DNA of 58,314 bases, from positions 1 to 58,314 of the IMG/VR virus record IMGVR_UViG_3300017694_000094. One strand, 5' to 3'. The position numbers were made by a program, and so were the translations under genes. Of this stretch, positions 1-58,314 are shown piece after piece; positions within the stretch are counted from its first letter, which is position 1; every line of letters starts with the position of its first letter. Below the pieces are notes generated by a model. The model was given only the letters and a program-made list of their open reading frames with translations. It made no database searches and was not told where the DNA came from. Source of the stretch: a virus.

Positions 1-123
1 CCTCCGGGCTTTCGGCTGGCTGTGCGGGTTCAGGCGTCATGGGGTTGGTCCTTGGTGGAGGCGGCGAGGGCGCGGGCGCGGAGGGCGGCTGCGGTGAGAG
101 CGAGCGCGGGGGTGGCTGCTTCA
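1..123. repeat. terminal direct repeat copy 1 (assembly overlap / circular closure)
   Basis: Read base by base: 1-123 is identical to 58192-58314. The unique length is 58,191 bp. Confidence 0.95.
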
Positions 124-407
124 GAGTTGCCCCTATTCACCGCGTCGTCGATGAACTGGACGAAGGCTTCCCAGTATACGGGACGGTCGCCCTTCCCATC
201 GTACCGGAGCCAATCCAACAAGAACGCCATATCGGCCGGCACCAGCGACATCGCGGCGTCGAGGGAGGCGGTGAAAGCGTCGGGCGCGCGGTCAAGAGCG
301 ATGCCGATGTCTATGTCGAGGTTGAAGTCAGCCCCCGTCGCCTGTTCACACCTGACAGCCAACTCCACCAGCCCGGTTGCCCGCGCGTCTTGGGTCGAAG
401 GGGTCAT
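30..407 (-). CDS. hypothetical early protein (125 aa)
   Basis: ORF track. Protein-like composition, and a 4-nt stop/start overlap with the upstream gene at 404-407. Confidence 0.6.
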   Translation of the reverse strand: MTPSTQDARATGLVELAVRCEQATGADFNLDIDIGIALDRAPDAFTASLDAAMSLVPADMAFLLDWLRYDGKGDRPVYWEAFVQFIDDAVNRGNSEAATPALALTAAALRARALAASTKDQPHDA

Positions 408-925
408 GCGGGTTGGTCCGAATCAGCAAGGGCGGCATCAATCTCGTCCGCCCAATCGCCACAGGCGTTCGGCATCCAGCGGCGCATCTTCGCTGTGACT
501 GCGCGAATACGCTCCTCCGGTGACAGCGCGTTGCGTTCCTCGCCGACCGCCTGACCCTCCACAGTCGGCTTCTTAATGAACCGTGCTGCGCGGGCGGCGC
601 AGGATACTTCCCCGCCAAGCGTACCGGCGCGCGCACCGCAGCGGACACAATAGGCATGGGAGCCTTCGCGCCGATACAGGTGCTCCACCTGCGCGATCTG
701 CCGCTGCGGTATAGGCTGGCTAGTACGATCCAAGATCACGGCGTAATCGATCTCGTCTAGCTGCGCGCCCCATCCTGTAAACCCGAACTCGCAATGGACC
801 CCGGTGAGCCTCAGAAAAGCCTCCTCGACCGCCTGCCGCATTGGCCAGTCCGCGCCCTTCGGCAGCGGCACGCAGCCCATGACGCCAATCTTGCCCGACC
901 AAGCGGTATGTGCAGGAATAGTCAT
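404..925 (-). CDS. hypothetical protein (173 aa, start MTIPAHTAW)
   Basis: Internal ATG at 925 forms an ATGA overlap with the stop of the upstream gene (922-925). The longer track ORF adds only an Arg-rich extension. Confidence 0.6.
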   Translation of the reverse strand: MTIPAHTAWSGKIGVMGCVPLPKGADWPMRQAVEEAFLRLTGVHCEFGFTGWGAQLDEIDYAVILDRTSQPIPQRQIAQVEHLYRREGSHAYCVRCGARAGTLGGEVSCAARAARFIKKPTVEGQAVGEERNALSPEERIRAVTAKMRRWMPNACGDWADEIDAALADSDQPA

Positions 926-1497
926 GCGGCGTCTCCGAGGCATTGGTTGTTCCAAGTCGTGCGCACGTCCCGCATCGGGCGCTCGATCCTTTTGCGGGCT
1001 TCCGCGCGGACGACAGGGTCAGCGTGCCACCCCCAGATCACCTTGCGGCGACCGGGGTTCAGCCCCCGCCTGTCTGGCCCGGAGTTGGACCGACCGAGCG
1101 GTATCCAGCCGTCGAACCGGTACAGTCCGCCGGTATGCAGAGCGGCGTCCTGATAGCTGATAGCCCAAGTCGTCCCCCAAGCGCGCGACACAGCAGGGAA
1201 CACGAACTCTCGCCACAAGCGCACCGCCACGCGGCAAAGGTCAGGGCGTACGGCGCAAACCCGAGCAAGTTCCAAGGCTTCATCCCGGCTCAGCCCTGCC
1301 GTCGCGGCCGGGATCATCTGCTCGGTCGCGGTGACTGCTACGAGAACGCCGTCGTGTCTCAGCCCATGCGCGATGCCGGGGCGAAACGATGGGCGGTTCA
1401 GCGGCCCCATCTTGTGTCCCCACGCGGTGAGAGCCTCGTTCAGTTCGGCACGATCAATCGCGTCGAACGAAATAATTGGAGCGAGGAAGCCGCCCAT
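922..1497 (-). CDS. GNAT-fold protein, possibly Mom-like DNA-modification family (tentative)
   Basis: Start MGGFLAPII at 1497 overlaps the upstream stop (TGATG). The pattern LELARVCA...WAISYQDAALHTGGLYRFDGWIPLG resembles the xSYxDxxxHxGxxYxxxxW signature I recall for phage GNAT/Mom-like proteins. Confidence 0.55.
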   Translation of the reverse strand: MGGFLAPIISFDAIDRAELNEALTAWGHKMGPLNRPSFRPGIAHGLRHDGVLVAVTATEQMIPAATAGLSRDEALELARVCAVRPDLCRVAVRLWREFVFPAVSRAWGTTWAISYQDAALHTGGLYRFDGWIPLGRSNSGPDRRGLNPGRRKVIWGWHADPVVRAEARKRIERPMRDVRTTWNNQCLGDAA

Positions 1498-1739
1498 CAC
1501 TCCTCCCCTTTGGATTGTGCCAGCGAGGCGCGGACGACGTGGCCGAGGGGGGTAAAGCGGTAGCCAAACCACCGTTTGCGAACCAAGCCTCTGGATACGA
1601 GTCGATCGCGCGCTTTGACTTCGAAGGGATAGGACATCCGCACACGCCCTTCGCGCAGGAAGCATTGCTCAATAAACGTCAGCCCCTTCGCGATCTCCGC
1701 GATAGCAGCCGCGTCGTGGGCGGGAGGGGGCGCGGTCAT
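1497..1739 (-). CDS. hypothetical protein (80 aa)
   Basis: ORF track. ATGA overlap with the upstream gene at 1736-1739. Confidence 0.6.
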   Translation of the reverse strand: MTAPPPAHDAAAIAEIAKGLTFIEQCFLREGRVRMSYPFEVKARDRLVSRGLVRKRWFGYRFTPLGHVVRASLAQSKGEE

Positions 1740-1963
1740 TGGAACAGATCCTCCAACTTGTCGGCCTGCTTGCGCGCGGCGCGGACGTGATCCTTGATGA
1801 ACAGGGCGACCCGAATCTGGCGTCTCGGGCCGATCTCCGCGCCTTTGCGCAGGTCGGTCACGAAGTTACCGTCACTGACGGCGGCTCGCCCAAAGCGTGA
1901 CGGTCCCATGCCGGTCACACGCAAAAACTGCTCGATCGCAGTCAACGTGACGGGCCGCTTCAT
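1736..1963 (-). CDS. small putative DNA-binding protein (75 aa)
   Basis: ORF track. ATGA overlap at 1960-1963. TAIEQFLRVTGMGPSRFGRAAVSD is HTH-like. Confidence 0.6.
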   Translation of the reverse strand: MKRPVTLTAIEQFLRVTGMGPSRFGRAAVSDGNFVTDLRKGAEIGPRRQIRVALFIKDHVRAARKQADKLEDLFQ

Positions 1964-2196
1964 GCTCCTGCCTCGTCGGTTTCGTCGATGCCGACATCCT
2001 TATCGGCAGTGCGATCCCCATACCAGCAGGTGAAGATCGTGACCGCTGCCAGGGCGGCAATCGTGGCCCGGCCGTCATACATGCCTGCCAGCCAGAAAAC
2101 GATTACCAACGCGCCAACGTAGCACCAGGACAGCAGCGTCAGCGCCGCCATGTAATTCAGCTTGTCGTGCACCTTCATGCCTTCCTCCCGTGTCAT
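1960..2196 (-). CDS. small membrane protein (2 predicted TM segments)
   Basis: Hydrophobic runs AALTLLSWCYVGALVIVFWLAG and IAALAAVTIFTCWY. ATGA-coupled start at 2196; an alternative ATG at 2178 sits behind GGGAGGAAGG. Confidence 0.6.
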   Translation of the reverse strand: MTREEGMKVHDKLNYMAALTLLSWCYVGALVIVFWLAGMYDGRATIAALAAVTIFTCWYGDRTADKDVGIDETDEAGA

Positions 2197-2801
2197 CGCG
2201 CGCATGTCCCGCACGCGATCGAAATCTGTTGGTCCGACGCCAGCGGCGTATCGGCCGCTGCATCAATCATAGCCCGCACCCCGGCGGCGTCCGCGCCGAA
2301 CTGACGCACAACGCTGACGAACTGCTCGATGTCGTGCGCCCGCATCGCCCAGACCGGCCGGCCCGTCTCGCGGTTGAACATCGGCTGCCCTTCGTTGTCG
2401 CGCCGCTGCGCGCAGTGCATCAGTTCGTGATAGACCAGCGCCAAGAAGCTGGCGTCGTCCATGACGATCGCGGCCGGGGCGTAGAGCGTAATCATGAAGT
2501 CCGGCACGTCGCCGAACCACTCGCGAAGCTGCGCGACGGCGCGGCCGACCGACCACTTGTCACCAGACGGCGGCAGCAGCTGCGCCGTCCCCAGGATGAG
2601 CCGACCGCGCCGTTCGTTCGCTTCGTTCGTCCAGACGAAGCCGATCCGCGCCTGACGCAGATGTTCGTGGTCGTCATTCTCGATCACCGCGTCTTCGGCG
2701 ATGAATGTCTCGTCCGCCCACTGCGCCAGTTCCGGCGAGGGGAGGAAGAGCGCTTCGAGGGACGACTCGAACAGCACGTCAGGCGGGGTCGGCCGGTTCA
2801 T
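2193..2801 (-). CDS. putative phage zinc metallopeptidase (HExxH)
   Basis: Start MNRPTPPD at 2801 overlaps the upstream stop. Has a YHELMHCAQ HExxH motif. The N-terminal 146 codons of track ORF 2193..3239 are Arg-rich shadow sequence. Confidence 0.65.
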   Translation of the reverse strand: MNRPTPPDVLFESSLEALFLPSPELAQWADETFIAEDAVIENDDHEHLRQARIGFVWTNEANERRGRLILGTAQLLPPSGDKWSVGRAVAQLREWFGDVPDFMITLYAPAAIVMDDASFLALVYHELMHCAQRRDNEGQPMFNRETGRPVWAMRAHDIEQFVSVVRQFGADAAGVRAMIDAAADTPLASDQQISIACGTCAR

Positions 2802-3067
2802 CAGCCTTCCAGCTTTTCCGGCTCGATCGCGGGACCGGCGAGGCGAGCCTGCACCTCTTCGCGGAACTCCGCCGCGGCGCGCGCCATCGCCTGCGCGACC
2901 GCTTCTTCCAGGATCAGCACGATCCGCGCACAATGTTCCGGGTCGACCTTGATCTTGATCGTGTCGCCGTAGCCGCCGCCCTCGATCTCGGCGGTGGCGG
3001 TGTATTCGCCCTGGGTCTTGCGCGCCCAATCTGGCGTGAGCGCGATGCCGATCGACTTGAGTTTCAT
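2801..3067 (-). CDS. hypothetical protein (88 aa, start MKLKSIGIAL)
   Basis: ATG at 3067 is preceded by GGAGGAAGG. The upstream part of the track ORF looks non-coding. Confidence 0.55.
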   Translation of the reverse strand: MKLKSIGIALTPDWARKTQGEYTATAEIEGGGYGDTIKIKVDPEHCARIVLILEEAVAQAMARAAAEFREEVQARLAGPAIEPEKLEG

Positions 3068-3132
3068 GTTGCCTTCCTCCGTGATGCTGGTTGCATCGTG
3101 GGCGGGTCGCGCACGGCCCGCCGTCGTTGCAA

Positions 3133-3330
3133 TCAATCCCGCTGATCCGCCGGCTGCACGCCGGTTGCGACCCATGCCCGCCCGGCTTTCTCAGCCTCGG
3201 CATGGTCGCCGTAGAACTTCGGCGTTCCTGCTTTGCCATCCATTAGGCACTTGAGCCGATACGGGTGGTGCGCCCAAGACCCGAGCGTTTCGAGCGTGTA
3301 TTCGCGGTTATCATCCATCTGGGTCACCAC
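3133..3330 (-). CDS. hypothetical small protein (65 aa)
   Basis: ORF track (GTG start; alternative ATG at 3318). Protein-like composition. Confidence 0.5.
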   Translation of the reverse strand: MVTQMDDNREYTLETLGSWAHHPYRLKCLMDGKAGTPKFYGDHAEAEKAGRAWVATGVQPADQRD

Positions 3331-3430
3331 TGCTGCATGAAGGCGCGGTCCGCCTCGGTTTCAGGAGCGGTTACCGCCGCCCAATACGCTCGCCAAAAGC
3401 GGGAAACTGCGGCCCTAATCTTGGTCATTT

Positions 3431-4126
3431 TCAATCCTCCGGTTTGCCTTCCGTGGATGCGGTGTATCCCTCATTTTCGTCGGACACAAGCCCTTCATTT
3501 TTGTCGGGCGCATTTTGCATTGCCGCCTCGTATTCCTCCCGCTCGATGTGCCCGGCGGTCAGGCCGAAACCCAAGATCGCCTGCCCCTGCGTGCTGCGGG
3601 CCAGCGCCGCCAGCGTCTCGGGCGTGATCTCCGGCGGCGCGGGCAGGGCCGGTAGCGGATCAGCGGCGCGCGCGATCTCTTCCCGCATCCGGTTGAGCCG
3701 CCACAGCGCGTCGCGCGCCCGGTCCGCCGCCCGCTCGGCCAGCGCGTGCAGTTTCGGGTCCACGTCGCCCATGAACTTGAACGGCTCGCACATCGCCTCA
3801 GCAGTCGCCGCGCGCACGGCATTGACCGGGTATTTCGATAGGCTGACGAGGATCGAATCCCGCCACATCTTCGCCTGCTCGCCCGCCATCGTCGGCGCGA
3901 TCTTCGCCCCGATCATCTGGATTGCGTGCGCGATCTCCTTCAACGCCTTGTTTGCACTGCGCACGTCGGCGTCGAGGAAGTTGGGCGCGGCTTCCCGCAT
4001 CGGCCGGCGGGCCGCCTCGTAGCTGGCAATCGCCGCATTCACCTGCTCGGCGGTCACCTGCGCGACCGCGGCGTCGAGCGCGAAGTCGTGTGCCAGCACA
4101 AGCTGGCCGATCGCCTGCGGGTTCAT
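3431..4126 (-). CDS. hypothetical protein (231 aa), replication-module neighbour
   Basis: ORF track. ATGA overlap with the DUF1376-like gene at 4123-4126. Confidence 0.65.
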   Translation of the reverse strand: MNPQAIGQLVLAHDFALDAAVAQVTAEQVNAAIASYEAARRPMREAAPNFLDADVRSANKALKEIAHAIQMIGAKIAPTMAGEQAKMWRDSILVSLSKYPVNAVRAATAEAMCEPFKFMGDVDPKLHALAERAADRARDALWRLNRMREEIARAADPLPALPAPPEITPETLAALARSTQGQAILGFGLTAGHIEREEYEAAMQNAPDKNEGLVSDENEGYTASTEGKPED

Positions 4127-4968
4127 GCCATGTCCCTCCAGGCGGAACCTTTGCCGCCGCCACGGTCCATGTATGCGCTGCCCTCGATGATCTTGGAAAC
4201 GCTGTTCGGGCGCAGCAGGAAGTCGATGTCCGCCTTCCAGCCGCGGTCGTTCGTCCCCATCAGGAACGGGCGCTCCGGCACTAGCGCGATAGCCTCACGG
4301 ATCTCGGCGATCGTGTTCTCTTCCAGCCGGGCGCGGGCGGATGCCTGCCGGGCGTCCGTCATCTTCGCCGCTCGCTGCAACAGGCCATGCTCCAGCGCCA
4401 TCTCGTTCCACGCACCGATCACCTCGGCGCACTGCGCTGCCGATGGGCGTGCGGGCTTGGGCGGGTCACCCTTGCCGCCGTCCTCGCCCTTGCCGGCGTC
4501 AGCGTCGGATTTTTCATCGCCCGACGACAAGGGAGGGGAACCCTCCCTAATAAACTCTTGGTCTTGTTCTTGGTCTTGTTCTTGATCTATGCCAGCAGTG
4601 CACTTGGACTCCTTCTGCTCTGCGTCGATCGCGGCCTTGGACTTCCCGCCCTTCGACTTGCGCTGCCACAGATCGAACGCCTTTTCCGCCTCCGCCAGCG
4701 CGCGGTGCGACCACACAGCGCCCGTCTCAGGGTCGCGTTGCAGCTTGCCGCTCTCGACCAGCGCGTCGATGATCTGGTCGCCCTGGGTGCCCGGCAGGTC
4801 GGCCAGCATCAGGAGCAATTCCGCCTTCGGAACCGGGCGCGCCGTGTCCCATGTGTAGAGGCACAGGTCGAAGTAGACGGCCTTGATGAGCCGCGGCATC
4901 CGCGACGTGCCGGCCATCCAATCCGACATATAGAACGGGACGTAGCTGTGACGGCTCTTGGTGGTCAT
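4123..4968 (-). CDS. DUF1376 (YdaU)-like replication-associated protein
   Basis: The N-terminus YVPFYMSDWMAGTSRMPRLIKAVYFDLCLYTWD matches the DUF1376 pattern as I recall it. Has a QEQDQEQDQE acidic linker. Confidence 0.65.
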   Translation of the reverse strand: MTTKSRHSYVPFYMSDWMAGTSRMPRLIKAVYFDLCLYTWDTARPVPKAELLLMLADLPGTQGDQIIDALVESGKLQRDPETGAVWSHRALAEAEKAFDLWQRKSKGGKSKAAIDAEQKESKCTAGIDQEQDQEQDQEFIREGSPPLSSGDEKSDADAGKGEDGGKGDPPKPARPSAAQCAEVIGAWNEMALEHGLLQRAAKMTDARQASARARLEENTIAEIREAIALVPERPFLMGTNDRGWKADIDFLLRPNSVSKIIEGSAYMDRGGGKGSAWRDMA

Positions 4969-5312
4969 GATGCCTGTTCCTTGGATTGCGCGCGAGAGCG
5001 AAGCACGGCGAGCGTGACGGCCCGGTCCATTGTCCAGTCGCGCGCCCGGTATGTTGTGTCTTTGCCCGCTGGAGAGGTGACGATCACCTTCGTGCCAGCG
5101 GCGTTGGCGCGGATCGATGCAGACTCTTCATCCGGCTCGAACAGCGCAATCTCGATCTGCACGTCCAGCGCGTTGCACGACCGCTTGGTTTTTGCGACCT
5201 TCGTCGCCAGCGCCACAAAGGCCGCTTGCATCGCCTCAGGGTCGCCGCTATCTGTCTCTTGCTCCACGGTGGATTGCCTTCCTCTTGGACCCCGCGCCCG
5301 GCCTTTCTCCAT
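4965..5312 (-). CDS. hypothetical protein (115 aa)
   Basis: ORF track. ATGA overlap at 4965-4968. Confidence 0.6.
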   Translation of the reverse strand: MEKGRARGPRGRQSTVEQETDSGDPEAMQAAFVALATKVAKTKRSCNALDVQIEIALFEPDEESASIRANAAGTKVIVTSPAGKDTTYRARDWTMDRAVTLAVLRSRAQSKEQAS

Positions 5313-5333
5313 GAAGGTCGGGCGTGTTGCGTT

Positions 5334-5723
5334 TCAGGGCAGTGTGAACACGGTCACCCGCGCGAACTGCACGGTACGATCGCGCACGACGCGCCCATCA
5401 TCCATCCAGTTGTCGCCCGGCGTGACCTTGGCCTTCACCAGCAGATCCTCGATCGCCTTGACGTAATTGCTCACGTCGCTGTTGCGGTCGAGGTTCAGCC
5501 GGATCTCCCAGCCCCACGGTGCTTCTATCTTCGGTCGACCGGCGCGGTTGTAGGCGGCGGCGAGGATCAGCCCAGCGCCATCGCGCCAACGCTTGTAACC
5601 CTCGCTCAACCCACGACCGCGCCGAGGCGTCGCCTCCCCGCTGCCGCCCTTGGGCTTGAACGTCCGCACCGTGTACGAGTGGTTCACGGACGGCGGCATG
5701 GGGAGGTCGACGCTGAACGACAT
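5334..5723 (-). CDS. rusA: RusA-family Holliday-junction resolvase
   Basis: Start MSFSVDLPMPPSVNHSY at 5723. Has LDRNSDVSNYVKAIEDLL and GDNWMDDGRV, matching the RusA PPSxN and DxDN...D..DD layout. Confidence 0.75.
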   Translation of the reverse strand: MSFSVDLPMPPSVNHSYTVRTFKPKGGSGEATPRRGRGLSEGYKRWRDGAGLILAAAYNRAGRPKIEAPWGWEIRLNLDRNSDVSNYVKAIEDLLVKAKVTPGDNWMDDGRVVRDRTVQFARVTVFTLP

Positions 5724-5725
5724 GA

Positions 5726-6742
5726 TTAGACCGTGGCTTCCGGCGAACCCAGCAGGACGGGCAGGCCCGTTTCCGTTTCCACGGCCTCGACGGCTTCGTT
5801 GAACGCTGCCTCGAAGATCAGGTCGAGACGCCACAGTTCGTAGAAGAACACGATGTTGCCGCCGGTCTTCCGATAACGCAGACGCGCCAGCACCTGCCAG
5901 ATCGGCCCCTTCTTAAACACGGGAATACCGAGGACGAACATCTGCGGCACCTGCAACGGCTGCCCGGCCGCATCCATGTGGATCGTCTCGAACATCGCCG
6001 AACCGGTCCCGCTGGACAGGTTCTGCGACTGGCCGGCGTTGGACGCCTCGTAGACTTGGAAGTTCTGCGCGAGCGTCATCAGCGCCGCCGGGTCGGCGAT
6101 GCGGGTAGCGCCGCCCAGGCGGTCGACGAACTTCTGCGACTGCTCGCTAAGCGCGACATCGTTCAGCGGCATCACGTCGACGATATGGTCTTCGAGGAAC
6201 AGCGCAAAGTCGGTCATCGACATGGCAGTCTGGTTCTTCGCCTGCCATGCGTTCCATTCGTCGGACAGCGGGAAGGAGAAGAGTGACCGATGACGGCCAT
6301 AACGCGGCGTCCCGCGCGCGACAGTCGCACCGCCATCCTTCTTGTCGCCAAGGTGGTAATCCAGCACCGCCGTCAGCGTGGGCTTGGCGCGATTGTTGTC
6401 GGCGAATACCACCGAGTCCTCGTCGCTGAAGCGGTTGACGTGGGCGATGAAGCTATCGAGCGACAGCAGGTTCGCCGAGCCGCCGCGGGTGCGCGGGCCG
6501 ATCAGGTAATCGTTGAAGTGGCTCGCCGGGATAGGCGTGATCGATCCGTCCGGCGCGATCCGCACCAACGCCTGCGCGCCGGACACCGGATCGAGGATGC
6601 TACCGACCGACGACTTCATGTGATCGCCGGCAAACTCGAACATCTTCTCCAGCGCGTCGCCGCGCAGGTCCGCATATACCGCCGGCCCGGTGCTGGCGTT
6701 CGTCGGCTCGGGCAGCGTCTTTTCGTTCGTCTCTTCGGTCAT
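5726..6742 (-). CDS. DUF2303 (YfdQ)-like protein
   Basis: 338 aa. TLTAVLDYH...YGRHRSLFSFPLSDEWNAWQ...MSMTDFALFLEDH resembles the YfdQ family common in prophage recombination modules. Confidence 0.65.
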   Translation of the reverse strand: MTEETNEKTLPEPTNASTGPAVYADLRGDALEKMFEFAGDHMKSSVGSILDPVSGAQALVRIAPDGSITPIPASHFNDYLIGPRTRGGSANLLSLDSFIAHVNRFSDEDSVVFADNNRAKPTLTAVLDYHLGDKKDGGATVARGTPRYGRHRSLFSFPLSDEWNAWQAKNQTAMSMTDFALFLEDHIVDVMPLNDVALSEQSQKFVDRLGGATRIADPAALMTLAQNFQVYEASNAGQSQNLSSGTGSAMFETIHMDAAGQPLQVPQMFVLGIPVFKKGPIWQVLARLRYRKTGGNIVFFYELWRLDLIFEAAFNEAVEAVETETGLPVLLGSPEATV

Positions 6743-6774
6743 GGTATTCTCCTATGCTCCACTGCGGAGGGGGG

Positions 6775-7215
6775 TTAGATGCTGCGGACCGGCCCGCGCT
6801 GTTCGTCTGCCACGTTGCGGACATCGAACATCTGCATCTGATTCGGGGGGAAGCGGGTGAAGTTGCCGGCGTCGTCCTGCCATGCGGTCGACCGCTGGCG
6901 CGCCACAACGGGCTTTTTCACCGTGAACTTGGGCTGCATCTTGAACGTCTCGCCGCCAGCTTCGGCGACCATCTCGATCTCGATGACCAGCTTGCCCTTG
7001 GCATCGCGCTCCGTCATGCGCGCACGATCGCCCAGGAACTGCCCCAGCTGCTTCGCTTCGTGATAGACTTCCGCCGAGAACCGTCCGTCCTCAAGCTGGT
7101 CGATCAGGTTGCCAGCGCTGCGCGTTTCCATCGGCACCTTGAAGCCATCGCCGGCAGTGCCGACCGCCGGCAGGATCTCGCCGGTTGATTCGTCGATTCG
7201 TTCGGGTCGCATCAT
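6775..7215 (-). CDS. hypothetical protein (146 aa)
   Basis: ORF track. 4-nt overlap with the HTH gene at 7212-7215. Confidence 0.6.
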   Translation of the reverse strand: MMRPERIDESTGEILPAVGTAGDGFKVPMETRSAGNLIDQLEDGRFSAEVYHEAKQLGQFLGDRARMTERDAKGKLVIEIEMVAEAGGETFKMQPKFTVKKPVVARQRSTAWQDDAGNFTRFPPNQMQMFDVRNVADEQRGPVRSI

Positions 7216-7436
7216 ACTTCCTTCTGCGTGTGCGCGGACTGCGCGGGGGGTGACAACGGGATAGGTGGGCGAACCTTGCGCTCGGCAAGCAAGCCGCGGA
7301 TCGCAAGCGCGTCCTTCTTGCTCAACACGTTGGCTTTTTCCAGTTTCGACACCGAGGATTGCGTCAGCCCAAGGGCGTTCGCCATTTCCGCCTGTGTCAT
7401 CTTGAGAGCGGCCCGCGCCCGTGCTGCATAGTTCAT
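7212..7436 (-). CDS. XRE/Cro-type HTH transcriptional regulator
   Basis: LKMTQAEMANALGLTQSSVSKLEK is a canonical HTH_3 motif. It is the first gene of the leftward unit, beside the divergent intergenic region. Confidence 0.75.
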   Translation of the reverse strand: MNYAARARAALKMTQAEMANALGLTQSSVSKLEKANVLSKKDALAIRGLLAERKVRPPIPLSPPAQSAHTQKEV

Positions 7437-7546
7437 GGCATCATTCCTAAACGCATCCCATGATAGTCGTCAACGCATTATTGGCGCTTGACGCGATATT
7501 CGTTAGAGCATAGCTATGGGCAGGAAGGCAACCCAAGGAGACAGCA
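7437..7546. promoter_or_regulatory. divergent promoter/operator region
   Basis: 110-bp gap between divergent genes. Contains TTGACG-17 nt-TAGCTA, an imperfect inverted repeat TCGTCAACGC...GCGCTTGACGCGA, and RBS AAGGAGA before ATG 7547. Confidence 0.5.
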
Positions 7547-8353
7547 ATGCCCGACAAAATACCCGCCAGCGTCGGCACGCTCGGCGACATCCTCGATGGA
7601 CTGCCGCCGGCAGGCGTCGGCCACAACAACCCGCCCGAGCCGACGCCATACGAGGCGGTGAAGCAGGAGATCGAAGACCTGTATCTCGAAGCGGGGAACT
7701 GGCTCGACGGCGAGCCAATCGCGAACGAAGCGCAGGCGGCCGAGATCGCCGAACTGAAGCGGCGCATCCAGGCGGCGGCGAAGAAGGCGGAGGCGCAGCG
7801 CGTCGCCGAGAAGAAGCCGCACGACGACGCCGCCGCGGCGGTGCAGGCGCTCTACAATCCCCTGATCCAGAAGGGGAAGGGCAAGACCGAACTCGCCATT
7901 GCCGCCGCGAACAAGGCGCTGGCCCCGTGGCTGGCGGAACTGGATCGCCAGCAGCGCGAGATCGCGGCCGAGGCGCAGCGCAAGGCGCAGGAGGCGGCTG
8001 AAGCAGCGCGCGCGGCATCGCTGAAGGCCGCCGAATCGGCCAGCCTCGCCGAGCGCGAGGAAGCGGATCGGCTTCAGGACTTCGCCAAGGCGGTCAACAA
8101 GACGGCGCGCGCGGCCGAGACGGCTAAGCCGCAGGTTCACGCCACCGGCGGCGGGCGGGCGATCGGGATGAAGACGGTCTATCACCCGGAACTGTCTGAC
8201 CCGGCCGCGGCGATTGAGTATTTCCGCAAGATGCGCCCGGCCGCGTTGAAGGAGTGGATGCTTGGCGAGGCGCGCGACATAATCCGCGTTGGGCCGAAGC
8301 CGCCGGGCTCGATCCCCGGCTTCACGATTAAAGAGGAAAAGGTGCCGGTATGA
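7547..8353 (+). CDS. hypothetical coiled-coil protein (268 aa)
   Basis: ORF track. Ala/Glu/Lys-rich helical centre. First gene of the rightward operon. Confidence 0.65.
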   Translation: MPDKIPASVGTLGDILDGLPPAGVGHNNPPEPTPYEAVKQEIEDLYLEAGNWLDGEPIANEAQAAEIAELKRRIQAAAKKAEAQRVAEKKPHDDAAAAVQALYNPLIQKGKGKTELAIAAANKALAPWLAELDRQQREIAAEAQRKAQEAAEAARAASLKAAESASLAEREEADRLQDFAKAVNKTARAAETAKPQVHATGGGRAIGMKTVYHPELSDPAAAIEYFRKMRPAALKEWMLGEARDIIRVGPKPPGSIPGFTIKEEKVPV

Positions 8354-8601
8354 AGGCCCCGCACGACGCCAAGAAGCTGCTGCGCGCCGACTTCATGGCA
8401 TGGCTCGATAGCCGGGGAGCAACGCTGGCGGAACCGACCAATCAGTACGAGTTGGTCCGCTATAAGATGTGGGGGCCGGACGATAAGCGCCGGCCTTCCA
8501 TCCACATCATCTATCGCCGGGGCAACGGGTCTCTGACCTACACCGGCGAATCGCGCGCGCATTACGAGACGTTCTGCGCCGACAAGGGACGAGGACTATG
8601 A
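8350..8601 (+). CDS. hypothetical protein (83 aa)
   Basis: ORF track. ATGA overlaps on both sides. Confidence 0.6.
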   Translation: MKAPHDAKKLLRADFMAWLDSRGATLAEPTNQYELVRYKMWGPDDKRRPSIHIIYRRGNGSLTYTGESRAHYETFCADKGRGL

Positions 8602-9293
8602 CCGACACCAACATGAGCATGTCGACGGAGGTGGCCGATCTGTTCGCCGCCCTCGCGCTGGCAAACAAGGAAATCCAGAACGTCGACCAGAACCGCACGG
8701 TCGAGGTCAAGACGCGGGACAGCGGCAAATACTCGTACAGCTACGCCACGCTCGCGAACATCGTTCACAACATCCGCGACGCCCTGACCAAGAACGGGGT
8801 GTGGTACACGCAGCGGATCGCGGACGGGAACATGGTGACGCGGCTGATCCACAGCAGCGGCCAATGGCTCGACACCGGACATGTCCCGATGCCGAACGTC
8901 AGCGGCAAGCCGGCGGAGGTCGGCGCGGTCGTGTCGTTCTTCAAGCGCTACAGCCTGTCTGCGGCAATGGGCCTCGCGACCGAAGAGGACAACAGCGGCG
9001 AGGACGGCGGGCGCGACGTGAACTTCCGCGCACGGGGCGAGCGGCGTGACCGCGACGAGCCGCGCGACGTGGCGACTGGCGTCGAGGAACCGCCCGAAGG
9101 CTGGGGGGATTGGGGCCGGACCATCATCGCCGAGGTCGAGACGGCGAAGGATAACGACCGGCTCGATCAGCTTCGCGACGACAACAAGCGGTACATCAAC
9201 GGCGTCAACAAGGTGGACGCCATGATCTTCCGCGTCGTCCAAGAGGCGTTCACCAAGCGCCGCGCAGCGCTCGATCCGAACGCCAGCTTCTGA
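8598..9293 (+). CDS. erf: ERF-family single-strand annealing recombinase
   Basis: KYSYSYATLANIVHNIRDAL...TRLIHSSGQW...GAVVSFFKRYSLSAAMGLATEEDNSGED matches the ERF superfamily pattern. Confidence 0.8.
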   Translation: MTDTNMSMSTEVADLFAALALANKEIQNVDQNRTVEVKTRDSGKYSYSYATLANIVHNIRDALTKNGVWYTQRIADGNMVTRLIHSSGQWLDTGHVPMPNVSGKPAEVGAVVSFFKRYSLSAAMGLATEEDNSGEDGGRDVNFRARGERRDRDEPRDVATGVEEPPEGWGDWGRTIIAEVETAKDNDRLDQLRDDNKRYINGVNKVDAMIFRVVQEAFTKRRAALDPNASF

Positions 9294-9294
9294 C

Positions 9295-9711
9295 ATGGCG
9301 ACGCTATGGCTTCGTCGCACGGCGGCCGGGTTCGTCCCGGCCCCAGGCGCAGAGATCCCGAAGACGTGGAAGATCGGCGACGACCTGCGCGCCGAGGTTA
9401 CGAAGCCGCGGAACCTGCGCAAGCACCGCAAGGCGTTCATCTTGCTGGATGTCGTCTACCCGCACACGGAATATCCGTCCAAGGAGGCGCTGCGCAAGGC
9501 GATGACGATCGGCGCGGGGTTCGTCGAAGAGACGATTAACCCCATGACCGGCGAGGTCTGCCTGATCCCGCGTAGCTGGGCGTTCCACAACATGGACGAG
9601 ATGGAGTTCGAGCAGCTTTACTCGGCCATGATCGGCGTCGCCCTGAAGGTGGTCGAGGGCAGCACGCGGGAAGACTGGTTCGGCGCGGTCGAGGACATCG
9701 CGCGGCTATGA
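9295..9711 (+). CDS. DUF1367-like phage protein
   Basis: RKHRKAFILLDVVY...ALRKAMTIGAGFVE...PRSWAFHNMDEMEFEQLY resembles DUF1367 as I recall it. Confidence 0.55.
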   Translation: MATLWLRRTAAGFVPAPGAEIPKTWKIGDDLRAEVTKPRNLRKHRKAFILLDVVYPHTEYPSKEALRKAMTIGAGFVEETINPMTGEVCLIPRSWAFHNMDEMEFEQLYSAMIGVALKVVEGSTREDWFGAVEDIARL

Positions 9712-9902
9712 CGGCATGGTGGGAGGGCCGGCGTTTCTTCGCGTGCCGCTGCGGCGCGCGTGACGAGGAAACCGCAGAGCGCAAGCTATCCTCCCTAGAC
9801 TGCTGGATGTGTCATGCTCCCGACAGCATGAAGGAATGGTGGCCGCCAGAGGTGCGGCAGAAGGAGGAAGGCAAATGCGAACGCGATACCAACCCCGCCT
9901 GA
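9708..9902 (+). CDS. small Cys-rich protein (64 aa)
   Basis: ATGA overlap with the previous gene. G/C-ending codons dominate when read codon by codon. Confidence 0.5.
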   Translation: MTAWWEGRRFFACRCGARDEETAERKLSSLDCWMCHAPDSMKEWWPPEVRQKEEGKCERDTNPA

Positions 9903-10033
9903 CGTGGAAGCCGGTCGTCAGGGTCAAGCATCGGCGAATCGTCGGCGGATACGGTGGCGAGGTGCTGCGCGGCTGGCGGCTGTACCTGTTCGGCATCGTG
10001 CCGCTGTGGGTCGTGCCGGGGCGCGAGGGCTGA
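9875..10033 (+). CDS. small protein (52 aa) with C-terminal hydrophobic segment
   Basis: ATG 9875 is preceded by AAGGAGGAAGG. G/C-ending codons are strongly enriched. Overlaps the 3' end of 9708..9902. Confidence 0.5.
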   Translation: MRTRYQPRLTWKPVVRVKHRRIVGGYGGEVLRGWRLYLFGIVPLWVVPGREG

Positions 10034-10034
10034 C

Positions 10035-10313
10035 ATGCCCGACCTATCGTGGACGCTGGAGAGCGGCCCGGAGGATGCGCCCTGCGTTCTCGAAATTGAG
10101 GTGCCGTACACCTATCGCGGCGGTGGCACCGACTATTTCGCGGGCGGATGCTGGAACCCAGGCGACGCCGCCGAGGTCGAACTCGATACCGCGTGGTTCG
10201 TGAACGACGACGGCGAACGGTGCGAGGTCGATTTGCTCGAAGCAGAATACGAGAAGGTGGAACAGCACATCTACGAGAACCCGCCCGAGCCGGATTATGG
10301 GGACGATTACTGA
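10035..10313 (+). CDS. hypothetical acidic protein (92 aa, start MPDLSW)
   Basis: ATG lies immediately after the upstream stop. Protein-like composition. Confidence 0.55.
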   Translation: MPDLSWTLESGPEDAPCVLEIEVPYTYRGGGTDYFAGGCWNPGDAAEVELDTAWFVNDDGERCEVDLLEAEYEKVEQHIYENPPEPDYGDDY

Positions 10314-10666
10314 TGCCGATCAGACCAGAGAACGCAAAGCGCTATCCGCCTCGCAGCGTGTGGCGAGCAATGGTCGAAGCAGCGCGGGAGCGCGGCGGCA
10401 ACCGCTGCGAGTGCGACGGCAAATGCGGACAAGACCATCCCGGCGGGCGGTGCAACGTAGAGAACGGCAAGCCCCATCCTGACACCGGCTCTACCGTCGT
10501 CCTCACGCTCGCTCACCAGCATGGTGTGCCGCTGGAGGAAACGAGCATAGATCGCATGTTCCACGCCTGCCAGCGCTGTCACAACCGCTACGATGCCCCG
10601 ATGCGCCGACGAGGCATCCAAGAACGCGCTCGCGCTGCCGCCGCGGCTGGGGATCTGTTTCCATGA
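10313..10666 (+). CDS. His-Me finger (HNH-like) nuclease candidate
   Basis: Start MPIRPEN (TGATG overlap). Has CECDGKCG...H...LAHQH...CQRCHNRYD, a Cys/His layout typical of HNH. Confidence 0.5.
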   Translation: MPIRPENAKRYPPRSVWRAMVEAARERGGNRCECDGKCGQDHPGGRCNVENGKPHPDTGSTVVLTLAHQHGVPLEETSIDRMFHACQRCHNRYDAPMRRRGIQERARAAAAAGDLFP

Positions 10667-11040
10667 AACGCACCCCCTTGCGCCTTCGCCGCCCGACGCC
10701 GCGCCGTTCCGCGCCTGATCGCGTGAAGCACGAACGCCAGAAGCCGAAGGCGGGGGCTGGTCCGACCGCGGAGCAGCGTCGCTATTGGGATCAGCTACCG
10801 CAGGCGTGCCAAGGATGCGGCGCGCCCGGCGAGTGCGTTCACCACCTGCTGTCCGACGCCCCCGGCAAGGTCGGCCGCCGCGATCACTGGTTCGTCGTGC
10901 GACTCTGCCACCTGTGCCATAATCGCGGTACGGAGAGTGTTCATCTGCTCGGATCGGAGCGCGCATACGAAGGCGTGCGTGGCGTCGATTTGGTCGAAGC
11001 TGCTATGGCAAACGTCGCACGGCATAGGAACCGATCATGA
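10663..11040 (+). CDS. DUF968/NinG-like His-Me finger protein candidate
   Basis: CQGCGAPGECVHHLL...GRRDHWFVVRLCHLCHN resembles the DUF968 pattern. Confidence 0.5.
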   Translation: MKRTPLRLRRPTPRRSAPDRVKHERQKPKAGAGPTAEQRRYWDQLPQACQGCGAPGECVHHLLSDAPGKVGRRDHWFVVRLCHLCHNRGTESVHLLGSERAYEGVRGVDLVEAAMANVARHRNRS

Positions 11041-11213
11041 GCGAAGAACCCAACAAGGAAGCGAACCGCGCGCGCATCGTGCGCGAGGCGCTGGATGCAG
11101 CCGGACTGGCGGCGTTCGGCGACGGCGATTTCGCCGCGGCTCAGGGCTTCATGAACTTGGCGCGCTGCGCCACCGATCGTTCTCTCGCCCATCTCGGGCG
11201 GTTGTTGAAGTGA
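11037..11213 (+). CDS. small hypothetical protein (58 aa; below the ORF-track length cutoff)
   Basis: I translated it by hand: MSEEPNKEANRARIVREALDAAG...LGRLLK. ATGA overlap upstream and G/C-ending codons. Confidence 0.45.
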   Translation: MSEEPNKEANRARIVREALDAAGLAAFGDGDFAAAQGFMNLARCATDRSLAHLGRLLK

Positions 11214-11224
11214 AGGAGGAAGGC

Positions 11225-11857
11225 ATGAAGATCAAATGGGGCCCATCGATCGCTTTGCGCGGCCGGCCCGCATGGCTCGACAGCAAGACCCCCTGCCAAT
11301 GTTTCTGGCCTGATGGTGGATGGTCATCGCGCGCCTGTCGCCCCGCGGAGTTCGACCAACTGTGGGAACGCTTGCTTGCGATCCGCGTACCCGCCGACCA
11401 CTTCGCTTATAAGGCGATCGCCGCTGGGTTCGAGCCGTGGGCTGGCGGCGACCTGCCGCCGATCGATTGGGATCAAGACAAATGCGTGCTGGTCGAAGAC
11501 GGAAGCGCGCGACCCGGCTTTGCGTGGAACTGGAGCGCCGAGCCGGTCAACGGCCTCGGCATGAAACTCGCGCGAATCATCGGCTATCACAAGAAGGAGA
11601 AGACCATGACCGAACCCGCACCCGAAGCGCCGAACACCGACGCGATGCCGACGCCCGACGCGATCGCGCGCGAACTCGCCACCACCCAGGCACAGCGCAA
11701 TGCGCTCGGCCAGATCGCGGCGCACTGGATCGGCCGGTTCTTCGCGCTGAAGGCGGCGGGCGGTGACATCCCGCCGGCCAACATCGTGCCGTCCACCGAG
11801 GCGGCGCTGCGCGAAGTCGACGCGATGATGCAGCAGCTGGCCGCGTCCGGTGAGTGA
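11225..11857 (+). CDS. hypothetical protein, paralog of 51629..52327
   Basis: ATG 11225 lies behind GAAGGAGGAAGG. Shares KWGPSI..G.RPAWL and IRVPADH/IRLPADH blocks with 51629..52327. Confidence 0.6.
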   Translation: MKIKWGPSIALRGRPAWLDSKTPCQCFWPDGGWSSRACRPAEFDQLWERLLAIRVPADHFAYKAIAAGFEPWAGGDLPPIDWDQDKCVLVEDGSARPGFAWNWSAEPVNGLGMKLARIIGYHKKEKTMTEPAPEAPNTDAMPTPDAIARELATTQAQRNALGQIAAHWIGRFFALKAAGGDIPPANIVPSTEAALREVDAMMQQLAASGE

Positions 11858-12035
11858 GATGCCGCGCGCGGCGGTCGGTACGTTTCCGTACCCGCATCGC
11901 ACCGTGCGCGAGATGGACATGGACAGGTTGGAGACGTTGCTCGATTCCGGTCAGCCGGTGGATAGCCCCGAGATCACTCGCCTGTTCAACATGATGCCCG
12001 ACTTCCGCGAGTTGTATTTCGCGGAAGCTGATTAG
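11850..12035 (+). CDS. hypothetical protein (61 aa)
   Basis: ORF track. Last gene of the rightward operon. Confidence 0.5.
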   Translation: MSEMPRAAVGTFPYPHRTVREMDMDRLETLLDSGQPVDSPEITRLFNMMPDFRELYFAEAD

Positions 12036-12039
12036 GGCG

Positions 12040-12071
12040 GCAGCCCCTGCGGTCACGGTCGCAGGGGCTGC
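12040..12071. terminator. convergent (bidirectional) terminator hairpin
   Basis: Perfect 12-bp stem GCAGCCCCTGCG / CGCAGGGGCTGC with an 8-nt loop, between the convergent gene ends. It overlaps the last codons of the giant ORF. Confidence 0.6.
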
Positions 12072-15000
12072 TTGATCGCCTTGATGTAGACCGAATTGAA
12101 CGCGGTAATCGTCCGCTTCTCGGCGTCCGTGACCTTCGCCATACGCTCGGCATAGGTGGCGGCGTCGATCTTCTTCTGATCCCTCGCCAGTTCCAGCCCG
12201 TTGCGCGCCTTGCGCACCTCCGACATGGTTTTCCGCGCCGCCTTCGCCGCGCCGATCAGGCCAACGGTCGGCTTCTCTTCCGCGATATACGCCCGCGCCG
12301 CCGCCACGCCGCTGCGCTGCGCATAGCTTTTCGCGTTGTCGACCACGCCCTCGACCTCTTCGAGCCGAGCATAGAACGCGGACTTGTCGTACCATGCCGG
12401 CTTCTTGCCGATCACCTTGCGAGCCAGCGGGATGTCGTTGACGCCCAGCACCGTCTCGGGGTCGCCGTCTGCCAGCTTCAGCGGCGCGGCCAGAGTCCGG
12501 TCCACGAACGCGCCCGCGCCGCCGGTGACCATCCCGAACAGATATTCCAGCGTCTCGGGCGACACGTCGACCGCGCCCGCGACAACCTCGTCGCCGCCGG
12601 TGCCGACGTTCAGCAAATCGGTGACGCCCTTCCAGACCGGGTTGACGTTATTCCAATAGCGCTGATTGTCCGGCTCCTTCGGGCCGAAGGGCGTGTCGTT
12701 CGGCATGATCGGGCGGCCGGCGTAATCCTTGTTCAGCGTCAGGTCGACGACCGGATCAGCGAACGTCGGCGAGATCATGTTCAGCAGGCTCCCCGAGCCG
12801 ATCGGGTTGAACGCCTCGAAGAACGCCATCAGCGCGTCGGTCGCGACGGTCATCGGCCGGTCGCCCTTGGCCCCCCGCACGATGCTCCGGCCCAGCGTGT
12901 GGAAGGCGTTGTACCCCCACGGCATCGGCAGCTTCAGGTACTCTCCCCACGGCCCCTTGACCATGAGGATCATGTTGCGGCTCTTCTCGAACTCGCCCAG
13001 CTTCTCGTACACTGGCTCGCCGTCGTCGTCGTCCGGCGACAGCATGGTATTGAGCAATTCCTGAAGCGCTCCGGCCACGACGATCGCGCCGACCACCTTC
13101 TGCACCCGGCGGTTGCCGAGCGCGACCATCATACGCGCCGTGCCCTGGATGCTGGCGTTGTAGAACAGGTACAGCGCGTTCATCAGCACACCGTACTGGC
13201 CGCGGCGGTTGAAGTTGACCGTCAGATTCTTGGCGATGCTCGCCGCCTGTGGTGCCGATACGCCCGCCTGCCGCGCGTTCTTGTACGCCGACAGGCGGAT
13301 CGCGTTCTCGACGCCGGTGTTCAGCTTGTCGATGAAGCCATAGGCCGCCTTGATGTCGCTCATCGCGATCATGGCAAGCTGCTTCGGCGCGGTGTTGAGG
13401 CCGGTCGGGTTTGGTCGACGCTTCGGATCGAACCGCCGCTCCATCTCTTTCCGCAGCGTCTCCAGATCCTGCATCTGGTTGTACGACACGCGCCCGCCCT
13501 CGTCGGTGAACTCGCGCCACCACCGACCCCACTCGCCCGTCTCATTGCCGAACGCGCCGCGGGTCGCCGCCGCCATTGCCGCGCGCCAGTCCTTCAGCGT
13601 GCCGCGCTGTAGCCCCGGCACGTCGATGCCGGCGAGATTGACGCCCGCGGTCTGCACGTCGCGGAAGGCGTTCGTGATGATGAACTCGGGGTTGAGGCTG
13701 GTGTTGACCGACGACAGGAAGCGATTCCACTTCCCCAGGAAGACGAGCGCTTGGCTGGTCTTCTGCTCGTCGAGTCGACGCATTGCCTCCGCCAACCGCC
13801 GCGCCGCCGGGTTGGCCTTGTTCATGGTCACGCGGGCTTCCTTGCCCTCGATCTTCAGGCTGACCGTCCAGTCGGCATCCTCGCCGACCAGCGCGCGAAC
13901 CGGGTAGCTTTCCACGAACCCCGTGAGCGGGTTCATCTGCCGCTTCATGGTGACCTTGTTGACGGTCCAGAAGTCGGGGTCCGGCGACGCTTTCGCCAGA
14001 TCGTAGAACGCGCGCGCCACCTTGTTCTTCTCGCCGCGGACGATCGCTTCCTCCGCCTGCATGATCGAATGCGCGATGATGTCGTCGGCCATGCTGCGGC
14101 GACCGAAGGCCCGCTTCGATTCCGCGCCGCGCACCGTCAGGCCCATGCCTCCCGTGCTGCCGCGTTCGTTGGCGTTGTCGAGTTCGGCGAACCCGCGCAG
14201 GGGGACGTAGAACTCGTATGCACTGTCCCAGCTATCCGCCTGCTCTTCACTTAGGAGTCCAGCCTCACGGCGTTCGTTGCGCGCGAACTCCAGCATCCCG
14301 TACACGCGGTCCGCCACCCGCTCGAAAGCGTTGGTGCGGCCGGCGCGATCAATGCGCGCGAGGATCGCCGCTGCTTCAATGTCGCTCATACCGGAGCCGC
14401 TGCCATCGGCGAAATCGGGGTTGATGCTGGCGACGTGTGCGTTCCGCTCTGGCGCGTGCTTGGCGTACAGGAACGACTCCAGTTCGTCGGCGCTGACGCC
14501 CTCCGCTTCCATCGCCGCGAATAGCGGGTCGACGTGCGCGTCGGTCAGCCGTTCCATCTTCGCGCCGACACGGCCGGTCATCAACTCTTCCGCCAGATAC
14601 GGACGCTCGTCGTCACGCAACTCGCGGCCGATCACCCGCTCCACCGCCGCCTCGGCGCGCAGCGCGGGCAACATGCGGTCTTGAAGCCGGACGCGCCATG
14701 CGTCGACGCCCTCGCCCAGTCGCCCGACCAGCGTCTTCGCCGCTTCGGTCGCCTCGCTCACGGTCGCCGGGTTCGGCGCAGCCGCATCGCCCATGATGCT
14801 CTCGCGCGGCGCGCCGCCGGCCGCCTCGCCCTCGCGTGCGCCGATCGCGCCCCTGTCAATTTGGCGCATGATGTCGCCAGCCGTCTGCGTGCGCGTCACC
14901 AGCTGGCGGATTGCGGCGATGAAGTCGCGGATGCGGCCGAGCGCTGCACCCATGAAGCCGGTGCGGTTGCCCTGCCACTGCGCGAACATGATCGCGACAG

Positions 15001-18000
15001 CCTCTTCCGTCTGCCCCGCTTCGTCCAGGCTGCCGTAACGCTCCTTCACGCGCGCCATGATCTTGGCGTCGGCGCGTGCCGCCTTCTCCAGCGTGACCCA
15101 CTCCGCGCCGCGGAACAGGCCCATATCGCGCAGCGCGTGGACGAACTCATGGTGGAAGGTGGCGGTCGGGTCCGCGCCGTTGTCGAGCGCGACCGAGATG
15201 ACGCCGTTGAAATACATGCCGGCGACGCGGTTGTCGTTCAGCAGCGTGTTGACGGTCGAGATCACCAGCCGGTCACCGCTGATTCCCATCCGCTTCGCCT
15301 CAGCCGCCAGCTTCGCGCGGACGGCATCCATGTCCGCGCCTTCGCCCGCGGCCTCGTCCGTGACCGACAGCTTCGCGCCGTCCGGTAGCGGCGGCAAGGG
15401 CGCGTTCTTCGCCGACGCTTCCGCGGTAAGCTGGCTCTCGATCCGGTTGACGTTGCCCGCCAGTTCGTCGATCTCGGCCTGCCCCGCGAACGCCTTCTTG
15501 GTCTGCGGCGTGTATTCGGCGATGTCGGTCTTCGCCCGCTCGATCTTCCCGCGCGCGTCGGCGAGGTCGCTCTCGAAGCCGCGCAGCACCGCCGCCGCCG
15601 ACTGCGGGATACCGTCCGGCGTCTCCGCGCGGATGCGCTGCTGCTGCTCGCCATTGCGGTTGAGGTACAGCGTGACGGACGTATCCTTGCCGTACACGGC
15701 CACGTCGACCGTCAGCGGGAAGCCGCTGATCTCGGCGATCTTGCGGTCGCGTACCGTCGTCTTCTTCGCGGCCATTTCTTCCATGCGGTCGAGGATCGCC
15801 TGACCGAACTCGGCGCGGACCGTGTATTCGGTGCCGCCCACGGTCGCCTTGAAGTTGTCGCCGCTAATGTCTTGGCGCTGCGCGATGTCCTTCTCGATCT
15901 CGGGAATCGCCGCGTTCTGACGCTCGATCGTCTCTTCTGCCAGCCGCACCCGCTCGGCCGCCGCGAAGACACTGCGCTCGAACCCGGCCTTGCGCAGTTG
16001 CGCCCGCTCCAGATCCTGCCGGTACTGCGTCAGTTCGAGGATGCGCGGGTCGGCCGTCGTCAGCGCCTTCGCCTGCTCGTACTGGCTGGCCTCGCCCAGA
16101 TCGTCCATCGATCGCAGGGACGGGTCGCCGTTGAAGAACCCGTCGATGAAGCGCGCCTTCGTCTCCATCATCTGCCACATCGTGGAATCGTAGGTGCCCT
16201 TGGTCGAGTAATCGCGGATCTCGATCTCGGGGTTCATGTTGCCCTGGCGCAGCCCGCGCCCGTTCCGCTGCTCGTCGTTCGCGGGATACCACTGCGGGTC
16301 GAGGTTGTGGATCGCATAGAGGCGGCGCTGCGCGTTGACGCCCGTTCCCATCTTCGGAACGCTGCCGATCAGCACCCGCACCTTGCCTTCGTTCATGTCG
16401 TTGAACAGGCGCTGCCGTGCAACGCTGGTCTTGTAATCGGAGATGATCGCCACCTCCGAATCCTTCAGCCCGCCGGCGATCAGGCGCTGGCGGATATAGC
16501 GGTGGATCTGGAAGTCTCCGTTGATGCCGAGATCGGAGAAGATCATCTGAGTCGCCGGCCCGGTGAACGCTGGCGTGCTGGCGTAGCCGCCCGCTTCCGC
16601 CCGATAGAACGGCTTGGCCTTCGTCTCTTCGGCGATGCGCGAGACGCTATCGATCAGCATCTCCAGCTTCGATTGCTCGTCCTCGCGCAGCGCCGGATTG
16701 ACGAGGCGCATATCGATCGCGGCCTTGCGGCCGTCGCCGATGACGGACAGCAGGATGTCGTCGCCCTTCTTCGGCTTCCCGCGGCGCGCCTCGATCGCCT
16801 TCATGCGCGCGCCGAGCGTCTGCTGGTATTCCTGCAAGGCCGGCGTCGGCTCCGCGACGATCATCTGGCGGCTGCCGCCCTTCAGCTTCGGCCGCACCAC
16901 GTACTGCTCAAGCTGGCGGCTGGTCACCACGTCCATGACCTGCCGCACCATCGCGGACAATTCGGGCACGTTGACGAACTTGGCGAACCGGGTCTGCGGC
17001 TTGTAGCCGCCGGCCGGGTCTTGCTCCAGCGCGGTCACCGTCTCGCCGAACGCGCCGGCCCATGCGTCGAACTGCTCCAGCCCGCGCTCCGCCAATTCGC
17101 TCGCCTGCTGATAGCGCTGGAGGCTGAACAACTCCGCCATCGTGTTCGTGACCGGCGTGCCCGACGCCAGCACATGGCTCCGGCCGGGGTTCTGCTCTTC
17201 GAGGTAGCGGGTCTTGGCGAACAGGTCGTAACTCATCGCCGAGCCGTTGGGGTCGACGCCGCGGACGCTCCCCATCTTGGTCGCGAAGTCCAGCTTGCGA
17301 AACAGGTGGGCCTCGTCGACGAACAGGAAATCGATACCGGTTTCCTCGAACGTGAACACCTGATCGGCCCGCTTCTTGCGACCGCTCAGCTTCTGCGTCA
17401 TCGACTCGATCTGCTGTTCGATCCGGCTGACCGTGATCCGCTTGGACGGGTCGCTGCTCTTCTCGGCCTTCAACTCGTTCAGGATGCCGCGGAAATCGTC
17501 GATCTGCTTCTTCAGCAGCCGGTCGGCGAACGCATCGCTGACCGGGATGAAGCCGAACGCAGAATGCGTGATGATGACCGCATCCAGATCCTCGGTCGCC
17601 ATGTTGGCAACGAACTGCTTACGGCGGTCCGTGTGGAACTGGCGCTCGTCCGCAACCATGATCTTCGCGGTCGGGTACTGCTCGTAGAACTCCTTGGTGA
17701 ACTGGCCGAGCATATGGTTCGGCACCGCGTACATGGGTTTGCGCACCAGCCCGAGCCGGCGCATTTCCATGCCCGCGCCGATCATGGCGCTGGTCTTCCC
17801 CGCGCCAACCGCGTGGGCCATGTACGTGTTGCCGGCCTGGATGATGCGCGACACCACGCGCTTCTGGTGCGGACGCCATGACCACGACTCCGCGATGCCC
17901 GGCGTCGTCAGGTACGATCCGTCATAGGTCGGCGCGACAAGATTGTTATAGGACTCGTTGTAGAGTCCTACCAACTCTCCAGCCCGCTTGTCGTCGCTCC

Positions 18001-21000
18001 ACACCCACTCCGAGAACTTGGCGCGCATGTCGCGCACCTTGTCCTGCGCGGCCTGCGTCTCGACCGGGTTGATGACGCGCTGCTCTTTGCCATCGGCGTC
18101 GCGATAGGTGTCGTAGATGTTGGTCTGCTGGCGGTTGAGCGCATCGTTCAGCAACTCGATCGCGTTGCGCCGGCCGGTGCCCCATTCCGTCGTCGCCGCC
18201 GCGCCGTAGGCGTTGCCATGCACGGACCACTGCGCCAGCTTCGGGCGATAGACCGCGTTGACGTTGCTCAGCCCCAGCGATTCCGCGAACTGCTGGATCA
18301 CCGGCGCGGGGATCCACGGCATTCCCAGATTGGCCGAGATGTCGGACGGTCCCAGCAAAGCCGGCTGCACCGCTTCCAGCGCGGCGACGTTCCGCCGCAG
18401 GTCGGGGTCGCGTGCCGCCTCCGCGCGCGCCATGTCCAACTTCTGGCGCACGTTGCCGGACAGGTACTGCTCGCGGGTCTGGTACGTCTCGCCCTGCCCT
18501 GGCACCCGGAACACGCTATTGCCCAGGTCCTCCAGCGCCTGACTGCGCGAGATGCCCGCGCGATCGGCAATCTCGCTGAGGTCGGGGCGGCCGGTCCGAT
18601 TCAGGACGTACAGCAGCGCGTCGTTCGCCGAGCGGATCTCCGGCACCGTCTCTTGGCTGACGACGTTACGGAAGAAGATCGCGCCCTTCTGCGCCTCGCC
18701 GGTATCGTCGTTGTAATGCTCGATCGACCGGAGGCGGTAGCCTTCCTGATCGTCCATGAAGGCGTCCACGTTCGGGCGCTTCACGATTACCTTGTCGGGC
18801 ATCTCTGCCGGGTCGAAGTCGCCCTCGTCCCACTCGCGGCCGAGCGCCGCCGCCGTCTCGCGCGCCGCGCGCCGCGCCGCCGCGATCTCCGCCAGCTTGG
18901 CATTCGGGTCTTCCGGCGTGAAGCTGCCCTCGTTGAAGAACCCGCCGGCAAGCCGCGCCTCTTCGCGCGCCTGCGCTCGCGCCGATTCCTGCTCGATCAC
19001 GGACGGGCGCTGGTAGCGGATCTCGGCCTTATTGATCGGGCCGAACTGCTGCACGAAGCGATCGTAATTGCTGTTCAGTTCAGCGCGCGCCGCTGTCGCC
19101 GCCGCGGTGTTGCTCGCCAAGTCGGCGGACAGCACCTTGCGAAGAGAGTCCCGAATTGGGACGAGGGCGCGGATGCGCTCCTGATCCGCCGCGGGGATGC
19201 CGCCCTTCACGCCCTTGCCGCGGCCCTCGACCGGCGAGCCAAGCCCGCCGCGCTGCTGCATCAGGCGACCGTCGCTGCCGACGTAGAACGATCCTTCCTT
19301 GCGCTCCGTCGTCTCGGTGTCGAAGTCGGTGGCCGGGCCGGTCCACGCGGCAATCTGCGTGCGCTCGGCGACGCGCTGGAGCGCGGCCGGCAAATCCTTC
19401 GCCATGTCCTGCCCGTCGCGCAGTCGGACACCGTAGCGCTCGCCGGCCGTCAGCAGGTCGAATAGCCCCTGCTCGCCCAGCACCTGATCGGGGTTCTCGA
19501 CGAAGTAGCTGTTGACTGCCGTCTCCGCCGTGCCGCCGCTGCGGGTTGGGAGCATAACATCGGTCGTGCCGACCCACTGGCGCGGACCGGGCGCGGCACC
19601 GGCCTCGCGCTTCTTCAGCACGATGATATCGGTCGTCACGTCCGTGCCTGCGTTCTCGCGGAACGCACCGCCCGGCAGCCGCACCGCGCCGACCAGATCC
19701 GCGCGCTCCGCCATCCACGCGCGCGCCTTGTCGCTCACCTTGTTCATGGTGCCGGCGCTGGTCACGAACATCAGCAGACCACCCGGCCGCACCGCATCCA
19801 GGCTCTTCGCGAAGAAGAAGTCGTGCAGCACGAACCCGAGATTGCCGTAATTCGGATCAGATCGGACCACCGTCTGCGAGAACGGCGGGTTGCCGATGAC
19901 GAGATCGTAGGTGTCGCGCGGGAGAACCCCCTGCGTGAAATCCGCCTGCCGGATACCCGACTGCGGGTAGAGAAGCTGGGCGATACGTGCCGTGATGCCG
20001 TCGAACTCGACGCCCTGGTACTGCGATCGCGCGGCGATCTCCGCCGGCATCATGCCGAGGAAATTGCCCGTACCCATGCCCGGCTCGAACACCTTGCCGC
20101 CGGTGAAGCCCATAGCCCGCACGGCGTCCCACATCGGCCGGATGATCTGCTCGGACGTGTAGTGCGCGTACTGCACCGACCGGCGAGCGGTGTCGTATTC
20201 CTCGTCGGTCAGCAGTTCGCGGACGCGCGGGCCGATCTTCTCGAACCCCTTGGAATAGCCGGAGCCGGTGTCGCTGAAGGCGTTCTTCAGGCCGCCCCAG
20301 CCGACATACTTGGCAAGCGCCGCCTGCTGCTCGCGCGTTGCCGGCGCGCCGCTGGCGTCGAGTTCGCGAACGATCTCGATCGCGCGCACGTTGTCCCGCG
20401 CCTTCTGCGCCGCGCCGCGCGCCTCGTCGAGCGCGCCCGGCTCGATACGCCAGTTCTCGCCGGTTACCCGTTCTGCCGCGCTGTCTCGGGCACCATCTCG
20501 CCGTCCACGTCCGGCGTCGGCTGCTCGGGCGGGAACTCGATCAGCGTCGACCGCACCTGCTGCTCGATCTCCCTCCGGCGCGCGTCGTCCTTCATCAGCC
20601 CGTTCGGATGCGTCGCCTCGCCCGCGCTCAGATCCTTGAACATCTGACCGGCTTCCTTCGCCTTCGCTTGCAGGTGCGCGTCCATCGCTCCGCTCTTGCG
20701 CAGCTGGTTGAACATCCGCGGCGCTTGATCCCGCATCGCGGTCAGATACTGCTCCTTGATCTCCACGGCCTTCCTCCTCGATCTGCGCGGCGCTGCTCAT
20801 GTCGCGAGCAATGGCGTCCATGCCTGGGTAATAACGCGCCGACTCGTAGAACGAGCGCAGATAAGGGCGCACGCTCTCGCCGATGTCGGCCACCATGCGG
20901 CTGCTGAAGTCGGCGAACTTGCGCGCGCCGGCCTCGATATGGAACACCGCCAGTTCCGCGCCCAGCGCCAGCACCTCGGGATCGATGCCCGAATTGATCT

Positions 21001-24000
21001 GGCCCATCTTGGCGCGCAGCTTCTCACGCAGGATCGCAGCGCGATCCGTGGTCACCAGCTTGTTGGATGCGCCGTAGGTTGCCGTCTCTCCGGCTGCCAC
21101 GCCCTTCGATGCGTTAGCGGCGGAACCCTCGCCCCGGCCGGAAGCGACATTCTGCTGCGCGCTTTCCTGCGCCTGCGCGGCCGGCGCGTCAACCCGGACG
21201 ATCGTGCCGCTCTTCAGCCCCTGCTCGATCTCATAATTGTTGAGCGAAGACGCGCCACCTGTCTCCACGTTGCGAAAGAACGCGCTGCGCTGGCCGGGGC
21301 GGCCATCGACCTCATAGGTGGTGCTGGCACCTTCGCGGCCTAGATACCCGACCGGGGCAGTGAAGACGTAGCGCTCGCCGCCACGAACCCAAGGGTTCGG
21401 GTTTTTCTTGTCCGTTGCTCGGCGCAGGGACGGCTTAGCCGCCGGGGCCGGGGCTGGTGTGACGACGGCCGGAGCGGGCGGGTTGAACCGCGTCATCATC
21501 TCTTCGACCGCGCGCTGCATGGCCTCGGCCTTGCCGAACCCACCGCCCGCGCCAGCCCCGCCCAGCGCGAAGGACACGGGCGATCCATCGTCCTGCGTGC
21601 GGACCGTCCAGCCCCGCGGCGTTTGCTCGACCCACACGGTCTTCCCGTACTGGCCGTCATAGTCGAAGTGGACGCGATCGCCGTTGTTGATCGCGGTGCG
21701 GGCTTCGGCCAGCGTCTTTGCCTCAACCGTCTTGGGGGCGGCAGGCTGCGGCGCAGGATCGCGCGCGCCCTGCTTCGCGCGCTGGTCGGCACGCGCCGTA
21801 TCCATCAAGTCGGGTTGGCCGGCGTTGTTGTCGAACAGCCCACCGTCGCTGCCAGCGGCTTTCTGCGCGACCGTCGCGCGCGAGCGGCCTTCGCTCTGGC
21901 GTTCTAGCGCGCGGCGCTGGTCGCCTTCGCGCTCGCCGAATGCGTCCGCTTGTACTGGTCGATCTTCCTGAGTTGCCCGGCCAGCTTCGCCGCGTCCTTC
22001 TGCTGCGCTGGCGACAGGCGGGGATGACTCGAAGCCTTCGACATTGCCGAAATCAGCGGAGCGAGGGGCGTCTTCGTCGAACGGGATGTCGAACGCTGCG
22101 TCGTCGGTTTGCTCATAAAAGTCCTCGCTCCGTGCCTCCGCCTTGCCGCGGAAATAATCCTCGACCGCTTCGAGCGAAGAACGCCCGTCAGCCATATACG
22201 CCGCAACGCCGTCGATGTCCTCGGCGGTCGCGTCGGTGATCCCGTATTCCTCCAGCCCGCGCTCGGCGAACACGCGCGCGCCCTCGCGGTCCGTCTCGTC
22301 CTGCCGCGCCGCCTTGCGATCGGCCACGTCCGCGGCGTCCGCCGGGCGGTACTGGTTCTCGAACGCGGAGCGATCCAGCATGTCTATGACCTGCCGCGTC
22401 GTCGGCCGCTCTTGGAAGTAGCCCGCCTCCGCCAGCAGTTCGCCGGCCTCGTCGAGCGTCATGCCGTTCTTGCGGAAGACGTGCCCGCCGCCCGGCGCGA
22501 ACTGCGATAGGTCGCGACTGCCCGCGCCCTGGTTGCGCGAGCGACGCTTCAGCGCATGGCCTTCGTCGTCGCGGATGCCGCCGTTGCGAGCGAGAAAGGT
22601 GACCGCATCCACCGGCGCAGTATCGCGCGTAGCGCGCGGCTTGGCGGCGGGGGGCGCTTGCTCTGCGGCCTCAACACGGCTGACGAAAGCGTCGGTGCTT
22701 TCCACCGGGGTCCGCGTCAGGCCCACACGCTCGGCGCGTTCGCGAAGATTGCCAGCCGGCGGTGGGGTGTTCGGCGCGGCGGGCGCGCCCTGCGGGTCCA
22801 GCTTGTTCGTGATCTGCTCGATCGCTTCAGCCGCGCCCATCACGTCACGGTTGGGCGGGCGAACCGCGCGCACCTCCGCCGCCTCGCCCATGACAGCGGC
22901 ATACGCGCCTTCGAGATACGAGAGCCGCGGGTTCCAGCCGGAGCCGCCGCCTTCGCGTGCCTTTACGACCGTGGACTGGTGACGATCGCTGATCTCGTAA
23001 TCGAGAATTGCCTGCACGTTACCGGCCTTGCCGACGCTCCAGCCATTAACCAGATCCTGCGCAACGGGGCTTTCGCGATGCGGCAGATCGCCCAGCGCGC
23101 TGGTCGCTCGCTTGAACTCCGTCGACTTCCATACCTTCTTGAACGTCGCGTCGTCGACCGCCTCGGAGGTGACAGGTTCTGTCACCCTCGCGCCCTGCTT
23201 CCGCATCTGATCTGCGCGTCGCGCGACCGCGGCGGCTTCCTCGACCGGCATACCGCCGGACAAGGTATCGCTGACCGCCATCTGTTGCGGCGACTGCTCT
23301 GCGGCTGGAGTGCTGACAGGAGTGACGCTGGATAGCGCCGCTTCGATCTCGCCGCGATACTTCGCGCTGTAGACCTGCGAGCCATCCTTGTTCACGACCG
23401 CGCGCGCCTTCGGGACCGCCTGCGCGATAGCCGCAAGCTGCGCCTCCGATGCGCCAGCGACGGCGATACCCTTGCCGCTCGGCGTCTCGGTGATCGTCGG
23501 CATGGTGACCGGGGCGGCGGCTGGCGGCGACACGACAGGATCTGTCCTATCGGCGACGGGCGCGGCCAGCGGCGCGGCTGGTTCCACTGTGGCATCAGCG
23601 ACGGGGGCGGGTTCCTGCTCAACTGCTGACGACGTGTCAGCAGCGGCGGGCGCGGCCGGCAACTCGACCTGCGCCGTTGACAGCGGCTCGTCCAGCAGGC
23701 GCGAGCGCTCGGCTTCCTCGATTGGCGCGGGCGGGGCGGCGTCGGCGGCGGTGCCGGCGGTGGCCCCGCGCTGCCCGCCGATGTGGCGCGCAGTCCATTC
23801 CATCGCCTGCGCGTTCGTCATGCCGGCGAACTGCGGGTTCGCTTTCACGATCGCACGGTCGACCGCCGCCGTGGGGTTGCGCGACATGCTGAGCGCGCCG
23901 CCCAGGCCGAAGTGATGCGCGGCGTACAGCGAGGCGTCGTCGACCGGGATGCCCGCGCGCGTCAGGCCCGCGGCGTTCTCTTCGGTCATGGCCCGCATCA

Positions 24001-25690
24001 AGCGGTCCTGCACCTCGGGATCATTCTTCGCGCCGGCCGGCGGGGTGCCGCCATAGACCTTCTCGTAGTAGCGGGCGAAGGTGCTGTCCGTGAACTGGTA
24101 GCGGCCCGATGCGCTCGACCGGCTGTTCGCCGCCGCGTCATTGCCGCCGCTCTCCGCCTGACGTGCGCGCGCCATGTACGATGTCACACTGACCTTCCCC
24201 TTGCGGGGCGTCTGTGACACCGGCGCGGCGGCGGGTTCAGCTGCTGCGGGCGTCTCGCCGGTCTGCGCGATCGCTTCCAGCGTTGCGGCTGGGTCTAGCC
24301 CGCCCGCGCGCATGTCGGCCTCGGCCTGCGCCTGCTCGTCGGCGGTCGGCCCGGCAACCGGCGTCAGCGATACGCCCGCATCCTGCAAGTCGGCGAAGAA
24401 CTCCTTCATGGAGCCGCCGCCGTCCAGATCGATGTTCACGCCCGGCTGTGCGCCCAACTCCGCGTCGCTCTGGTCGACGAAGGCGTCGCGGATCGTGCCG
24501 GTGCGCTGCTTGCCGTTGATGGTGATCGATACGCGCGTGCCGACCTCGGGCGCGCCGTTCTGCGTGAGGATGCCGTTGGCCTCGGTCGTCGCGGTGCTTG
24601 CGCCCATGACGCGCTTGCCCTCGGCGATCAGGTCCGTGGGTAGCGGGCTGGCCGCATCCGCCTCGGTCACCGGGGCCGGCGTGGCTTCGGCTGCCTCGAT
24701 CACGCCCGGCGCGACGCGCTGGCCGCGCAACCGCCGCGCCACCGCGCCCGGCGTTTCCACCGCGCCGCGGATTGCGCCGCCCATGAAGCCGCCCGCGATC
24801 GCGCCTGCCGCCGCCTGATCCGCCGCTTCGCGCCAGTCGAACCCGGCGTCTGTGCCAAGGTTCGAGCCGGCATATTCCACCGGCGACTGGAGCGCTTCCG
24901 TCAACGCCTCCGCGCCGAACGCCTGCGCGATGCGGCCGGCGACGGACTTCGCGCCCGCGCCGAAGATCCCGTGGATGCCGAGCCGTTCGAGCGCGGCGCT
25001 GCCGACCGCGGCCGGCAGGGCGGCGAACACGTCGGCGGCGTCGGCGTCCGTCTCGCCGTTGTTCTGCGCGCGCTGCTGGCCGGTGCTGCCAGCCTGAAGG
25101 CCGATGTACGGCGCGAGGCCAGCGCCCGTTGCCAGCAGCCCCATGTCCGCCGCGGACGATGCGCCCTGCTCCAGCACGAAGCGCGCCAGTCCGCCGATCG
25201 TCGGGTTCTTTTTCAGCCCGTCCCACGTCTGCTCGCCCTCGATGGGGCGGTTGCTGTATTCCTCGGCGGATTGCGTCTTTGCGCGCAGCCACTGCGCCGC
25301 CTCGCCGTCAGGATCGATGCCGACCTCCGTCAGCCCGGTCAGCGCCAACCGTCCGCCGCCGGCACCCAGCCCGCGCACACGACGCCAGAAGGATTCGCCG
25401 ACCCGGCCGAGTTCGCTATCCGCCTCGATCGGCGCGACCGCGCGCTTCTCTGCCTGCTCGCGCGCGCGTGCTTCCTGCCGGCGTGGAGCGGTGTCGGCCT
25501 CGCGCACGGTGCGGGCGAACGTCTCGGCCGCCTGCTTCTGCGGCTTGCCGAACGATGTCAGATCGAAATTGCTCTTATCCGACACGTCCTTCGCGCCGAA
25601 CAGGTCGTCCATGACCGATACGCCGATTGGCTTGGCGGTGTCCCGCTTTGGTCCGAAGATGTCATCTACCAGCTTCGGACCAAGGGCCAT
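12053..25690 (-). CDS. giant polyvalent protein (4,545 codons): SLT + N6-adenine MTase + SNF2 helicase + HExxH + membrane C-terminal region
   Basis: Uninterrupted 13,638-nt ORF. ATG 25690 lies behind GGGAG. All motifs read in frame: ESGGN/SGRYQF (24060-24154), EPGMGTGNF (20060-20086), NPPF (19880-19891), GAGKT (17792-17806), DEAH (17306-17317), QRNGRGLRQGN (16238-16270), HEFVH (15137-15151). Confidence 0.85.
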   Translation of the reverse strand: MALGPKLVDDIFGPKRDTAKPIGVSVMDDLFGAKDVSDKSNFDLTSFGKPQKQAAETFARTVREADTAPRRQEARAREQAEKRAVAPIEADSELGRVGESFWRRVRGLGAGGGRLALTGLTEVGIDPDGEAAQWLRAKTQSAEEYSNRPIEGEQTWDGLKKNPTIGGLARFVLEQGASSAADMGLLATGAGLAPYIGLQAGSTGQQRAQNNGETDADAADVFAALPAAVGSAALERLGIHGIFGAGAKSVAGRIAQAFGAEALTEALQSPVEYAGSNLGTDAGFDWREAADQAAAGAIAGGFMGGAIRGAVETPGAVARRLRGQRVAPGVIEAAEATPAPVTEADAASPLPTDLIAEGKRVMGASTATTEANGILTQNGAPEVGTRVSITINGKQRTGTIRDAFVDQSDAELGAQPGVNIDLDGGGSMKEFFADLQDAGVSLTPVAGPTADEQAQAEADMRAGGLDPAATLEAIAQTGETPAAAEPAAAPVSQTPRKGKVSVTSYMARARQAESGGNDAAANSRSSASGRYQFTDSTFARYYEKVYGGTPPAGAKNDPEVQDRLMRAMTEENAAGLTRAGIPVDDASLYAAHHFGLGGALSMSRNPTAAVDRAIVKANPQFAGMTNAQAMEWTARHIGGQRGATAGTAADAAPPAPIEEAERSRLLDEPLSTAQVELPAAPAAADTSSAVEQEPAPVADATVEPAAPLAAPVADRTDPVVSPPAAAPVTMPTITETPSGKGIAVAGASEAQLAAIAQAVPKARAVVNKDGSQVYSAKYRGEIEAALSSVTPVSTPAAEQSPQQMAVSDTLSGGMPVEEAAAVARRADQMRKQGARVTEPVTSEAVDDATFKKVWKSTEFKRATSALGDLPHRESPVAQDLVNGWSVGKAGNVQAILDYEISDRHQSTVVKAREGGGSGWNPRLSYLEGAYAAVMGEAAEVRAVRPPNRDVMGAAEAIEQITNKLDPQGAPAAPNTPPPAGNLRERAERVGLTRTPVESTDAFVSRVEAAEQAPPAAKPRATRDTAPVDAVTFLARNGGIRDDEGHALKRRSRNQGAGSRDLSQFAPGGGHVFRKNGMTLDEAGELLAEAGYFQERPTTRQVIDMLDRSAFENQYRPADAADVADRKAARQDETDREGARVFAERGLEEYGITDATAEDIDGVAAYMADGRSSLEAVEDYFRGKAEARSEDFYEQTDDAAFDIPFDEDAPRSADFGNVEGFESSPPVASAAEGRGEAGRATQEDRPVQADAFGEREGDQRRALERQSEGRSRATVAQKAAGSDGGLFDNNAGQPDLMDTARADQRAKQGARDPAPQPAAPKTVEAKTLAEARTAINNGDRVHFDYDGQYGKTVWVEQTPRGWTVRTQDDGSPVSFALGGAGAGGGFGKAEAMQRAVEEMMTRFNPPAPAVVTPAPAPAAKPSLRRATDKKNPNPWVRGGERYVFTAPVGYLGREGASTTYEVDGRPGQRSAFFRNVETGGASSLNNYEIEQGLKSGTIVRVDAPAAQAQESAQQNVASGRGEGSAANASKGVAAGETATYGASNKLVTTDRAAILREKLRAKMGQINSGIDPEVLALGAELAVFHIEAGARKFADFSSRMVADIGESVRPYLRSFYESARYYPGMDAIARDMSSAAQIEEEGRGDQGAVSDRDAGSSAADVQPAAQERSDGRAPASEGEGSRSDVQGSERGRGDASERADEGRRAPEGDRAAGAVDADRVPARAADAGRGRRDGARDSAAERVTGENWRIEPGALDEARGAAQKARDNVRAIEIVRELDASGAPATREQQAALAKYVGWGGLKNAFSDTGSGYSKGFEKIGPRVRELLTDEEYDTARRSVQYAHYTSEQIIRPMWDAVRAMGFTGGKVFEPGMGTGNFLGMMPAEIAARSQYQGVEFDGITARIAQLLYPQSGIRQADFTQGVLPRDTYDLVIGNPPFSQTVVRSDPNYGNLGFVLHDFFFAKSLDAVRPGGLLMFVTSAGTMNKVSDKARAWMAERADLVGAVRLPGGAFRENAGTDVTTDIIVLKKREAGAAPGPRQWVGTTDVMLPTRSGGTAETAVNSYFVENPDQVLGEQGLFDLLTAGERYGVRLRDGQDMAKDLPAALQRVAERTQIAAWTGPATDFDTETTERKEGSFYVGSDGRLMQQRGGLGSPVEGRGKGVKGGIPAADQERIRALVPIRDSLRKVLSADLASNTAAATAARAELNSNYDRFVQQFGPINKAEIRYQRPSVIEQESARAQAREEARLAGGFFNEGSFTPEDPNAKLAEIAAARRAARETAAALGREWDEGDFDPAEMPDKVIVKRPNVDAFMDDQEGYRLRSIEHYNDDTGEAQKGAIFFRNVVSQETVPEIRSANDALLYVLNRTGRPDLSEIADRAGISRSQALEDLGNSVFRVPGQGETYQTREQYLSGNVRQKLDMARAEAARDPDLRRNVAALEAVQPALLGPSDISANLGMPWIPAPVIQQFAESLGLSNVNAVYRPKLAQWSVHGNAYGAAATTEWGTGRRNAIELLNDALNRQQTNIYDTYRDADGKEQRVINPVETQAAQDKVRDMRAKFSEWVWSDDKRAGELVGLYNESYNNLVAPTYDGSYLTTPGIAESWSWRPHQKRVVSRIIQAGNTYMAHAVGAGKTSAMIGAGMEMRRLGLVRKPMYAVPNHMLGQFTKEFYEQYPTAKIMVADERQFHTDRRKQFVANMATEDLDAVIITHSAFGFIPVSDAFADRLLKKQIDDFRGILNELKAEKSSDPSKRITVSRIEQQIESMTQKLSGRKKRADQVFTFEETGIDFLFVDEAHLFRKLDFATKMGSVRGVDPNGSAMSYDLFAKTRYLEEQNPGRSHVLASGTPVTNTMAELFSLQRYQQASELAERGLEQFDAWAGAFGETVTALEQDPAGGYKPQTRFAKFVNVPELSAMVRQVMDVVTSRQLEQYVVRPKLKGGSRQMIVAEPTPALQEYQQTLGARMKAIEARRGKPKKGDDILLSVIGDGRKAAIDMRLVNPALREDEQSKLEMLIDSVSRIAEETKAKPFYRAEAGGYASTPAFTGPATQMIFSDLGINGDFQIHRYIRQRLIAGGLKDSEVAIISDYKTSVARQRLFNDMNEGKVRVLIGSVPKMGTGVNAQRRLYAIHNLDPQWYPANDEQRNGRGLRQGNMNPEIEIRDYSTKGTYDSTMWQMMETKARFIDGFFNGDPSLRSMDDLGEASQYEQAKALTTADPRILELTQYRQDLERAQLRKAGFERSVFAAAERVRLAEETIERQNAAIPEIEKDIAQRQDISGDNFKATVGGTEYTVRAEFGQAILDRMEEMAAKKTTVRDRKIAEISGFPLTVDVAVYGKDTSVTLYLNRNGEQQQRIRAETPDGIPQSAAAVLRGFESDLADARGKIERAKTDIAEYTPQTKKAFAGQAEIDELAGNVNRIESQLTAEASAKNAPLPPLPDGAKLSVTDEAAGEGADMDAVRAKLAAEAKRMGISGDRLVISTVNTLLNDNRVAGMYFNGVISVALDNGADPTATFHHEFVHALRDMGLFRGAEWVTLEKAARADAKIMARVKERYGSLDEAGQTEEAVAIMFAQWQGNRTGFMGAALGRIRDFIAAIRQLVTRTQTAGDIMRQIDRGAIGAREGEAAGGAPRESIMGDAAAPNPATVSEATEAAKTLVGRLGEGVDAWRVRLQDRMLPALRAEAAVERVIGRELRDDERPYLAEELMTGRVGAKMERLTDAHVDPLFAAMEAEGVSADELESFLYAKHAPERNAHVASINPDFADGSGSGMSDIEAAAILARIDRAGRTNAFERVADRVYGMLEFARNERREAGLLSEEQADSWDSAYEFYVPLRGFAELDNANERGSTGGMGLTVRGAESKRAFGRRSMADDIIAHSIMQAEEAIVRGEKNKVARAFYDLAKASPDPDFWTVNKVTMKRQMNPLTGFVESYPVRALVGEDADWTVSLKIEGKEARVTMNKANPAARRLAEAMRRLDEQKTSQALVFLGKWNRFLSSVNTSLNPEFIITNAFRDVQTAGVNLAGIDVPGLQRGTLKDWRAAMAAATRGAFGNETGEWGRWWREFTDEGGRVSYNQMQDLETLRKEMERRFDPKRRPNPTGLNTAPKQLAMIAMSDIKAAYGFIDKLNTGVENAIRLSAYKNARQAGVSAPQAASIAKNLTVNFNRRGQYGVLMNALYLFYNASIQGTARMMVALGNRRVQKVVGAIVVAGALQELLNTMLSPDDDDGEPVYEKLGEFEKSRNMILMVKGPWGEYLKLPMPWGYNAFHTLGRSIVRGAKGDRPMTVATDALMAFFEAFNPIGSGSLLNMISPTFADPVVDLTLNKDYAGRPIMPNDTPFGPKEPDNQRYWNNVNPVWKGVTDLLNVGTGGDEVVAGAVDVSPETLEYLFGMVTGGAGAFVDRTLAAPLKLADGDPETVLGVNDIPLARKVIGKKPAWYDKSAFYARLEEVEGVVDNAKSYAQRSGVAAARAYIAEEKPTVGLIGAAKAARKTMSEVRKARNGLELARDQKKIDAATYAERMAKVTDAEKRTITAFNSVYIKAIKQPLRP
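13040..13200 (-). other. hydrophobic (putative transmembrane) segments in C-terminal region of giant protein
   Basis: GVLMNALYLFYNASIQGTARMMVALG and VVGAIVVAGALQELL read from the translation. Confidence 0.4.
14950..15330 (-). other. zincin-like HExxH module of giant protein
   Basis: ATFHHEFVHALRDMG at 15137-15151 (+/-). Domain extent is guessed. Confidence 0.45.
16150..17880 (-). other. SNF2-type helicase module of giant protein
   Basis: WRPHQKRVV, AVGAGKTSAM (Walker A), FLFVDEAHLFRKL (DEAH), LASGTPVTN, and the QRNGRGLRQGN arginine-finger motif. Confidence 0.75.
19600..20330 (-). other. N6-adenine DNA methyltransferase module of giant protein
   Basis: KYVGWGGLKNAF lead-in, motif I EPGMGTGNF, motif IV VIGNPPFSQT. 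Borders are approximate. Confidence 0.75.
20464..20766 (-). other. frame-discordant segment A: 100-codon alternative-frame ORF encoding a helical domain (nested gene or displaced part of giant protein)
   Basis: ORF track 20464..20766. About 90 of 101 codons end in G/C, while the giant frame here is about half A/T-ending and low-complexity. AGGAGG lies 6 nt before GTG 20766. TAA at 20464-20466. Confidence 0.55.
21904..22023 (-). other. frame-discordant segment B inside giant ORF (alternative frame ends at TAG 21904-21906)
   Basis: Coordinates congruent to 1 mod 3 are G/C in 18/20 (21961-22020) and 19/20 (21901-21960), against 9/20 and 12/20 for the giant-ORF third position. The alternative frame reads LSPAQQKDAAKLAGQLRKIDQYKRTH. 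Confidence 0.5.
23770..24178 (-). other. lytic transglycosylase (SLT-like) domain of giant protein
   Basis: AESGGNDAAANSRSSASGRYQFTDSTF...LYAAHHFG. The catalytic-Glu context is typical of SLT/phage transglycosylases. Domain borders are approximate. Confidence 0.7.
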
Positions 25691-25694
25691 TCGT

Positions 25695-26516
25695 CTAACT
25701 CCCTACGGCGCGGCGGATCATCGCCTTTGCCTCTTCGATCGGAATCTTCTTCCCGTTGCGGAAAAGCCCCGGATAGCGCTCTGGTGTGGCACCGCCGTAG
25801 CTGGTCAACAACTGGTCAATGCCGATGTCTACCTTGCTCCGCGTGCCCGCGCCAGCCCCAGCCGCGGCGGCAGGCTGATTACGCCAGCCCGCGGCAGGTG
25901 CCTTCTTCGGCTTGTCGGCCGGCTTGTCGGCGGTGGTATCGCCGCCCAGCCCGAGCGGATCATAGGCGGCCTTCTCCTTCGCCACGATGCCCGTGCCGTA
26001 GGTCTTCGTGTTGCCCTGCTTGTCGGCGAAGAACAGCACCTTCTCGCCGGTGTCGGCGTCGATCTCTTCGCCCACCTTGGAGAAGCCGTCCTTATCGGCG
26101 GCGAAGCGCGCGCTCATTTCCTTCTCGTATGCGATCTTGGCCTTGTCGTTGCCAAGCTGGATCGTGAGTTCCTTCAGCCGCTGCGCGTTCTCGATCTTGT
26201 TCTTTTCCTTCCACACGGCCAGCCCGCGCGCGTCATCGGCGGCGGCGGCGGACGCGCGGCCCTGCAATTCGATCTGGTTGTTCTCGCGGTTCACCAGCCC
26301 GCTCAACACGATCTCGCCGCGACGGTTCTGGTTCTGACGCTCGTCGCGCTCGCCCTGGATGTTGGCGCGGAACTGCTCCAGCGCGATCGCGCGTTGCGAC
26401 TGGCGCTCTTCCTGCTCCTGTACCATGCGCTGCTTGCCCTCCATCTGGAGGTAATCGCCATAGCCTTCAGCCGCGCCCGTGATTGCGCCCAGCAGTGATT
26501 TACCGAACCCCGCCAT
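25695..26516 (-). CDS. putative internal virion protein (273 aa, start MAGFGKSLLG)
   Basis: ATG 26516 lies behind GGGAGGG. Charged coiled-coil centre. The stop is 5 nt upstream of the giant-ORF start. Confidence 0.55.
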   Translation of the reverse strand: MAGFGKSLLGAITGAAEGYGDYLQMEGKQRMVQEQEERQSQRAIALEQFRANIQGERDERQNQNRRGEIVLSGLVNRENNQIELQGRASAAAADDARGLAVWKEKNKIENAQRLKELTIQLGNDKAKIAYEKEMSARFAADKDGFSKVGEEIDADTGEKVLFFADKQGNTKTYGTGIVAKEKAAYDPLGLGGDTTADKPADKPKKAPAAGWRNQPAAAAGAGAGTRSKVDIGIDQLLTSYGGATPERYPGLFRNGKKIPIEEAKAMIRRAVGS

Positions 26517-27180
26517 TGACCAACCCTCCCGACTGCGGCGGTGCCGCTGGTTCTTCCTCGGCCGCTGGCTCGCGCACCTCGGCGTTGTCGAGCGCCGGCA
26601 GCACGGAGCCAAGCCGCCCCTCCTTGTCCGCGGTCACGATCTCGTCGAACTGCGCCTTTAGCGCGGCATCGTCGACAAGGCCCTCCGATTCCGCCGTGGC
26701 GCGGTATAGGTCCAGCCCCATGAGCCACGCCTGATTGAGTTGGTCCTGCGAGTATTCCTGCTCGCCGGCCTTCTCGCCCAAGTCGGCGATGACTTCGAGG
26801 ATCTCCTTGCCGCCGTGCATCAGCACATCGTCCGCCGGCTTCTCTCCGCTCTGACGGATCGCTTCCAGCACGACGATAACTGTCGTCGCCGCCAGCGCGA
26901 GCGGCGGCGTGATGTTGTCAAACTGGCCTGCCTCGCCGAGAATCTGCTTGAGGTCGCTCGGGTCGTCATCCAGCAGGTCGAGGATGCTTTCGCCCTGGTC
27001 GGCAACCAGCTTCATCGCACCCTTCACGAACGCATCGTATTGCGCCTGCTCTTCGGGCGTCGCTTCCTCGCCCGCATCCTCGTTGTCGGACACGGTATCG
27101 GCCGCCTCCTGTGGCGTAGGGTTGGGCGGTGCCGCCTGCGCATTGCCCGGCGCTGGTGCCGCGCCCATCAATCCGGCCAT
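26500..27180 (-). CDS. acidic hypothetical protein (226 aa), internal-protein block
   Basis: ORF track. Asp/Glu-rich, protein-like. Confidence 0.6.
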   Translation of the reverse strand: MAGLMGAAPAPGNAQAAPPNPTPQEAADTVSDNEDAGEEATPEEQAQYDAFVKGAMKLVADQGESILDLLDDDPSDLKQILGEAGQFDNITPPLALAATTVIVVLEAIRQSGEKPADDVLMHGGKEILEVIADLGEKAGEQEYSQDQLNQAWLMGLDLYRATAESEGLVDDAALKAQFDEIVTADKEGRLGSVLPALDNAEVREPAAEEEPAAPPQSGGLVNGGVR

Positions 27181-27183
27181 AGG

Positions 27184-28083
27184 TCAGGCTCCCACTTCGA
27201 CAATGGAGTTGGTCTTCGCGTCGTACTGCCAGCGCGTACCGGTCGGGGGCGTGTACGCGGGCGCGATGTTCGGCGTCGCCAGCGGCTTCAATCCGAACGG
27301 GTTGGGGTTGTTGGTGTACGAACCGCCGTATGCAAACTTGCTGGCGTCCTCATTGGAGTCCTGCTGGTCTGCATAGCTTCGCCCGTCGCCGCCAGCGCCG
27401 CCCAGACCCTTTGCCACGCCAGAGATCAGGCTACCGGCAAGCATTGGGTTGCTCGACGCGAAGCTGAGAAGGCCACCGCCGCCGCCGGCCGCCGGTGCCG
27501 CCGCCGCAAGGCTGGGCGCTGCGGCAGTCGCCGACATGGCGCTGGCTGCCGGAGCGATCGATGCGGGCGCGGCGATAGCGCCCGGCACGGCAACGCCGCT
27601 CGCGCCCATCGCCGTAGCGGGAGCGCCGAGCGTAGCCGGAGCGGTGATCGCCTCGCGTCCAGCATTGAGTAGCCCGGTGCTGCCGGTCGACGTGGCGGAC
27701 GTGGCGGCCTTTGCCGCGCTGGAGATACCGAACGCCGACGGGGCGACCGCGCCGGCAATGCCGCCCGTAACCGCGCCAACCGCCGCGCCCTTCTGCATCC
27801 CCTTCAGGACGTTGCCGCCAGCGACCGCGGATGTCGCGCCGCCGATCGCCGAGCCGAACCCGGCGCTGACGACGGCACCCGTAAGCGCCCCCGCCAAGGT
27901 GGTACTGAGTCCTAGCGACCCTACCACACCTCCGATCGCGCCCGCGAAGGTGGGGAGGACGCCGAGCGCCGCGCCGCCAGTGAAGACGACGGCACCGACC
28001 GCGAGGGCGATGGGAAGCACCACCTTGGCGACCTTCACCACCTTCTTGAACGCCTTGCCGATGGCTTTTACGACGCCTGACAT
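27184..28083 (-). CDS. Gly/Ala-rich membrane protein (glycine-zipper-like), internal-protein block
   Basis: N-terminal TM segment VVLPIALAVGAVVFTGGAALGVL, followed by repeated GxxxG/A runs. Confidence 0.6.
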   Translation of the reverse strand: MSGVVKAIGKAFKKVVKVAKVVLPIALAVGAVVFTGGAALGVLPTFAGAIGGVVGSLGLSTTLAGALTGAVVSAGFGSAIGGATSAVAGGNVLKGMQKGAAVGAVTGGIAGAVAPSAFGISSAAKAATSATSTGSTGLLNAGREAITAPATLGAPATAMGASGVAVPGAIAAPASIAPAASAMSATAAAPSLAAAAPAAGGGGGLLSFASSNPMLAGSLISGVAKGLGGAGGDGRSYADQQDSNEDASKFAYGGSYTNNPNPFGLKPLATPNIAPAYTPPTGTRWQYDAKTNSIVEVGA

Positions 28084-28574
28084 TCTTCGCCCCCTTGATC
28101 GATACGCATCTCGAACAGTTCGCCGTTCTTCGTGAACCCACGCCGCTCGTACACCTTGGCGACACGGGCCGCGCCGGGCAGCGTGTCATTCCAGGAAAGC
28201 GCGATCTCGATGACCTTGCGGTTCGCCCGCGCCCATTCGACATAGCCGTCGATCAGCGCCAACGTGTGCCCCATCTCCGCGCCCTTGCGCACGTACAGGA
28301 ATAGATCGTTCGCGACCAGCCGGTCACCTATATGATACACCCGCGATAGCGTGCCGATCATGAAGCCGACTACCTTGCCGCCCTGCTCGGCGACCCGCAC
28401 GTAGGATGCCTGCGGTCCATTCTGGTTCTGCGCCGACACCGCGCCCATGAGCATCTGCTGCATGGCCTTCTCGCTGATCCCCACGCGGGCACGATACTTC
28501 GACGCCGCGTGCATCTCGCGCAGCATTTCCGCCATGACCGTGATGTCGGCGAACTTGGCGGCGCGCGTTGTCAC
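28068..28574 (-). CDS. GNAT-family acetyltransferase
   Basis: QGGKVVGFMIG...LFLYVRKGAEMGHTLALIDGYVEWAR...KVYERRGF shows the GNAT beta4-alpha3 layout. Confidence 0.65.
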   Translation of the reverse strand: MTTRAAKFADITVMAEMLREMHAASKYRARVGISEKAMQQMLMGAVSAQNQNGPQASYVRVAEQGGKVVGFMIGTLSRVYHIGDRLVANDLFLYVRKGAEMGHTLALIDGYVEWARANRKVIEIALSWNDTLPGAARVAKVYERRGFTKNGELFEMRIDQGGEECQAS

Positions 28575-29803
28575 CGCACCAAACCGCCGCTGTTCGGGTT
28601 CGAGTAGAGCGTGTTGACGAAGTTGCGCACCGGGTCACCCAGCGACGAGATCGCCTTCTCGTAGGCGGCGCGCTCGGCCGCCGGCATGGCCGTGTTGCTC
28701 AACAGGCTCTGGCGGATCGCCGCCTCGGCGGAGAACACCTGCACCGCGAGCGTGGCCGCCTTCTCGCGGTCACCCGACGCAAGCTGCATCGCCAGTTGCT
28801 GGCGCGCCTCCTGCCCGGCGACGAGAGCCTGACGCACGTTCTGATCGCCGCTCGCTTGGATCTTTTGGAGGTCAGCGGCGGCAGCGCGGTCCTGTACCGT
28901 GAGTTCCTGCTGATACTGCGCCGACAGTCGTTGCATCGCGCTCGCGTCCGTCTGCGACTGGAGCGCCGACTGGATGCCGCCCTGAAGCGTGACCAACGCG
29001 CGCTGGTTCGCGGCGGCGGTGCCAGCGGACGCCGCCTCGATCTGTCCCTGAAGCACGATGCGCTGCTGCTCGTACTGCGACGCGGCTCCAAGTTGGGTAA
29101 GCTGCTGCGACCCAGACTCGCGCAGCCGCTGCATCTGCGCGTCGATCTCGCGGATTTGCTGCGCGTCCGTCGCTCCCGCGCGCTGGCGCTCCAGCGCGGA
29201 TAGCTGCGCCGCCTCCTGCGCGGACAGGCCGGACGTGGCGGTCTGCTGGCTCTTGAGCCGCTGCATCTGCGCGTCAATGTCACGGACCTGCTGTTCGGTC
29301 GTGGCGGCGGCGCGCTGCTTCTCCAAGTCGGATAGCTGCGCGGCTTCCTGCGCGGACAGTGCCTTCGTCGCGTTCTGCTGCTGCTGCTGCAACCCGCCGG
29401 TGACCTGACCCTGCTCGCGGATCTGGTTGATCGCCGCGTCGGCCTGCATCCCCGTGAGGTTCTTCTGCGCGTTAATGCCTGCGTCAGTCGTCGCCAGCGG
29501 GGTCGCGGCCTTCAGCACCTCGCCCTGCGCCGCGCCGACAGCGATCGACGAGTTCAGAAGCCCGCGCCGGTTCGCGCCCGCATAGCCGGCCGCCGCCGCT
29601 TGCTTCATCAGCGGGCTATCGGCGGCGATGATCTTGTTGACGTTTGACGCCGCGGAATCGTCGTACTGCGGCGCGGCGGGCATGGTCATGGCCGGCATCT
29701 TCGGCATGGACGGCATCAGCCCGCCGGACGCGCCAGCGGTTGAAACCGCGGGCTGGAACAGCTTCGCCGACATCGTTTTCATCTGATCGGCGACCGTCGC
29801 CAT
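28571..29803 (-). CDS. Gln/Ala-rich coiled-coil protein with internal 44-aa duplication
   Basis: ORF track, 410 aa. LSAQEAAQLSxLExQRA...IDAQMQRL occurs twice. Confidence 0.65.
   Translation of the reverse strand: MATVADQMKTMSAKLFQPAVSTAGASGGLMPSMPKMPAMTMPAAPQYDDSAASNVNKIIAADSPLMKQAAAAGYAGANRRGLLNSSIAVGAAQGEVLKAATPLATTDAGINAQKNLTGMQADAAINQIREQGQVTGGLQQQQQNATKALSAQEAAQLSDLEKQRAAATTEQQVRDIDAQMQRLKSQQTATSGLSAQEAAQLSALERQRAGATDAQQIREIDAQMQRLRESGSQQLTQLGAASQYEQQRIVLQGQIEAASAGTAAANQRALVTLQGGIQSALQSQTDASAMQRLSAQYQQELTVQDRAAAADLQKIQASGDQNVRQALVAGQEARQQLAMQLASGDREKAATLAVQVFSAEAAIRQSLLSNTAMPAAERAAYEKAISSLGDPVRNFVNTLYSNPNSGGLVR
29100..29365. repeat. tandem 132-bp coding repeat (2 copies)
   Basis: CCGCTGCATCTGCGCGTC starts at 29126 and again at 29258 (period 132 bp = 44 codons). 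The copies are diverged. Confidence 0.8.
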
Positions 29804-29831
29804 GACCTGTTCTCCCTACCCGTTGGCTATA

Positions 29832-30068
29832 TCACCCCTGAAGGCGCGCGGCGATGCTCTTGGCGTGTTCGTTGACGGCGCGCTCCAGTTCGATGCGGCT
29901 ATCGTCGAGGGCGCGGATCTCGTCATCCGAAAGCACCATCGTTTCCGTCGCGACGCGCATGGCCTCCGTCGCTGCCTGGGCGATAATGATCGCCGGGCCG
30001 CCGAACGGCAGAAGCGGGAGCGCCAGCTTGGCGATGTCGACCAGCCCATTGATGAGTTGCGGGTTCAT
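29832..30068 (-). CDS. small protein with N-terminal hydrophobic segment (78 aa)
   Basis: ORF track. LVDIAKLALPLLPFGGPAIIIAQAA. Lies at the end of the lysis cluster. Confidence 0.5.
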   Translation of the reverse strand: MNPQLINGLVDIAKLALPLLPFGGPAIIIAQAATEAMRVATETMVLSDDEIRALDDSRIELERAVNEHAKSIAARLQG

Positions 30069-30077
30069 GGCGGTTCC

Positions 30078-30515
30078 TTACTGGCCTGCCAGCACAAGCT
30101 GGACGTTGGTAATCGCGGTCTGCGCGTCGGAAAGGGCGCGGCTGTACGTCGCCGCCGATCCCGCGCGCTGCGCCGCCGATGCCGCATTGAGCGCTGCCTG
30201 CGTCGCCAGCACAGCGCCGCGGAGGCGGAGTGCGGCAGGACTGCCGGGCTTGATCTGGCCGGAGTCCAAGAATGCGCCGATCACCGTCAGACCCTTGTCG
30301 AACGTGACGAACGCAACGCGAATGGCGCGATCATCGATCGTGGTTCGCGTCAGCGTTGGGGGCGGCGCTTCGCCGATTGCATCCAGCACGGCGGCGGTTG
30401 TTGCAGCTGCGGCCGAGATCGCGCTGGCGCGTTCCGGGGTGGAGCGCGGCAAGGGCGTGACGCAGCCGGCGAGAAGCGATGCGGCGGCAAGGGCGAGGGG
30501 GATGCAACGGCTCAT
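30078..30515 (-). CDS. lipoprotein (possible outer-membrane spanin component)
   Basis: Signal peptide plus lipobox MSRCIPLALAAASLLAGC. 4-nt overlap with the holin-like gene. Confidence 0.6.
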   Translation of the reverse strand: MSRCIPLALAAASLLAGCVTPLPRSTPERASAISAAAATTAAVLDAIGEAPPPTLTRTTIDDRAIRVAFVTFDKGLTVIGAFLDSGQIKPGSPAALRLRGAVLATQAALNAASAAQRAGSAATYSRALSDAQTAITNVQLVLAGQ

Positions 30516-30811
30516 GCGAGAGGCTCCACGGCGGGGGGTGGCGTCGGCTCGGTGACGACGGCGACATGATCTGGCGCGGCGCGAGCGACCGTCACCATCT
30601 TCTGCTTCTGCTGATACGATCGCAGCATGGCGTAGCCGATCGTCGCGACCGCCAGCAGCAGCCCCTCGACGAGTGCCGCATCGCTATCGGCGATGATGCC
30701 GCGCCGGATCAGCCAGCCCGCCAGTAGCGCGCCAGCATAGCGCACGGCGACACCCCCCATTCCCGGCAGCGCGCTCGGGTTGACCACGATAGGTCCGGTA
30801 TTTTCGGTCAT
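30512..30811 (-). CDS. holin-like membrane protein (2 TM)
   Basis: VAVRYAGALLAGWLI and LVEGLLLAVATIGYAML. Lies downstream of the endolysin. Confidence 0.5.
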   Translation of the reverse strand: MTENTGPIVVNPSALPGMGGVAVRYAGALLAGWLIRRGIIADSDAALVEGLLLAVATIGYAMLRSYQQKQKMVTVARAAPDHVAVVTEPTPPPAVEPLA

Positions 30812-31053
30812 GCGGGAACTCCTGCCTTGATGTGCGCCATGAAGCGCTGAAGGTGCAGCACGGCGTCTTCCTCGAAACTGGCGAGCGCGGCGTCGTGCGG
30901 CTCACCGCGCGCGCAAGCCATAGAATGGGACGGCACACCGAGCCAGCGGCACAGCGATTCATGAAGCGGGTCGTGGTCACGGTTCATCTCGACCGCGCTG
31001 GGGTAGCCCATCCACTTCGCCGTTTCGGCTTGATGCGCGTCGAAATCGGTCAC
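30808..31053 (-). CDS. hypothetical protein (81 aa, GTG start)
   Basis: GTGA overlap with the endolysin stop at 31050-31053. The remainder of track ORF 30808..31659 is an off-frame shadow over the endolysin. Confidence 0.45.
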   Translation of the reverse strand: MTDFDAHQAETAKWMGYPSAVEMNRDHDPLHESLCRWLGVPSHSMACARGEPHDAALASFEEDAVLHLQRFMAHIKAGVPA

Positions 31054-31667
31054 GGCAGAATTAGCCCCTTGGCCCTCAGCGTGCGGGCGCGGCGATCCTC
31101 GATACCGTTCGTGCCGCCGTTGATAAGCCGTGCGATACCGTCGAGGTCGTCGCCGTCCGCCAGCGCGTTCAATCCCTTGTCGGTCCAATACTTGGACGCA
31201 ACGAGAATTCCGACCGCTGGCATCGCCACCATTGCCGGGTTCGCCTCGAAGTCGAGGCCGAGCGCTTCGCCGTAGATACGGTAATTCGCGCGACCGGTTA
31301 GCTGGATCGGGCCTCGGCCGTGATACAGGTTTCCGTCGCCGATGGTGACGTTGCCGAGACGCGCGGCGACATTCGGGCGGTCGCCGGCCGGATCGTACAT
31401 GCGCGTGAAATACGCGACGTTGCCGATCTCTTCCATGTGCAGGAACCCGGCGCTTTCGTGCGAGGTCTGCCCCATGAAGTGGGCGAGCCGGAGCGGAGCG
31501 TCCATAACGCCATAGGCCCGCAAGTGGACATTCGCGCCAAGCGCCAAATCGCGCGCCCGCTGCGGCCCCGCCCCCATCTTCGCGAACAGCGCAGCCAGCG
31601 TTGCGCGGCCGGGCGCGTTGTCCTGCTTGACGCCAAGCCGCGCCTGCATCGGCTTCCAATCGATCAT
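31050..31667 (-). CDS. glycoside hydrolase family 19 (chitinase-like) endolysin
   Basis: HFMGQTSHESAGF...GDGNLYHGRGPIQLTGRANY...INGGTNGIEDR are GH19 hallmarks. ATGA-coupled start MIDWKPM at 31667. Confidence 0.8.
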   Translation of the reverse strand: MIDWKPMQARLGVKQDNAPGRATLAALFAKMGAGPQRARDLALGANVHLRAYGVMDAPLRLAHFMGQTSHESAGFLHMEEIGNVAYFTRMYDPAGDRPNVAARLGNVTIGDGNLYHGRGPIQLTGRANYRIYGEALGLDFEANPAMVAMPAVGILVASKYWTDKGLNALADGDDLDGIARLINGGTNGIEDRRARTLRAKGLILP

Positions 31668-32221
31668 CCCGCCTTCCCCTCTTCTGGTTCGACGCACAGC
31701 TTCGCCATGATGTCAGCCATCGGCGCGATCTCTTCCGCGTTCGGCATCTGGTCTGCCTGCATGTTGATGAGCGCCCGCGCCGACCGGGCGATCGTGTTGC
31801 CCGGCGAGATGCGCTCGATCTCGTCGAGTAGCATCGTGATGACGAACGCCTGCTGTCCTAGTCGAATGGTCTGCCCCGCAATCTGGGTTTCGGCCATCGT
31901 CAAGCGACGCGACTGATCTTCTTTTGCCTGCTTCAGCTTCTCGATGTCTTTCCACATCTCCGACCGAAGCTGCGCCTCACCGGTACGATCCGCCGTTTCC
32001 GCTGCCAGCCGAGCCGCCGCCGACGCCGCTTCGGCGGCGGCCTTCGCTGCCAAACGCTCGGGGGCGTTCTTCAGCCAGATCCTCCAGGCACCGATCATCC
32101 CGCTGGCAATCAGGATCACCAGCACCCAAATGCCATGTTCGATCGATTGGCCGTTTGCGGTTTTCATACCGACCTTAGCGACCGCTGCCGCGGTGGCCGC
32201 CAGTGCTGCAAGTGCGACCAT
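31664..32221 (-). CDS. N-terminally membrane-anchored coiled-coil protein (i-spanin-like or holin-associated)
   Basis: TM segment IWVLVILIASGMIGAW followed by a long helical region. Lies immediately upstream of the endolysin. Confidence 0.5.
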   Translation of the reverse strand: MVALAALAATAAAVAKVGMKTANGQSIEHGIWVLVILIASGMIGAWRIWLKNAPERLAAKAAAEAASAAARLAAETADRTGEAQLRSEMWKDIEKLKQAKEDQSRRLTMAETQIAGQTIRLGQQAFVITMLLDEIERISPGNTIARSARALINMQADQMPNAEEIAPMADIMAKLCVEPEEGKAG

Positions 32222-32222
32222 C

Positions 32223-32684
32223 CTACGTTCTTTCCACTGTCGCGGTGACCAAGTTGGTTTGCGCGGTCTGTTGCGGGTTGCCGCTATCCGTCACAGTACA
32301 AAGAAAGCGGCCCGTTCGGCTGCTGCCCGAATTGAGCAAGCCTGCGGTCGCGAACGATGTGGTCGCAGACGACGGACTGTTGATTTGGAAGCTACCGCCG
32401 TCGAACTGCGTCCATGCGTATGTGTATGGCGGAGTTCCCCCGCTTGGCGTCGCCGTTGCCGGCTGCGTGCTGCCAGCAGCATTGTTCGTGGTTCCGTTCA
32501 CTTCCCGCTGCGTCGCAGCCGTTAGCGTGGTCGTGGCGGAGCGACCGCTGAAATCAGCGAAGGATAGCGGCCCCGACGCGGGCGCGCCGCCCTTGCCGTA
32601 GAACCCGGCAGGAAACGGCGTGGAGCGCGCGAGCGAGAACTCGTCCGCGATCTGGTACAGGCTGGGGTTCGTGCCGAGCGTCAC
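32223..32684 (-). CDS. tail-fibre-associated protein with Ig-like (PKD/HYR-type) segment
   Basis: GGTPPYTYAWTQFDG motif. 4-nt overlap with the tail-fibre gene. Confidence 0.5.
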   Translation of the reverse strand: MTLGTNPSLYQIADEFSLARSTPFPAGFYGKGGAPASGPLSFADFSGRSATTTLTAATQREVNGTTNNAAGSTQPATATPSGGTPPYTYAWTQFDGGSFQINSPSSATTSFATAGLLNSGSSRTGRFLCTVTDSGNPQQTAQTNLVTATVERT

Positions 32685-34153
32685 GGCGCGGTTGCGCCGA
32701 TGACGTTGCCCGCGACGCGCAGCGTGCCGCCGCTGTCGATCGATGCGACCAGCGTGCCGCCAATCACGAACCCGAACTTATTGGTGGTGCGATCGTACTG
32801 GATGTAATCGTTGGTATCGAAGACGTGGATTGGCACCGCGCCTGCCATATCGAGGTAGTGGTTGGCGTCGCGTCGGATAGCGCCGGTGAACGTAGCGCCC
32901 GCAAGCGGCGCATACAGCGCTGGATTGAGATTTCCCGAATGATAGACATTGTTGCCGCCCTGCTGAAGCGCGCCAGTGAAGTTGGCACCCGACAACAAAG
33001 CGTAACCCGAACCGCCGCCGGTCACCGCCGCTTGGACAAAGGCGGTAGTAGCGATTTGGGTATTGTTCGTGCCCGCTCCCGCGGTCGGCGCGGTTGGTGC
33101 GCCAGACAATGCTGGCGACGCCAATGGTGCATACACTGCGGGGTTAAGGTTGCCGGCGTGCCAGACCGAGAAGCCGCCGATAGTCATCGATGCGGCGGCG
33201 ACTGCACCAGAAGCATTAAAATTGACTGAGGCCACGGTGCCCGCGGAACTAAAGTTAGCCGCCGACACGTTTCCGGAAAAAACCGCCCCTGTGAGCGGCG
33301 CATACAGGCCGGGATTTAGGTTGCCAGAATGCCAGACCGGGAACTGGCTTCCTCCTATAAGGACATTGGTAGAGGCACGAAGCGTGCCGCCTACGCTGAC
33401 ATCATTAGTGAAAGATGCTCCGGATAGCGGGGCATAGTTGGCGGGGGCAAAATTGCCCTGATGCCAAACCGGGAACCCGCCAACCGTGATCTGAGTGCCA
33501 GCAGCGATTGTCGTGCCCGCATTGAGCGAACCCGGCACTGCTGTACCTGCTCGGGTGACGACTAAAGCATCAGCGGCAAACTGATTCTCTCGGACCCTCC
33601 AAGCGTCCAAGCCGGGTGCAATGCCCGTGGAATAGTTCCCGACAGAGTTGCCGTAGGTAATGTATGCGGCGTTAGCGCCGCCGCTAACAAGCGCAGAGTT
33701 GGTAACAATGCTTGGCGCGGTTACTGCGCCAGTAAAGGTCGGGCTGTTTACTGGTGCATAACTGCTCGGGACAAAATTGCCGCCGTGCCACACCTGATTT
33801 CCCGCCTGCGTCAGCGCGCCCGTGACGTTCAGCGTGCCCGTTAACGCCCCAGCGCCACCCGACGACAGGCGGAACAGCGTCGCGTTATCGGCTGCGTTGC
33901 GAACGATCAGGGCATCATCGCCGGTGTAGAGGAACGTGGTGTCGCCCCCGTCGCCGCCGAGCGCCGCCGTGTTGCCGACGCGCAGCTTCTTCCCCGCCGC
34001 CATGATCGGATCGCCGGACAGGAGCGCGTTGCCGTTGATGTCGGCGCGGACGAGGCGCACACCTTGGATGCGCCGCGCGGTGCCGCCGCGGGATACGACG
34101 AACTGGTCAGCGTCGAGGACGACGCCACCGTCTGGCAGATTGCCGATGTCCAT
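32681..34153 (-). CDS. tail fibre protein with at least 5 copies of a VWH-GN-P-YAP repeat
   Basis: Repeats such as GNQVWHGGNFVPSSYAPVNSPTFTG, FPVWHQGNFAPANYAPLSGASF, FPVWHSGNLNPGLYAPLTGAVF, FSVWHAGNLNPAVYAPL and NNVYHSGNLNPALYAPLAGATF. Confidence 0.75.
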   Translation of the reverse strand: MDIGNLPDGGVVLDADQFVVSRGGTARRIQGVRLVRADINGNALLSGDPIMAAGKKLRVGNTAALGGDGGDTTFLYTGDDALIVRNAADNATLFRLSSGGAGALTGTLNVTGALTQAGNQVWHGGNFVPSSYAPVNSPTFTGAVTAPSIVTNSALVSGGANAAYITYGNSVGNYSTGIAPGLDAWRVRENQFAADALVVTRAGTAVPGSLNAGTTIAAGTQITVGGFPVWHQGNFAPANYAPLSGASFTNDVSVGGTLRASTNVLIGGSQFPVWHSGNLNPGLYAPLTGAVFSGNVSAANFSSAGTVASVNFNASGAVAAASMTIGGFSVWHAGNLNPAVYAPLASPALSGAPTAPTAGAGTNNTQIATTAFVQAAVTGGGSGYALLSGANFTGALQQGGNNVYHSGNLNPALYAPLAGATFTGAIRRDANHYLDMAGAVPIHVFDTNDYIQYDRTTNKFGFVIGGTLVASIDSGGTLRVAGNVIGATAP

Positions 34154-34163
34154 CGTCTTCCCC

Positions 34164-36326
34164 TTAGCGCCTCAGCCCGCGGGCTGAGATGTGATACGTG
34201 ACAGCCGTCAGAACGTGCGATTCCTCTATGGCAGAAGCGCCCGCAATTTTCAGCGAAAAGTTCCGCGCCGAGATGCCGAAATATGCCTCCGCGACCGTTT
34301 CGATCTGCGAGGCGTAATAGAGTTCGTTCGACCCCAGCCCATCGATCGCGCCGCTGCCCGGCGTCACCACCAGCTGCTGCGGTTCCTCGCCCGGCTGCGC
34401 ACCGAGTTCGATGTCGATCGACACGTTGAGCGTGACCTTGCTGGTCGCCTCCATGTCCATCGTGACCTTGTGCGCGCGCTTCAGCACCTGCGGAGAGCCG
34501 AAGTTGTTGAATGGCAGGCGCAGGTAATGCTCGATCACGCGCCCGTCGAAGCTGACGCCGCGGTCCATCTCGTACACGAAGCCGTCGTCCGCGCCGATGA
34601 AGATCCGCTCCGCGCCGTTGTCCTCGACCGATGCCGCGCAGGTCACCACGACGCCCAGGTTGACCGGCAACGCCTCCACCTGCTTCTTGCCGAACAGGAA
34701 CACCAGCGCGGTGCCGTTGCGGAAGAACAGCCAGTATTGGCTCTTCGAGCGAACGATCAGGCTGGCGGTCGGGTCGACGCCATCGCGTCGCAGATCCGCC
34801 AGCAGCGGCTCGATAAAGCCGGACAGCGTGCCCGTCTTGAAATTGCCGTAGGCGGACGTAGCGGTCAGGTCGCGCAGGCCGCGGTTGTCGAGGTAGACCG
34901 GCTGGCCGATGCGCTGCGCAGTCCACGGCAGCGCGCCGGCCTCGTCGCTCAACTCGCGCAATTCGTAGGTCGCGGCGTCGGTGCCGTAGAGCATGTGGAC
35001 GCTTGACGCCCCGAGGATGCCGAGCGCATCGGGCACGGACAGGAAGTCGGTGATCTCGTCGCCGATGCCGATCTCGCCCGCGCCCACGACCGCGTTGAAC
35101 TGGCGCGGCTCGCCCACTTCGCTGAATTGCACCGACCCGCCGGGGAACGCGAGGAACAGCGAACCCTTATGCTCGGCGATGCGCGTGGGAGTGTCGATCG
35201 CCATGCCGGTTGAGATCTCAATGATCGACGTTCCATCGAACTCGAACGCCTTGCCGACTCCGTTGACGCCGTACACCCGGCGCTTGTTCGATGCGCCGTA
35301 GAAGTTCTCGGTGATGAACGAATAGCGCCCGCCGGGCGGGAAGGCGTTCGTCAGCGCGTCGCCGCTCGCGGTGAATGCGGTTGTCGCGCCGACCTTGACC
35401 GGCTGCCCGGCCACGAACGTACCCACCTTGTTGACCACGTAGGCGCGACCGGCGGCGGTGCCTGCGGTGAAGGTGCCGCTATCGACGATGATGCGGCGCA
35501 CCTCCGCGGACGCCCCGCCCGCTTGGGTGATCGTCACGCCTTCGCCCGGTTGGAACGACCCGGCGGTGAACGACAGCACCAACTCGGACGCCGCCTCGAT
35601 CCAGCCGTCGCCGAGAACGACCAGCACAATAGGGTCGCCGCCGATCGTGATCGTCTCGCCGCCAATCTCCAGATTGCCGACCTGCTCGTCGTCATCCAGC
35701 ACCGAGTAATACGGGATGCCGGCCGTACCCGCGACGTTATCGCGGACTGCATACGCCTTGTTCTCGCTGAACCAGATCCCGCGCACCGGTCCCGCACCGG
35801 GTACGGGCAGGATCACGGAGCGCAACCGGTTCGCCGCCTCTGCCTTCAGCATGTCGCCGTCATACGGGCCATAGCTGGTCGGCGCGGTGTTGACCGGCCC
35901 GGCCTGCACAGCGGCGGCGGTAGGCGTCAGGATCGGCTTCGCATCGGCGAACAACCCGGTTGCAGGGACCACGAACAGCCAGCCCGTGGCGTCGCCTGCG
36001 GCATAGCTGCCGGATTCGAGGAAGGGCGGCGCGACGAGGAAGCCGCTGGCGGATGGTAGCGGCCCGCCACTGTCCTGCGTGATGCGGTCACCGGTCACCA
36101 GCGCGCCGAGCGCCGCCGTGCCCTGAATGAAATAGATCGCGGCCACCGTCGCCGTGCTGGGCGCGGTCTGGCCGTCAAAGCGCTCGTACCCGCTGATCCG
36201 CTTGTAGCCGGACATGACCGGCTCATAATTGAGCGCCGCCACCACCCGGCCGGGGATCAGCCCGAGCGCGGGGGTGATGAGGTCGAGGCCGCCGCTGAGC
36301 GGGAACGATACCGGCTGCTGGGTCAC
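34164..36326 (-). CDS. large tail protein (720 aa; nozzle / tubular-B-like by position)
   Basis: GTG 36326 forms a GTGA overlap with the upstream stop. Called from size and its position between the adaptor-like gene and the fibre. I recognised no motif. Confidence 0.55.
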   Translation of the reverse strand: MTQQPVSFPLSGGLDLITPALGLIPGRVVAALNYEPVMSGYKRISGYERFDGQTAPSTATVAAIYFIQGTAALGALVTGDRITQDSGGPLPSASGFLVAPPFLESGSYAAGDATGWLFVVPATGLFADAKPILTPTAAAVQAGPVNTAPTSYGPYDGDMLKAEAANRLRSVILPVPGAGPVRGIWFSENKAYAVRDNVAGTAGIPYYSVLDDDEQVGNLEIGGETITIGGDPIVLVVLGDGWIEAASELVLSFTAGSFQPGEGVTITQAGGASAEVRRIIVDSGTFTAGTAAGRAYVVNKVGTFVAGQPVKVGATTAFTASGDALTNAFPPGGRYSFITENFYGASNKRRVYGVNGVGKAFEFDGTSIIEISTGMAIDTPTRIAEHKGSLFLAFPGGSVQFSEVGEPRQFNAVVGAGEIGIGDEITDFLSVPDALGILGASSVHMLYGTDAATYELRELSDEAGALPWTAQRIGQPVYLDNRGLRDLTATSAYGNFKTGTLSGFIEPLLADLRRDGVDPTASLIVRSKSQYWLFFRNGTALVFLFGKKQVEALPVNLGVVVTCAASVEDNGAERIFIGADDGFVYEMDRGVSFDGRVIEHYLRLPFNNFGSPQVLKRAHKVTMDMEATSKVTLNVSIDIELGAQPGEEPQQLVVTPGSGAIDGLGSNELYYASQIETVAEAYFGISARNFSLKIAGASAIEESHVLTAVTYHISARGLRR

Positions 36327-37030
36327 CGACGATCCATCGGCGGCGAACCGGCGGCGGTGATGTCGGGCAACAGGTCGCGCGCCATGTCGCGGTAGTTGTT
36401 GCTGAACTCCATCTGCGCCGTCTGGAGCGACTGCGGCGCTTCGTCGCTCTCCGCCATCAGCATGATCGCGCGCTGCCAGATCGCGTCGTGGAAACGCGCG
36501 GGCATCTCGGGAACGTCGGTGTCCGCGGCGAGTACCTGGGGTGTCTTGCGGTACTCGCCGCGAACCTTGTACGCCTTGTCGGGCGTTTGCCCGATCTTCA
36601 GCAGATTGTCGTACCCGATCGCCCAATAGGTCGGCCGGATCGCATCATGCACCCCGAAGTCGAACGATTGCCGCCACTGCACATAGTCAAGCTGGCGGAG
36701 CCACTGTTCGTCCTTCCGTCCGATCGCCGGGTTGTAGAGCGACAGCGCGGGTGCGCGTGGCGTCTCTTGCACCCATTCGGCAAAGCGCGGTGCAATGCCG
36801 AAGTCGAGCGGGGAATAGCTGTTCTTGCCGGCGACGAGATCGCCCTCGAACTCTGCGCGCAGGAAGCGCCAATCGGGATTGGCGTTCTGGATCTTGATCC
36901 ACGCGCCACGCACCCACCCGACGCACTGCGCCTGACGGCGGGGCAGTGCCCCTACCGTCGTCGTGGGAGCCGGGCCGATCGCGCCGCTTTCGCGGGCGAG
37001 GTCGGCACAGAGTTCGAGGAACGTCGCCAT
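36323..37030 (-). CDS. tail adaptor / tubular-A-like protein (by position)
   Basis: 235 aa. The MATFLELCADLARESG N-terminus resembles adaptor proteins of BPP-1/epsilon15-like podoviruses as I recall. Weak call. Confidence 0.5.
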   Translation of the reverse strand: MATFLELCADLARESGAIGPAPTTTVGALPRRQAQCVGWVRGAWIKIQNANPDWRFLRAEFEGDLVAGKNSYSPLDFGIAPRFAEWVQETPRAPALSLYNPAIGRKDEQWLRQLDYVQWRQSFDFGVHDAIRPTYWAIGYDNLLKIGQTPDKAYKVRGEYRKTPQVLAADTDVPEMPARFHDAIWQRAIMLMAESDEAPQSLQTAQMEFSNNYRDMARDLLPDITAAGSPPMDRR

Positions 37031-37031
37031 G

Positions 37032-37595
37032 TTAGGCAGGCATCCAAACGTCGTCGACCTTCGCGCGCCATGCGATCACGTCGGCCTTGTCGGGCCACTC
37101 ATGAACGCTGACGGGGTAGTTCTTCAGCGACGTTTCGATGCGCTCGTTCGAGCCTTCGACCTGACTGACCTCGGCCGCGACCGCGTTCTCCAGCGCATAG
37201 TAATAGCGCATCGGCAGGTCGACCGACTTGTCGCGCTGGATGACCACGACGCGCCCGTTGACGCCCACGGGCACCGGATGCTTGCCGCCCGGCATCGACG
37301 TGCTGGAGACGGTCACGCGGATCGTCGGGTCGTTGTCGCCGATGCCACCTTCGAGACGCTGCTGAGCGGGCGCGCTGATCGCGTCCGCCTGGGCCATCAT
37401 GGCGGCGTTGATGTCTTCCGGCAGATCCGGCACCAGAATCCACGGGTTATCGGTGAAGCTGCTGTGCAGCGCGAGAAGCGTGGCGCGGTTCGCGCCCTTC
37501 TCTACCTCGATCCCGTTGAGTTCGAGGAACTCGGCGATCTGCTCGTCGGTGGCGTCATCGGTAGCGAGACGCTTCATCTTGAATTGCATTGACAC
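37032..37595 (-). CDS. structural-module hypothetical protein (187 aa)
   Basis: ORF track. The stop is 1 nt from the next start. Confidence 0.6.
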   Translation of the reverse strand: MSMQFKMKRLATDDATDEQIAEFLELNGIEVEKGANRATLLALHSSFTDNPWILVPDLPEDINAAMMAQADAISAPAQQRLEGGIGDNDPTIRVTVSSTSMPGGKHPVPVGVNGRVVVIQRDKSVDLPMRYYYALENAVAAEVSQVEGSNERIETSLKNYPVSVHEWPDKADVIAWRAKVDDVWMPA

Positions 37596-37602
37596 ACCCC
37601 AT

Positions 37603-37636
37603 CAGAAAAGGGGCGGAGCCGTGAGGCCCCGCCCGG
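37603..37636 (-). terminator. rho-independent terminator
   Basis: Minus strand reads GGGCGGGGCC-TCAC-GGCTCCGCCC followed by CTTTTCT, directly after the stop at 37641. Confidence 0.6.
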
Positions 37637-37640
37637 TTGG

Positions 37641-38222
37641 TCACTCGCTCTTGGCCTTGCGGGCCTCCAGCTTATCGATCAGCGTCGACCGCGGGTTCTC
37701 CCGCGCCTTCTCCGCTTCGATCAGCGCATCGATCTGCGAAGCCTCGAACGAGGCCACGTCGATCTGATTCATCGGCTTGTCCAGCGCGCCCGCGGCGTCG
37801 AAGGACTGATCGCCGGACTCCTGCGAGGAATCCTGCTGGTCACCATCCGACGAACCGGCCGGCTTGCCGCCGATTTCATGGTCGCCGCCGACCGCGCCGG
37901 TCACGGCGTTGCCGCCCTCGCCCTGCGCCAGCGGGTTCGGCTCGCTCGACGTGCTGGCCGGCGTCGCCGGTGCCTGAACGTGCGATGCCTCGGTGCCGGC
38001 CTTCATGGCTTCGTCGACCGTCGAGGTCGCATCGGCCGCGTCGTCCGTCTCGTCTTCATGCTCCACCAGCTTGCCGACGCCCAAGTCGCCGTTCTGGAGA
38101 ACTTCCAGTTCGGAGTCCGTCACGTTGGTGCGGGTGTTGTGCTTGATCGTGCGCGTGTCGCCGTTGACGCCGATGGTGGTCTTCCCGTGCGTCTCGGGCG
38201 AAGTGATCGTGATGTCGGGCAT
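37641..38222 (-). CDS. acidic structural-module protein (193 aa, start MPDITITS)
   Basis: ATG 38222 lies behind CAGGAGGCGG. The upstream part of the track ORF is discarded. Confidence 0.55.
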   Translation of the reverse strand: MPDITITSPETHGKTTIGVNGDTRTIKHNTRTNVTDSELEVLQNGDLGVGKLVEHEDETDDAADATSTVDEAMKAGTEASHVQAPATPASTSSEPNPLAQGEGGNAVTGAVGGDHEIGGKPAGSSDGDQQDSSQESGDQSFDAAGALDKPMNQIDVASFEASQIDALIEAEKARENPRSTLIDKLEARKAKSE

Positions 38223-38311
38223 GGCTTCCGCCTCCTGTGGTTTGGTTCGTTGCGGGAATGGCCCGGCCGCCCGAAGACAACCGGGCCACCCCGTCACCCC
38301 CCGAGCGCCGC

Positions 38312-38635
38312 TTACGCGCCCGAGCTTGTGCGGATCGCGAGATAGCCCAGCTGCTTGCCGGACACGCTCAGACCCGAACCGATAGTGAAGCCGCGCGGCT
38401 GGGTATTGCTACCCAGATACGTGGCGATGCCGTTCGGTGCGGCGGCCGGTGCCAGCGTGGCGGCGGCGTCGCGCGTCGACGTGCCCTCCGTCTGACCCTC
38501 GAACCATTCGGCGACCACGTTGCCGTCCGTGATGTTCACCAGTCGCACGTAATCGGGCACGAAGCCCAGCGAGACGTTCAGGTTGGCACCAGTGCCAGTG
38601 ACGATCCCGATCTTGGTCGAATTGTCCATTTTCAA
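38312..38635 (-). CDS. small beta-rich protein after capsid gene (decoration-protein candidate)
   Basis: ORF track, 107 aa. Call rests on position only. Confidence 0.5.
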   Translation of the reverse strand: MKMDNSTKIGIVTGTGANLNVSLGFVPDYVRLVNITDGNVVAEWFEGQTEGTSTRDAAATLAPAAAPNGIATYLGSNTQPRGFTIGSGLSVSGKQLGYLAIRTSSGA

Positions 38636-38645
38636 TCCCCTTACT

Positions 38646-38671
38646 GCGGCGGGGCTATGTCACCCCGCCGC
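38646..38671 (-). terminator. hairpin after major capsid gene (partial terminator candidate)
   Basis: Perfect 9-bp stem GCGGCGGGG / CCCCGCCGC with an 8-nt loop. There is no clear U-tract. Confidence 0.45.
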
Positions 38672-38679
38672 CGGCTTCA

Positions 38680-39678
38680 TCAGAGCGTCGACACCGCAAC
38701 TTCCAAACGGGCCATCCACAGTTCGTTGAGGATGACGGCGGCGGTCGCGAACTTGTGACCGACCGTACCGCGCTGGCCGAGCGGGTCGCCCTGCGTCGGC
38801 TTCGGGTTCACGACGATCGGCGTCATCGAGTTCATGCCCTTCAGCGGGACGCTCGCGAAAGCATCCATGCCGAAGAAGATGACCGGGTAGACATCCGCCT
38901 GCGCGCCACCGGTGCTGAGAACCGTGCTGCCCGCGGTGCCGCCCGCATTGGCGAACGGCGCGAGATCCGGCGACAGGACGTACCGGACGTTCTCGACCGT
39001 GCCGATCTCCATCGGCGACACGACCGTGCGCTGACCGTACTTCGCCGTGGGGACGAAGCCGGGCAGGTTGCGGATGTCCGACTCCAGATCGGTGTGCGCG
39101 ACCGCGACGAACGCGGCCTCGACGGCGAACGTCTGGTAATTGACGCTCGACCCCAGGATGCGGGTCAACGGCTTGGCCTTCTGCTTGTTCAGGCCACGGA
39201 TCACCGCCCGCTGCTTGTTCAGCGTGATGGGCGTGTTGACCGCCGAGCGCGTCACGCCATTGGCGTAGAACACGTTCGTACCGCCGCGGACCGTCGCGTA
39301 GACGATCTGCTCGACCGTCGCACCGGCCTGTTCGCCGTGCAGCATCACCGCCGTGCGGAGAACGTCGTCCTCGGCCGTCTCGATGATCCAGTCGGAGAAC
39401 TCGGTCACCTGACCGTACTGCTTCACGGTGACGGTCACGTCCTCGTATTGCAGCTTCTGCGGCGTGGGGCTGACGCCCTCGGCCAGCGGCACGGTCGAAA
39501 CCGGGAACGGGATCGGACGACGAAACTTGATCGTCGGCGAACTCTTCGACGGGAGCGGCTTGGTCGCACCCATCTTGGACAGCACCAGCACCGGCTCGAC
39601 GTGCTTGAGCATCTCGCGCTCCGCGTAGACGCCAACGCGCCACGGGATGTCGCCATAAACGGTCGTATCACCAGCCAT
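38680..39678 (-). CDS. major capsid protein (HK97 fold, N4-gp56-like family)
   Basis: 332 aa, following the scaffold-like gene. The C-terminal DPLGQRGTVGHKFATAAVILNELWMARLE resembles the N4-gp56 capsid family as I recall it. Confidence 0.8.
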   Translation of the reverse strand: MAGDTTVYGDIPWRVGVYAEREMLKHVEPVLVLSKMGATKPLPSKSSPTIKFRRPIPFPVSTVPLAEGVSPTPQKLQYEDVTVTVKQYGQVTEFSDWIIETAEDDVLRTAVMLHGEQAGATVEQIVYATVRGGTNVFYANGVTRSAVNTPITLNKQRAVIRGLNKQKAKPLTRILGSSVNYQTFAVEAAFVAVAHTDLESDIRNLPGFVPTAKYGQRTVVSPMEIGTVENVRYVLSPDLAPFANAGGTAGSTVLSTGGAQADVYPVIFFGMDAFASVPLKGMNSMTPIVVNPKPTQGDPLGQRGTVGHKFATAAVILNELWMARLEVAVSTL

Positions 39679-39721
39679 CGTAATTCCCCTTGAGGCGGCG
39701 GCCGATCATACGACCGCGGCC

Positions 39722-40684
39722 CTATCGATTAAGAACAGACCCCTTGGCTTGGGCTTCGCGCCGAGCGTCTAGGGCTTCGAGTCGTTTCCACTCCGCTTCC
39801 GCGTCGGTGGTGGTGCTCGGCGTCGGCACAGTCGTCCGGCTGGTAGGCATCCGGCTCGCCTGCATCTGCGCTTCGCGTCGCGCCGGGAGGGCATCGGGTT
39901 TCGCGGTTGCTTCCTTGTACCGACCGATGATGTCGATCGCCTCGTCAGCGTCCGTGATCTTCTCGGCATTCCGCGCCAGCGCTTCTTGGATCATGCGGGG
40001 CTGGGTCTTCACCCAATCCGCGAAACCCGGCTGCGCCGCGACGGCCTGCCAATCCGAATGCTTCTCCGAAAGCCGCTGCTCTTCGTCCGCATAGTGCCGT
40101 TCTTGGCTTAGCGCGTCGGCTGCCTGTCGCTGCTCGGCCTGCGAGGCCCCTGCTGCGGTCAGATCCGCGACCCGCTTCTCCAGTGCGCCGATCGCGTCCA
40201 GCAGGGGGGCGGCGACATCGGGAAACTCTTCCCGTAGCTGCTGCTTCTGCTCGTCCGTGACGGCTGGCGCTTCCTCTTCCTTCTTCGGTGGAGCGGCCTT
40301 CTCGCGAAGGGCGGCCACTTCGGACATCAGTTCGGCGACACGTCGAGATTCGGCTTGCGCTCGTCCCCCTGCCGATCTGGCTGATTGCTCCCACTTCGCT
40401 CGCTCTGCCTCGAAGGCGGTCTTGAACTCGGGAGGCGCGTTCGCCCAGATGTCGTTCGGTTGGGGTTCGTTACCAGCAGGCGTTGCCGCGGCTGGATCAG
40501 CAGGGGGGCGCGACGCCTGCCCTTGATCGTCCGGTTCGGGGGCGGCTGTCTGATCGTCGGCGGCGGGGGCTTCGTGCTGCCCGCCAGCGTCTGAGGCATC
40601 AAGCCGATCCCACTCTGCCTGGAGATCGTTGCTCTCCTGCTGGAGAGCGTCTGGAGTATCAACCATTCTCGGGCCTTTCGTCAA
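39722..40684 (-). CDS. scaffolding protein candidate
   Basis: 320 aa, acidic/Ala/Gln-rich helical protein between portal and capsid. Confidence 0.6.
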   Translation of the reverse strand: MTKGPRMVDTPDALQQESNDLQAEWDRLDASDAGGQHEAPAADDQTAAPEPDDQGQASRPPADPAAATPAGNEPQPNDIWANAPPEFKTAFEAERAKWEQSARSAGGRAQAESRRVAELMSEVAALREKAAPPKKEEEAPAVTDEQKQQLREEFPDVAAPLLDAIGALEKRVADLTAAGASQAEQRQAADALSQERHYADEEQRLSEKHSDWQAVAAQPGFADWVKTQPRMIQEALARNAEKITDADEAIDIIGRYKEATAKPDALPARREAQMQASRMPTSRTTVPTPSTTTDAEAEWKRLEALDARREAQAKGSVLNR

Positions 40685-40881
40685 GCGGTGTAGTTGGGGG
40701 ATGACGTTGGTTCAGTCCGAGTTGCTTCGGAGACGATCCGCCGCAACTCGCCGATCGCGCCGCGTGCGCGATTGGTCGTGTCGAGGTCGAGCGGGCTTTC
40801 CAACTCGACCTGCAATTCCTTGATGCGCTTCTCGATGCGCTCGGCGAATGCTCGCCATTCGGGATGTGAAGGATCAAACAT
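40681..40881 (-). CDS. small hypothetical protein (66 aa)
   Basis: ORF track. Overlap-coupled on both sides. Confidence 0.5.
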   Translation of the reverse strand: MFDPSHPEWRAFAERIEKRIKELQVELESPLDLDTTNRARGAIGELRRIVSEATRTEPTSSPNYTA

Positions 40882-43139
40882 CAGCCAACCCCCACGCCAA
40901 CGGCTTCGCGCTCGGTGCCGCCCTCGCTGCGCGCAATCGCGGCTCGGCGTTCTTCGACGGCGATGTTGGCCGCGTGGACCCGCTCGCTGCTGTCCGTCTT
41001 CATCTTCTCCTTCGCCAGTTCGGCGTTGACCTGCGCCAGCGTGAGATCGTTCTTCATGGCGTATTCGGCCATCCAGCGTTCGCGGTCCATCTCGGCAAGC
41101 TGTAGTTTCGTCCGGCCGTCTTCCTGCGCGATCTGGAGGCGCGTGGCGTTCGGGTCCGTGCCCTGCTGCGCGGCCTGCTGCGCCGCGGCCATCGCCTGCT
41201 GCTCGGCGGCGATGTTCTGCTCGGCCTTATCCTTGTCGACCAAGATCTCGTCGGGCGGGATCATCATGGTCTGAACGGTCTTCACCAGCGTCTCGCGGAC
41301 CTTCAGGTAATGCTTCAGGACCGGGTGCATCGTCCACTGGTTGGCGATCATCATCAGGTTGATCGACTGCATCTCCTTGACCATCAGCACGGACGTACCG
41401 CGCGCGTCGATCTGCATGTCGCCCTTGACCGAATCGTCGGGGTTGAACTGCATGTTCCAGTCGTAGAACCGCCGGATTGTCGGCGTGGTCATGTCGTCGT
41501 CCCACGCCTTCACGATGCGGCGGAACACGACGTTCGCGCTGTTGAACAGCATCGACGTGGTGCCGACCGGCTGCACGGTCGCGCCCGCCTCGCCCTGAGC
41601 GACCTGCGGCATCGACACTTCCTCGTCGACGAAATCGCGGCCGATTTTGATGATGCCGGCGAGTTCGTTCGAGTTGATCGGGATGTTGAACACCTCGAAC
41701 GGCTTCTGCTGCGTCGCCATCGCGGTCGAGGTCTTCAGCCACACCTTCAGCGGCTTCATGCCCCAATCGCCGTCCTGCGGCACGATGCTGCTCTTATCGA
41801 CCACGACCTGCGGGCCAACCGACAACCCGGAGTTGTCGAGCATCATACGCCACGCGCCGTTGATCGCTTTCGCGCTCGGTCCCATGATGTGCGGAACGCC
41901 GATGCCGAAGATCGACGTTTCGCCTTTGAGGAAGTTGAACACCGAGTAGAGGCTGTCACCGCTGTCGAGCGGCCATTCCTCCGCGATGCGCAGCACCTCG
42001 TCTCCGCAAAAGTGGACGATGACACGGTGATCTTCGAGCGGATCCTTCTCTTCCAGGAACCGCCTCGCATCGTCGGGGCGACCTGCCGCGTCCAGCAGCA
42101 GCGCGATCTCGTCGCACTCCAGCGGGCCGTGGTATTCCCACATGACGTAGCGATCCTTGATCTGCTCGCCTTCGCCGTTGATCGCGCGCAGTTCGGCGAT
42201 ATGCCCGGTGTCGCTCTGGTTCATGCCGAGCGGGCCAAGTTCCAGCAGGCGGCGGACGGCGGCCTTGTTAAAGCCCAGCTTGCGCGCATACTTGCGCAGG
42301 TCGCGCTTCGTCGGGAGCGAGCGCTCAAAGGTGAACTCCGCTTCCTCGATTCGGCGCGCGGACATATCGGGGAAGAAGTGCCACGGGTCGATGCGTATCG
42401 CCTCGGGCTGCGGGTCCGGCAGTTCGGCCATCTCCCACACGCGCTTGCCGGTGTTCTGGTCGTCGTTGCCGCGCCATTCCTTGCGGACGCGGTTCGAGGT
42501 CAGCGGTCCCTTGATGATCCCGGTTCCGAGCCGGCAGGCATCCTCGATCGCGTCGCGCGACTGCGCCACCCACCGCGACTGCACAAGCTGGTCGTCGATC
42601 GCCTCCTGCATGGCGTCGGACGCCTTCTTGGCGGCCTCCATCTCTTCGTTCGTCTGCTTCGCCTTCTGCGCGTAGGCGTTGGCCTGCTCGATCGTGGCGG
42701 CTGCAACGTCCGGCTGCTCGGCCTGCTGCGCGGCATTGGCATCGTCGACCGCTTTCTGAGCGGCCAAGACGGCCTCCTTCGCCGCGGCGGCCAGCTTCGG
42801 CAGCGGCGTAGGCGCGATGCCCCAATTCCGATCATCGGTCGGGAACAGCAAATCGCCCAGGCGGGCGGCCCATGAGTTCGTCTTGGATTGCGTCAGCTTG
42901 AAGTTCGCGGTCGACGCGCCCGCTTTTTTCATGTTGGCGAGGTCGGCCTCGGTATAGTGGCCGAAATACTGGCGCAGATCCTCCAGCCAGCGGAGTTCGA
43001 TCAGCACGCGGCGGCTGACCTGCTCGCGCGCGAGGCTATCCAGCCGGCCGATGATGGGGCGGCAGGCTTCGAGGATTTCGTCCTCGCGCTTCTCCGCATC
43101 CATTTCCTCTACGGCGACCAACGGCCCCTGCATCTGCAT
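40881..43139 (-). CDS. portal protein
   Basis: 752 aa, immediately downstream of the terL nuclease fragment. Called from size and position. Has a C-terminal charged tail. Confidence 0.7.
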   Translation of the reverse strand: MQMQGPLVAVEEMDAEKREDEILEACRPIIGRLDSLAREQVSRRVLIELRWLEDLRQYFGHYTEADLANMKKAGASTANFKLTQSKTNSWAARLGDLLFPTDDRNWGIAPTPLPKLAAAAKEAVLAAQKAVDDANAAQQAEQPDVAAATIEQANAYAQKAKQTNEEMEAAKKASDAMQEAIDDQLVQSRWVAQSRDAIEDACRLGTGIIKGPLTSNRVRKEWRGNDDQNTGKRVWEMAELPDPQPEAIRIDPWHFFPDMSARRIEEAEFTFERSLPTKRDLRKYARKLGFNKAAVRRLLELGPLGMNQSDTGHIAELRAINGEGEQIKDRYVMWEYHGPLECDEIALLLDAAGRPDDARRFLEEKDPLEDHRVIVHFCGDEVLRIAEEWPLDSGDSLYSVFNFLKGETSIFGIGVPHIMGPSAKAINGAWRMMLDNSGLSVGPQVVVDKSSIVPQDGDWGMKPLKVWLKTSTAMATQQKPFEVFNIPINSNELAGIIKIGRDFVDEEVSMPQVAQGEAGATVQPVGTTSMLFNSANVVFRRIVKAWDDDMTTPTIRRFYDWNMQFNPDDSVKGDMQIDARGTSVLMVKEMQSINLMMIANQWTMHPVLKHYLKVRETLVKTVQTMMIPPDEILVDKDKAEQNIAAEQQAMAAAQQAAQQGTDPNATRLQIAQEDGRTKLQLAEMDRERWMAEYAMKNDLTLAQVNAELAKEKMKTDSSERVHAANIAVEERRAAIARSEGGTEREAVGVGVG

Positions 43140-43155
43140 CCTGTTTCCCCAGCCT

Positions 43156-43890
43156 TCAGTTGTAGAGGTTGCGCACCGGCTGTCCTACCAACAATTCGAC
43201 CGGCGGGATAGTGAACCGCGCAAGCGATGTGGGCCGAACGCCGTAGCGCGTCGCGTCCATAAGGTGGTCGTTGCTCTTCACGATGTTGCCGTTCTTGTCG
43301 CGCCGGTAGATCCGGTATTCGGACAGCCAGTTCACACACGACGCGAACACCTTCAGCCGACCGGTCGCCAGCCGCAGGTACATATCGAGGATGCCCGCAT
43401 CGACGCCGTTGTCAGCCGGGACGATATGCAGCCCCAGGTTGAGGTAGACCTGCATCAGCTGCTCGCCGTCGCGCTGGGACCGGCCCTTGGCCGCCGGATC
43501 GATCACACCGCGCAGCCACTCGCCGCGCGCGCGGATCGCCGCGGCGTGCGCGGACGGTTCGGCTTGACCGCGGTAATGCTCGCTGGTGACGTAGAGGATG
43601 TCCTGATCGCGATCCCACGCGAAGAAGGCCGCAGCCGTTCTCTTCCAGCCCACGTCGAGGCCGTAGCCGCGCAGGAAATGCGCAGGGATCTTGAACGGGG
43701 GCACCACGAACTCGCTCTCCGCGATCGGGTAGATCGCGCCCTGCCCGAGCGAAGGGATACCCTTTGAGCGCGCGTCGCGCAGGTGCGGCGGCGTCTCGTT
43801 CAACATCTTCCTCCGCGTTGCCTCGTCGAGATGGGGCACGTCAGCCCATCCCGCCGAGACAAGGTATTTGGATTCGCTGATCTCCGGCAT
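43156..43890 (-). CDS. terL: terminase large subunit, C-terminal nuclease (RNase H-like) fragment
   Basis: KYLVSAGWADVPHLDEATRRKML...SKGIPSLGQGAIYP...GLDVGW...NDHLMDATRYG. Has its own ATG, which overlaps the upstream stop (TGATG 43888-43892). Confidence 0.8.
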   Translation of the reverse strand: MPEISESKYLVSAGWADVPHLDEATRRKMLNETPPHLRDARSKGIPSLGQGAIYPIAESEFVVPPFKIPAHFLRGYGLDVGWKRTAAAFFAWDRDQDILYVTSEHYRGQAEPSAHAAAIRARGEWLRGVIDPAAKGRSQRDGEQLMQVYLNLGLHIVPADNGVDAGILDMYLRLATGRLKVFASCVNWLSEYRIYRRDKNGNIVKSNDHLMDATRYGVRPTSLARFTIPPVELLVGQPVRNLYN

Positions 43891-46187
43891 CAGGGCGCAG
43901 CGTTGGTGGCGTCAGTGCCATCCGGGTTGAATGCCCCGTTATATGAACCGTCGCCCCGCTTGAGAGCGCCGTTCACCTTGGGCGCGAGTGCCGATCGAAC
44001 CCGCGCCTCAATCTGCGCCCATGTCGCATTGGCCCAATCGAACGCTTCCAGAAGCATCGTCGGGTTCGAGGCGAAATGGTTGCTGTAATCGGGCAGGCCG
44101 TTCAGCGTGCCGCCCAGCGCCGTAACCCCGTCGCTCGTGTCGAACACGCCGCCATTGCTGACCTGCCCGTAGAAGATGGACCGGAGCAAGGCGTTCGGCC
44201 CCTGATAGCCGGCCGCGCCTTGGTTCTGATCGGTGCGGGCGGTGAAACTGTTGTTGTTTGCGCCGGGCATCACGTCAATCGTGGTGTCGCGCAGCGGCAC
44301 AACCGGGCGCTGAAGAACGGTCGTGATGTTGCGCATGGTCGACGCCTTGCTTTCCGACACGCCAACAGCGGCGGTGATCGTTCCTGCGATCACGAGGCCG
44401 TTGATATTGTACGTGTTCGCGTGCGCGCCGCTCGTGACGTTCGCGGCCAGCGTGCCGAAAATACCCTGCGCCAGCCCGTCACCGTCAGCCTGAATGCTCC
44501 AGCATCGGTTGAAGGTGGCGACGCAATTCCGGTTCTGCGCGTTCATCTGGAAGGCATCGGCATGGTTCGAGGTCGCGACGCCGCGCACGTCGAGACGATC
44601 CGGCGCGATCCACCGGCAATCGTTGAACGTCCAGATTTCGGTGCCGTCGCCCGTACCGGTGATATCGGCGTTGTCCCAGAAGTGGCGAATCCGCATCCGG
44701 TTGACCGTGACGTTCGTCACCGTGCCAGCGGGATTGTTGTTCGAACCGGCGCAACCCGCGCGCACGAACTCACCGTCGCAATCGTTCAGCGTGACCGTGG
44801 CATTGCCACCGATCGAGAACAGCGGCTTGCTCTTGTTCTGATCGGCGGTCGTGGTGTTCACGTAATAGTAGGTGCGAGTGCCGAAATGCCGGAACCGGTT
44901 GACCGTGACCGCTGACGCGAGGTTGCCGGATCCGTCCAGGCCGATCTGGAAACGCGACACGACGTTCGTCCCGTCGCTGTCGCTCGTCATGAGGTCGTTG
45001 AATGTCACGTTCGAGCAAGAGCGGGCCAGCCATGCCGCCGGCCAACGGACGCGAGCCGTATCGTGAGCGCGGAAGATAGTCGGGTTGGTGAACCGCCACG
45101 TCGCGATCAGCTTGCCCGTTGGCTGCACTGCGACGCCCAGATAGTCCGCGCCGGCCGCGATCTCGATCGTCTTGCCGTCCACACGCGCGCCATAGGTGGT
45201 CGGCACGGCGTTGAAGTTGTCCGCTTGCCCGAGCGTGAACACGTCCGGCAACACGTTGGCAGTGATCGTGCTGACCTCCGTTGACCCGTCCGCGAAAGCC
45301 GCCGTCACTTGGAACACCGCTTGGGTGTCTGGCAGGAAGTTCGCCGCTCCAGTCGCGCTCGGAACGGGCGTCGAGGTGCGCGCGCCCGTCGTCCAGTGCG
45401 CGGGAGTGCCAGGCGAAGGGGCTGCAATCGTCCACGACGTGGGGGCCTCCGCTCCCGTCTTCAGAAGCCCGAGTTCAGGATTCGCCAACGGGACGCCACC
45501 AATGCCGGAAGCTGTCTGCCGCCCGAAGCCATAAGTGACGAACTCGTTCGTTCGGCGTCCGCTGAATACGGCGATCGTTTTCGCATCCGAACTCACCGTC
45601 ACGGTCGCGCCCAGAAGGGCGACCGTGAGGCGGAAGAAGACCGGACGGTTAGCGTCGGCCGACACCGGCGTATAAGCAAGCGCAGTAGGGGCGTCGGCCG
45701 ACGCGAGGACCGTGCCTGTCGTGGCATCAACGAGTTCGCGCTTGGTCGCGAGATAGCCGAGCGGTGGGACGCCATCGCTGAATACCATTGCGACGCCGAC
45801 CTGCGGGGAGCCGACGATGGTCGGAAGCAGGGTGAATACGGGCGTGCTGCCGCCCGAGCGGTACGTTCGACCCGCGGCTATCAATGCGCCAAGCTGCGAT
45901 GCGTCAGGCTGGAAGGGTACGCCAGTCGGCAGGAAGTCGAGACGACCGTTGATCGTGACCGGCACGCGCGACCCGTAGGTTCGCTGGGACAGCAGGATGA
46001 AGCCGTCCGGCACAGTGGTCAGGAACTGCTGCGTCTGGATGTTCAGAGCCTGGAGGGCCGCAACCTCCGCATCGCTCGCGACGTAATCTTCGCCGGTCGG
46101 GATGTAACTGACCCGGCCATTCAGGCCGATCGGTACGCGCGACCCAAAAGGCGAAGCGGCGCGGGGGATGTGGATGGTCGTCGGCAT
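43890..46187 (-). CDS. right-handed beta-helix protein (polysaccharide depolymerase / tailspike-like), 765 aa
   Basis: ATG 46187. Repetitive N/T/G-rich strands (VTVNRFRHF, VTVNRMRIRHF, SNHADAFQMN). Has an N-terminal roughly 55-aa duplication (GSRVPIGLNGRVSYIPTG / GSRVPVTINGRLDFLPTG). Confidence 0.6.
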   Translation of the reverse strand: MPTTIHIPRAASPFGSRVPIGLNGRVSYIPTGEDYVASDAEVAALQALNIQTQQFLTTVPDGFILLSQRTYGSRVPVTINGRLDFLPTGVPFQPDASQLGALIAAGRTYRSGGSTPVFTLLPTIVGSPQVGVAMVFSDGVPPLGYLATKRELVDATTGTVLASADAPTALAYTPVSADANRPVFFRLTVALLGATVTVSSDAKTIAVFSGRRTNEFVTYGFGRQTASGIGGVPLANPELGLLKTGAEAPTSWTIAAPSPGTPAHWTTGARTSTPVPSATGAANFLPDTQAVFQVTAAFADGSTEVSTITANVLPDVFTLGQADNFNAVPTTYGARVDGKTIEIAAGADYLGVAVQPTGKLIATWRFTNPTIFRAHDTARVRWPAAWLARSCSNVTFNDLMTSDSDGTNVVSRFQIGLDGSGNLASAVTVNRFRHFGTRTYYYVNTTTADQNKSKPLFSIGGNATVTLNDCDGEFVRAGCAGSNNNPAGTVTNVTVNRMRIRHFWDNADITGTGDGTEIWTFNDCRWIAPDRLDVRGVATSNHADAFQMNAQNRNCVATFNRCWSIQADGDGLAQGIFGTLAANVTSGAHANTYNINGLVIAGTITAAVGVSESKASTMRNITTVLQRPVVPLRDTTIDVMPGANNNSFTARTDQNQGAAGYQGPNALLRSIFYGQVSNGGVFDTSDGVTALGGTLNGLPDYSNHFASNPTMLLEAFDWANATWAQIEARVRSALAPKVNGALKRGDGSYNGAFNPDGTDATNAAP

Positions 46188-46194
46188 GGCTACC

Positions 46195-46782
46195 TCAACG
46201 GTTCGCTTGCGTGGCGGGGAGAGAAAGGGCGAAAACCTGCGTACCGGTCGCGGCTGCAACTTCCACCGCCGCGCCAAGAATACTGATCGAGGCGACCGAC
46301 TGAACACAGGTCGCGCCGGTGAAGCCAGTATTGGTCGTGGACGTGACCTTGCACTTCACGCCCGGCGCACCGGTTGCACCGATCGCCGTGAAGAACATGG
46401 GGTAACTGGCCGCGCCCGCCGGCAGGGGAGCGGGGTTGCCGGCGCTATCCAGCCATGCGCAGGTCGTCGACCCGCCGCACAGAATCGCGCCGCCAGCGCT
46501 GACCGTGAAGATTCCGGTCCGGCTGATGCGGTTGTCAGCCGCGTTGACCAAGCGGCAGTTCGTGCCGCTGCCGGTGGTGCCCCCTGGCACTTCGGTCGGC
46601 GGGACCACTGCCATAGGCTGGCACGCGGCAGCGGCGGCGGCGGCGGCGGCATCCGCCTTGGCAACGGCTGCGTCGATTGTCTGCTGTACCGACGAGGGCA
46701 CAACGACGACAGGCGGGTAGGTTGTTTGCGCTGCGGCCGGGGCGGCGAACAGCGCGACGAGGGATGCGAATAGGTAGCGCAT
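46195..46782 (-). CDS. secreted Cys-containing protein (Sec signal peptide)
   Basis: MRYLFASLVALFAAPAAAQ followed by a mature region with 6 Cys. Confidence 0.6.
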   Translation of the reverse strand: MRYLFASLVALFAAPAAAQTTYPPVVVVPSSVQQTIDAAVAKADAAAAAAAAACQPMAVVPPTEVPGGTTGSGTNCRLVNAADNRISRTGIFTVSAGGAILCGGSTTCAWLDSAGNPAPLPAGAASYPMFFTAIGATGAPGVKCKVTSTTNTGFTGATCVQSVASISILGAAVEVAAATGTQVFALSLPATQANR

Positions 46783-46785
46783 GGA

Positions 46786-47919
46786 TCAGGACTCCACGAT
46801 GTAGCCGATGGGCGTAGCGGCTTGCCCGCAGACCATAAAGACTGGCGCAGCAGTGTTCATGGTATGCGTTGCGCCCGCCGTCGCCTGAAGCGGGTAGCCG
46901 GTGGTGGTCGTGACACCGCTCGGTCCGATGTAGCATTTCACAGCCGCATCGACGGTGATCGTCAGTCGGCCGCGCCCGGCCTGCGCCGCAACGATTTGGG
47001 TTGCCGTGGTGCCGACCGACACCTGCCCGCTGGTCAGCGTCGCCGTTCCCTTGGCGACCACGTACTGGCCGGTGGTGTCACCGCGCATCCGGTCCCATGT
47101 CGCACCATTGAACACCAGTCCCTGCCCGACGACGTACATGCCATTTGTCGAGGCGGTAGCATCCACCAGTGATGCACCAGCGACCTGCGCCTGCAAACCG
47201 CTGGTGCCGCCGATCGCAGTGTACAGCAGACCGCGTGACGTAAACTGCGCCTGCACCCGCTGCCCTGCACTGTACGCGGGAAGAGTCGTAACGAATGCTC
47301 CACCAATTGGAACAGGGTTCCCAGTTTGCGCCACGCCATCAGCGACCGTTCCTCCCGCGATCACGGAGCCTAGCGCGTTGGTGCCCGCCGGAAGCGGCTG
47401 TTCGAGGACAGTCGCGAGGCGACCATTGCTATCGCACCGCATCGAACCGGTCCACATATCAGACCATGTGACGGGCGAAGCGCGGTACTGGCACCCGACA
47501 ATATCGGCGGTGGTCGTGGTGGCGGGCATCGGGCCGGGCGGGAGCGGCGCATGGCTGCTCAACCCAACCTTCAGGCGGCCGGTCGAGGTAAGCGTGAGCG
47601 GCTGCGTGGTGCCAACCGTGTACGCCTGATCGCCGGACACAACTGCGGCCTGCGTCAGCCCGCCCGACTGGCCCGCCGTGGTCGATCCCTGCGCCACCGC
47701 GCTGGAACCGCCGCCACCGCCGGCAGGATCGATCACCGTCCCGTCAGCGCGGATCGGAACGACCGCCTCGACCTGAGCGATGTTGCCGTCTGCGGTGGTG
47801 ACCGCAACGCGGCCGGGGCGGCCGGGCGCGCGGTCGTCCGTTCGGACAACGGTCTGCGCGATGGATGCGGCTGGTACGGCCAAGGCGGTGACCGCCAATA
47901 GCAGGCGACGGAACTTCAT
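46786..47919 (-). CDS. secreted protein (Sec signal peptide), 377 aa
   Basis: ATG 47919 lies behind GGGAGA. Starts MKFRRLLLAVTALAVPAASIAQ, then a beta-rich Gly/Thr/Ala sequence. Confidence 0.6.
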   Translation of the reverse strand: MKFRRLLLAVTALAVPAASIAQTVVRTDDRAPGRPGRVAVTTADGNIAQVEAVVPIRADGTVIDPAGGGGGSSAVAQGSTTAGQSGGLTQAAVVSGDQAYTVGTTQPLTLTSTGRLKVGLSSHAPLPPGPMPATTTTADIVGCQYRASPVTWSDMWTGSMRCDSNGRLATVLEQPLPAGTNALGSVIAGGTVADGVAQTGNPVPIGGAFVTTLPAYSAGQRVQAQFTSRGLLYTAIGGTSGLQAQVAGASLVDATASTNGMYVVGQGLVFNGATWDRMRGDTTGQYVVAKGTATLTSGQVSVGTTATQIVAAQAGRGRLTITVDAAVKCYIGPSGVTTTTGYPLQATAGATHTMNTAAPVFMVCGQAATPIGYIVES

Positions 47920-48097
47920 GCTGATCTCCCTAGCGCACCCCGCGCGCAGGGGTATCACGACCAACCCGGTTCCGCTATATCCGATTCGCCCTCTCCTACG
48001 GACGCAGTTACCTAGCGCGGCGGTCGCGGCCCTCTCCCCCCTCAGTGACCGCCGCGCCCTCTTTCATTACCGGCCATTATCGGTTATTACCGGCGCG

Positions 48098-48213
48098 CTG
48101 CGGCGTGGCGGAATCGATAGACGCTGAAAGTCGTAAGGCGAAGCTGGGCACCGGGCTAACTCAGGCTCCGTGAAGGACCAGCGTATTCCGGGTTTGAATC
48201 CCGGCCCGCAGCA
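48098..48213 (+). ncRNA. tRNA-Leu-derived / tRNA-like element lacking a recognisable anticodon arm
   Basis: GTGGCGGAATCGATAGACGC matches the class II tRNA-Leu D-arm. T-arm CCGGG-TTTGAAT-CCCGG. 6-bp acceptor pairing CTGCGG/CCGCAG. About 115 nt long. An exhaustive 5-7-5 scan of 48125-48187 found no anticodon stem-loop. Confidence 0.4.
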
Positions 48214-49104
48214 TCATTCCTCTTCAGCGTCGTTCCACTTGCCCCAATCGCCGGACTCCAGCGGCGTGTCCTTTGCCGGGCGCATCTCTTCGGGCAGGAA
48301 CGACAGCACCGTCTCGGTCAGGCCCTCCAGCGGCGTGTACGTCATCATCGTAATGCCGCCGGTCGTCATCGTGCGGATGCGCGCCTCGTCGTACACCGAC
48401 AACTCCGGTTCCTCGTCGACCCAGATCAGGTGCTGCGCCGTGCCCTGGAATGCCTTGCGCCCCTGCGCGTAGGATTTCAGGTTCAGCTTCGACCAGCCGC
48501 CCGACGAGTGACGGATCTTGATGTTGTCGATCAGATCCTGCGCGCCCTGCTTCCACGCAAGCTGACCGGGGTTGCGGCCGATCAACTCGGTCGGGATCAT
48601 GCCCGAGCCGTCCACGCTCTTGCGCGCGCCCTGATGCTGGATGTCGCCCAGCAGGATCACCTGGATAATGTCGCGCGTCGTCTCGTTGGTGTCGCCAGCT
48701 GCGATCGCGCGGATCGGGTGACGGAAGCGTCGCCCCTCCCACCAGTCGGGATAGATGCCGGTCAGGTGGCACGTCGTCTCGTACCCGCCGACGACGGTCT
48801 TGCCGACGCGGTTGCCGGCCATGAAGCAGCGCTCGACGTACTGCGCGCCCGCCTTGAAGAACTCCATGTGCCGCGGGTAGCCCGAGCGCGGCCAGTAATC
48901 CGACCACTCCCCATCGCCGACCTTCTTGAACTTCTCGGGGAACAGGTTCTCGAACTTGCGGTACTTCTGCTCCCACCGCTCTTGCTCGTAGATCTGGAGA
49001 AGGCTCTCGACGCGCTCAGCGCCCAGCCGCTCCACGATCTCCTGACCGGAGAGTTCTTGGACTCCGGCAGCAGTCAGGTGATCGCGAAGCCAGCCGGCGA
49101 ACAT
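48214..49104 (-). CDS. terL: terminase large subunit, N-terminal ATPase fragment
   Basis: Walker A AGNRVGKT (48796-48819), Walker B LIWVDEEP (48406-48426), then TYTPLEGLTETV. Ends with a 24-codon tail after LPE. Confidence 0.8.
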   Translation of the reverse strand: MFAGWLRDHLTAAGVQELSGQEIVERLGAERVESLLQIYEQERWEQKYRKFENLFPEKFKKVGDGEWSDYWPRSGYPRHMEFFKAGAQYVERCFMAGNRVGKTVVGGYETTCHLTGIYPDWWEGRRFRHPIRAIAAGDTNETTRDIIQVILLGDIQHQGARKSVDGSGMIPTELIGRNPGQLAWKQGAQDLIDNIKIRHSSGGWSKLNLKSYAQGRKAFQGTAQHLIWVDEEPELSVYDEARIRTMTTGGITMMTYTPLEGLTETVLSFLPEEMRPAKDTPLESGDWGKWNDAEEE

Positions 49105-49105
49105 G

Positions 49106-49252
49106 CTACCTCTTCTTCGGGCGGCGGCGCAGCCTGCCCCATGCAGCCAATCGCTCAGCCTTTTCCTCGAACTCGCGATCGCGGCGCTTGCAACGCGCCA
49201 TGTGCGCGACAGCCCAAGCCTTCGTGCCAGGGCGATAGCCGGCCTTCTTCAT
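49106..49252 (-). CDS. small basic protein (48 aa)
   Basis: ATGA-coupled start at 49252. G/C-ending codons. The stop is 1 nt from the terL start. Confidence 0.45.
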   Translation of the reverse strand: MKKAGYRPGTKAWAVAHMARCKRRDREFEEKAERLAAWGRLRRRPKKR

Positions 49253-49452
49253 GCGTCCTGCCCCGGTTTGATCTCGACAGATCGGATAGCGCAGCCGACC
49301 CAGCCCATGTGGGTATGCTCCCAGCCGTGGATGCACCACGGCGGGTCTTGCATCCCAAGCTGGTTGAACTCCTGCTGGAGATGCCCCAGCAGCTTGTGCG
49401 GGCCGAGCATCATCGTCTCGTTCCGCCAGCGCTCACGCGGTTGCCACGTCAT
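49249..49452 (-). CDS. small hypothetical protein (67 aa)
   Basis: ATGA-coupled start at 49452. G/C-ending codons read by hand. Confidence 0.5.
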   Translation of the reverse strand: MTWQPRERWRNETMMLGPHKLLGHLQQEFNQLGMQDPPWCIHGWEHTHMGWVGCAIRSVEIKPGQDA

Positions 49453-49601
49453 GCGAAAGCCTGCGCCGCGCGCCAGCCGCGCGTCCACGCCCTGCTACGG
49501 GAACAGCCCAGCGGGTACGGGTTGTCGAGGAACGACACACCGCGCTTCGCCGCAATGATGCCGTCGAGCCGCGCCTGATGCTCGCTGGTCGGGATGGTCA
49601 T
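49449..49601 (-). CDS. Rmf/CrpP-fold-like small protein (50 aa)
   Basis: GIIAAKRGVSFLDNPYPLGCSRSRAWTRGWRAA fits the G..A..G....(C/N)PY.......R..W..GWR.A pattern of ribosome modulation factor-like proteins. Confidence 0.45.
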   Translation of the reverse strand: MTIPTSEHQARLDGIIAAKRGVSFLDNPYPLGCSRSRAWTRGWRAAQAFA

Positions 49602-49783
49602 TCGTCGGCGCACAGCGCGACGTGACGCGCCATGCCCTCGGGCGAGATCGCCAGCCCGCAGTGCGGGCACGGCCGGCGCAGGCGGTTCGCCGCGGCCACC
49701 TTCGCGAGCCGCGCCTCGTTCAGCCGCCGGCTCTTCTCATGATTGCTCATGGGCGCGCCCGGCTCAAAGGGAGCCGCCGTCAT
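49598..49783 (-). CDS. small protein with CPHCG zinc-ribbon-like motif (61 aa)
   Basis: ATGA-coupled at both ends. Confidence 0.45.
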   Translation of the reverse strand: MTAAPFEPGAPMSNHEKSRRLNEARLAKVAAANRLRRPCPHCGLAISPEGMARHVALCADE

Positions 49784-49947
49784 CGGGCGGATGCCGGCAG
49801 AAGCCGCGTGGCGGTGCGGACGGGGATGCCCGCGCGCCATGCGGCTTCCTTGAACGTGCGGGAGGAAGCCAGCGCCGCGGTGAGACGGTCGCGCTTCTCG
49901 TCGGTCGCGCGGGTCCGCGCCGCGTTCGCTGGCCCCCATCCGCGCAT
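49780..49947 (-). CDS. small HTH-like protein (55 aa)
   Basis: TFKEAAWRAGIPVRTATRLL. Coupled start at 49947. Confidence 0.45.
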   Translation of the reverse strand: MRGWGPANAARTRATDEKRDRLTAALASSRTFKEAAWRAGIPVRTATRLLPASAR

Positions 49948-50729
49948 CAGATCAGCGCCTCCTTGCTGACACCGGCGCGGTTCAGCCGGTCGAGAAGGAT
50001 CTGCGCGTAGCGGAACATGGCGTCGTGCTGCTCGCCCATCGCCTGCGCTTCCTCGTTCGGCACGCCATCCCACGCGGGCTGTTCGAAGAAGCGGCCGAGC
50101 GCCTGCCACTTCGCGTTCAGCTGACGGTACTCGTCGATCATGCGGTCGACGTGCGCCGGGTAGCCGGACGGCGGCTGCGGCGGGGTCTGCGTTTGGCCGG
50201 CGAGGAAGGCGCGGAACGCCTCCGCCCGCTCGACGATACGCGGCGTCGGCGCGCTGGGATCACCAACGGCGAGGTGCAGCGCCGTGTGGCGATGCTGCTG
50301 GTCGACCTGCTCGGCGGTCGGCCGATAAACATCGTTGCTGGCGAAGTTCAGCGCGAACGTGTCGGGCGGCAGGTCATCGCTGCTGCCCGGCTCGTCGGCC
50401 GCGACATAGGTCGCCTCGAAAATGTCGGGCTTGCACGGGTAGATCTCGCCCTTCACGCCGCGGATGATCCAGTCGCCGACATCCGCCATCATCGTGCCTT
50501 CCTTGGTCACGATTTGGAGATATTGCGCCAACGGGTCTTTTGCCGTGGGCTGCCAACCAGCCCATCCCTCGGCTCCGACGCGAGCGCACAGCGCATCCTT
50601 CAGCCATTCCGGCAATGCGCTGAAGCAATTCGCCGTCGCGCCAGCCGGGGCGTTGAACGGCTCCAGCCGGTATTGCACGGCATCGATGGTCACCGGCTGC
50701 TTGCGCCAGCGGGTCGGGGTGTCGGTCAT
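49947..50729 (-). CDS. hypothetical protein (260 aa)
   Basis: ORF track. Protein-like two-domain sequence. Confidence 0.6.
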   Translation of the reverse strand: MTDTPTRWRKQPVTIDAVQYRLEPFNAPAGATANCFSALPEWLKDALCARVGAEGWAGWQPTAKDPLAQYLQIVTKEGTMMADVGDWIIRGVKGEIYPCKPDIFEATYVAADEPGSSDDLPPDTFALNFASNDVYRPTAEQVDQQHRHTALHLAVGDPSAPTPRIVERAEAFRAFLAGQTQTPPQPPSGYPAHVDRMIDEYRQLNAKWQALGRFFEQPAWDGVPNEEAQAMGEQHDAMFRYAQILLDRLNRAGVSKEALI

Positions 50730-51052
50730 GCGCCTTCCTCCTGAATGCCCGCCGGCTCAGCCTGACGGACGGTTACGGTGCCGGACACGGGCATCGCGCC
50801 CGTCTCTCCGGCGTCGACGACAGCGACGACGGTCCCGCCGCTGACGATCTCGGTGGCGAAGCTGGACGACTTCACCTCGATGCGGCCCTCGCCCTCGATC
50901 TCGACGGACAGGGTGTTGTGAATGACGCAGCTGCCCTCGGTCGTCTTCTCGAACTTCGAGCCGTCCTGCGCGATCGAGCGGCGGTCGCCGTCCGTGTTGT
51001 GCAGCACGTTGGTGACCGTCAGCGGTCCGCGGGTCTTGATGGTCGTGGTCAT
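50726..51052 (-). CDS. hypothetical beta-rich protein (108 aa, start MTTTIKTRG)
   Basis: ATGA-coupled start at 51052. Confidence 0.55.
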   Translation of the reverse strand: MTTTIKTRGPLTVTNVLHNTDGDRRSIAQDGSKFEKTTEGSCVIHNTLSVEIEGEGRIEVKSSSFATEIVSGGTVVAVVDAGETGAMPVSGTVTVRQAEPAGIQEEGA

Positions 51053-51468
51053 TCGCAGCTTCCTTCCATGATGCGGCCCTCGTCCCACCGCGGGACGTAG
51101 ACAGCCGCGCCGAGCGCCACCTGCCGACATGACAGGTCGACGCCACCGATCGTCACCTGGGCGACAGTGCGCCCGTAGTGGTCGCGCTTCAAGCGGCGGA
51201 CGTAGATCTCGCCCGGCAGGTCGACGCCAGCCGCGAGTTCGTCGCGCGCCGCCAGCGGATCACCGGGCACGCACGTCCGGCCGCGCCGACAGTGCCCCGG
51301 CATCTCGGGCGCGTCGATGCCGTTCAGCCGGATCCGCTCGCCGTCGATCTCCAGCGTGTCGCCGTCGATGACGCGGATTGGGTTCGAGATACGGTCGAAG
51401 GAGGCGACGATGACAGCGCCGCCCCCAACGATCATGGCGATACCCGCGAGGGGGGCCAGCAGCTTCAT
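51049..51468 (-). CDS. membrane-anchored thermonuclease (SNase-like)
   Basis: N-terminal TM segment LLAPLAGIAMIVGGGAVIVA, then VIDGDTLEIDGERIRLNGIDAPE, the SNase signature. Confidence 0.7.
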   Translation of the reverse strand: MKLLAPLAGIAMIVGGGAVIVASFDRISNPIRVIDGDTLEIDGERIRLNGIDAPEMPGHCRRGRTCVPGDPLAARDELAAGVDLPGEIYVRRLKRDHYGRTVAQVTIGGVDLSCRQVALGAAVYVPRWDEGRIMEGSCE

Positions 51469-51632
51469 GCCGCGTCCTTCGGCATGATCGCCATCAAGCC
51501 CGATGTGATCCCGATGAATATCGACATGGGCGCGAGGTTCATCATTTCGTGGCTGATTAGCACGATGCCCGCCGCGAAGCTGATGCCGGCCCCGGATGTG
51601 ATAGCGAGCAGCCGACGCTTCAGCAGCTTCAT
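51465..51632 (-). CDS. small 2-TM membrane protein (55 aa; below the ORF-track cutoff)
   Basis: Hand translation: MKLLKRRLLAITSGAGISFAAGIVLISHEMMNLAPMSIFIGITSGLMAIMPKDAA. ATGA overlaps at both ends. Confidence 0.55.
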   Translation of the reverse strand: MKLLKRRLLAITSGAGISFAAGIVLISHEMMNLAPMSIFIGITSGLMAIMPKDAA

Positions 51633-52327
51633 GCGCCCCGCTCCAGTTCGCGACCGCGCTTGATCGCAGCCAAGGCGACATCCTCCAACGTGCCATGAGG
51701 CGCGTCTTCGGCCTCGGCCGCGATCTTCCGCGCCTCGATCAGATCCGGGTCGACCGGCGGCGTCATCTCGGCGACGATCGCGCGGGCTTCCTCACGCAGC
51801 GGCTCCATCTGCGTGACGTAGTGGACGCCGGGTTGATCGGGGGCTGCCAGCCGCCGCGCCAGCGCTTCGAGACGGCCCAGCATCTCGGCTGCGGTCCTGA
51901 CGGGCTTGGTGGCGACGTTGCGTATGCGCCACTTCGCAATGTGGTGGCTACCGTCCTCGGCGAAGGTGAAATGCCCGAAGCCCTCGGGATCATCATTCGG
52001 CAGTTCCGGCGTCAGGTCATATTGATTGCCTGCATACGGCCCCATGCTGATCTTGACCGCCACGACCCGCCCATCCTCATGCACCGCCTCGATAGGTGCG
52101 CTCCAGTCGATGGGCTGGCGGTAGTGCGGGTGGTCGGCGGGGAGGCGGATATAGGTCAGCCGCCACCACGAAGAATCGCAGAACGTATCACCGGTGGTGC
52201 ACATATCGTCATTCCACACGCCGAACGGCCGGTTCCCGTCTTCCCACTGAAACTTATCAGCGCCGACCAGCCATGCCGGCCGCTTGCCGTCGACCTCGAT
52301 CGCCGGTCCCCATTCGATGTTGCTCAT
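51629..52327 (-). CDS. hypothetical protein, paralog of 11225..11857
   Basis: IEWGPAIEVDGKRPAWL and IRLPADH blocks are shared with 11225..11857. Confidence 0.6.
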   Translation of the reverse strand: MSNIEWGPAIEVDGKRPAWLVGADKFQWEDGNRPFGVWNDDMCTTGDTFCDSSWWRLTYIRLPADHPHYRQPIDWSAPIEAVHEDGRVVAVKISMGPYAGNQYDLTPELPNDDPEGFGHFTFAEDGSHHIAKWRIRNVATKPVRTAAEMLGRLEALARRLAAPDQPGVHYVTQMEPLREEARAIVAEMTPPVDPDLIEARKIAAEAEDAPHGTLEDVALAAIKRGRELERGA

Positions 52328-52515
52328 GATGCCTTCCTCTCTTCGGCCAGCGCCGCCTCCGCGATCTTGCGGAGGGCGAGGCCCTTGGTGGTCTTCGTGT
52401 CGGCCAGCCCGGCGATGATCTCGCGCAGCGCGGCCTCCATGCGCTGCGAGCGCGCCAGCTTCTCTTGCTGACGCGCCCGGTGTGCTGTTGCCCGCTCGGC
52501 GTTGGTTAGCGCCAT
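52324..52515 (-). CDS. small helical protein (63 aa)
   Basis: ORF track. ATGA overlap at 52324-52327. Confidence 0.5.
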   Translation of the reverse strand: MALTNAERATAHRARQQEKLARSQRMEAALREIIAGLADTKTTKGLALRKIAEAALAEERKAS

Positions 52516-52560
52516 GCCGTCACCCGCGCCCGGTTGGGCGGCTGTGGCAGTCGGGGCAGG

Positions 52561-52731
52561 TCATGCCAGTTGCGTCCTGCCCGTGATCGACACCGAAACA
52601 CCCGTGGGCAGTTCGCGGCGAACCTGCGCCAACAAGTCCGCGATCTCCGCCGTCGCCTCTTTCTGGTCGTTCGCCTCGACCTTGAAGTCGAGTGAGATGC
52701 GCTTGGTATAGGTCTTTGTCGCCATCATCAT
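52561..52731 (-). CDS. small hypothetical protein (56 aa; below the ORF-track cutoff)
   Basis: Hand translation: MMMATKTYTKRISLDFKVEANDQKEATAEIADLLAQVRRELPTGVSVSITGRTQLA. GGGAGA RBS and G/C-ending codons. Confidence 0.55.
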   Translation of the reverse strand: MMMATKTYTKRISLDFKVEANDQKEATAEIADLLAQVRRELPTGVSVSITGRTQLA

Positions 52732-52765
52732 TCTCCCTAGCAGCCCTCGCGGGCTCGGTTGCCTT

Positions 52766-52818
52766 CCGTTACGAACGTGTGCGCCCGTTCGTAACGATAG
52801 TCAAGCCCGTTCGTAACG
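52766..52818. promoter_or_regulatory. three copies of 12-bp motif CCGTTCGTAACG (one inverted)
   Basis: CCGTTACGAACG at 52766-52777 (inverted). CCGTTCGTAACG at 52785-52796 and 52807-52818, with 22 bp centre-to-centre spacing. Lies in an intergenic gap. Confidence 0.55.
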
Positions 52819-53031
52819 CTACCTCGCCGACCCGCGCCACTCGCCCCGGAAGGGCAGGAGCGCGCATTCGTGACCGCTCGCGGAGATCAGGCGCACCGGC
52901 TCGCCGCGGTTAACGGCGGTGTCGCGCAGCTGCGTGTACGTTTCCTCATGGCCGGGCAGGCAAGGGACGAACTGGTAGGCGATCAGCATCCCGCTCGCGA
53001 TGTCGGGCGTCGGCTCCGGGGCTTCGTCCAT
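52819..53031 (-). CDS. hypothetical protein (70 aa)
   Basis: ORF track. Confidence 0.5.
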   Translation of the reverse strand: MDEAPEPTPDIASGMLIAYQFVPCLPGHEETYTQLRDTAVNRGEPVRLISASGHECALLPFRGEWRGSAR

Positions 53032-53040
53032 GCTGCTCTC

Positions 53041-53544
53041 CTACTTCGCCGGTAGCGGGGTGACGTTCTTCAGGCTGCCGAGCGCGCCGTCGATGATCGA
53101 CGCCAGCTTCTGCGCGCGCTCATGCTGCGGGATCTGGTCACCGCCGCCCGCCATGTCCGGCGTGTTGAGCGTGCGGACGTTCGAGTAGACGCCGCCCATC
53201 TCCTTCGCTGCCTGCTCCATGATCTGGAGCGCCTGACCGCGGTTCTTCGCCTTGATCGCCTCGTCGAACATCGTCTGCATCTGGGCGAGGCGATAGCCTT
53301 GGTTCGCCAGCGGGACAGTCTCGACGCTGGTCAGGTACGCCTTGCGTGACGCCTCGAACAGCACGCGCCACTTCTCGGAAAGTTCGCGACCGGCGTAGCG
53401 CGTCGGGTCGTAGCAGACGATCGCCTGGATGGTGACATCCTCGTTCGTCTCTTCCTTCAGCCAGCGCAGAACAGCAGCCGGCGTCTCGTAGCACGCCAGC
53501 CGGCGGACGATCTCGGCTCTGACCTCTTCGGGCATTCTCGACAC
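53041..53544 (-). CDS. terS: terminase small subunit (DUF2280-like)
   Basis: EVRAEIVRRLACYETPAAVLRWLKEE...YDPTRYAG...KWRVLFEASRKAYL...PLANQGYRL...EQAAKEMGG matches the DUF2280 TerS pattern as I recall it. Confidence 0.7.
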   Translation of the reverse strand: MSRMPEEVRAEIVRRLACYETPAAVLRWLKEETNEDVTIQAIVCYDPTRYAGRELSEKWRVLFEASRKAYLTSVETVPLANQGYRLAQMQTMFDEAIKAKNRGQALQIMEQAAKEMGGVYSNVRTLNTPDMAGGGDQIPQHERAQKLASIIDGALGSLKNVTPLPAK

Positions 53545-53568
53545 TGCTGCTGGAGTCCTAAAGGATTG

Positions 53569-54054
53569 TTAAAGATGGACCGGCGACGCGAGGATGCCAA
53601 GCCCGTGCGTGGCTGCGCGCTTCAGCGCCTCGACGCCGCGCGGGCCAACGGCCATCAGCGCCGTGCCGTTCGACGGGCTGACACCCTCGGAGCCGTCAGG
53701 ACGGAGGAACCTGATCTTGCGCGTGAACAGCACAAGGTCAGCCTTCTCCCATGCTTCCCAGAACCACGGCGCGCTGGTGCGATCGGGGACGAGCGCGATG
53801 CCGTCGCCATGATCGAAGAACCGGTCGAGCCACGGGCCGAGCGCGTTGCGACCGCCGAAGGGCGGGTTCATCCATACGAAGCCGGTGCACGGGCGGTCGA
53901 GCGCGTCACGATGCAGCGAGCGGACAGCCGGGACGTGCGTGTTATTCCAGCGCGGGGCGGCCACGTCCATGTGGAACGTGCAGCCGAGCGCCGCGAAGAC
54001 GTGAGGAGGCGTGTACCATTCGTCGGATGCGCCGGCTGTTTCCCAATGGCTCAC
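53569..54054 (-). CDS. phage Dam-type N6-adenine DNA methyltransferase
   Basis: SDEWYTPPHVF...FHMDVAAP...FVWMNPPFGG. I chose the GTG start at 54054 behind GGAG; the track start at 54210 adds a Pro/Gln-rich extension. Confidence 0.65.
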   Translation of the reverse strand: MSHWETAGASDEWYTPPHVFAALGCTFHMDVAAPRWNNTHVPAVRSLHRDALDRPCTGFVWMNPPFGGRNALGPWLDRFFDHGDGIALVPDRTSAPWFWEAWEKADLVLFTRKIRFLRPDGSEGVSPSNGTALMAVGPRGVEALKRAATHGLGILASPVHL

Positions 54055-54154
54055 GGCAGCGATTGCTCCAGCCTGTTCCACACCCGCTTCAGGCTGGCCC
54101 GTGTGGTGGCGTGGTGCGCCTGGGCGCGGCGGCGGTTGTTGCAGGTGCGGAGCC

Positions 54155-54358
54155 TCATGACCGCTTCCCCATGCGATAGGCGGCGACGCCGACAACGCCG
54201 ATGCCAGCACCGATCCAGCGCGCCGCCGTTACCAGCACTGCGGCGACCACGAACGCGCTTATCAGCAATCCGTAGAAGACGAGGATGCCCGGCATGGCGA
54301 TCAATGCGGGAATGCCCTTGAAGACGATGCGATCGCCCTCGCGCTCGTACAGCCTCAT
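54155..54358 (-). CDS. small membrane protein (67 aa)
   Basis: ATGA-coupled start. PALIAMPGILVFYGLLISAFVVAAVLV. Confidence 0.5.
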   Translation of the reverse strand: MRLYEREGDRIVFKGIPALIAMPGILVFYGLLISAFVVAAVLVTAARWIGAGIGVVGVAAYRMGKRS

Positions 54359-54660
54359 GACTTCCTCCAGCGCTTCAGTGCCGCGGCCTTGGCGATCTCG
54401 CTGCGGCGCTCGGGCGATAGCTTGGCCGCGCGCGCCTTCCCGCCCTTGGCGCGGCCGGGCATAGGCACCGGCTTGCACCGCTTGTAGCTGATGATTGCGA
54501 CCGCAAGCCGCAGGCTGACCAGTTCCTCACCGCGGGCGACGGCGCGCTGCCCTTCCCGAGCGCGCGCGTTGTGCTGACGGAGATAGGCACGCGCCTTCTC
54601 CCGATCGCCGAAGCCGTGGGACAGCGTGTGGCCGCTGTCGAGCATGACCTGCCAGATCAC
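54355..54660 (-). CDS. hypothetical basic protein (101 aa)
   Basis: ORF track. The C-terminal GGKARAAKLSPERRSEIAKAAALKRW motif is common in phage DNA-binding proteins. Confidence 0.55.
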   Translation of the reverse strand: MIWQVMLDSGHTLSHGFGDREKARAYLRQHNARAREGQRAVARGEELVSLRLAVAIISYKRCKPVPMPGRAKGGKARAAKLSPERRSEIAKAAALKRWRKS

Positions 54661-54992
54661 GGTCTAACCCCCGCGCTCGCGAGCGTGTGCATCAGGCTCT
54701 TCAGCTTCTCGCCTGCGTCTGGATCATCCAGCCGGATAGTCGCGATCGGCTTCAGGCCATCGGGGAACGCCGCATTGTACGCGGAATCGAACCGCTCTCG
54801 GCACGCCGGGCATGTGCCCTGCTCGGGGTCGAGCGTCACGCGCACCTCGTCACCGTAGACGAGGTACAGGGTTACGCCGTCCGCGCTTCCCTCTTCCTTG
54901 CCGATCAGCTTCTTGCCGCACCACGTCACGCCTTCGCCGCGAGTGGTCGGGTGGCGGCTGTCGAGCCGGCCGTTGCGGAGATGCACCCTCAT
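54657..54992 (-). CDS. hypothetical protein (111 aa, start MRVHLRNG)
   Basis: ATGA-coupled start at 54992. The longer track ORF is a shadow extension. Confidence 0.5.
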   Translation of the reverse strand: MRVHLRNGRLDSRHPTTRGEGVTWCGKKLIGKEEGSADGVTLYLVYGDEVRVTLDPEQGTCPACRERFDSAYNAAFPDGLKPIATIRLDDPDAGEKLKSLMHTLASAGVRP

Positions 54993-55216
54993 GCCCGCTC
55001 CCCCTGATAGTCGATCGACCGGATATGGGCCTGCCATACCTTGTCGTGTGATCCGCATCCGTCGCGCAGCGCGCGGGCCTGCGTCAGCGCTCCCTCGAAG
55101 TCCTGCGCCCTCACGCGGAACAGGCGCTCGGCCGGCGCTACCTCGGCGCGGGCGGATTCGGCCGTACCCCCGTTCGAGAACGGCCACACCTCGATCTTGA
55201 TCGCGTAGTAGCCCAT
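54989..55216 (-). CDS. hypothetical protein (75 aa, start MGYYAIKIE)
   Basis: TGATG-coupled start at 55216. Confidence 0.5.
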   Translation of the reverse strand: MGYYAIKIEVWPFSNGGTAESARAEVAPAERLFRVRAQDFEGALTQARALRDGCGSHDKVWQAHIRSIDYQGERA

Positions 55217-55536
55217 CACCGCACCAACGGGTTGATGATGCGCCAGCCGGGTGCGGGCAGGACATTGACCACGTACACGTCGACGCCCTGGAACGTCCAC
55301 GGACCTTGGTGAGCGAAGAACGACTTCCCGACCGACTGCCCGGTGTATTGCAGCCAGCGCGCAAACTCCGGTTCCAGATCGCGCTCGATCTCAATGCGCA
55401 GCATCCGCTCGACCTCCGAGCCTTTGAACGCCAACGTGAGCGCTTGGATCTCGGATGCTCCCGGCGGTTGCGGGACGAACGTCCGGTGCAACGCGCGCCG
55501 CTGCTCGTTCAGCGCCTTTGCGATCACGTCCATCAT
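55216..55536 (-). CDS. hypothetical protein (106 aa)
   Basis: ORF track. Confidence 0.55.
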   Translation of the reverse strand: MMDVIAKALNEQRRALHRTFVPQPPGASEIQALTLAFKGSEVERMLRIEIERDLEPEFARWLQYTGQSVGKSFFAHQGPWTFQGVDVYVVNVLPAPGWRIINPLVR

Positions 55537-55859
55537 GATGCTGGCTCCTTCCGCTTTGCAGTCGTGCGGGTTGGCTCTTCGACGCCTACGTCGACGATCT
55601 TGCGGAAGCAGCCTGCGCCAAACCCATAATCATCGGAGCGGCGGACGCCGACCAAATAGAGCGCCAACCCCACTTGGCCGTGATAATTTTCGCCAACGAA
55701 CACGTCGGACACGAAGTTGCGCTCGCCCTTGCGGGGGCCGCCACCGACCCGCCAGCCGCTATCCTCGATGCACTCGGCCAGATCGCCGACGCGCCATGTA
55801 TCCATCGGTTCGCGCATCGAACGCGGCGCGGGCTTAGCCTTGCGGCGGAACGGCCACAT
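55533..55859 (-). CDS. hypothetical protein (108 aa)
   Basis: ORF track. Confidence 0.55.
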   Translation of the reverse strand: MWPFRRKAKPAPRSMREPMDTWRVGDLAECIEDSGWRVGGGPRKGERNFVSDVFVGENYHGQVGLALYLVGVRRSDDYGFGAGCFRKIVDVGVEEPTRTTAKRKEPAS

Positions 55860-56158
55860 TACGCGGACACCTTTCCGGAGTCCTGAAGCAGTGCTTCAGC
55901 AGTCAAAGCCGCCTTGACACGCTCGACCGCGGCATCATCGACGACGAACATCTTGGCGCGGCCCATCGCCCCGAACGACACGCCGAGTTCGTGCCAGCGC
56001 GCGACCTGCAAGTCGTCCAGCGCTTCGTCCCATGTCCGAACCTGCTCGCGCTGCCCCGGCGTGGCATTCAGCCGCATGACGCCAATCAGGCTCTGGGTGA
56101 TTTCGTGATAGCGCTCCAGATACGCCAGCCGCCTCGCGGCCCTGTGTGCCTCGCTCAT
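55859..56158 (-). CDS. hypothetical protein (99 aa, start MSEAHRAARR)
   Basis: ATGA-coupled start at 56158. Confidence 0.5.
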   Translation of the reverse strand: MSEAHRAARRLAYLERYHEITQSLIGVMRLNATPGQREQVRTWDEALDDLQVARWHELGVSFGAMGRAKMFVVDDAAVERVKAALTAEALLQDSGKVSA

Positions 56159-56325
56159 GCCTTCCTCCTTGCGTCGACGTGCAGGCAGTCCCTGCACGTC
56201 ACTTTCTCCAGCCGGGTGTGAACCGGCCGGCGCAGCTTGCCCGCATCGCGCGCCTCGCCGCACAGCGTCTTCGTAGGGCGCTGGTCGTTCGCGAGGTGGA
56301 CGGTGCGGCTGACGGTCGTTTCCAT
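56155..56325 (-). CDS. small protein (56 aa, start METTVSRT)
   Basis: In-frame ATG at 56325, 1 nt after the upstream stop. The rest of the track ORF is a shadow. Confidence 0.4.
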   Translation of the reverse strand: METTVSRTVHLANDQRPTKTLCGEARDAGKLRRPVHTRLEKVTCRDCLHVDARRKA

Positions 56326-56326
56326 G

Positions 56327-56629
56327 TCAGTCGTCGATGCCGTCGATCGGGTGCGCGTGGTCCAGGCTAACCGACAGCTTGCACTTGCGGCAGGTGCCCG
56401 CGTAATCGATCTTGATCGCGCCCTCGGTCGCGCCGTGGATCTCGTAATCCTCGCGGAAGTCGGTCGGCGTGTACGCGAACCCGGCCTCGCGCGCCTTGGT
56501 GTCGAGCGCCATCCATTCATCGCGCTGCATGTTGCCATAAGCGGCGTCGGCCTCGGCGCGCAGGCGCGTGGCGTCCGCTTCGTGGCGGCGCTTGCAGCGC
56601 GGGCATATCGTCCAGTTACTTGCGGACAT
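56327..56629 (-). CDS. zinc-ribbon-like protein (CPRC...CRKC), 100 aa
   Basis: ORF track. Two CxxC pairs. Confidence 0.55.
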   Translation of the reverse strand: MSASNWTICPRCKRRHEADATRLRAEADAAYGNMQRDEWMALDTKAREAGFAYTPTDFREDYEIHGATEGAIKIDYAGTCRKCKLSVSLDHAHPIDGIDD

Positions 56630-56639
56630 CAGTCGTTCC

Positions 56640-56843
56640 TCAATTCGAGTGACGGACAGCGATGGTGAAGAAGGCGATGATCGCCGATCCCACCGCCCAG
56701 CAGGTTACCGCGGACTCGCGCACGCTGCGCGGCAGGTCCGGGTCGACAAACATGGCGGCCAGCGCGGACAAGATCCCCATCGCGAGCGTCGTCAAAAAGA
56801 TCACGACGACGGTTCCAGGCCAAGGGGTGTCTAAGTCGAACAT
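56640..56843 (-). CDS. small 2-TM membrane protein (67 aa)
   Basis: ATG 56843 lies behind GAAGGAAGG. VVVIFLTTLAMGILSALAAMF and CWAVGSAIIAFFTIAV. Confidence 0.5.
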   Translation of the reverse strand: MFDLDTPWPGTVVVIFLTTLAMGILSALAAMFVDPDLPRSVRESAVTCWAVGSAIIAFFTIAVRHSN

Positions 56844-56889
56844 CGGGGTGCCTTCCTTCAACCCTGTCTGCGCCGATCGCGGTTTTGGG

Positions 56890-57339
56890 TCAAGGCTTCC
56901 CCTCCCCGCCAAGAGGTTCAGCGGGGAGGGCGAATAAAGACGCTCCACCGTTGGACGACTCCAACGCCATGCGCTGACCGTTCCTCCCCCGGTACATCTT
57001 CACTTCGACCGCGCCCATTGGCCCCAATTCAGCGTTCAGGACGTGCCTCCCGGTTTGCTCCGCGCCTATCGCTTTAAGGACATCCTGACAGTCGCCCATG
57101 TGCGCCACGGCCACCTTCCCCGCCGCCTCGCGCATATCGCGCCGCCCGGCTTCGTAAGCCAAGAGGCGGTGACGGGCGAAGGCTTGGACTTCGGGGCTGT
57201 CGTCTGCTGGCGACATGACATCGATATTGATGCCTACGCGACGAAGCTGACCGGCAATCACATGACGCATCGCCAGCGCTGCGAGACGATCCTCCTGCGT
57301 GACCACCACGTCCTCCTGCGGCTTCTGGTGCGGGTTCAT
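56890..57339 (-). CDS. hypothetical protein (149 aa, start MNPHQKPQ)
   Basis: ATGA-coupled start at 57339. Confidence 0.55.
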   Translation of the reverse strand: MNPHQKPQEDVVVTQEDRLAALAMRHVIAGQLRRVGINIDVMSPADDSPEVQAFARHRLLAYEAGRRDMREAAGKVAVAHMGDCQDVLKAIGAEQTGRHVLNAELGPMGAVEVKMYRGRNGQRMALESSNGGASLFALPAEPLGGEGKP

Positions 57340-57722
57340 GGGCGGGGTTCCTGATTGGCGATTTCCAGCAGCACGTCGGCGTGGCAGGGGCCGTCGAGAG
57401 GGCACCAGCACGCTAGGTTCTTGCCGCGCAGATCGGCGGCACGCCTCCGGAGCATAGCCCCTTCCTCGTTGGTCAGCCGGCGTCGGAATAGGTCGACGCT
57501 GGCGGCGACCGCCTCTCGCCTTGTTGGATAGTAGCCGGAGGGAGGGCCAGCTAGCTTACCGTCTGTGCACAGGAAGACCTCCCATGTGCCGTCGCTGCGG
57601 CGGAACCCGTCAACCTTATACGGATTGCCGTGAACGGTTGTCCGGTCCACTTTCACGGTGTTCTCCGGCATCCGCCAGCCCTTCTTGCGCGATAGCTGCA
57701 CGCGTACAGGCCCGCTCATCAC
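57336..57722 (-). CDS. DUF4326-domain protein
   Basis: HGNPYKV...RREAVAASVDLFRRRL...LRGKNLACWCPLDGPCHADVLLEIAN matches DUF4326. Confidence 0.65.
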   Translation of the reverse strand: MMSGPVRVQLSRKKGWRMPENTVKVDRTTVHGNPYKVDGFRRSDGTWEVFLCTDGKLAGPPSGYYPTRREAVAASVDLFRRRLTNEEGAMLRRRAADLRGKNLACWCPLDGPCHADVLLEIANQEPRP

Positions 57723-58231
57723 TCGCCTCCGTTCTGAAGGGCGGCGTCCACGATAGCGTCAACCGCTTCGACATGGCTGGCGTAGGGGTCGTAGGCACCG
57801 TCGCCGCTCGCAACATACCGGGCAGCTTGCTTGGCGGCAGTTAAGGCGGCTCTGAGCCGCTCTGCTTCTAGCGGTTGACCTGCGGGCGGATTGGCTGATT
57901 GCGAAGTCACCCAAGATCGATAATGCCACCAGTCGCGCCAGCCGTCGTCAACCGATCCACGAGACATCGCATCAACGGAAGATTGCACCCATCCGGCACG
58001 GTAAGCCGCTTCGGCTTCTTCCTCCACCGCCCCGCGCTCGGTCGGGCGTGCGGTAGAGGCGGCGAGCATGGCGGACCAACAACGGATCGCGTCCAATGCT
58101 GCCTCATGCTCCCAACCGGGTACGGCGTTGTACGCTTTGGCTCCTGCCTCGATCATTTCTTCGGTCGGCTCGACAGGAACGATCGCCCTCGCCTCCGGGC
58201 TTTCGGCTGGCTGTGCGGGTTCAGGCGTCAT
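57719..58231 (-). CDS. hypothetical protein (170 aa); start lies in terminal repeat
   Basis: ORF track. Follows 30..407 across the circular junction. Confidence 0.6.
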   Translation of the reverse strand: MTPEPAQPAESPEARAIVPVEPTEEMIEAGAKAYNAVPGWEHEAALDAIRCWSAMLAASTARPTERGAVEEEAEAAYRAGWVQSSVDAMSRGSVDDGWRDWWHYRSWVTSQSANPPAGQPLEAERLRAALTAAKQAARYVASGDGAYDPYASHVEAVDAIVDAALQNGGE

Positions 58232-58314
58232 GGGGTTGGTCCTTGGTGGAGGCGGCGAGGGCGCGGGCGCGGAGGGCGGCTGCGGTGAGAGCGAGCGCGG
58301 GGGTGGCTGCTTCA
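58192..58314. repeat. terminal direct repeat copy 2
   Basis: Identical to 1-123. Genes 30..407 and 57719..58231 abut across this junction. Confidence 0.95.

Follow-up and report, generated by a model that had tools for sequence, protein, structure and literature searches.

The locus examined here raises the question of how a phage obtains its large terminase subunit (TerL) when the gene lies in two pieces kilobases apart: is the gene broken, is a single protein restored from it, or is TerL made as two chains? The locus is part of a 58,314-nucleotide stretch of viral DNA (IMG/VR record IMGVR_UViG_3300017694_000094), the whole of which we call the window. The window is a complete phage genome, circularly closed with a 123-bp terminal overlap and carrying a full structural module. 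As set out below, the large terminase of this phage quite probably consists of two separately translated polypeptides, the outcome of an ancient fission that left a slot for exchangeable cargo.

The two terL reading frames and the position of the break

The two open reading frames, terL-N (48214–49104, 296 amino acids) and terL-C (43156–43890, 244 amino acids), are in the same frame and 4,323 bp apart (43891–48213), as the initial annotation had reported. The gene order is terL-N, three cargo genes, terL-C and the portal gene, all on the minus strand. TerL-N, an N-terminal helical region followed by the ASCE core of a terminase ATPase, has the Walker A motif AGNRVGKT (residues 96–103), the Walker B motif with the catalytic glutamate, LIWVDEEP (residues 226–233), and the TYTP coupling motif; it matches Terminase_6N of Pfam (E = 9e-13) and phrog_31467 (E = 4e-76). 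TerL-C, consisting of the ATPase lid, a linker and an RNase-H-like nuclease, has the nuclease motifs GLDVGW (D79) and DHLMDATRYG (D208, D212), with D79 and D208/D212 as catalytic residues, and matches Terminase_6C (E = 7e-11). It is also similar to the P22 nuclease 4DKW, both by sequence (E = 8e-24) and by Foldseek with its AF2 model (pLDDT 86; E = 6.5e-17, TM 0.81). For TerL-N by itself, AF2 produced a low-quality model (pLDDT 63) that had no structural matches. That the two frames are halves of one TerL is borne out by EBPR podovirus 1 gp39 and other cultured-phage TerLs, on which both pieces map to adjacent parts of a single protein. The canonical Terminase_6 proteins of the P22/T4 type, such as P22 gp2, D6E TerL and gp39, are homologous to both halves and share their catalytic motifs, and the canonical single-chain TerL occupies the same gene position beside portal. 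A search of the whole window for a second terL copy found none.

The portal gene (40881–43139, minus strand; phrog_332 and phrog_1216) lies directly downstream of terL-C, the normal terL–portal order, and its orthologues in two relatives (L003 and L168) carry PF23899 SU10_portal. About 4 kb upstream of terL-N, a gene for a DUF2280 protein (53041–53544, minus strand; PF10045, E = 5e-27), likewise placed in L001 and L003, encodes a candidate small terminase subunit (TerS).

The break does not lie at the ATPase/nuclease linker, where it had been placed, with the N piece taken as a complete ATPase domain and GWADVPHL, in the C piece, as a nuclease motif. TerL-N covers only positions 1–153 of the 215 of the Terminase_6N model, whereas joining the halves in silico (N residues 1–272 to C residues 4–244) extends the match to 1–214, with the bit score rising from 48.8 to 67.6. 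Since the joined protein fills the model to position 214, GWADVPHL belongs to the last ATPase strand. The break thus divides the ATPase domain itself, leaving the ASCE core on one side and the last strand and lid subdomain on the other, about 45–60 residues upstream of the linker. The first ~47 residues of TerL-C (43750–43890, minus strand) comprise the last ATPase β-strand (KYLVSAGW), two lid-subdomain helices (residues 23–32 and 35–43 by AF2 secondary structure) and then the interdomain linker, and the alignment with the P22 nuclease domain begins at residue 48. In a weak profile alignment (E = 4e-4), SAGWDDVPHL falls at D6E TerL residue 199 onwards, the D6E lid containing Y213–R224 and the linker being residues 230–241 (PMC5727402); the Pfam match of the joined protein locates the break with more confidence.

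TerL-N ends with an FLP motif, invariant among aligned relatives, and a 24-residue tail; the tails of relatives after FLP are 6–30 residues long. The claim that this tail is coding holds, as the region is kept in relatives at 74–95% overall identity and its GC3 is 0.76 in frame versus 0.63 and 0.50 out of frame. The proposed recreation of TerL by a precise deletion joining LPE to ISESKY, in contrast, rests on coincidence: intact homologues do exist, as 23 of 150 related loci are fused, but they have a variable loop of 5–20 residues at the break point and no fixed junction. The matching Pro-Glu codon pairs are likewise no signal, and the shared frame is a 1-in-3 chance. TerL-C begins at most 8 residues from sequence collinear with fused TerLs.

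Distribution of the split state

The best 120 database relatives of each half are all themselves half-length (207–304 amino acids for terL-N, 204–262 for terL-C), at identities down to 52–58%, and are found on 55–62 kb viral contigs and in bacterial chromosomes, many of them as prophages. The terL-C homologues in this set have a conserved MPxIS.SKYLV start. Among the 150 related loci with both halves, besides the 23 fused, the halves abut or overlap in 59, are 60–400 nt apart in 24 and 0.4–7.5 kb apart in 44, these widest gaps holding highly variable genes. A non-redundant set of 134 sequences, comprising the window, cultured-phage TerLs and the related loci, divides similarly (24 fused, 53 abutting or overlapping, 18 at 60–400 nt and 39 at 0.4–7.5 kb). 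The number of independent loci with the fission is well above one hundred, some as distant as ~45% identity, and the two halves always co-occur where the contig is long enough. At all 39 unique abutting junctions whose alignment extends to residue 1, the codon aligned to Met1 of the window's terL-C is a start codon (ATG, GTG or TTG); stop/start overlaps of −1 and −8 are typical of abutting junctions.

In a rough neighbour-joining tree fused forms are scattered, and the clade of the window has no fused member. The nearest clade members include halves only 4 nt apart, so the two-gene state probably predates the insert. Hence, of the original description of a gene split by 4.3 kb, the distance stands but the order of events does not, and the insert appears from these comparisons to be a variable occupant of an already existing inter-gene slot.

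Both halves are under purifying selection: compared with the near-identical relative L170, dN/dS is 0.14 for terL-N and 0.04 for terL-C (portal, 0.05), and in alignments with relatives the catalytic motifs of both halves are intact. The half-length homologues, the conserved start and this selection agree with the initial annotation in pointing to a stable two-polypeptide terminase and not a fresh break. We found no published account of a two-piece TerL arrangement or of its evolutionary series.

The slot between the halves

The terL-N stop codon is followed by a 294-nt non-coding spacer (47920–48213, minus strand), with an AGGGAG ribosome-binding site just ahead of the ATG of cargo gene 1. We detected in the spacer neither a promoter-like site nor a minus-strand terminator-like site, and its RNA folds no better than shuffled sequence (z = +1.27); by blastn, its first ~150 nt (48061–48213) are missing from L170. 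Cargo gene 1 (46786–47919, minus strand) encodes an Ala/Gly/Thr-rich protein of 377 residues with a signal-peptide-like N-terminus, MKFRRLLLAVTALAVPAASIAQT, its start having been set from the L170 orthologue (74% amino-acid identity; dN/dS 0.16, dS 0.95). Cargo gene 2 (46195–46782, minus strand; 195 residues) also has a signal-peptide-like N-terminus, MRYLFASLVALFAAPAAAQT, and an L170 orthologue at 87% amino-acid identity (dN/dS 0.09). Neither protein matched a family in Pfam, PHROG or NCBIfam. No known domain could be recognised in any of the three cargo proteins, and the signal peptides on two of them are not normally found on tail fibres.

Cargo gene 3 (43890–46187, minus strand) encodes a modular protein of 765 residues, the start used by gene callers (P0241), and its TGA overlaps the ATG of terL-C (TGATG). 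Its N-terminal module of ~110 residues is common to many otherwise unrelated proteins, including cargo proteins of L001, L008 and L022 and stand-alone proteins of 133–145 residues. Residues 1–399 are 70% identical to the L170 protein and the C-terminal part 29%, the C-terminal half having been replaced relative to L170; this is a tail-fibre- or tailspike-like architecture with a swappable C-terminal body. Against L170, cargo dN/dS is 0.09–0.41 and dS 0.57–0.95, versus a dS of 0.20–0.37 for the core; these are genuine genes whose divergence far outpaces that of the core. Together they probably form a host-interaction module.

The content of the slot varies extremely among relatives, where 108 of 140 cargo ORFs are singletons. 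Recurrent cargo includes HNH/EndoVII endonucleases, tail fibre and tail spike proteins, Peptidase_S74, β-helix and GH5 proteins, a DNA invertase and Tad2. In four loci the HNH/EndoVII gene overlaps the terL-C start, and in two of those it is the sole cargo; the three cargo genes of the window include no endonuclease. The presence of HNH endonuclease genes in the same slot in relatives suggests that homing endonucleases may have created the split.

Alternative explanations, precedents and proposed mechanism

A chimeric or mis-joined contig that placed foreign DNA inside terL is a negligible possibility, since L170, an independent assembly (Logan SRR30224794), has the same gene order at 83–94% nucleotide identity, comparable arrangements are also seen in JGI, ENA, Logan and NCBI isolate genomes, GC content stays even along the region, and the end of cargo gene 3 overlaps the first codon of terL-C. 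Prophages often decay, and the many prophages among the relatives would suit a defective phage in which an insertion wrecked terL and the fragments are becoming pseudogenes. The portal-like dN/dS values, the recurrence of the same fission with its conserved start codon, the intact catalytic motifs and the closed 58-kb circle with its structural module make this extremely unlikely. A single TerL might instead be regained after transcription, translation or replication, through a self-splicing intron or a (split) intein, through bypassing by the ribosome, or through developmentally controlled excision of the 4.3-kb segment: terL is a classic home of group I introns and inteins (PMC12880540; PMC7156551), terminase genes 'fractured' by split inteins are known (PMC2677866), translational bypassing has been suggested for the terminase of phage Hau3 (PMC10732093), and both ORFs share a frame. 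We nevertheless consider restoration very unlikely. As initially noted, the gap has no intron, intein or recombinase: an Rfam search of 42800–49400 returned no intron and no other RNA family, and the spacer lacks excess folding. The 24-residue N tail has no Cys or Ser intein start and, with terL-C beginning so close to collinear sequence, leaves no room for intein halves. A ribosome cannot skip 4.3 kb containing three selected genes; no direct or inverted repeats flank the inserted segment, and no recombinase was found among the three cargo genes (Pfam, PHROG, NCBIfam), which argues against excision. Moreover, abutting relatives still retain stop and start codons between the halves.

Phi29-type packaging ATPases function without a nuclease domain, and TerL-N could be a lone phi29-gp16-like translocase, with TerL-C a free headful nuclease brought in on its own, by the portal for instance. 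Gaps of up to 7.5 kb and the fact that translational coupling is not universal would fit such independent enzymes. However, the ATPase fold of TerL-N is missing its last strand and its lid, both of which are encoded on TerL-C, and the halves always co-occur, making this reading unlikely. In D6E, the lid tyrosine Y213 touches the P-loop arginine and the lid relays the conformational change (PMC5727402); with the lid on TerL-C, the isolated TerL-N core is unlikely to be a competent ATPase.

Among the closest precedents is NrdA of Aeromonas phage Aeh1, a 'genes-in-pieces' case in which mobE, a gene for a free-standing HNH homing endonuclease, divides the coding sequence (Friedrich et al. 2007 PNAS, as cited in PMC2677866). 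There, as proposed for TerL, the gene of an essential enzyme is cut by inserted DNA into two co-oriented ORFs, and, as described in that citing paper, the two polypeptides reassemble into active enzyme without splicing, as TerL would here. The HNH/EndoVII genes overlapping the downstream half in relatives of the window recall that arrangement. In contrast to the Aeh1 case as cited, the enzyme is a packaging terminase, the fission is fixed over a very large clade and not in one phage, the slot is re-used for many kinds of cargo of up to 7.5 kb, and the window lacks an endonuclease. The same evolutionary series is known for a different enzyme, the two-subunit RNA polymerase II (RNAP1/RNAP2) of N4-like phages, which runs from one polypeptide (T7 type) through two adjacent genes (N4 type) to genes 0–8 unrelated genes apart, an HNH endonuclease included (G7C and EE36P1 types; PMC5418858). 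Fractured genes with split inteins and a homing endonuclease, among them a gp17-like terminase (Dassa et al. 2009, PMC2677866), likewise keep their co-oriented halves in place with foreign genes intervening, mainly in phages. Their halves, however, are ligated by protein trans-splicing through intein parts of 88–105 residues (N) and 33–54 residues (C; 122 for the terminase), whereas the window halves have no intein sequence. In Jug phages (PMC12880540) and cyanophage Mic1 (PMC7156551), terL is also in pieces, interrupted by group I introns or inteins, but RNA or protein splicing restores a single TerL; the window has no such signature, and its relatives conserve the start and stop codons between the halves. 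Canonical TerL, for its part, is one chain, where the window has two, broken between the ASCE core and the lid. In herpesviruses, the two exons of the terminase ATPase/nuclease gene UL15 lie on either side of UL16 and UL17, with ~4 kb of other virion-related genes similarly separating the two parts, but the intervening genes are on the opposite strand and mRNA splicing rejoins UL15 into one protein.

We propose that TerL-N supplies the nucleotide-binding ASCE core of the packaging ATPase, and TerL-C its last strand, the lid subdomain, the interdomain linker and the nuclease. The strand and lid of TerL-C would dock on the TerL-N core by non-covalent fold complementation, and the heterodimer would then oligomerise on the portal, packaging and cutting DNA like an ordinary TerL. 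After an ancient fission, fixed in a large phage/prophage clade, the inter-gene gap would have become a permissive slot in which genes are gained, lost and exchanged. In the window it would hold two exported proteins and a modular tail-fibre/spike-like protein, a module co-oriented with the late operon, its last gene translationally coupled to terL-C, that most likely serves host interaction. Shared by a large family of phages and prophages, each with different genes in the slot, the split TerL is a stable design rather than a broken gene.

Two terL genes and the position of the break

The large terminase of the window is encoded on the minus strand by two genes: terL-N (48214-49104; 296 aa), the N half, which matches Pfam Terminase_6N (E 9e-13), and terL-C (43156-43890; 244 aa), the C half, which matches Terminase_6C (E 7e-11). 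The slot between them holds a 294-nt spacer, which follows terL-N, and three cargo genes on the same strand: cargo gene 1 (46786-47919; 377 aa), cargo gene 2 (46195-46782; 195 aa) and cargo gene 3 (43890-46187; 765 aa). The portal gene (40881-43139, minus strand) is next after terL-C. The distance of 4,323 bp between the halves reported in the initial annotation is exact, and the two ORFs each have their own stop and start. Base composition is even throughout the terL region, and no second terL-like sequence is present elsewhere in the window. Positions 1-123 are identical to 58192-58314; the window is therefore a complete genome of ~58.2 kb, circularly closed or terminally redundant.

TerL-N contains AGNRVGKT, LIWVDEEP and TYTP (Walker A, Walker B with the catalytic Glu, and the coupling motif of an ASCE ATPase), the residues of which are invariant among 16 aligned homologues. 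TerL-C has the characteristics of an RNase-H-like nuclease: besides matching Terminase_6C, it aligns with the P22 nuclease (4DKW) by sequence (E 8e-24), its AF2 model matches the same structure (Foldseek E 6.5e-17, TM 0.81), and its acidic residues D79, D131, D141 and D212 are invariant. The ATPase (core plus lid) and the nuclease are not on one polypeptide, since there are two ORFs and the ATPase model is divided between them; taken together, the halves are predicted to make up a large terminase of the Terminase_6 (T4/P22-like) type. As had been proposed, the two ORFs are parts of one TerL family, for both align to adjacent stretches of a single TerL in cultured phages (EBPR podovirus 1 gp39, StenR_269, Pelagibacter phage Baldr, vB_Pun_Y3 and Pmp11); in each of these phages, the nearest cultured ones by TerL or portal, TerL is fused. 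The terL of another cultured phage, Xanthomonas phage DES1 (L165; OK624832.1, 31002-33335), is broken elsewhere than in the window: a 118-aa 'terminase family protein' is followed by a 165-aa ORF and a 398-aa 'large terminase protein', and this break probably stems from an intron or a homing endonuclease that inserted within the ATPase core.

The initial annotation had placed the break at the linker between ATPase and nuclease, which proved wrong. TerL-N alone matches positions 1-153 of the 215 of Terminase_6N, and about 154-214 are found on terL-C. When residues 1-272 of the N half were joined in silico to residues 4-244 of the C half, the match reached position 214 across the junction and the score increased from 48.8 to 67.6 bits; natural fused relatives match Terminase_6N as the joined construct does. 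Alignment to the P22 nuclease-domain crystal construct begins at terL-C residue 48, and the sequence from SAGWDDVPHL onward aligns with D6E TerL from residue 199 (a weak alignment, obtained with a profile of fused and joined sequences). In D6E TerL, residues Y213-R224 belong to the lid subdomain and 230-241 form the interdomain linker (PMC5727402). In the AF2 model of terL-C (pLDDT 86), short strands and then two helices (residues 23-32 and 35-43) precede the nuclease fold, and the model shares more aligned columns with the full-length TerL of D6E, HK97 and T4 than with structures of the nuclease alone. These alignments and models place the cut inside the ATPase, in a variable surface loop that follows the helix behind the coupling motif and precedes the last ATPase strand; TerL-N comprises the ASCE core, and TerL-C the last strand, lid, linker and nuclease. 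The suggestion that a precise deletion could rejoin the halves at LPE/PE rests on a coincidence, because the loop at this very point is variable, being 5-20 residues long in fused relatives. Modelled alone from a 16-sequence alignment, terL-N gave a pLDDT of 63, with the P-loop and residues 212-296 below 50, and Foldseek found no match to this low-confidence model at E <= 0.001, which a shallow alignment or an incomplete fold could explain.

Conservation of the split and absence of elements that would rejoin the halves

The best 120 matches to terL-N in a collection of 5.8 billion proteins are all 207-304 aa long (identity 100% to 52%), and the best 120 matches to terL-C are all 204-262 aa long. 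All N halves in the alignment end 6-30 residues past an invariant FLP motif, and the C halves have the common start MPxIS.SKYLV.AGWDDVPHL. The related loci examined, 164 in all, came from viral contigs, bacterial genomes and assemblies; tblastn was used to locate the halves, and 150 loci had both. TerL was one fused ORF in 23 of these 150 loci, two abutting or overlapping genes in 59, two genes 60-400 nt apart in 24, and two genes separated by 0.4-7.5 kb in the remaining 44. Many of the loci are prophages in chromosomes of Alpha-, Beta- and Gammaproteobacteria and Acidobacteriota, complete genomes included; candidates for a cultivable member are prophages of Aminobacter, Azospirillum and Sphingopyxis and an element of Sphingobium yanoikuyae. 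The codon aligned with Met1 of the window's terL-C is a start codon in all 39 unique abutting junctions where the alignment reaches residue 1 (ATG in 30, GTG in 8, TTG in 1), and the stop/start overlap at abutting junctions is typically -1 or -8. In a neighbour-joining tree of the concatenated halves, which is rough, the window falls in a large clade without a fused member, and the two genes of its nearest neighbour (L006/L007) are only 4 nt apart, so the two-gene state is older than the 4.3-kb insert. Three further loci have a terL-N homologue and no terL-C within the span downstream (10 kb in L104 and L119, 8.1 kb in L105); there the two halves may lie at separate loci, or the slot may extend further still.

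The five genes stand in the same order in L170, a near-identical relative that was assembled independently (Logan SRR30224794). Its terL-N is 95% identical at the amino acid level (dN/dS 0.14), its terL-C 97.5% (0.04) and its portal 97% (0.05). The 24-residue tail of terL-N is coding, as was first supposed: it is kept in L170 and in relatives at 74-79% identity, and GC3 is highest in its frame. With the halves co-oriented, both conserved and each bounded by its own start and stop, the locus has the properties of genes in pieces.

The initial annotation recognised no intron, intein or recombinase signature in the gap, and Rfam, Pfam, PHROG, alignment and repeat searches bear this out. A self-splicing intron (group I or II) in terL was rejected: an Rfam scan of 42800-49400 by E-value returned nothing relevant, just a chance snoRNA match (E 0.46), the 294-nt spacer has no excess RNA structure (folding z = +1.27), and the stop and start codons are conserved, which would also argue against a divergent, uncatalogued ribozyme. 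In an intein-interrupted gene the N-intein begins with Cys or Ser, and the C-intein ends with His-Asn followed by Cys, Ser or Thr. An intein or split intein does not fit, given that the N tail, EMRPAKDTPLESGDWGKWNDAEEE, lacks a Cys or Ser start and is 24 aa long, that terL-C residues 8-20 align with contiguous TerL sequence, leaving no space for a C-intein, and that Pfam detected no intein family. In the known 'fractured genes' the split-intein parts are 88-105 aa and 33-54 aa, and the terminase C part is 122 aa (PMC2677866). Excision of the insert at the DNA level, as with skin/sigK-like elements or 'active lysogeny' switches, was rejected as well, for the cargo encodes no recombinase domain and the insert has no boundary repeats, the only repeats found being short, chance-level matches away from the boundaries. 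The stop of cargo gene 3 overlaps the start of terL-C (TGATG), which is ordinary translational coupling within an operon.

Directly past the terL-N stop, ~150 nt (48061-48213) including the hairpin CCGGGATTCAAACCCGG are absent from L170, which is otherwise 83-94% identical; the segment has no tRNA, no Rfam match and no excess folding, and could be a small indel or a leftover of former cargo. The hairpin was considered as a tRNA-derived att site: it looked T-arm-like, but its loop is not canonical, and ARAGORN found no tRNA.

The slot and its cargo

The three cargo genes are real, with dN/dS values against L170 of 0.16, 0.09 and 0.41 for genes 1, 2 and 3, respectively. They are far more diverged from this relative than the core is (dS 0.57-0.95 versus 0.20-0.37), and the C-terminal half of cargo protein 3 has been replaced (only 29% identity there). 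Searches of Pfam, PHROGs and NCBIfam gave zero family matches for the three proteins, and no homing endonuclease is found among them. A word-index search found only the window's own protein and that of L170; an exhaustive HMMER search for cargo relatives found 43, the Pfam content of which is uninformative. The first ~110 residues of cargo protein 3 recur as stand-alone proteins of 133-145 aa and at the head of unrelated large proteins, and its body recurs behind other N-termini. This clearly modular pattern resembles tail fibre/tailspike architecture, in which a conserved N-terminal virion anchor is followed by an exchangeable receptor-binding or depolymerase body at the C-terminus; neither cargo protein 3 nor the homologues of its C-terminal body have a tail-fibre or beta-helix match in Pfam or PHROG. 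In one 954-aa protein (P0259) the ~110-aa N-module is fused to a FAD_oxidored body (PF12831, E 7e-36), an unexpected partner for a presumed virion-anchor module. Cargo proteins 1 and 2, encoded by adjacent genes, have clear Sec-type signal-peptide-like N-termini and Ala/Gly/Thr-rich bodies. Such proteins are unusual within a late structural operon; in Bcep22, the annotation of one virion structural protein, gp70, notes a potential signal peptide.

The slot of the closest relative from JGI, whose TerL halves are 78-79% identical, runs over the contig ends; it contains at least 8.9 kb of different genes, with a GH5 cellulase-domain protein adjoining terL-C. Most cargo ORFs of the relatives (108 of 140) are singletons. 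Genuine genes for tail fibres, tail spikes and GH5 proteins sit in the slot of relatives, as do recognisable genes for HNH/EndoVII, Peptidase_S74, beta-helix and Mtd_N proteins, a DNA invertase, an integrase, HTH regulators, a methyltransferase and Tad2. From these comparisons we conclude that the slot is a recombination-permissive cargo site. It is a newly recognised hot spot where receptor-binding, homing-endonuclease and anti-defence genes are found, and knowledge of it can serve both host-range prediction and engineering. Host-interaction genes are its likeliest content in the window's own lineage, at about an even chance.

Several genes outside the slot deserve mention. A DUF2280 protein (53041-53544, minus strand; PF10045 E 5e-27), encoded ~4 kb upstream of terL-N, from which about eight small genes separate it, is likely the small terminase; with terL-N and terL-C, all three packaging genes are dispersed in the window, and the layout is the same in the related loci L001 and L003. 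A 260-aa protein (49947-50729, minus strand) combines a crAss001_48 ('Sequestin') domain at its C-terminus (PF21825 E 2e-15) with an N-terminal part hit by several PHROGs of unknown function, and its orthologue in L001 is in the same place. A 4,545-aa ORF (12053-25690, minus strand) matches DarB-like antirestriction, methyltransferase and helicase families (phrog_10089 E = 0) and is 39-41% identical to Bcep22 gp75 over ~1,900 aa; this giant DarB-like protein alone is common to both phages, the TerL and portal of Bcep22 having no detectable relation to those of the window. A 490-aa protein with short tail-fibre-type motifs (32681-34153, minus strand; phrog_2631 E 2e-14) and an 820-aa protein with a weak amidase-like region (34164-36626, minus strand) indicate that other candidate tail proteins exist outside the slot.

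Proposed origin and possible meaning of the fission

In four loci (L022, L061, L075 and L116) an HNH/EndoVII gene (phrog_1035, E 1e-18 to 1e-24) lies directly upstream of terL-C and overlaps its start, and in two of them it is the sole cargo. This is the configuration described for genes fractured by free-standing homing endonucleases, in which both the stop and the start come from the invading element (PMC2677866), as with NrdA of Aeh1 (Friedrich 2007). The Aeh1 nrdA/mobE type has the endonuclease between the halves, whereas the window is without one and these four relatives have it. The TerL states (fused, adjacent and spaced) also parallel those of RNAP II of N4-like phages, which is fused, adjacent, or divided by 0-8 genes including an HNH gene (PMC5418858). 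Given the endonuclease genes at the start of terL-C and the RNAP II parallel, we tentatively favour, at somewhat under an even chance, endonuclease-mediated fission followed by re-use of the slot. Because both halves are conserved and the break lies inside one fold, we infer that they would reassemble into an active enzyme; this two-polypeptide TerL is predicted to form a complex with packaging and cutting activity.

Interrupted terL genes are already known, through introns, inteins and possible bypassing (PMC12880540, PMC7156551, PMC10732093, PMC2677866), and genes in pieces have been described for RNAP (PMC5418858) and NrdA (PMC2677866). A full-text literature search, which covered few subscription journals, found no stably bipartite TerL cut between core and lid beside a variable cargo slot, and a prior description is possible. 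The labels that gene callers and pipelines give to the halves are 'unknown function' (the N half, phrog_31467), 'hypothetical' or 'domain-containing protein', so TerL-based phage detection, completeness scoring and phylogeny will mis-handle the clade.

A further reading, in our judgement unlikely, takes the fission for an adaptation and not for a scar that the phage tolerates, with the ATP-binding core and the force-transmitting lid/nuclease as separate subunits and the slot as a dedicated, rapidly exchangeable host-range/counter-defence cassette site. If this were so, synthesis of the nuclease subunit might be translationally tied to a receptor-binding gene, or the phage might escape sensing by Avs1-3 and Upx, bacterial immune sensors that recognise intact TerL (PMC13601566). 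On this reading the clade would also be a ready-made split system for asking whether DNA translocation needs a covalent link between core and lid.

Three rival models of terminase force generation (T4 electrostatic, Sf6 'linker-domain' and P74-26/D6E lid-rotation) all hinge on how the lid couples DNA movement to the hydrolysis of ATP in the ASCE core (PMC5727402). A large natural clade with core and lid on separate polypeptides, as the sequences predict, would show that the covalent connection between them is dispensable. Its members also supply sequence pairs by the hundred for studies of the interface and of co-evolution and for cryo-EM.

Follow-up and report, generated by a model that had tools for sequence, protein, structure and literature searches.

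A two-gene TerL with a predicted host-envelope module at its gene junction in a 58-kb phage genome

Results

Organization of the locus

In the window (the whole stretch of DNA analysed, 58,314 nt), a three-gene cassette that an earlier note had placed inside terL is better described as lying between two separately encoded terL halves. The position had been seen correctly, but there is no singular disrupting insertion, since terL proved to be two-gene in 38 of 75 non-redundant related loci, where the halves either differ in reading frame or have a stop codon between them. The reading towards which we lean, with slightly better than even confidence, is that TerL is the product of two genes whose junction carries a host-envelope module, gene 3 of which would encode a virion-attached depolymerase and genes 1 and 2 proteins acting on the envelope. 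The features are as follows.

49104..48214, minus strand: terL ATPase-core gene (terL-N), 296 aa; Pfam Terminase_6N 8.9e-13, phrog_31467 3.6e-76
48213..47920, minus strand: non-coding stretch between terL-N and gene 1, 294 nt
48060..48213, minus strand: window-specific segment directly 3' of the terL-N stop, about 150 bp (alignment, identity profile)
47920..48059, minus strand: conserved leader 5' of gene 1 (sequence reading and relatives)
47919..46786, minus strand: gene 1, 377 aa (homologues, AF2, Foldseek, dN/dS)
46782..46195, minus strand: gene 2, 195 aa (homologue alignment, dN/dS)
46187..43890, minus strand: gene 3, 765 aa (AF2, Foldseek BFVD, HMMER homologues)
43892..43888, minus strand: TGATG overlap, in which the TGA that ends gene 3 and the ATG that opens terL-C have one base in common
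43890..43156, minus strand: terL lid-plus-nuclease gene (terL-C), 244 aa; Pfam Terminase_6C 6.6e-11
40881..43139, minus strand: portal gene, phrog_332 and phrog_1216; downstream end of the packaging block

The cassette genes have the same orientation as the packaging genes. Divergence was measured against the relative L001, with the portal gene (97% identity, dS 0.27) as backbone reference. The dN/dS values (gene 1, 0.16; gene 2, 0.09; aa 1-200 of gene 3, 0.16) indicate that these are real genes and not chance ORFs. On re-reading, the coordinates and sequence statements of the earlier note all held, as did its claim that the cassette has a non-coding region and a ribosome-binding site of its own: GGGAG lies 7 nt 5' of the gene 1 ATG at 47919, and the leader, which contains an 11-bp inverted repeat (GCGCGGCGGTC...GACCGCCGCGC), is kept in L001 and, in part, in L007, as judged by alignment. 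The segment at 48060..48213 is absent in both relatives, folds strongly (MFE -53.9 kcal/mol) and is unique within the window. No sigma-70-like or terminator-like consensus was found at the cassette flanks, leader included.

TerL as two genes

The product of terL-N ends 23 aa past the motif TYTPLEGLTETVLSFLP. In that of terL-C, the nuclease fold begins near aa 48 (match to the P22 TerL nuclease domain 4DKW, 7.8e-24, aa 48-227), and alignment to intact TerLs showed that the ~47 aa ahead of it are equivalent to the C-terminal stretch of the ATPase domain of the fused proteins; the break is thus 47 aa N-terminal to the nuclease fold. Purifying selection on the two halves is strong (dN/dS against L001 of 0.14 for terL-N and 0.04 for terL-C). 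The halves were simply adjacent in 19 of the 38 split loci, and most of the 15 adjacent junctions that were read had ATGA, GTGA or ATGAGTAA overlaps, which recurred in independent contigs. Another 19 split loci carried junction inserts of 0.2-5 kb, with HNH motifs in the gap ORFs of L026 and L028 and an Endonuclease_7 match (2.9e-20) in the gap of L025.

Judged from sequence comparison, TerL comes in two forms in this podovirus terminase family, either fused or as separate ATPase Rossmann core and lid-nuclease genes. The break site is the variable linker after TPLxGLTxxVxxFLP, the halves being normally joined by an overlapping stop and start, and the junction is a permissive, recurrent landing site that is occupied in some lineages by HNH or EndoVII homing-type endonuclease genes. 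The cultured relatives that were checked were all fused and, because all two-gene examples come from uncultured contigs, the function of the split TerL is inferred from conservation only; it would act as a non-covalent pair of ATPase and lid-nuclease.

The overlap between the gene 3 stop and the nuclease start had been reported before and was found again here. It had been taken to tie nuclease translation to the cassette. The overlap is real, but it was inherited from the ancestral overlap of the ATPase stop and the nuclease start and brings no new dependency. No Shine-Dalgarno motif was found before the terL-C ATG; as last gene of the cassette, gene 3 takes over the stop/start coupling through which the nuclease gene receives its ribosomes.

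A conserved module at the junction

On the terL-C tree, from which L007 (10.8-kb insert) was left out, the window grouped with L001, L022, L067, L070, L074, L075 and L082 in one clade in which every terL is split. The order of a signal-peptide jelly-roll protein, a signal-peptide Ala-rich protein and one or more large proteins was found in L001, L007, L067, L070, L074 and L075, in gaps of 3-8 genes and 4.3-10.8 kb. The large proteins open with the N-terminal module of gene 3 (N-module) in all of these except L067, which has a 198-aa protein in that place, and their domains include a GH5 cellulase (4.8e-41), Polysacc_lyase plus GDSL, Beta_helix and FAD_oxidored. Every N-module protein with a readable context was inside such an island. 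The TGATG overlap was also present in L001, with abutting or overlapping counterparts in L067, L070 and L075. All the relatives that carry the cassette have a split terL, and the same genes were not found at this position beside an intact one.

These comparisons suggest that the junction in this clade holds a host-envelope module made up of an exported jelly-roll protein, an exported Cys-rich protein and N-module glycan-active proteins. The three genes of the window are one instance of a conserved module grammar that elsewhere, in other phages, appears within ordinary structural blocks, and are not a random set of morons.

Gene 3

The AF2 model of gene 3 (pLDDT 84.6, pTM 0.75) opens with a duplicated N-module (aa 1-112), joined by a disordered linker (114-142) to Ig-like domains (~145-350); a right-handed beta-helix (~360-700) and a helical C-terminus follow. 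The N-terminal duplication noted earlier was located at aa 13-47 (FGSRVPIGLNGRVSYIPTG) and 70-104 (YGSRVPVTINGRLDFLPTG), and the N-module is, by its sequence, a new duplicated unit of ~55 aa. The proposal of a beta-helix depolymerase gained support from the model and from Foldseek matches in BFVD (2.7e-10 to 7e-4) to phage proteins of the pectate-lyase fold and to tailspikes. Against the PDB, the top Foldseek matches were Ig/cadherin only and included no beta-helix; the Pfam Beta_helix and Pectate_lyase models did not match, and Pfam and PHROGs were empty overall. Gene 3 has 43 HMMER homologues and no signal peptide. The conserved residues of the helix (R501, N506, D523, H542, D544, Q547 and Q574) form a putative active site.

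Nucleotide identity to L001 was 93-97%, the backbone level, over the first ~600 nt; past this point the genes could not be aligned, and identity returned ~90 nt before the stop. A backbone-like start with a swapped remainder is what marks a receptor-binding protein anchored in the virion, and most likely gene 3 is a depolymerase anchored in the same way, the distal part of which can be swapped. The first ~180 aa would be the anchor, evolving with the virion backbone, and the Ig and beta-helix part would be exchanged by recombination, giving a virion-attached glycan depolymerase. The spikes of P22 (gp9), K1F/K5 and Klebsiella phages likewise have a conserved N-terminal virion anchor and an exchangeable beta-helix. 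Gene 3 resembles them in the succession of anchor, linker and beta-helix, in its backbone-like anchor and recombined distal part and in the conserved putative acidic/His active site. In contrast to these spikes, it belongs to no sequence family in Pfam or PHROGs, starts with the new N-module, has Ig-like domains before the helix and is encoded between terminase genes, not in the tail block.

Genes 1 and 2

The two signal peptides described earlier were recovered by a heuristic and by alignment to relatives. In gene 1, the predicted Sec-type signal peptide covers aa 1-21 (MKFRRLLLAVTALAVPAASIA|Q, cleavage ASIA|Q) and is kept in 12-14 of 17 relatives; in gene 2, it covers aa 1-18 (MRYLFASLVALFAAPAAA|Q, cleavage AAA|Q) and is present in 24 of 24, always ending in A-x-A-Q with an invariant Q19. 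This crude heuristic was passed by 3 of the 56 predicted proteins of the window, namely gene 1, gene 2 and the lysis lipoprotein. Genes 1 and 2 were considered as spanins and rejected, as there is a lysis cassette apart from them, which includes a lipobox protein.

In gene 1 (18 homologues), the signal peptide is followed by a Gly run and a conserved AQGSTTAGQ...GRLKVGLSS block; the middle (aa 165-290) is variable, and the C-terminus forms a jelly-roll (aa ~295-377; AF2 pLDDT 81-93), the model being poor outside the last 80 aa. The best Foldseek match of the jelly-roll was the PM2 spike P1 (7e-4, rmsd 2.0 A over 77 aa), and it also resembles penton base. Gene 2 (31 homologues, identity 50-87%) has an Ala-rich spacer and a conserved C-terminal domain of ~135 aa with six Cys and the end LSLPATQANR; Pfam, PHROG, NCBIfam and PDB searches gave no match for it. 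The Cys count is even in both proteins. Against L001, the dS of both genes was 0.9 versus 0.2-0.4 for the backbone, and their alleles have therefore been exchanged.

Discussion

Exported proteins that block the receptor are encoded beside the receptor-binding protein gene in T5 (Llp, beside pb5) and in T1/phi80 (Cor), and lambda lom is a late-operon moron. Genes 1 and 2 are similar in that signal-peptide proteins lie beside a host-recognition gene, are exchanged with it and belong to late or structural operons. They differ in that they are not lipoproteins, show no homology to these proteins and have a putative role, and in being two proteins instead of one, one of them fibre-like with a jelly-roll. 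Their products would leave the cytoplasm via Sec and act on the envelope; if so exported, they could not be built into virions. Most likely they would mask or modify the receptor glycan recognised by the neighbouring enzyme. Receptor masking, which is possible on the basis of analogy and gene linkage only, would result in superinfection exclusion or keep progeny from adsorbing to debris.

A different view, to which we give perhaps one chance in several, is that of an autonomous moron or cargo island in which three accessory passengers occupy a safe site: gene 3 would be a soluble depolymerase released at lysis, its N-module would bind carbohydrate and not serve as virion anchor, and genes 1 and 2 would be unrelated factors for exclusion or fitness. 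A leader and ribosome-binding site of its own, a GC3 of 0.75-0.80 against 0.85-0.89 in the neighbours and a dS far over the backbone level would suit such an island. Moreover, a pair formed by the C-terminal part of gene 1 and gene 2 (54% identity) is present in the early-gene region of an unrelated 60-kb phage, the N-module of L007 is followed by a Pro/Thr linker as in secreted glycanases, and the tail block of the window already has a canonical 490-aa tail fibre. However, the same grammar, order and orientation are found in at least six diverged lineages, gene 3 is backbone-like over its first ~600 nt and swapped thereafter, the flanks have no promoter or terminator consensus, and translation of an essential gene is coupled to that of the last one, all of which argue against this view.

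It is more doubtful that all three proteins are virion parts, such as head or tail fibres and their base, with N-terminal hydrophobic segments that do not export but might be cut by a phage protease or insert into the membrane at infection. The positions of some relatives hint at a structural role for them: in L062 and L064, signal-peptide relatives of gene 2 sit in a dense gene order between capsid and tail (adaptor) genes, starts and stops overlapping, and gene 1 relatives that lack a signal peptide are part of structural or packaging blocks in L076 and in Sphingomonas phage Scott, where the relative adjoins terL. The likeness of the gene 1 jelly-roll to PM2 P1 and penton base points the same way, as does the C-terminus of the L070 GH5 protein, which is GTA head-spike-fibre-like at a value (5.4e-7) below the cut-off. 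Nevertheless, tailed-phage virions assemble in the cytoplasm. Genes 1 and 2 display a full Sec/SPase I layout (basic n-region, h-region of 10-14 aa, A-x-A|Q) and the six conserved Cys of gene 2 suit an oxidising compartment. Without export, it would be hard to see why the cleavage-site Q is kept in 24 of 24 gene 2 relatives, which argues against virion parts.

Removal of the interruption (by a giant intron, other splicing or bypass) to give a single-chain TerL, or a broken terL in a defective contig, is very improbable: spliced group I introns do split terL in other phages (PMC10448857; PMC12880540) and L007 has an intein in the Walker A loop of TerL, but the search for Rfam intron families was negative both at the gathering threshold and at E<=5, the N half ends in a stop of its own, the C half begins with a conserved start of its own (MPEIS...), the few-base overlaps in most of the adjacent junctions read among the 19 leave nothing to splice, the cassette-type inserts hold 3-8 complete, selected genes, the halves have dN/dS of 0.04-0.14, and the window is a complete-looking 58-kb genome found in three assemblies.

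Interruption of terL by group I introns, inteins and neighbouring HEGs is known in ICP1, T4-like, T5-like and Jug phages (PMC10448857, PMC12880540, PMC5050341). Common to them and the two-gene TerL is that mobile elements favour terL as a target, the L007 intein being a classical one. In those phages, RNA-level or protein-level removal of the interruption yields one chain, whereas here there is no sign of splicing and half of the terL family of the window is two-gene by design. A closer parallel is nrdA of Aeromonas phage Aeh1, which, as described in PMC3045599 and relayed in PMC10448857, is split into two ORFs by mobE, a free-standing homing endonuclease gene, with polypeptides that assemble non-covalently. 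As far as that description goes, in both cases two ORFs encode an essential phage enzyme between them, the break falling where it is tolerated, and homing-endonuclease genes occur at the same TerL junction in L025, L026 and L028. Relative to what is described for Aeh1, the window has no endonuclease gene, the TerL split also occurs with an empty junction (overlapping stop and start), cassette-type gaps hold 3-8 cargo genes with a conserved grammar, and the pairing of the TerL halves is putative.

Finally, the hosts of the clade are probably Sphingomonas, as suggested by one Sphingomonas MAG contig and one weak phage match.

Organization of the terL locus

The window covers nearly all of a metagenomic phage contig of 58,332 bp, which was recovered in three independent assemblies. 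In this phage the large-terminase gene (terL) is two genes: an ATPase-core gene (terL-N) and a lid-plus-nuclease gene (terL-C), which together fit the definition of a Terminase_6 (T4/P22-like) large terminase on two ORFs, and between which lies a cassette of three genes.

Features of the terL locus and its downstream neighbour
49104-48214, minus strand: terL-N, 296 aa; Terminase_6N, 8.9e-13
between terL-N and gene 1, minus strand: non-coding stretch, 294 nt
47919-46786, minus strand: gene 1, 377 aa
46782-46195, minus strand: gene 2, 195 aa
46187-43890, minus strand: gene 3, 765 aa
43890-43156, minus strand: terL-C, 244 aa; Terminase_6C, 6.6e-11
43139-40881, minus strand: portal

When coordinates and ORF order were re-read from the sequence, all that the earlier note had stated of the cassette at this level proved correct. 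A Shine-Dalgarno-like motif precedes each of genes 1, 2 and 3, and none was found before terL-C. The last cargo gene is stop/start-coupled to the nuclease gene: the ATG of terL-C shares one base with the gene 3 stop (TGATG), an overlap already described and now confirmed. The cassette was also compared with a moron, an autonomous accessory transcription unit that would have a promoter and terminator to itself and a deviant base composition. The leader upstream of gene 1 is conserved in relatives, and no sigma-70 promoter or terminator consensus was found flanking the cassette. Its GC3 (0.75-0.80) is lower than that of its neighbours (0.85-0.89), and the value of the tail-fibre gene (0.69) is near that of the cassette.

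The first 150 bp after the terL-N stop (48060-48213, minus strand) are unique in the window and missing from both L001, a related contig with the same layout, and L007, a relative with a larger junction. This segment has a strong predicted fold (-53.9 kcal/mol) and holds a tRNA-T-arm-like hairpin (CCGGGATTCAAACCCGG) that ARAGORN did not call. No tRNA or Rfam family, introns included, was detected in the window. A tRNA or att remnant in the leader was rejected, since ARAGORN finds none and the T-loop-like hairpin is non-canonical.

The split terL in related phages

Alignment to fused TerLs placed the end of terL-N 23 aa past the strand TYTPLEGLTETVLSFLP and the start of terL-C just before SKYLVSAGWADVPHLDE. 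The nuclease fold (P22 nuclease domain 4DKW, 7.8e-24) begins only at aa 48 of terL-C, so the cut leaves the Rossmann core on one side and the lid or linker with the nuclease on the other. An apparent repeat of some 14 aa, shared by both ends of the junction, probably reflects the two tails aligning to a variable linker.

We collected loci with terL-C relatives, 49 of them viral and 78 metagenomic, and scored a non-redundant set of 75. The gene was fused in 37/75 and split in 38/75, the halves of the latter being in different frames or parted by a stop. Half of the split loci (19/38) carried 0.2-5 kb inserted at the same point, and the other 19 had their halves simply adjacent, a classification that rests on metagenomic assemblies. 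Most of the 15 adjacent junctions that were read displayed ATGA, GTGA or ATGAGTAA overlaps, with the start codon exactly before SK.VV, and such overlaps recurred in independent samples. Loci with nothing between the halves and an overlapping stop/start include L024, L031, L029, L096, L100, L106-L108, L118 and L136, among others. In a neighbour-joining tree of one domain (terL-C), split and fused forms were interleaved, and a metagenome scan with terL-C yielded more split loci and no new cargo islands. These results show that the terL break is not peculiar to the window phage and that the junction accepts DNA repeatedly. Two PHROG families, phrog_31467 ("unknown function", N half) and phrog_5653 (C half), probably reflect the same split.

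Several mechanisms that would restore one chain were considered. An intron was rejected, as Rfam gave no match at the gathering threshold, nor any intron match at E<=5. Each half is an ORF in its own right, terL-N with its own stop and terL-C with its own start, which does not fit a group I/II intron or an intein joining the two, and neither carries an intein-sized extension of the kind expected of a split intein. Programmed frameshifting at the adjacent junctions was also rejected, there being no slippery sites and the start codons lying exactly at the overlap.

That terL can be interrupted by introns, inteins or homing endonucleases is well established (PMC10448857, PMC12880540, PMC5050341), and in nrdA of phage Aeh1 a homing endonuclease leaves an essential gene in two functional pieces (PMC3045599). 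The window terL resembles these "genes in pieces" in being divided into two ORFs at a conserved position, each half under selection. It differs in that Pfam and PHROG searches found no free-standing endonuclease gene between its halves, whereas such genes are present at the same junction in three relatives: gap ORFs with HNH motifs in L026 and L028, and an Endonuclease_7 protein (2.9e-20) in L025. Only intron, intein and homing endonuclease cases turned up in the literature searched, which described no terL family with a common two-ORF, overlapping stop/start state and no multi-gene host-interaction island between terL halves.

The Walker A loop is a second insertion hot spot, and L007 has a canonical intein there. 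Its terL-N (540-2396) is a 618-aa ORF with the intein (Cys...His-Asn|Thr) in the Walker A loop GNR|VGKT, and an HNH-like ORF lies on the opposite strand within it (820-1710). The same P-loop site is interrupted in the related loci L032 and L034. The cultured relatives inspected have a fused terL; those with a "hypothetical" N-half match were considered as split cases and proved to be fused. The terL annotation of the cultured Xanthomonas phage DES1 (L005, OK624832, 2908-5241) comprises two pieces separated by a 166-aa ORF, and its cut lies elsewhere than in the window, at about aa 117 of the ATPase part.

Genes 1 and 2 encode proteins with conserved signal peptides

The earlier note had read cleavable Sec-type signal peptides in genes 1 and 2. 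We looked for a Sec/SPase I layout (basic n-region, hydrophobic h-region of 7-15 aa, small residues at -3/-1, no lipobox Cys) with a home-made and crude n/h/c-region heuristic, which 3/56 window proteins passed, namely gene 1, gene 2 and a lipobox lysis protein. Conservation across the families is stronger evidence than this heuristic, and both bear out the layout: a signal peptide was found in 12/17 gene 1 relatives by heuristic and 14/17 by eye, and in 22/24 gene 2 relatives by heuristic and all 24 aligned relatives by eye. The three gene 1 relatives that lack it are P0012, P0014 and P0017. In both families the signal peptide ends A-x-A-Q, and in the alignment of gene 2 relatives (A5) the Q at +1 is invariant. 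The spacer that follows in the gene 2 family ranges from about 20 to about 140 aa, and gene 2 has six conserved cysteines. A Tat signal was rejected because the RR is not conserved in relatives.

One gene 1 relative without a signal peptide, SPS_19 of Sphingomonas phage Scott (L156, MH684921, 5980-6666), lies directly downstream of an intact terL in this cultured Autographiviridae phage and is followed by a "putative tail fiber protein".

We also considered genes 1 and 2 as a spanin pair, that is, an inner-membrane coiled-coil protein plus an outer-membrane lipoprotein beside holin and endolysin. This was rejected: they have no lipobox, and the phage does not require them in this role, having a full, separate lysis block.

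Lysis block
30078-32221, minus strand: lipobox protein (MSRCIPLALAAASLLAG|C), 99-aa membrane protein, endolysin (GH19-like, phrog_181, 1.1e-45), 185-aa TM plus coiled-coil protein

None of genes 1-3 matched Pfam, PHROGs or NCBIfam, and PDB sequence searches gave marginal matches only (penton base, 0.027; tail protein, 0.023) and none for gene 2. The families of genes 1 and 2 comprise about 50 members, which are phage-only and without database annotation. The predicted model of gene 1 was poor (pLDDT 53.5) except for aa ~295-377, a jelly-roll whose best PDB structure match was the PM2 spike protein P1 (7e-4, rmsd 2.0 A over 77 aa), followed by Ena appendage subunits, nucleoplasmin and STIV A223. 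These matches are weak and the predicted jelly-roll is a common fold.

Gene 3 is predicted to adopt a beta-helix fold

Gene 3 was modelled with AF2 from 27 aligned sequences (pLDDT 84.6, pTM 0.75). The model begins with a duplicated ~55-aa module (aa 1-112, hereafter the N-module) and a disordered linker; Ig-like domains, a long series of short strands and a helical end follow. The N-terminal duplication described earlier was confirmed. In a Foldseek search of BFVD (predicted viral structures) the top match was an unnamed protein (2.7e-10), phage proteins labelled "pectate lyase superfamily" or "pectin lyase fold" matched at 1.6e-5 to 7e-4, and the tail spikes of Arno160, K5 and Det7 more weakly, at about 6e-3. 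Among the top 50 PDB matches no beta-helix appeared, and only the Ig-like part matched (cadherins, ~3e-3). Neither gene 3 nor its 27 aligned relatives matched Pfam Beta_helix, Pectate_lyase_3 or a PHROG tail spike. The beta-helix proposed from the sequence thus stands at the level of fold (AF2, Foldseek against BFVD) and not at that of sequence family (Pfam, PHROG, NCBIfam), since the structure matches but the family searches are empty. Residues R501, N506, D523, H542, D544, Q547 and Q574 are conserved in 17-20/21 relatives. A word-indexed protein search found one relative of gene 3, an exhaustive HMMER search found more, and tblastn against 50,697 phage records gave short weak matches only.

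Mosaic divergence from the related contig L001

The same layout in L001 allowed the locus to be compared gene by gene. Identity was 95% for terL-N and 97% for the portal, 74% for gene 1 and 87% for gene 2, and for gene 3 it was 70% over the first 399 aa and only 29% over the last 300. The dN/dS values (gene 1, 0.16; gene 2, 0.09; gene 3 aa 1-200, 0.16) show that the three cassette proteins are real and under selection. Those of terL-N (0.14) and terL-C (0.04) denote purifying selection on both halves and, with the recurrence of the split, suggest that a two-gene terL is viable. Synonymous divergence across the locus is mosaic: 0.17-0.37 for the backbone (terL-N, terL-C, portal and codons 1-200 of gene 3) and 0.9-2.1 for the cargo (genes 1 and 2 and the remainder of gene 3). 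In the nucleotide profile the backbone was 92-98% identical and genes 1-2 73-88%, falling to 41-67% in mid gene 1; the first ~600 nt of gene 3 were 93-97% identical, after which the gene could not be aligned until ~90 nt before its stop.

Cargo at the junction in related loci

On the terL-C tree, the window and L001 belong to a clade in which every member is split, together with L082, L022, L075, L074, L067 and L070. Their junctions, and that of L007, whose terL halves are 76% and 81% identical to those of the window, are listed below.

Contents of the terL junction in relatives (SP, signal peptide)
L082: ~200 bp only
L022: 98-aa protein; 445-aa SGNH protein (GDSL, 1.5e-16)
L067: SP gene 1-like; SP gene 2-like; 198-aa protein overlapping the terL-C start
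L070: 120-aa SP jelly-roll; 409-aa SP protein; 137-aa protein consisting of just the gene 3 N-module; 407-aa protein; GH5 cellulase (4.8e-41) beginning with one N-module repeat
L074: SP jelly-roll protein; SP Ala-rich protein; 954-aa N-module protein; Beta_helix protein
L075: SP jelly-roll protein; SP Ala-rich protein; 921-aa N-module protein
L007 (10.8 kb): gene 1-like; gene 2-like; pair of small ORFs; proteins of 534 and 478 aa; N-module protein of 1346 aa (domains Polysacc_lyase and GDSL); SP-bearing DUF1996 protein

All N-module proteins with readable context lie within such junction islands. The cassette is a conserved, selected and recombining module made of two families with Sec-type signal peptides and one glycan-enzyme-like family without. 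In L070 (9630-11465) a 611-aa protein joins the N-module repeat and GH5 (4.8e-41) to a C-terminus resembling GTA head-spike fibres (NF048003, 5.4e-7, below cut-off), which hints that module-tagged enzymes might be head, not tail, appendages.

The unit also occurs elsewhere. L062 and L064, which lie outside the clade and have unrelated intact terminases, carry a small SP jelly-roll and a gene 2-like protein followed by large or beta-helix proteins, inside structural blocks. A pair made of the gene 1 C-terminal part and gene 2 was found among the early genes of a 60-kb phage. A gene 2 profile scan of viral contigs returned three loci, of which L067, a member of the clade, was the useful one.

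Proposed function of the cassette

We propose gene 3 as a putative virion-anchored depolymerase or receptor-binding protein, because the first ~180 aa evolve together with the backbone and the distal part is swapped. As a tailspike depolymerase it would be trimeric and virion-attached and would cleave host polysaccharide. Genes 1 and 2 are predicted from their N-termini to be exported and, since tailed virions assemble in the cytoplasm, they would act on the envelope and not in the particle. By analogy with T5 Llp and Cor, they may mask the receptor that the linked enzyme recognises, or alter it; Llp adjoins pb5, and Cor lies near tail-fibre genes.

A broader reading, which we put forward tentatively and regard as rather unlikely in its entirety, is that the junction serves the whole clade as a dedicated "host-range locus". 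Recombination would run through the conserved terL halves and the gene 3 N-module as arms, and co-infecting phages would in this way exchange a unit of three parts (a jelly-roll protein and a Cys-rich protein, both exported, and an anchored glycanase); the exported pair would be a new kind of phage-encoded envelope system, tuned to whatever the adjacent enzyme is specific for; and the phages would demonstrate in nature that a packaging motor can work with ATPase core and lid plus nuclease on separate chains.

Of the alternatives, that in which all three proteins are virion fibres with non-exporting N-termini is kept alive by the relatives placed in structural blocks; the family-wide conservation of the signal peptides points to export. 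Another is that the cassette is an unrelated moron set with a soluble depolymerase, to be set beside the co-evolution of the gene 3 N-terminus with the backbone. Splicing to a single TerL chain is unlikely, given the relatives with overlapping ORFs.

Models of the terminase motor rely on movement between ATPase core, lid and nuclease domain within one chain. About half of this terL family is naturally cut between core and lid, with and without cargo, and so offers a ready-made system for testing the need for covalent linkage. If host-recognition and envelope-acting genes do swap between the terL halves, the most conserved phage gene would provide universal homology arms for cassette exchange. 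Automated annotation would be misled by such loci, calling the terL halves "hypothetical" and missing tailspikes outside the tail block. For receptor masking or exclusion in Sphingomonas-type phages, the two families predicted to be exported also offer new candidates.

Host and other genome features

The host is probably Sphingomonas or a relative, a tentative assignment based on the GC content (65%), a gene 2 relative in a Sphingomonas MAG contig (the single match of a gene 2 profile scan of genome contigs) and a weak match to phage Scott. A scan of early genes found no integrase. An ERF-family single-strand annealing protein is encoded at 8598-9293 (plus strand; 5.4e-14) and a Sequestin-domain protein at 49947-50729 (minus strand), upstream of the packaging genes; Dam and DUF2280 also figure in the contig table. 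A single ORF of 4545 aa (12053-25690, minus strand; GC3 0.85) carries an LPD38 domain (1e-36) and weak Eco57I-methylase and helicase-C matches, and is a giant "polyvalent protein" that takes up a quarter of this 58-kb podovirus genome.
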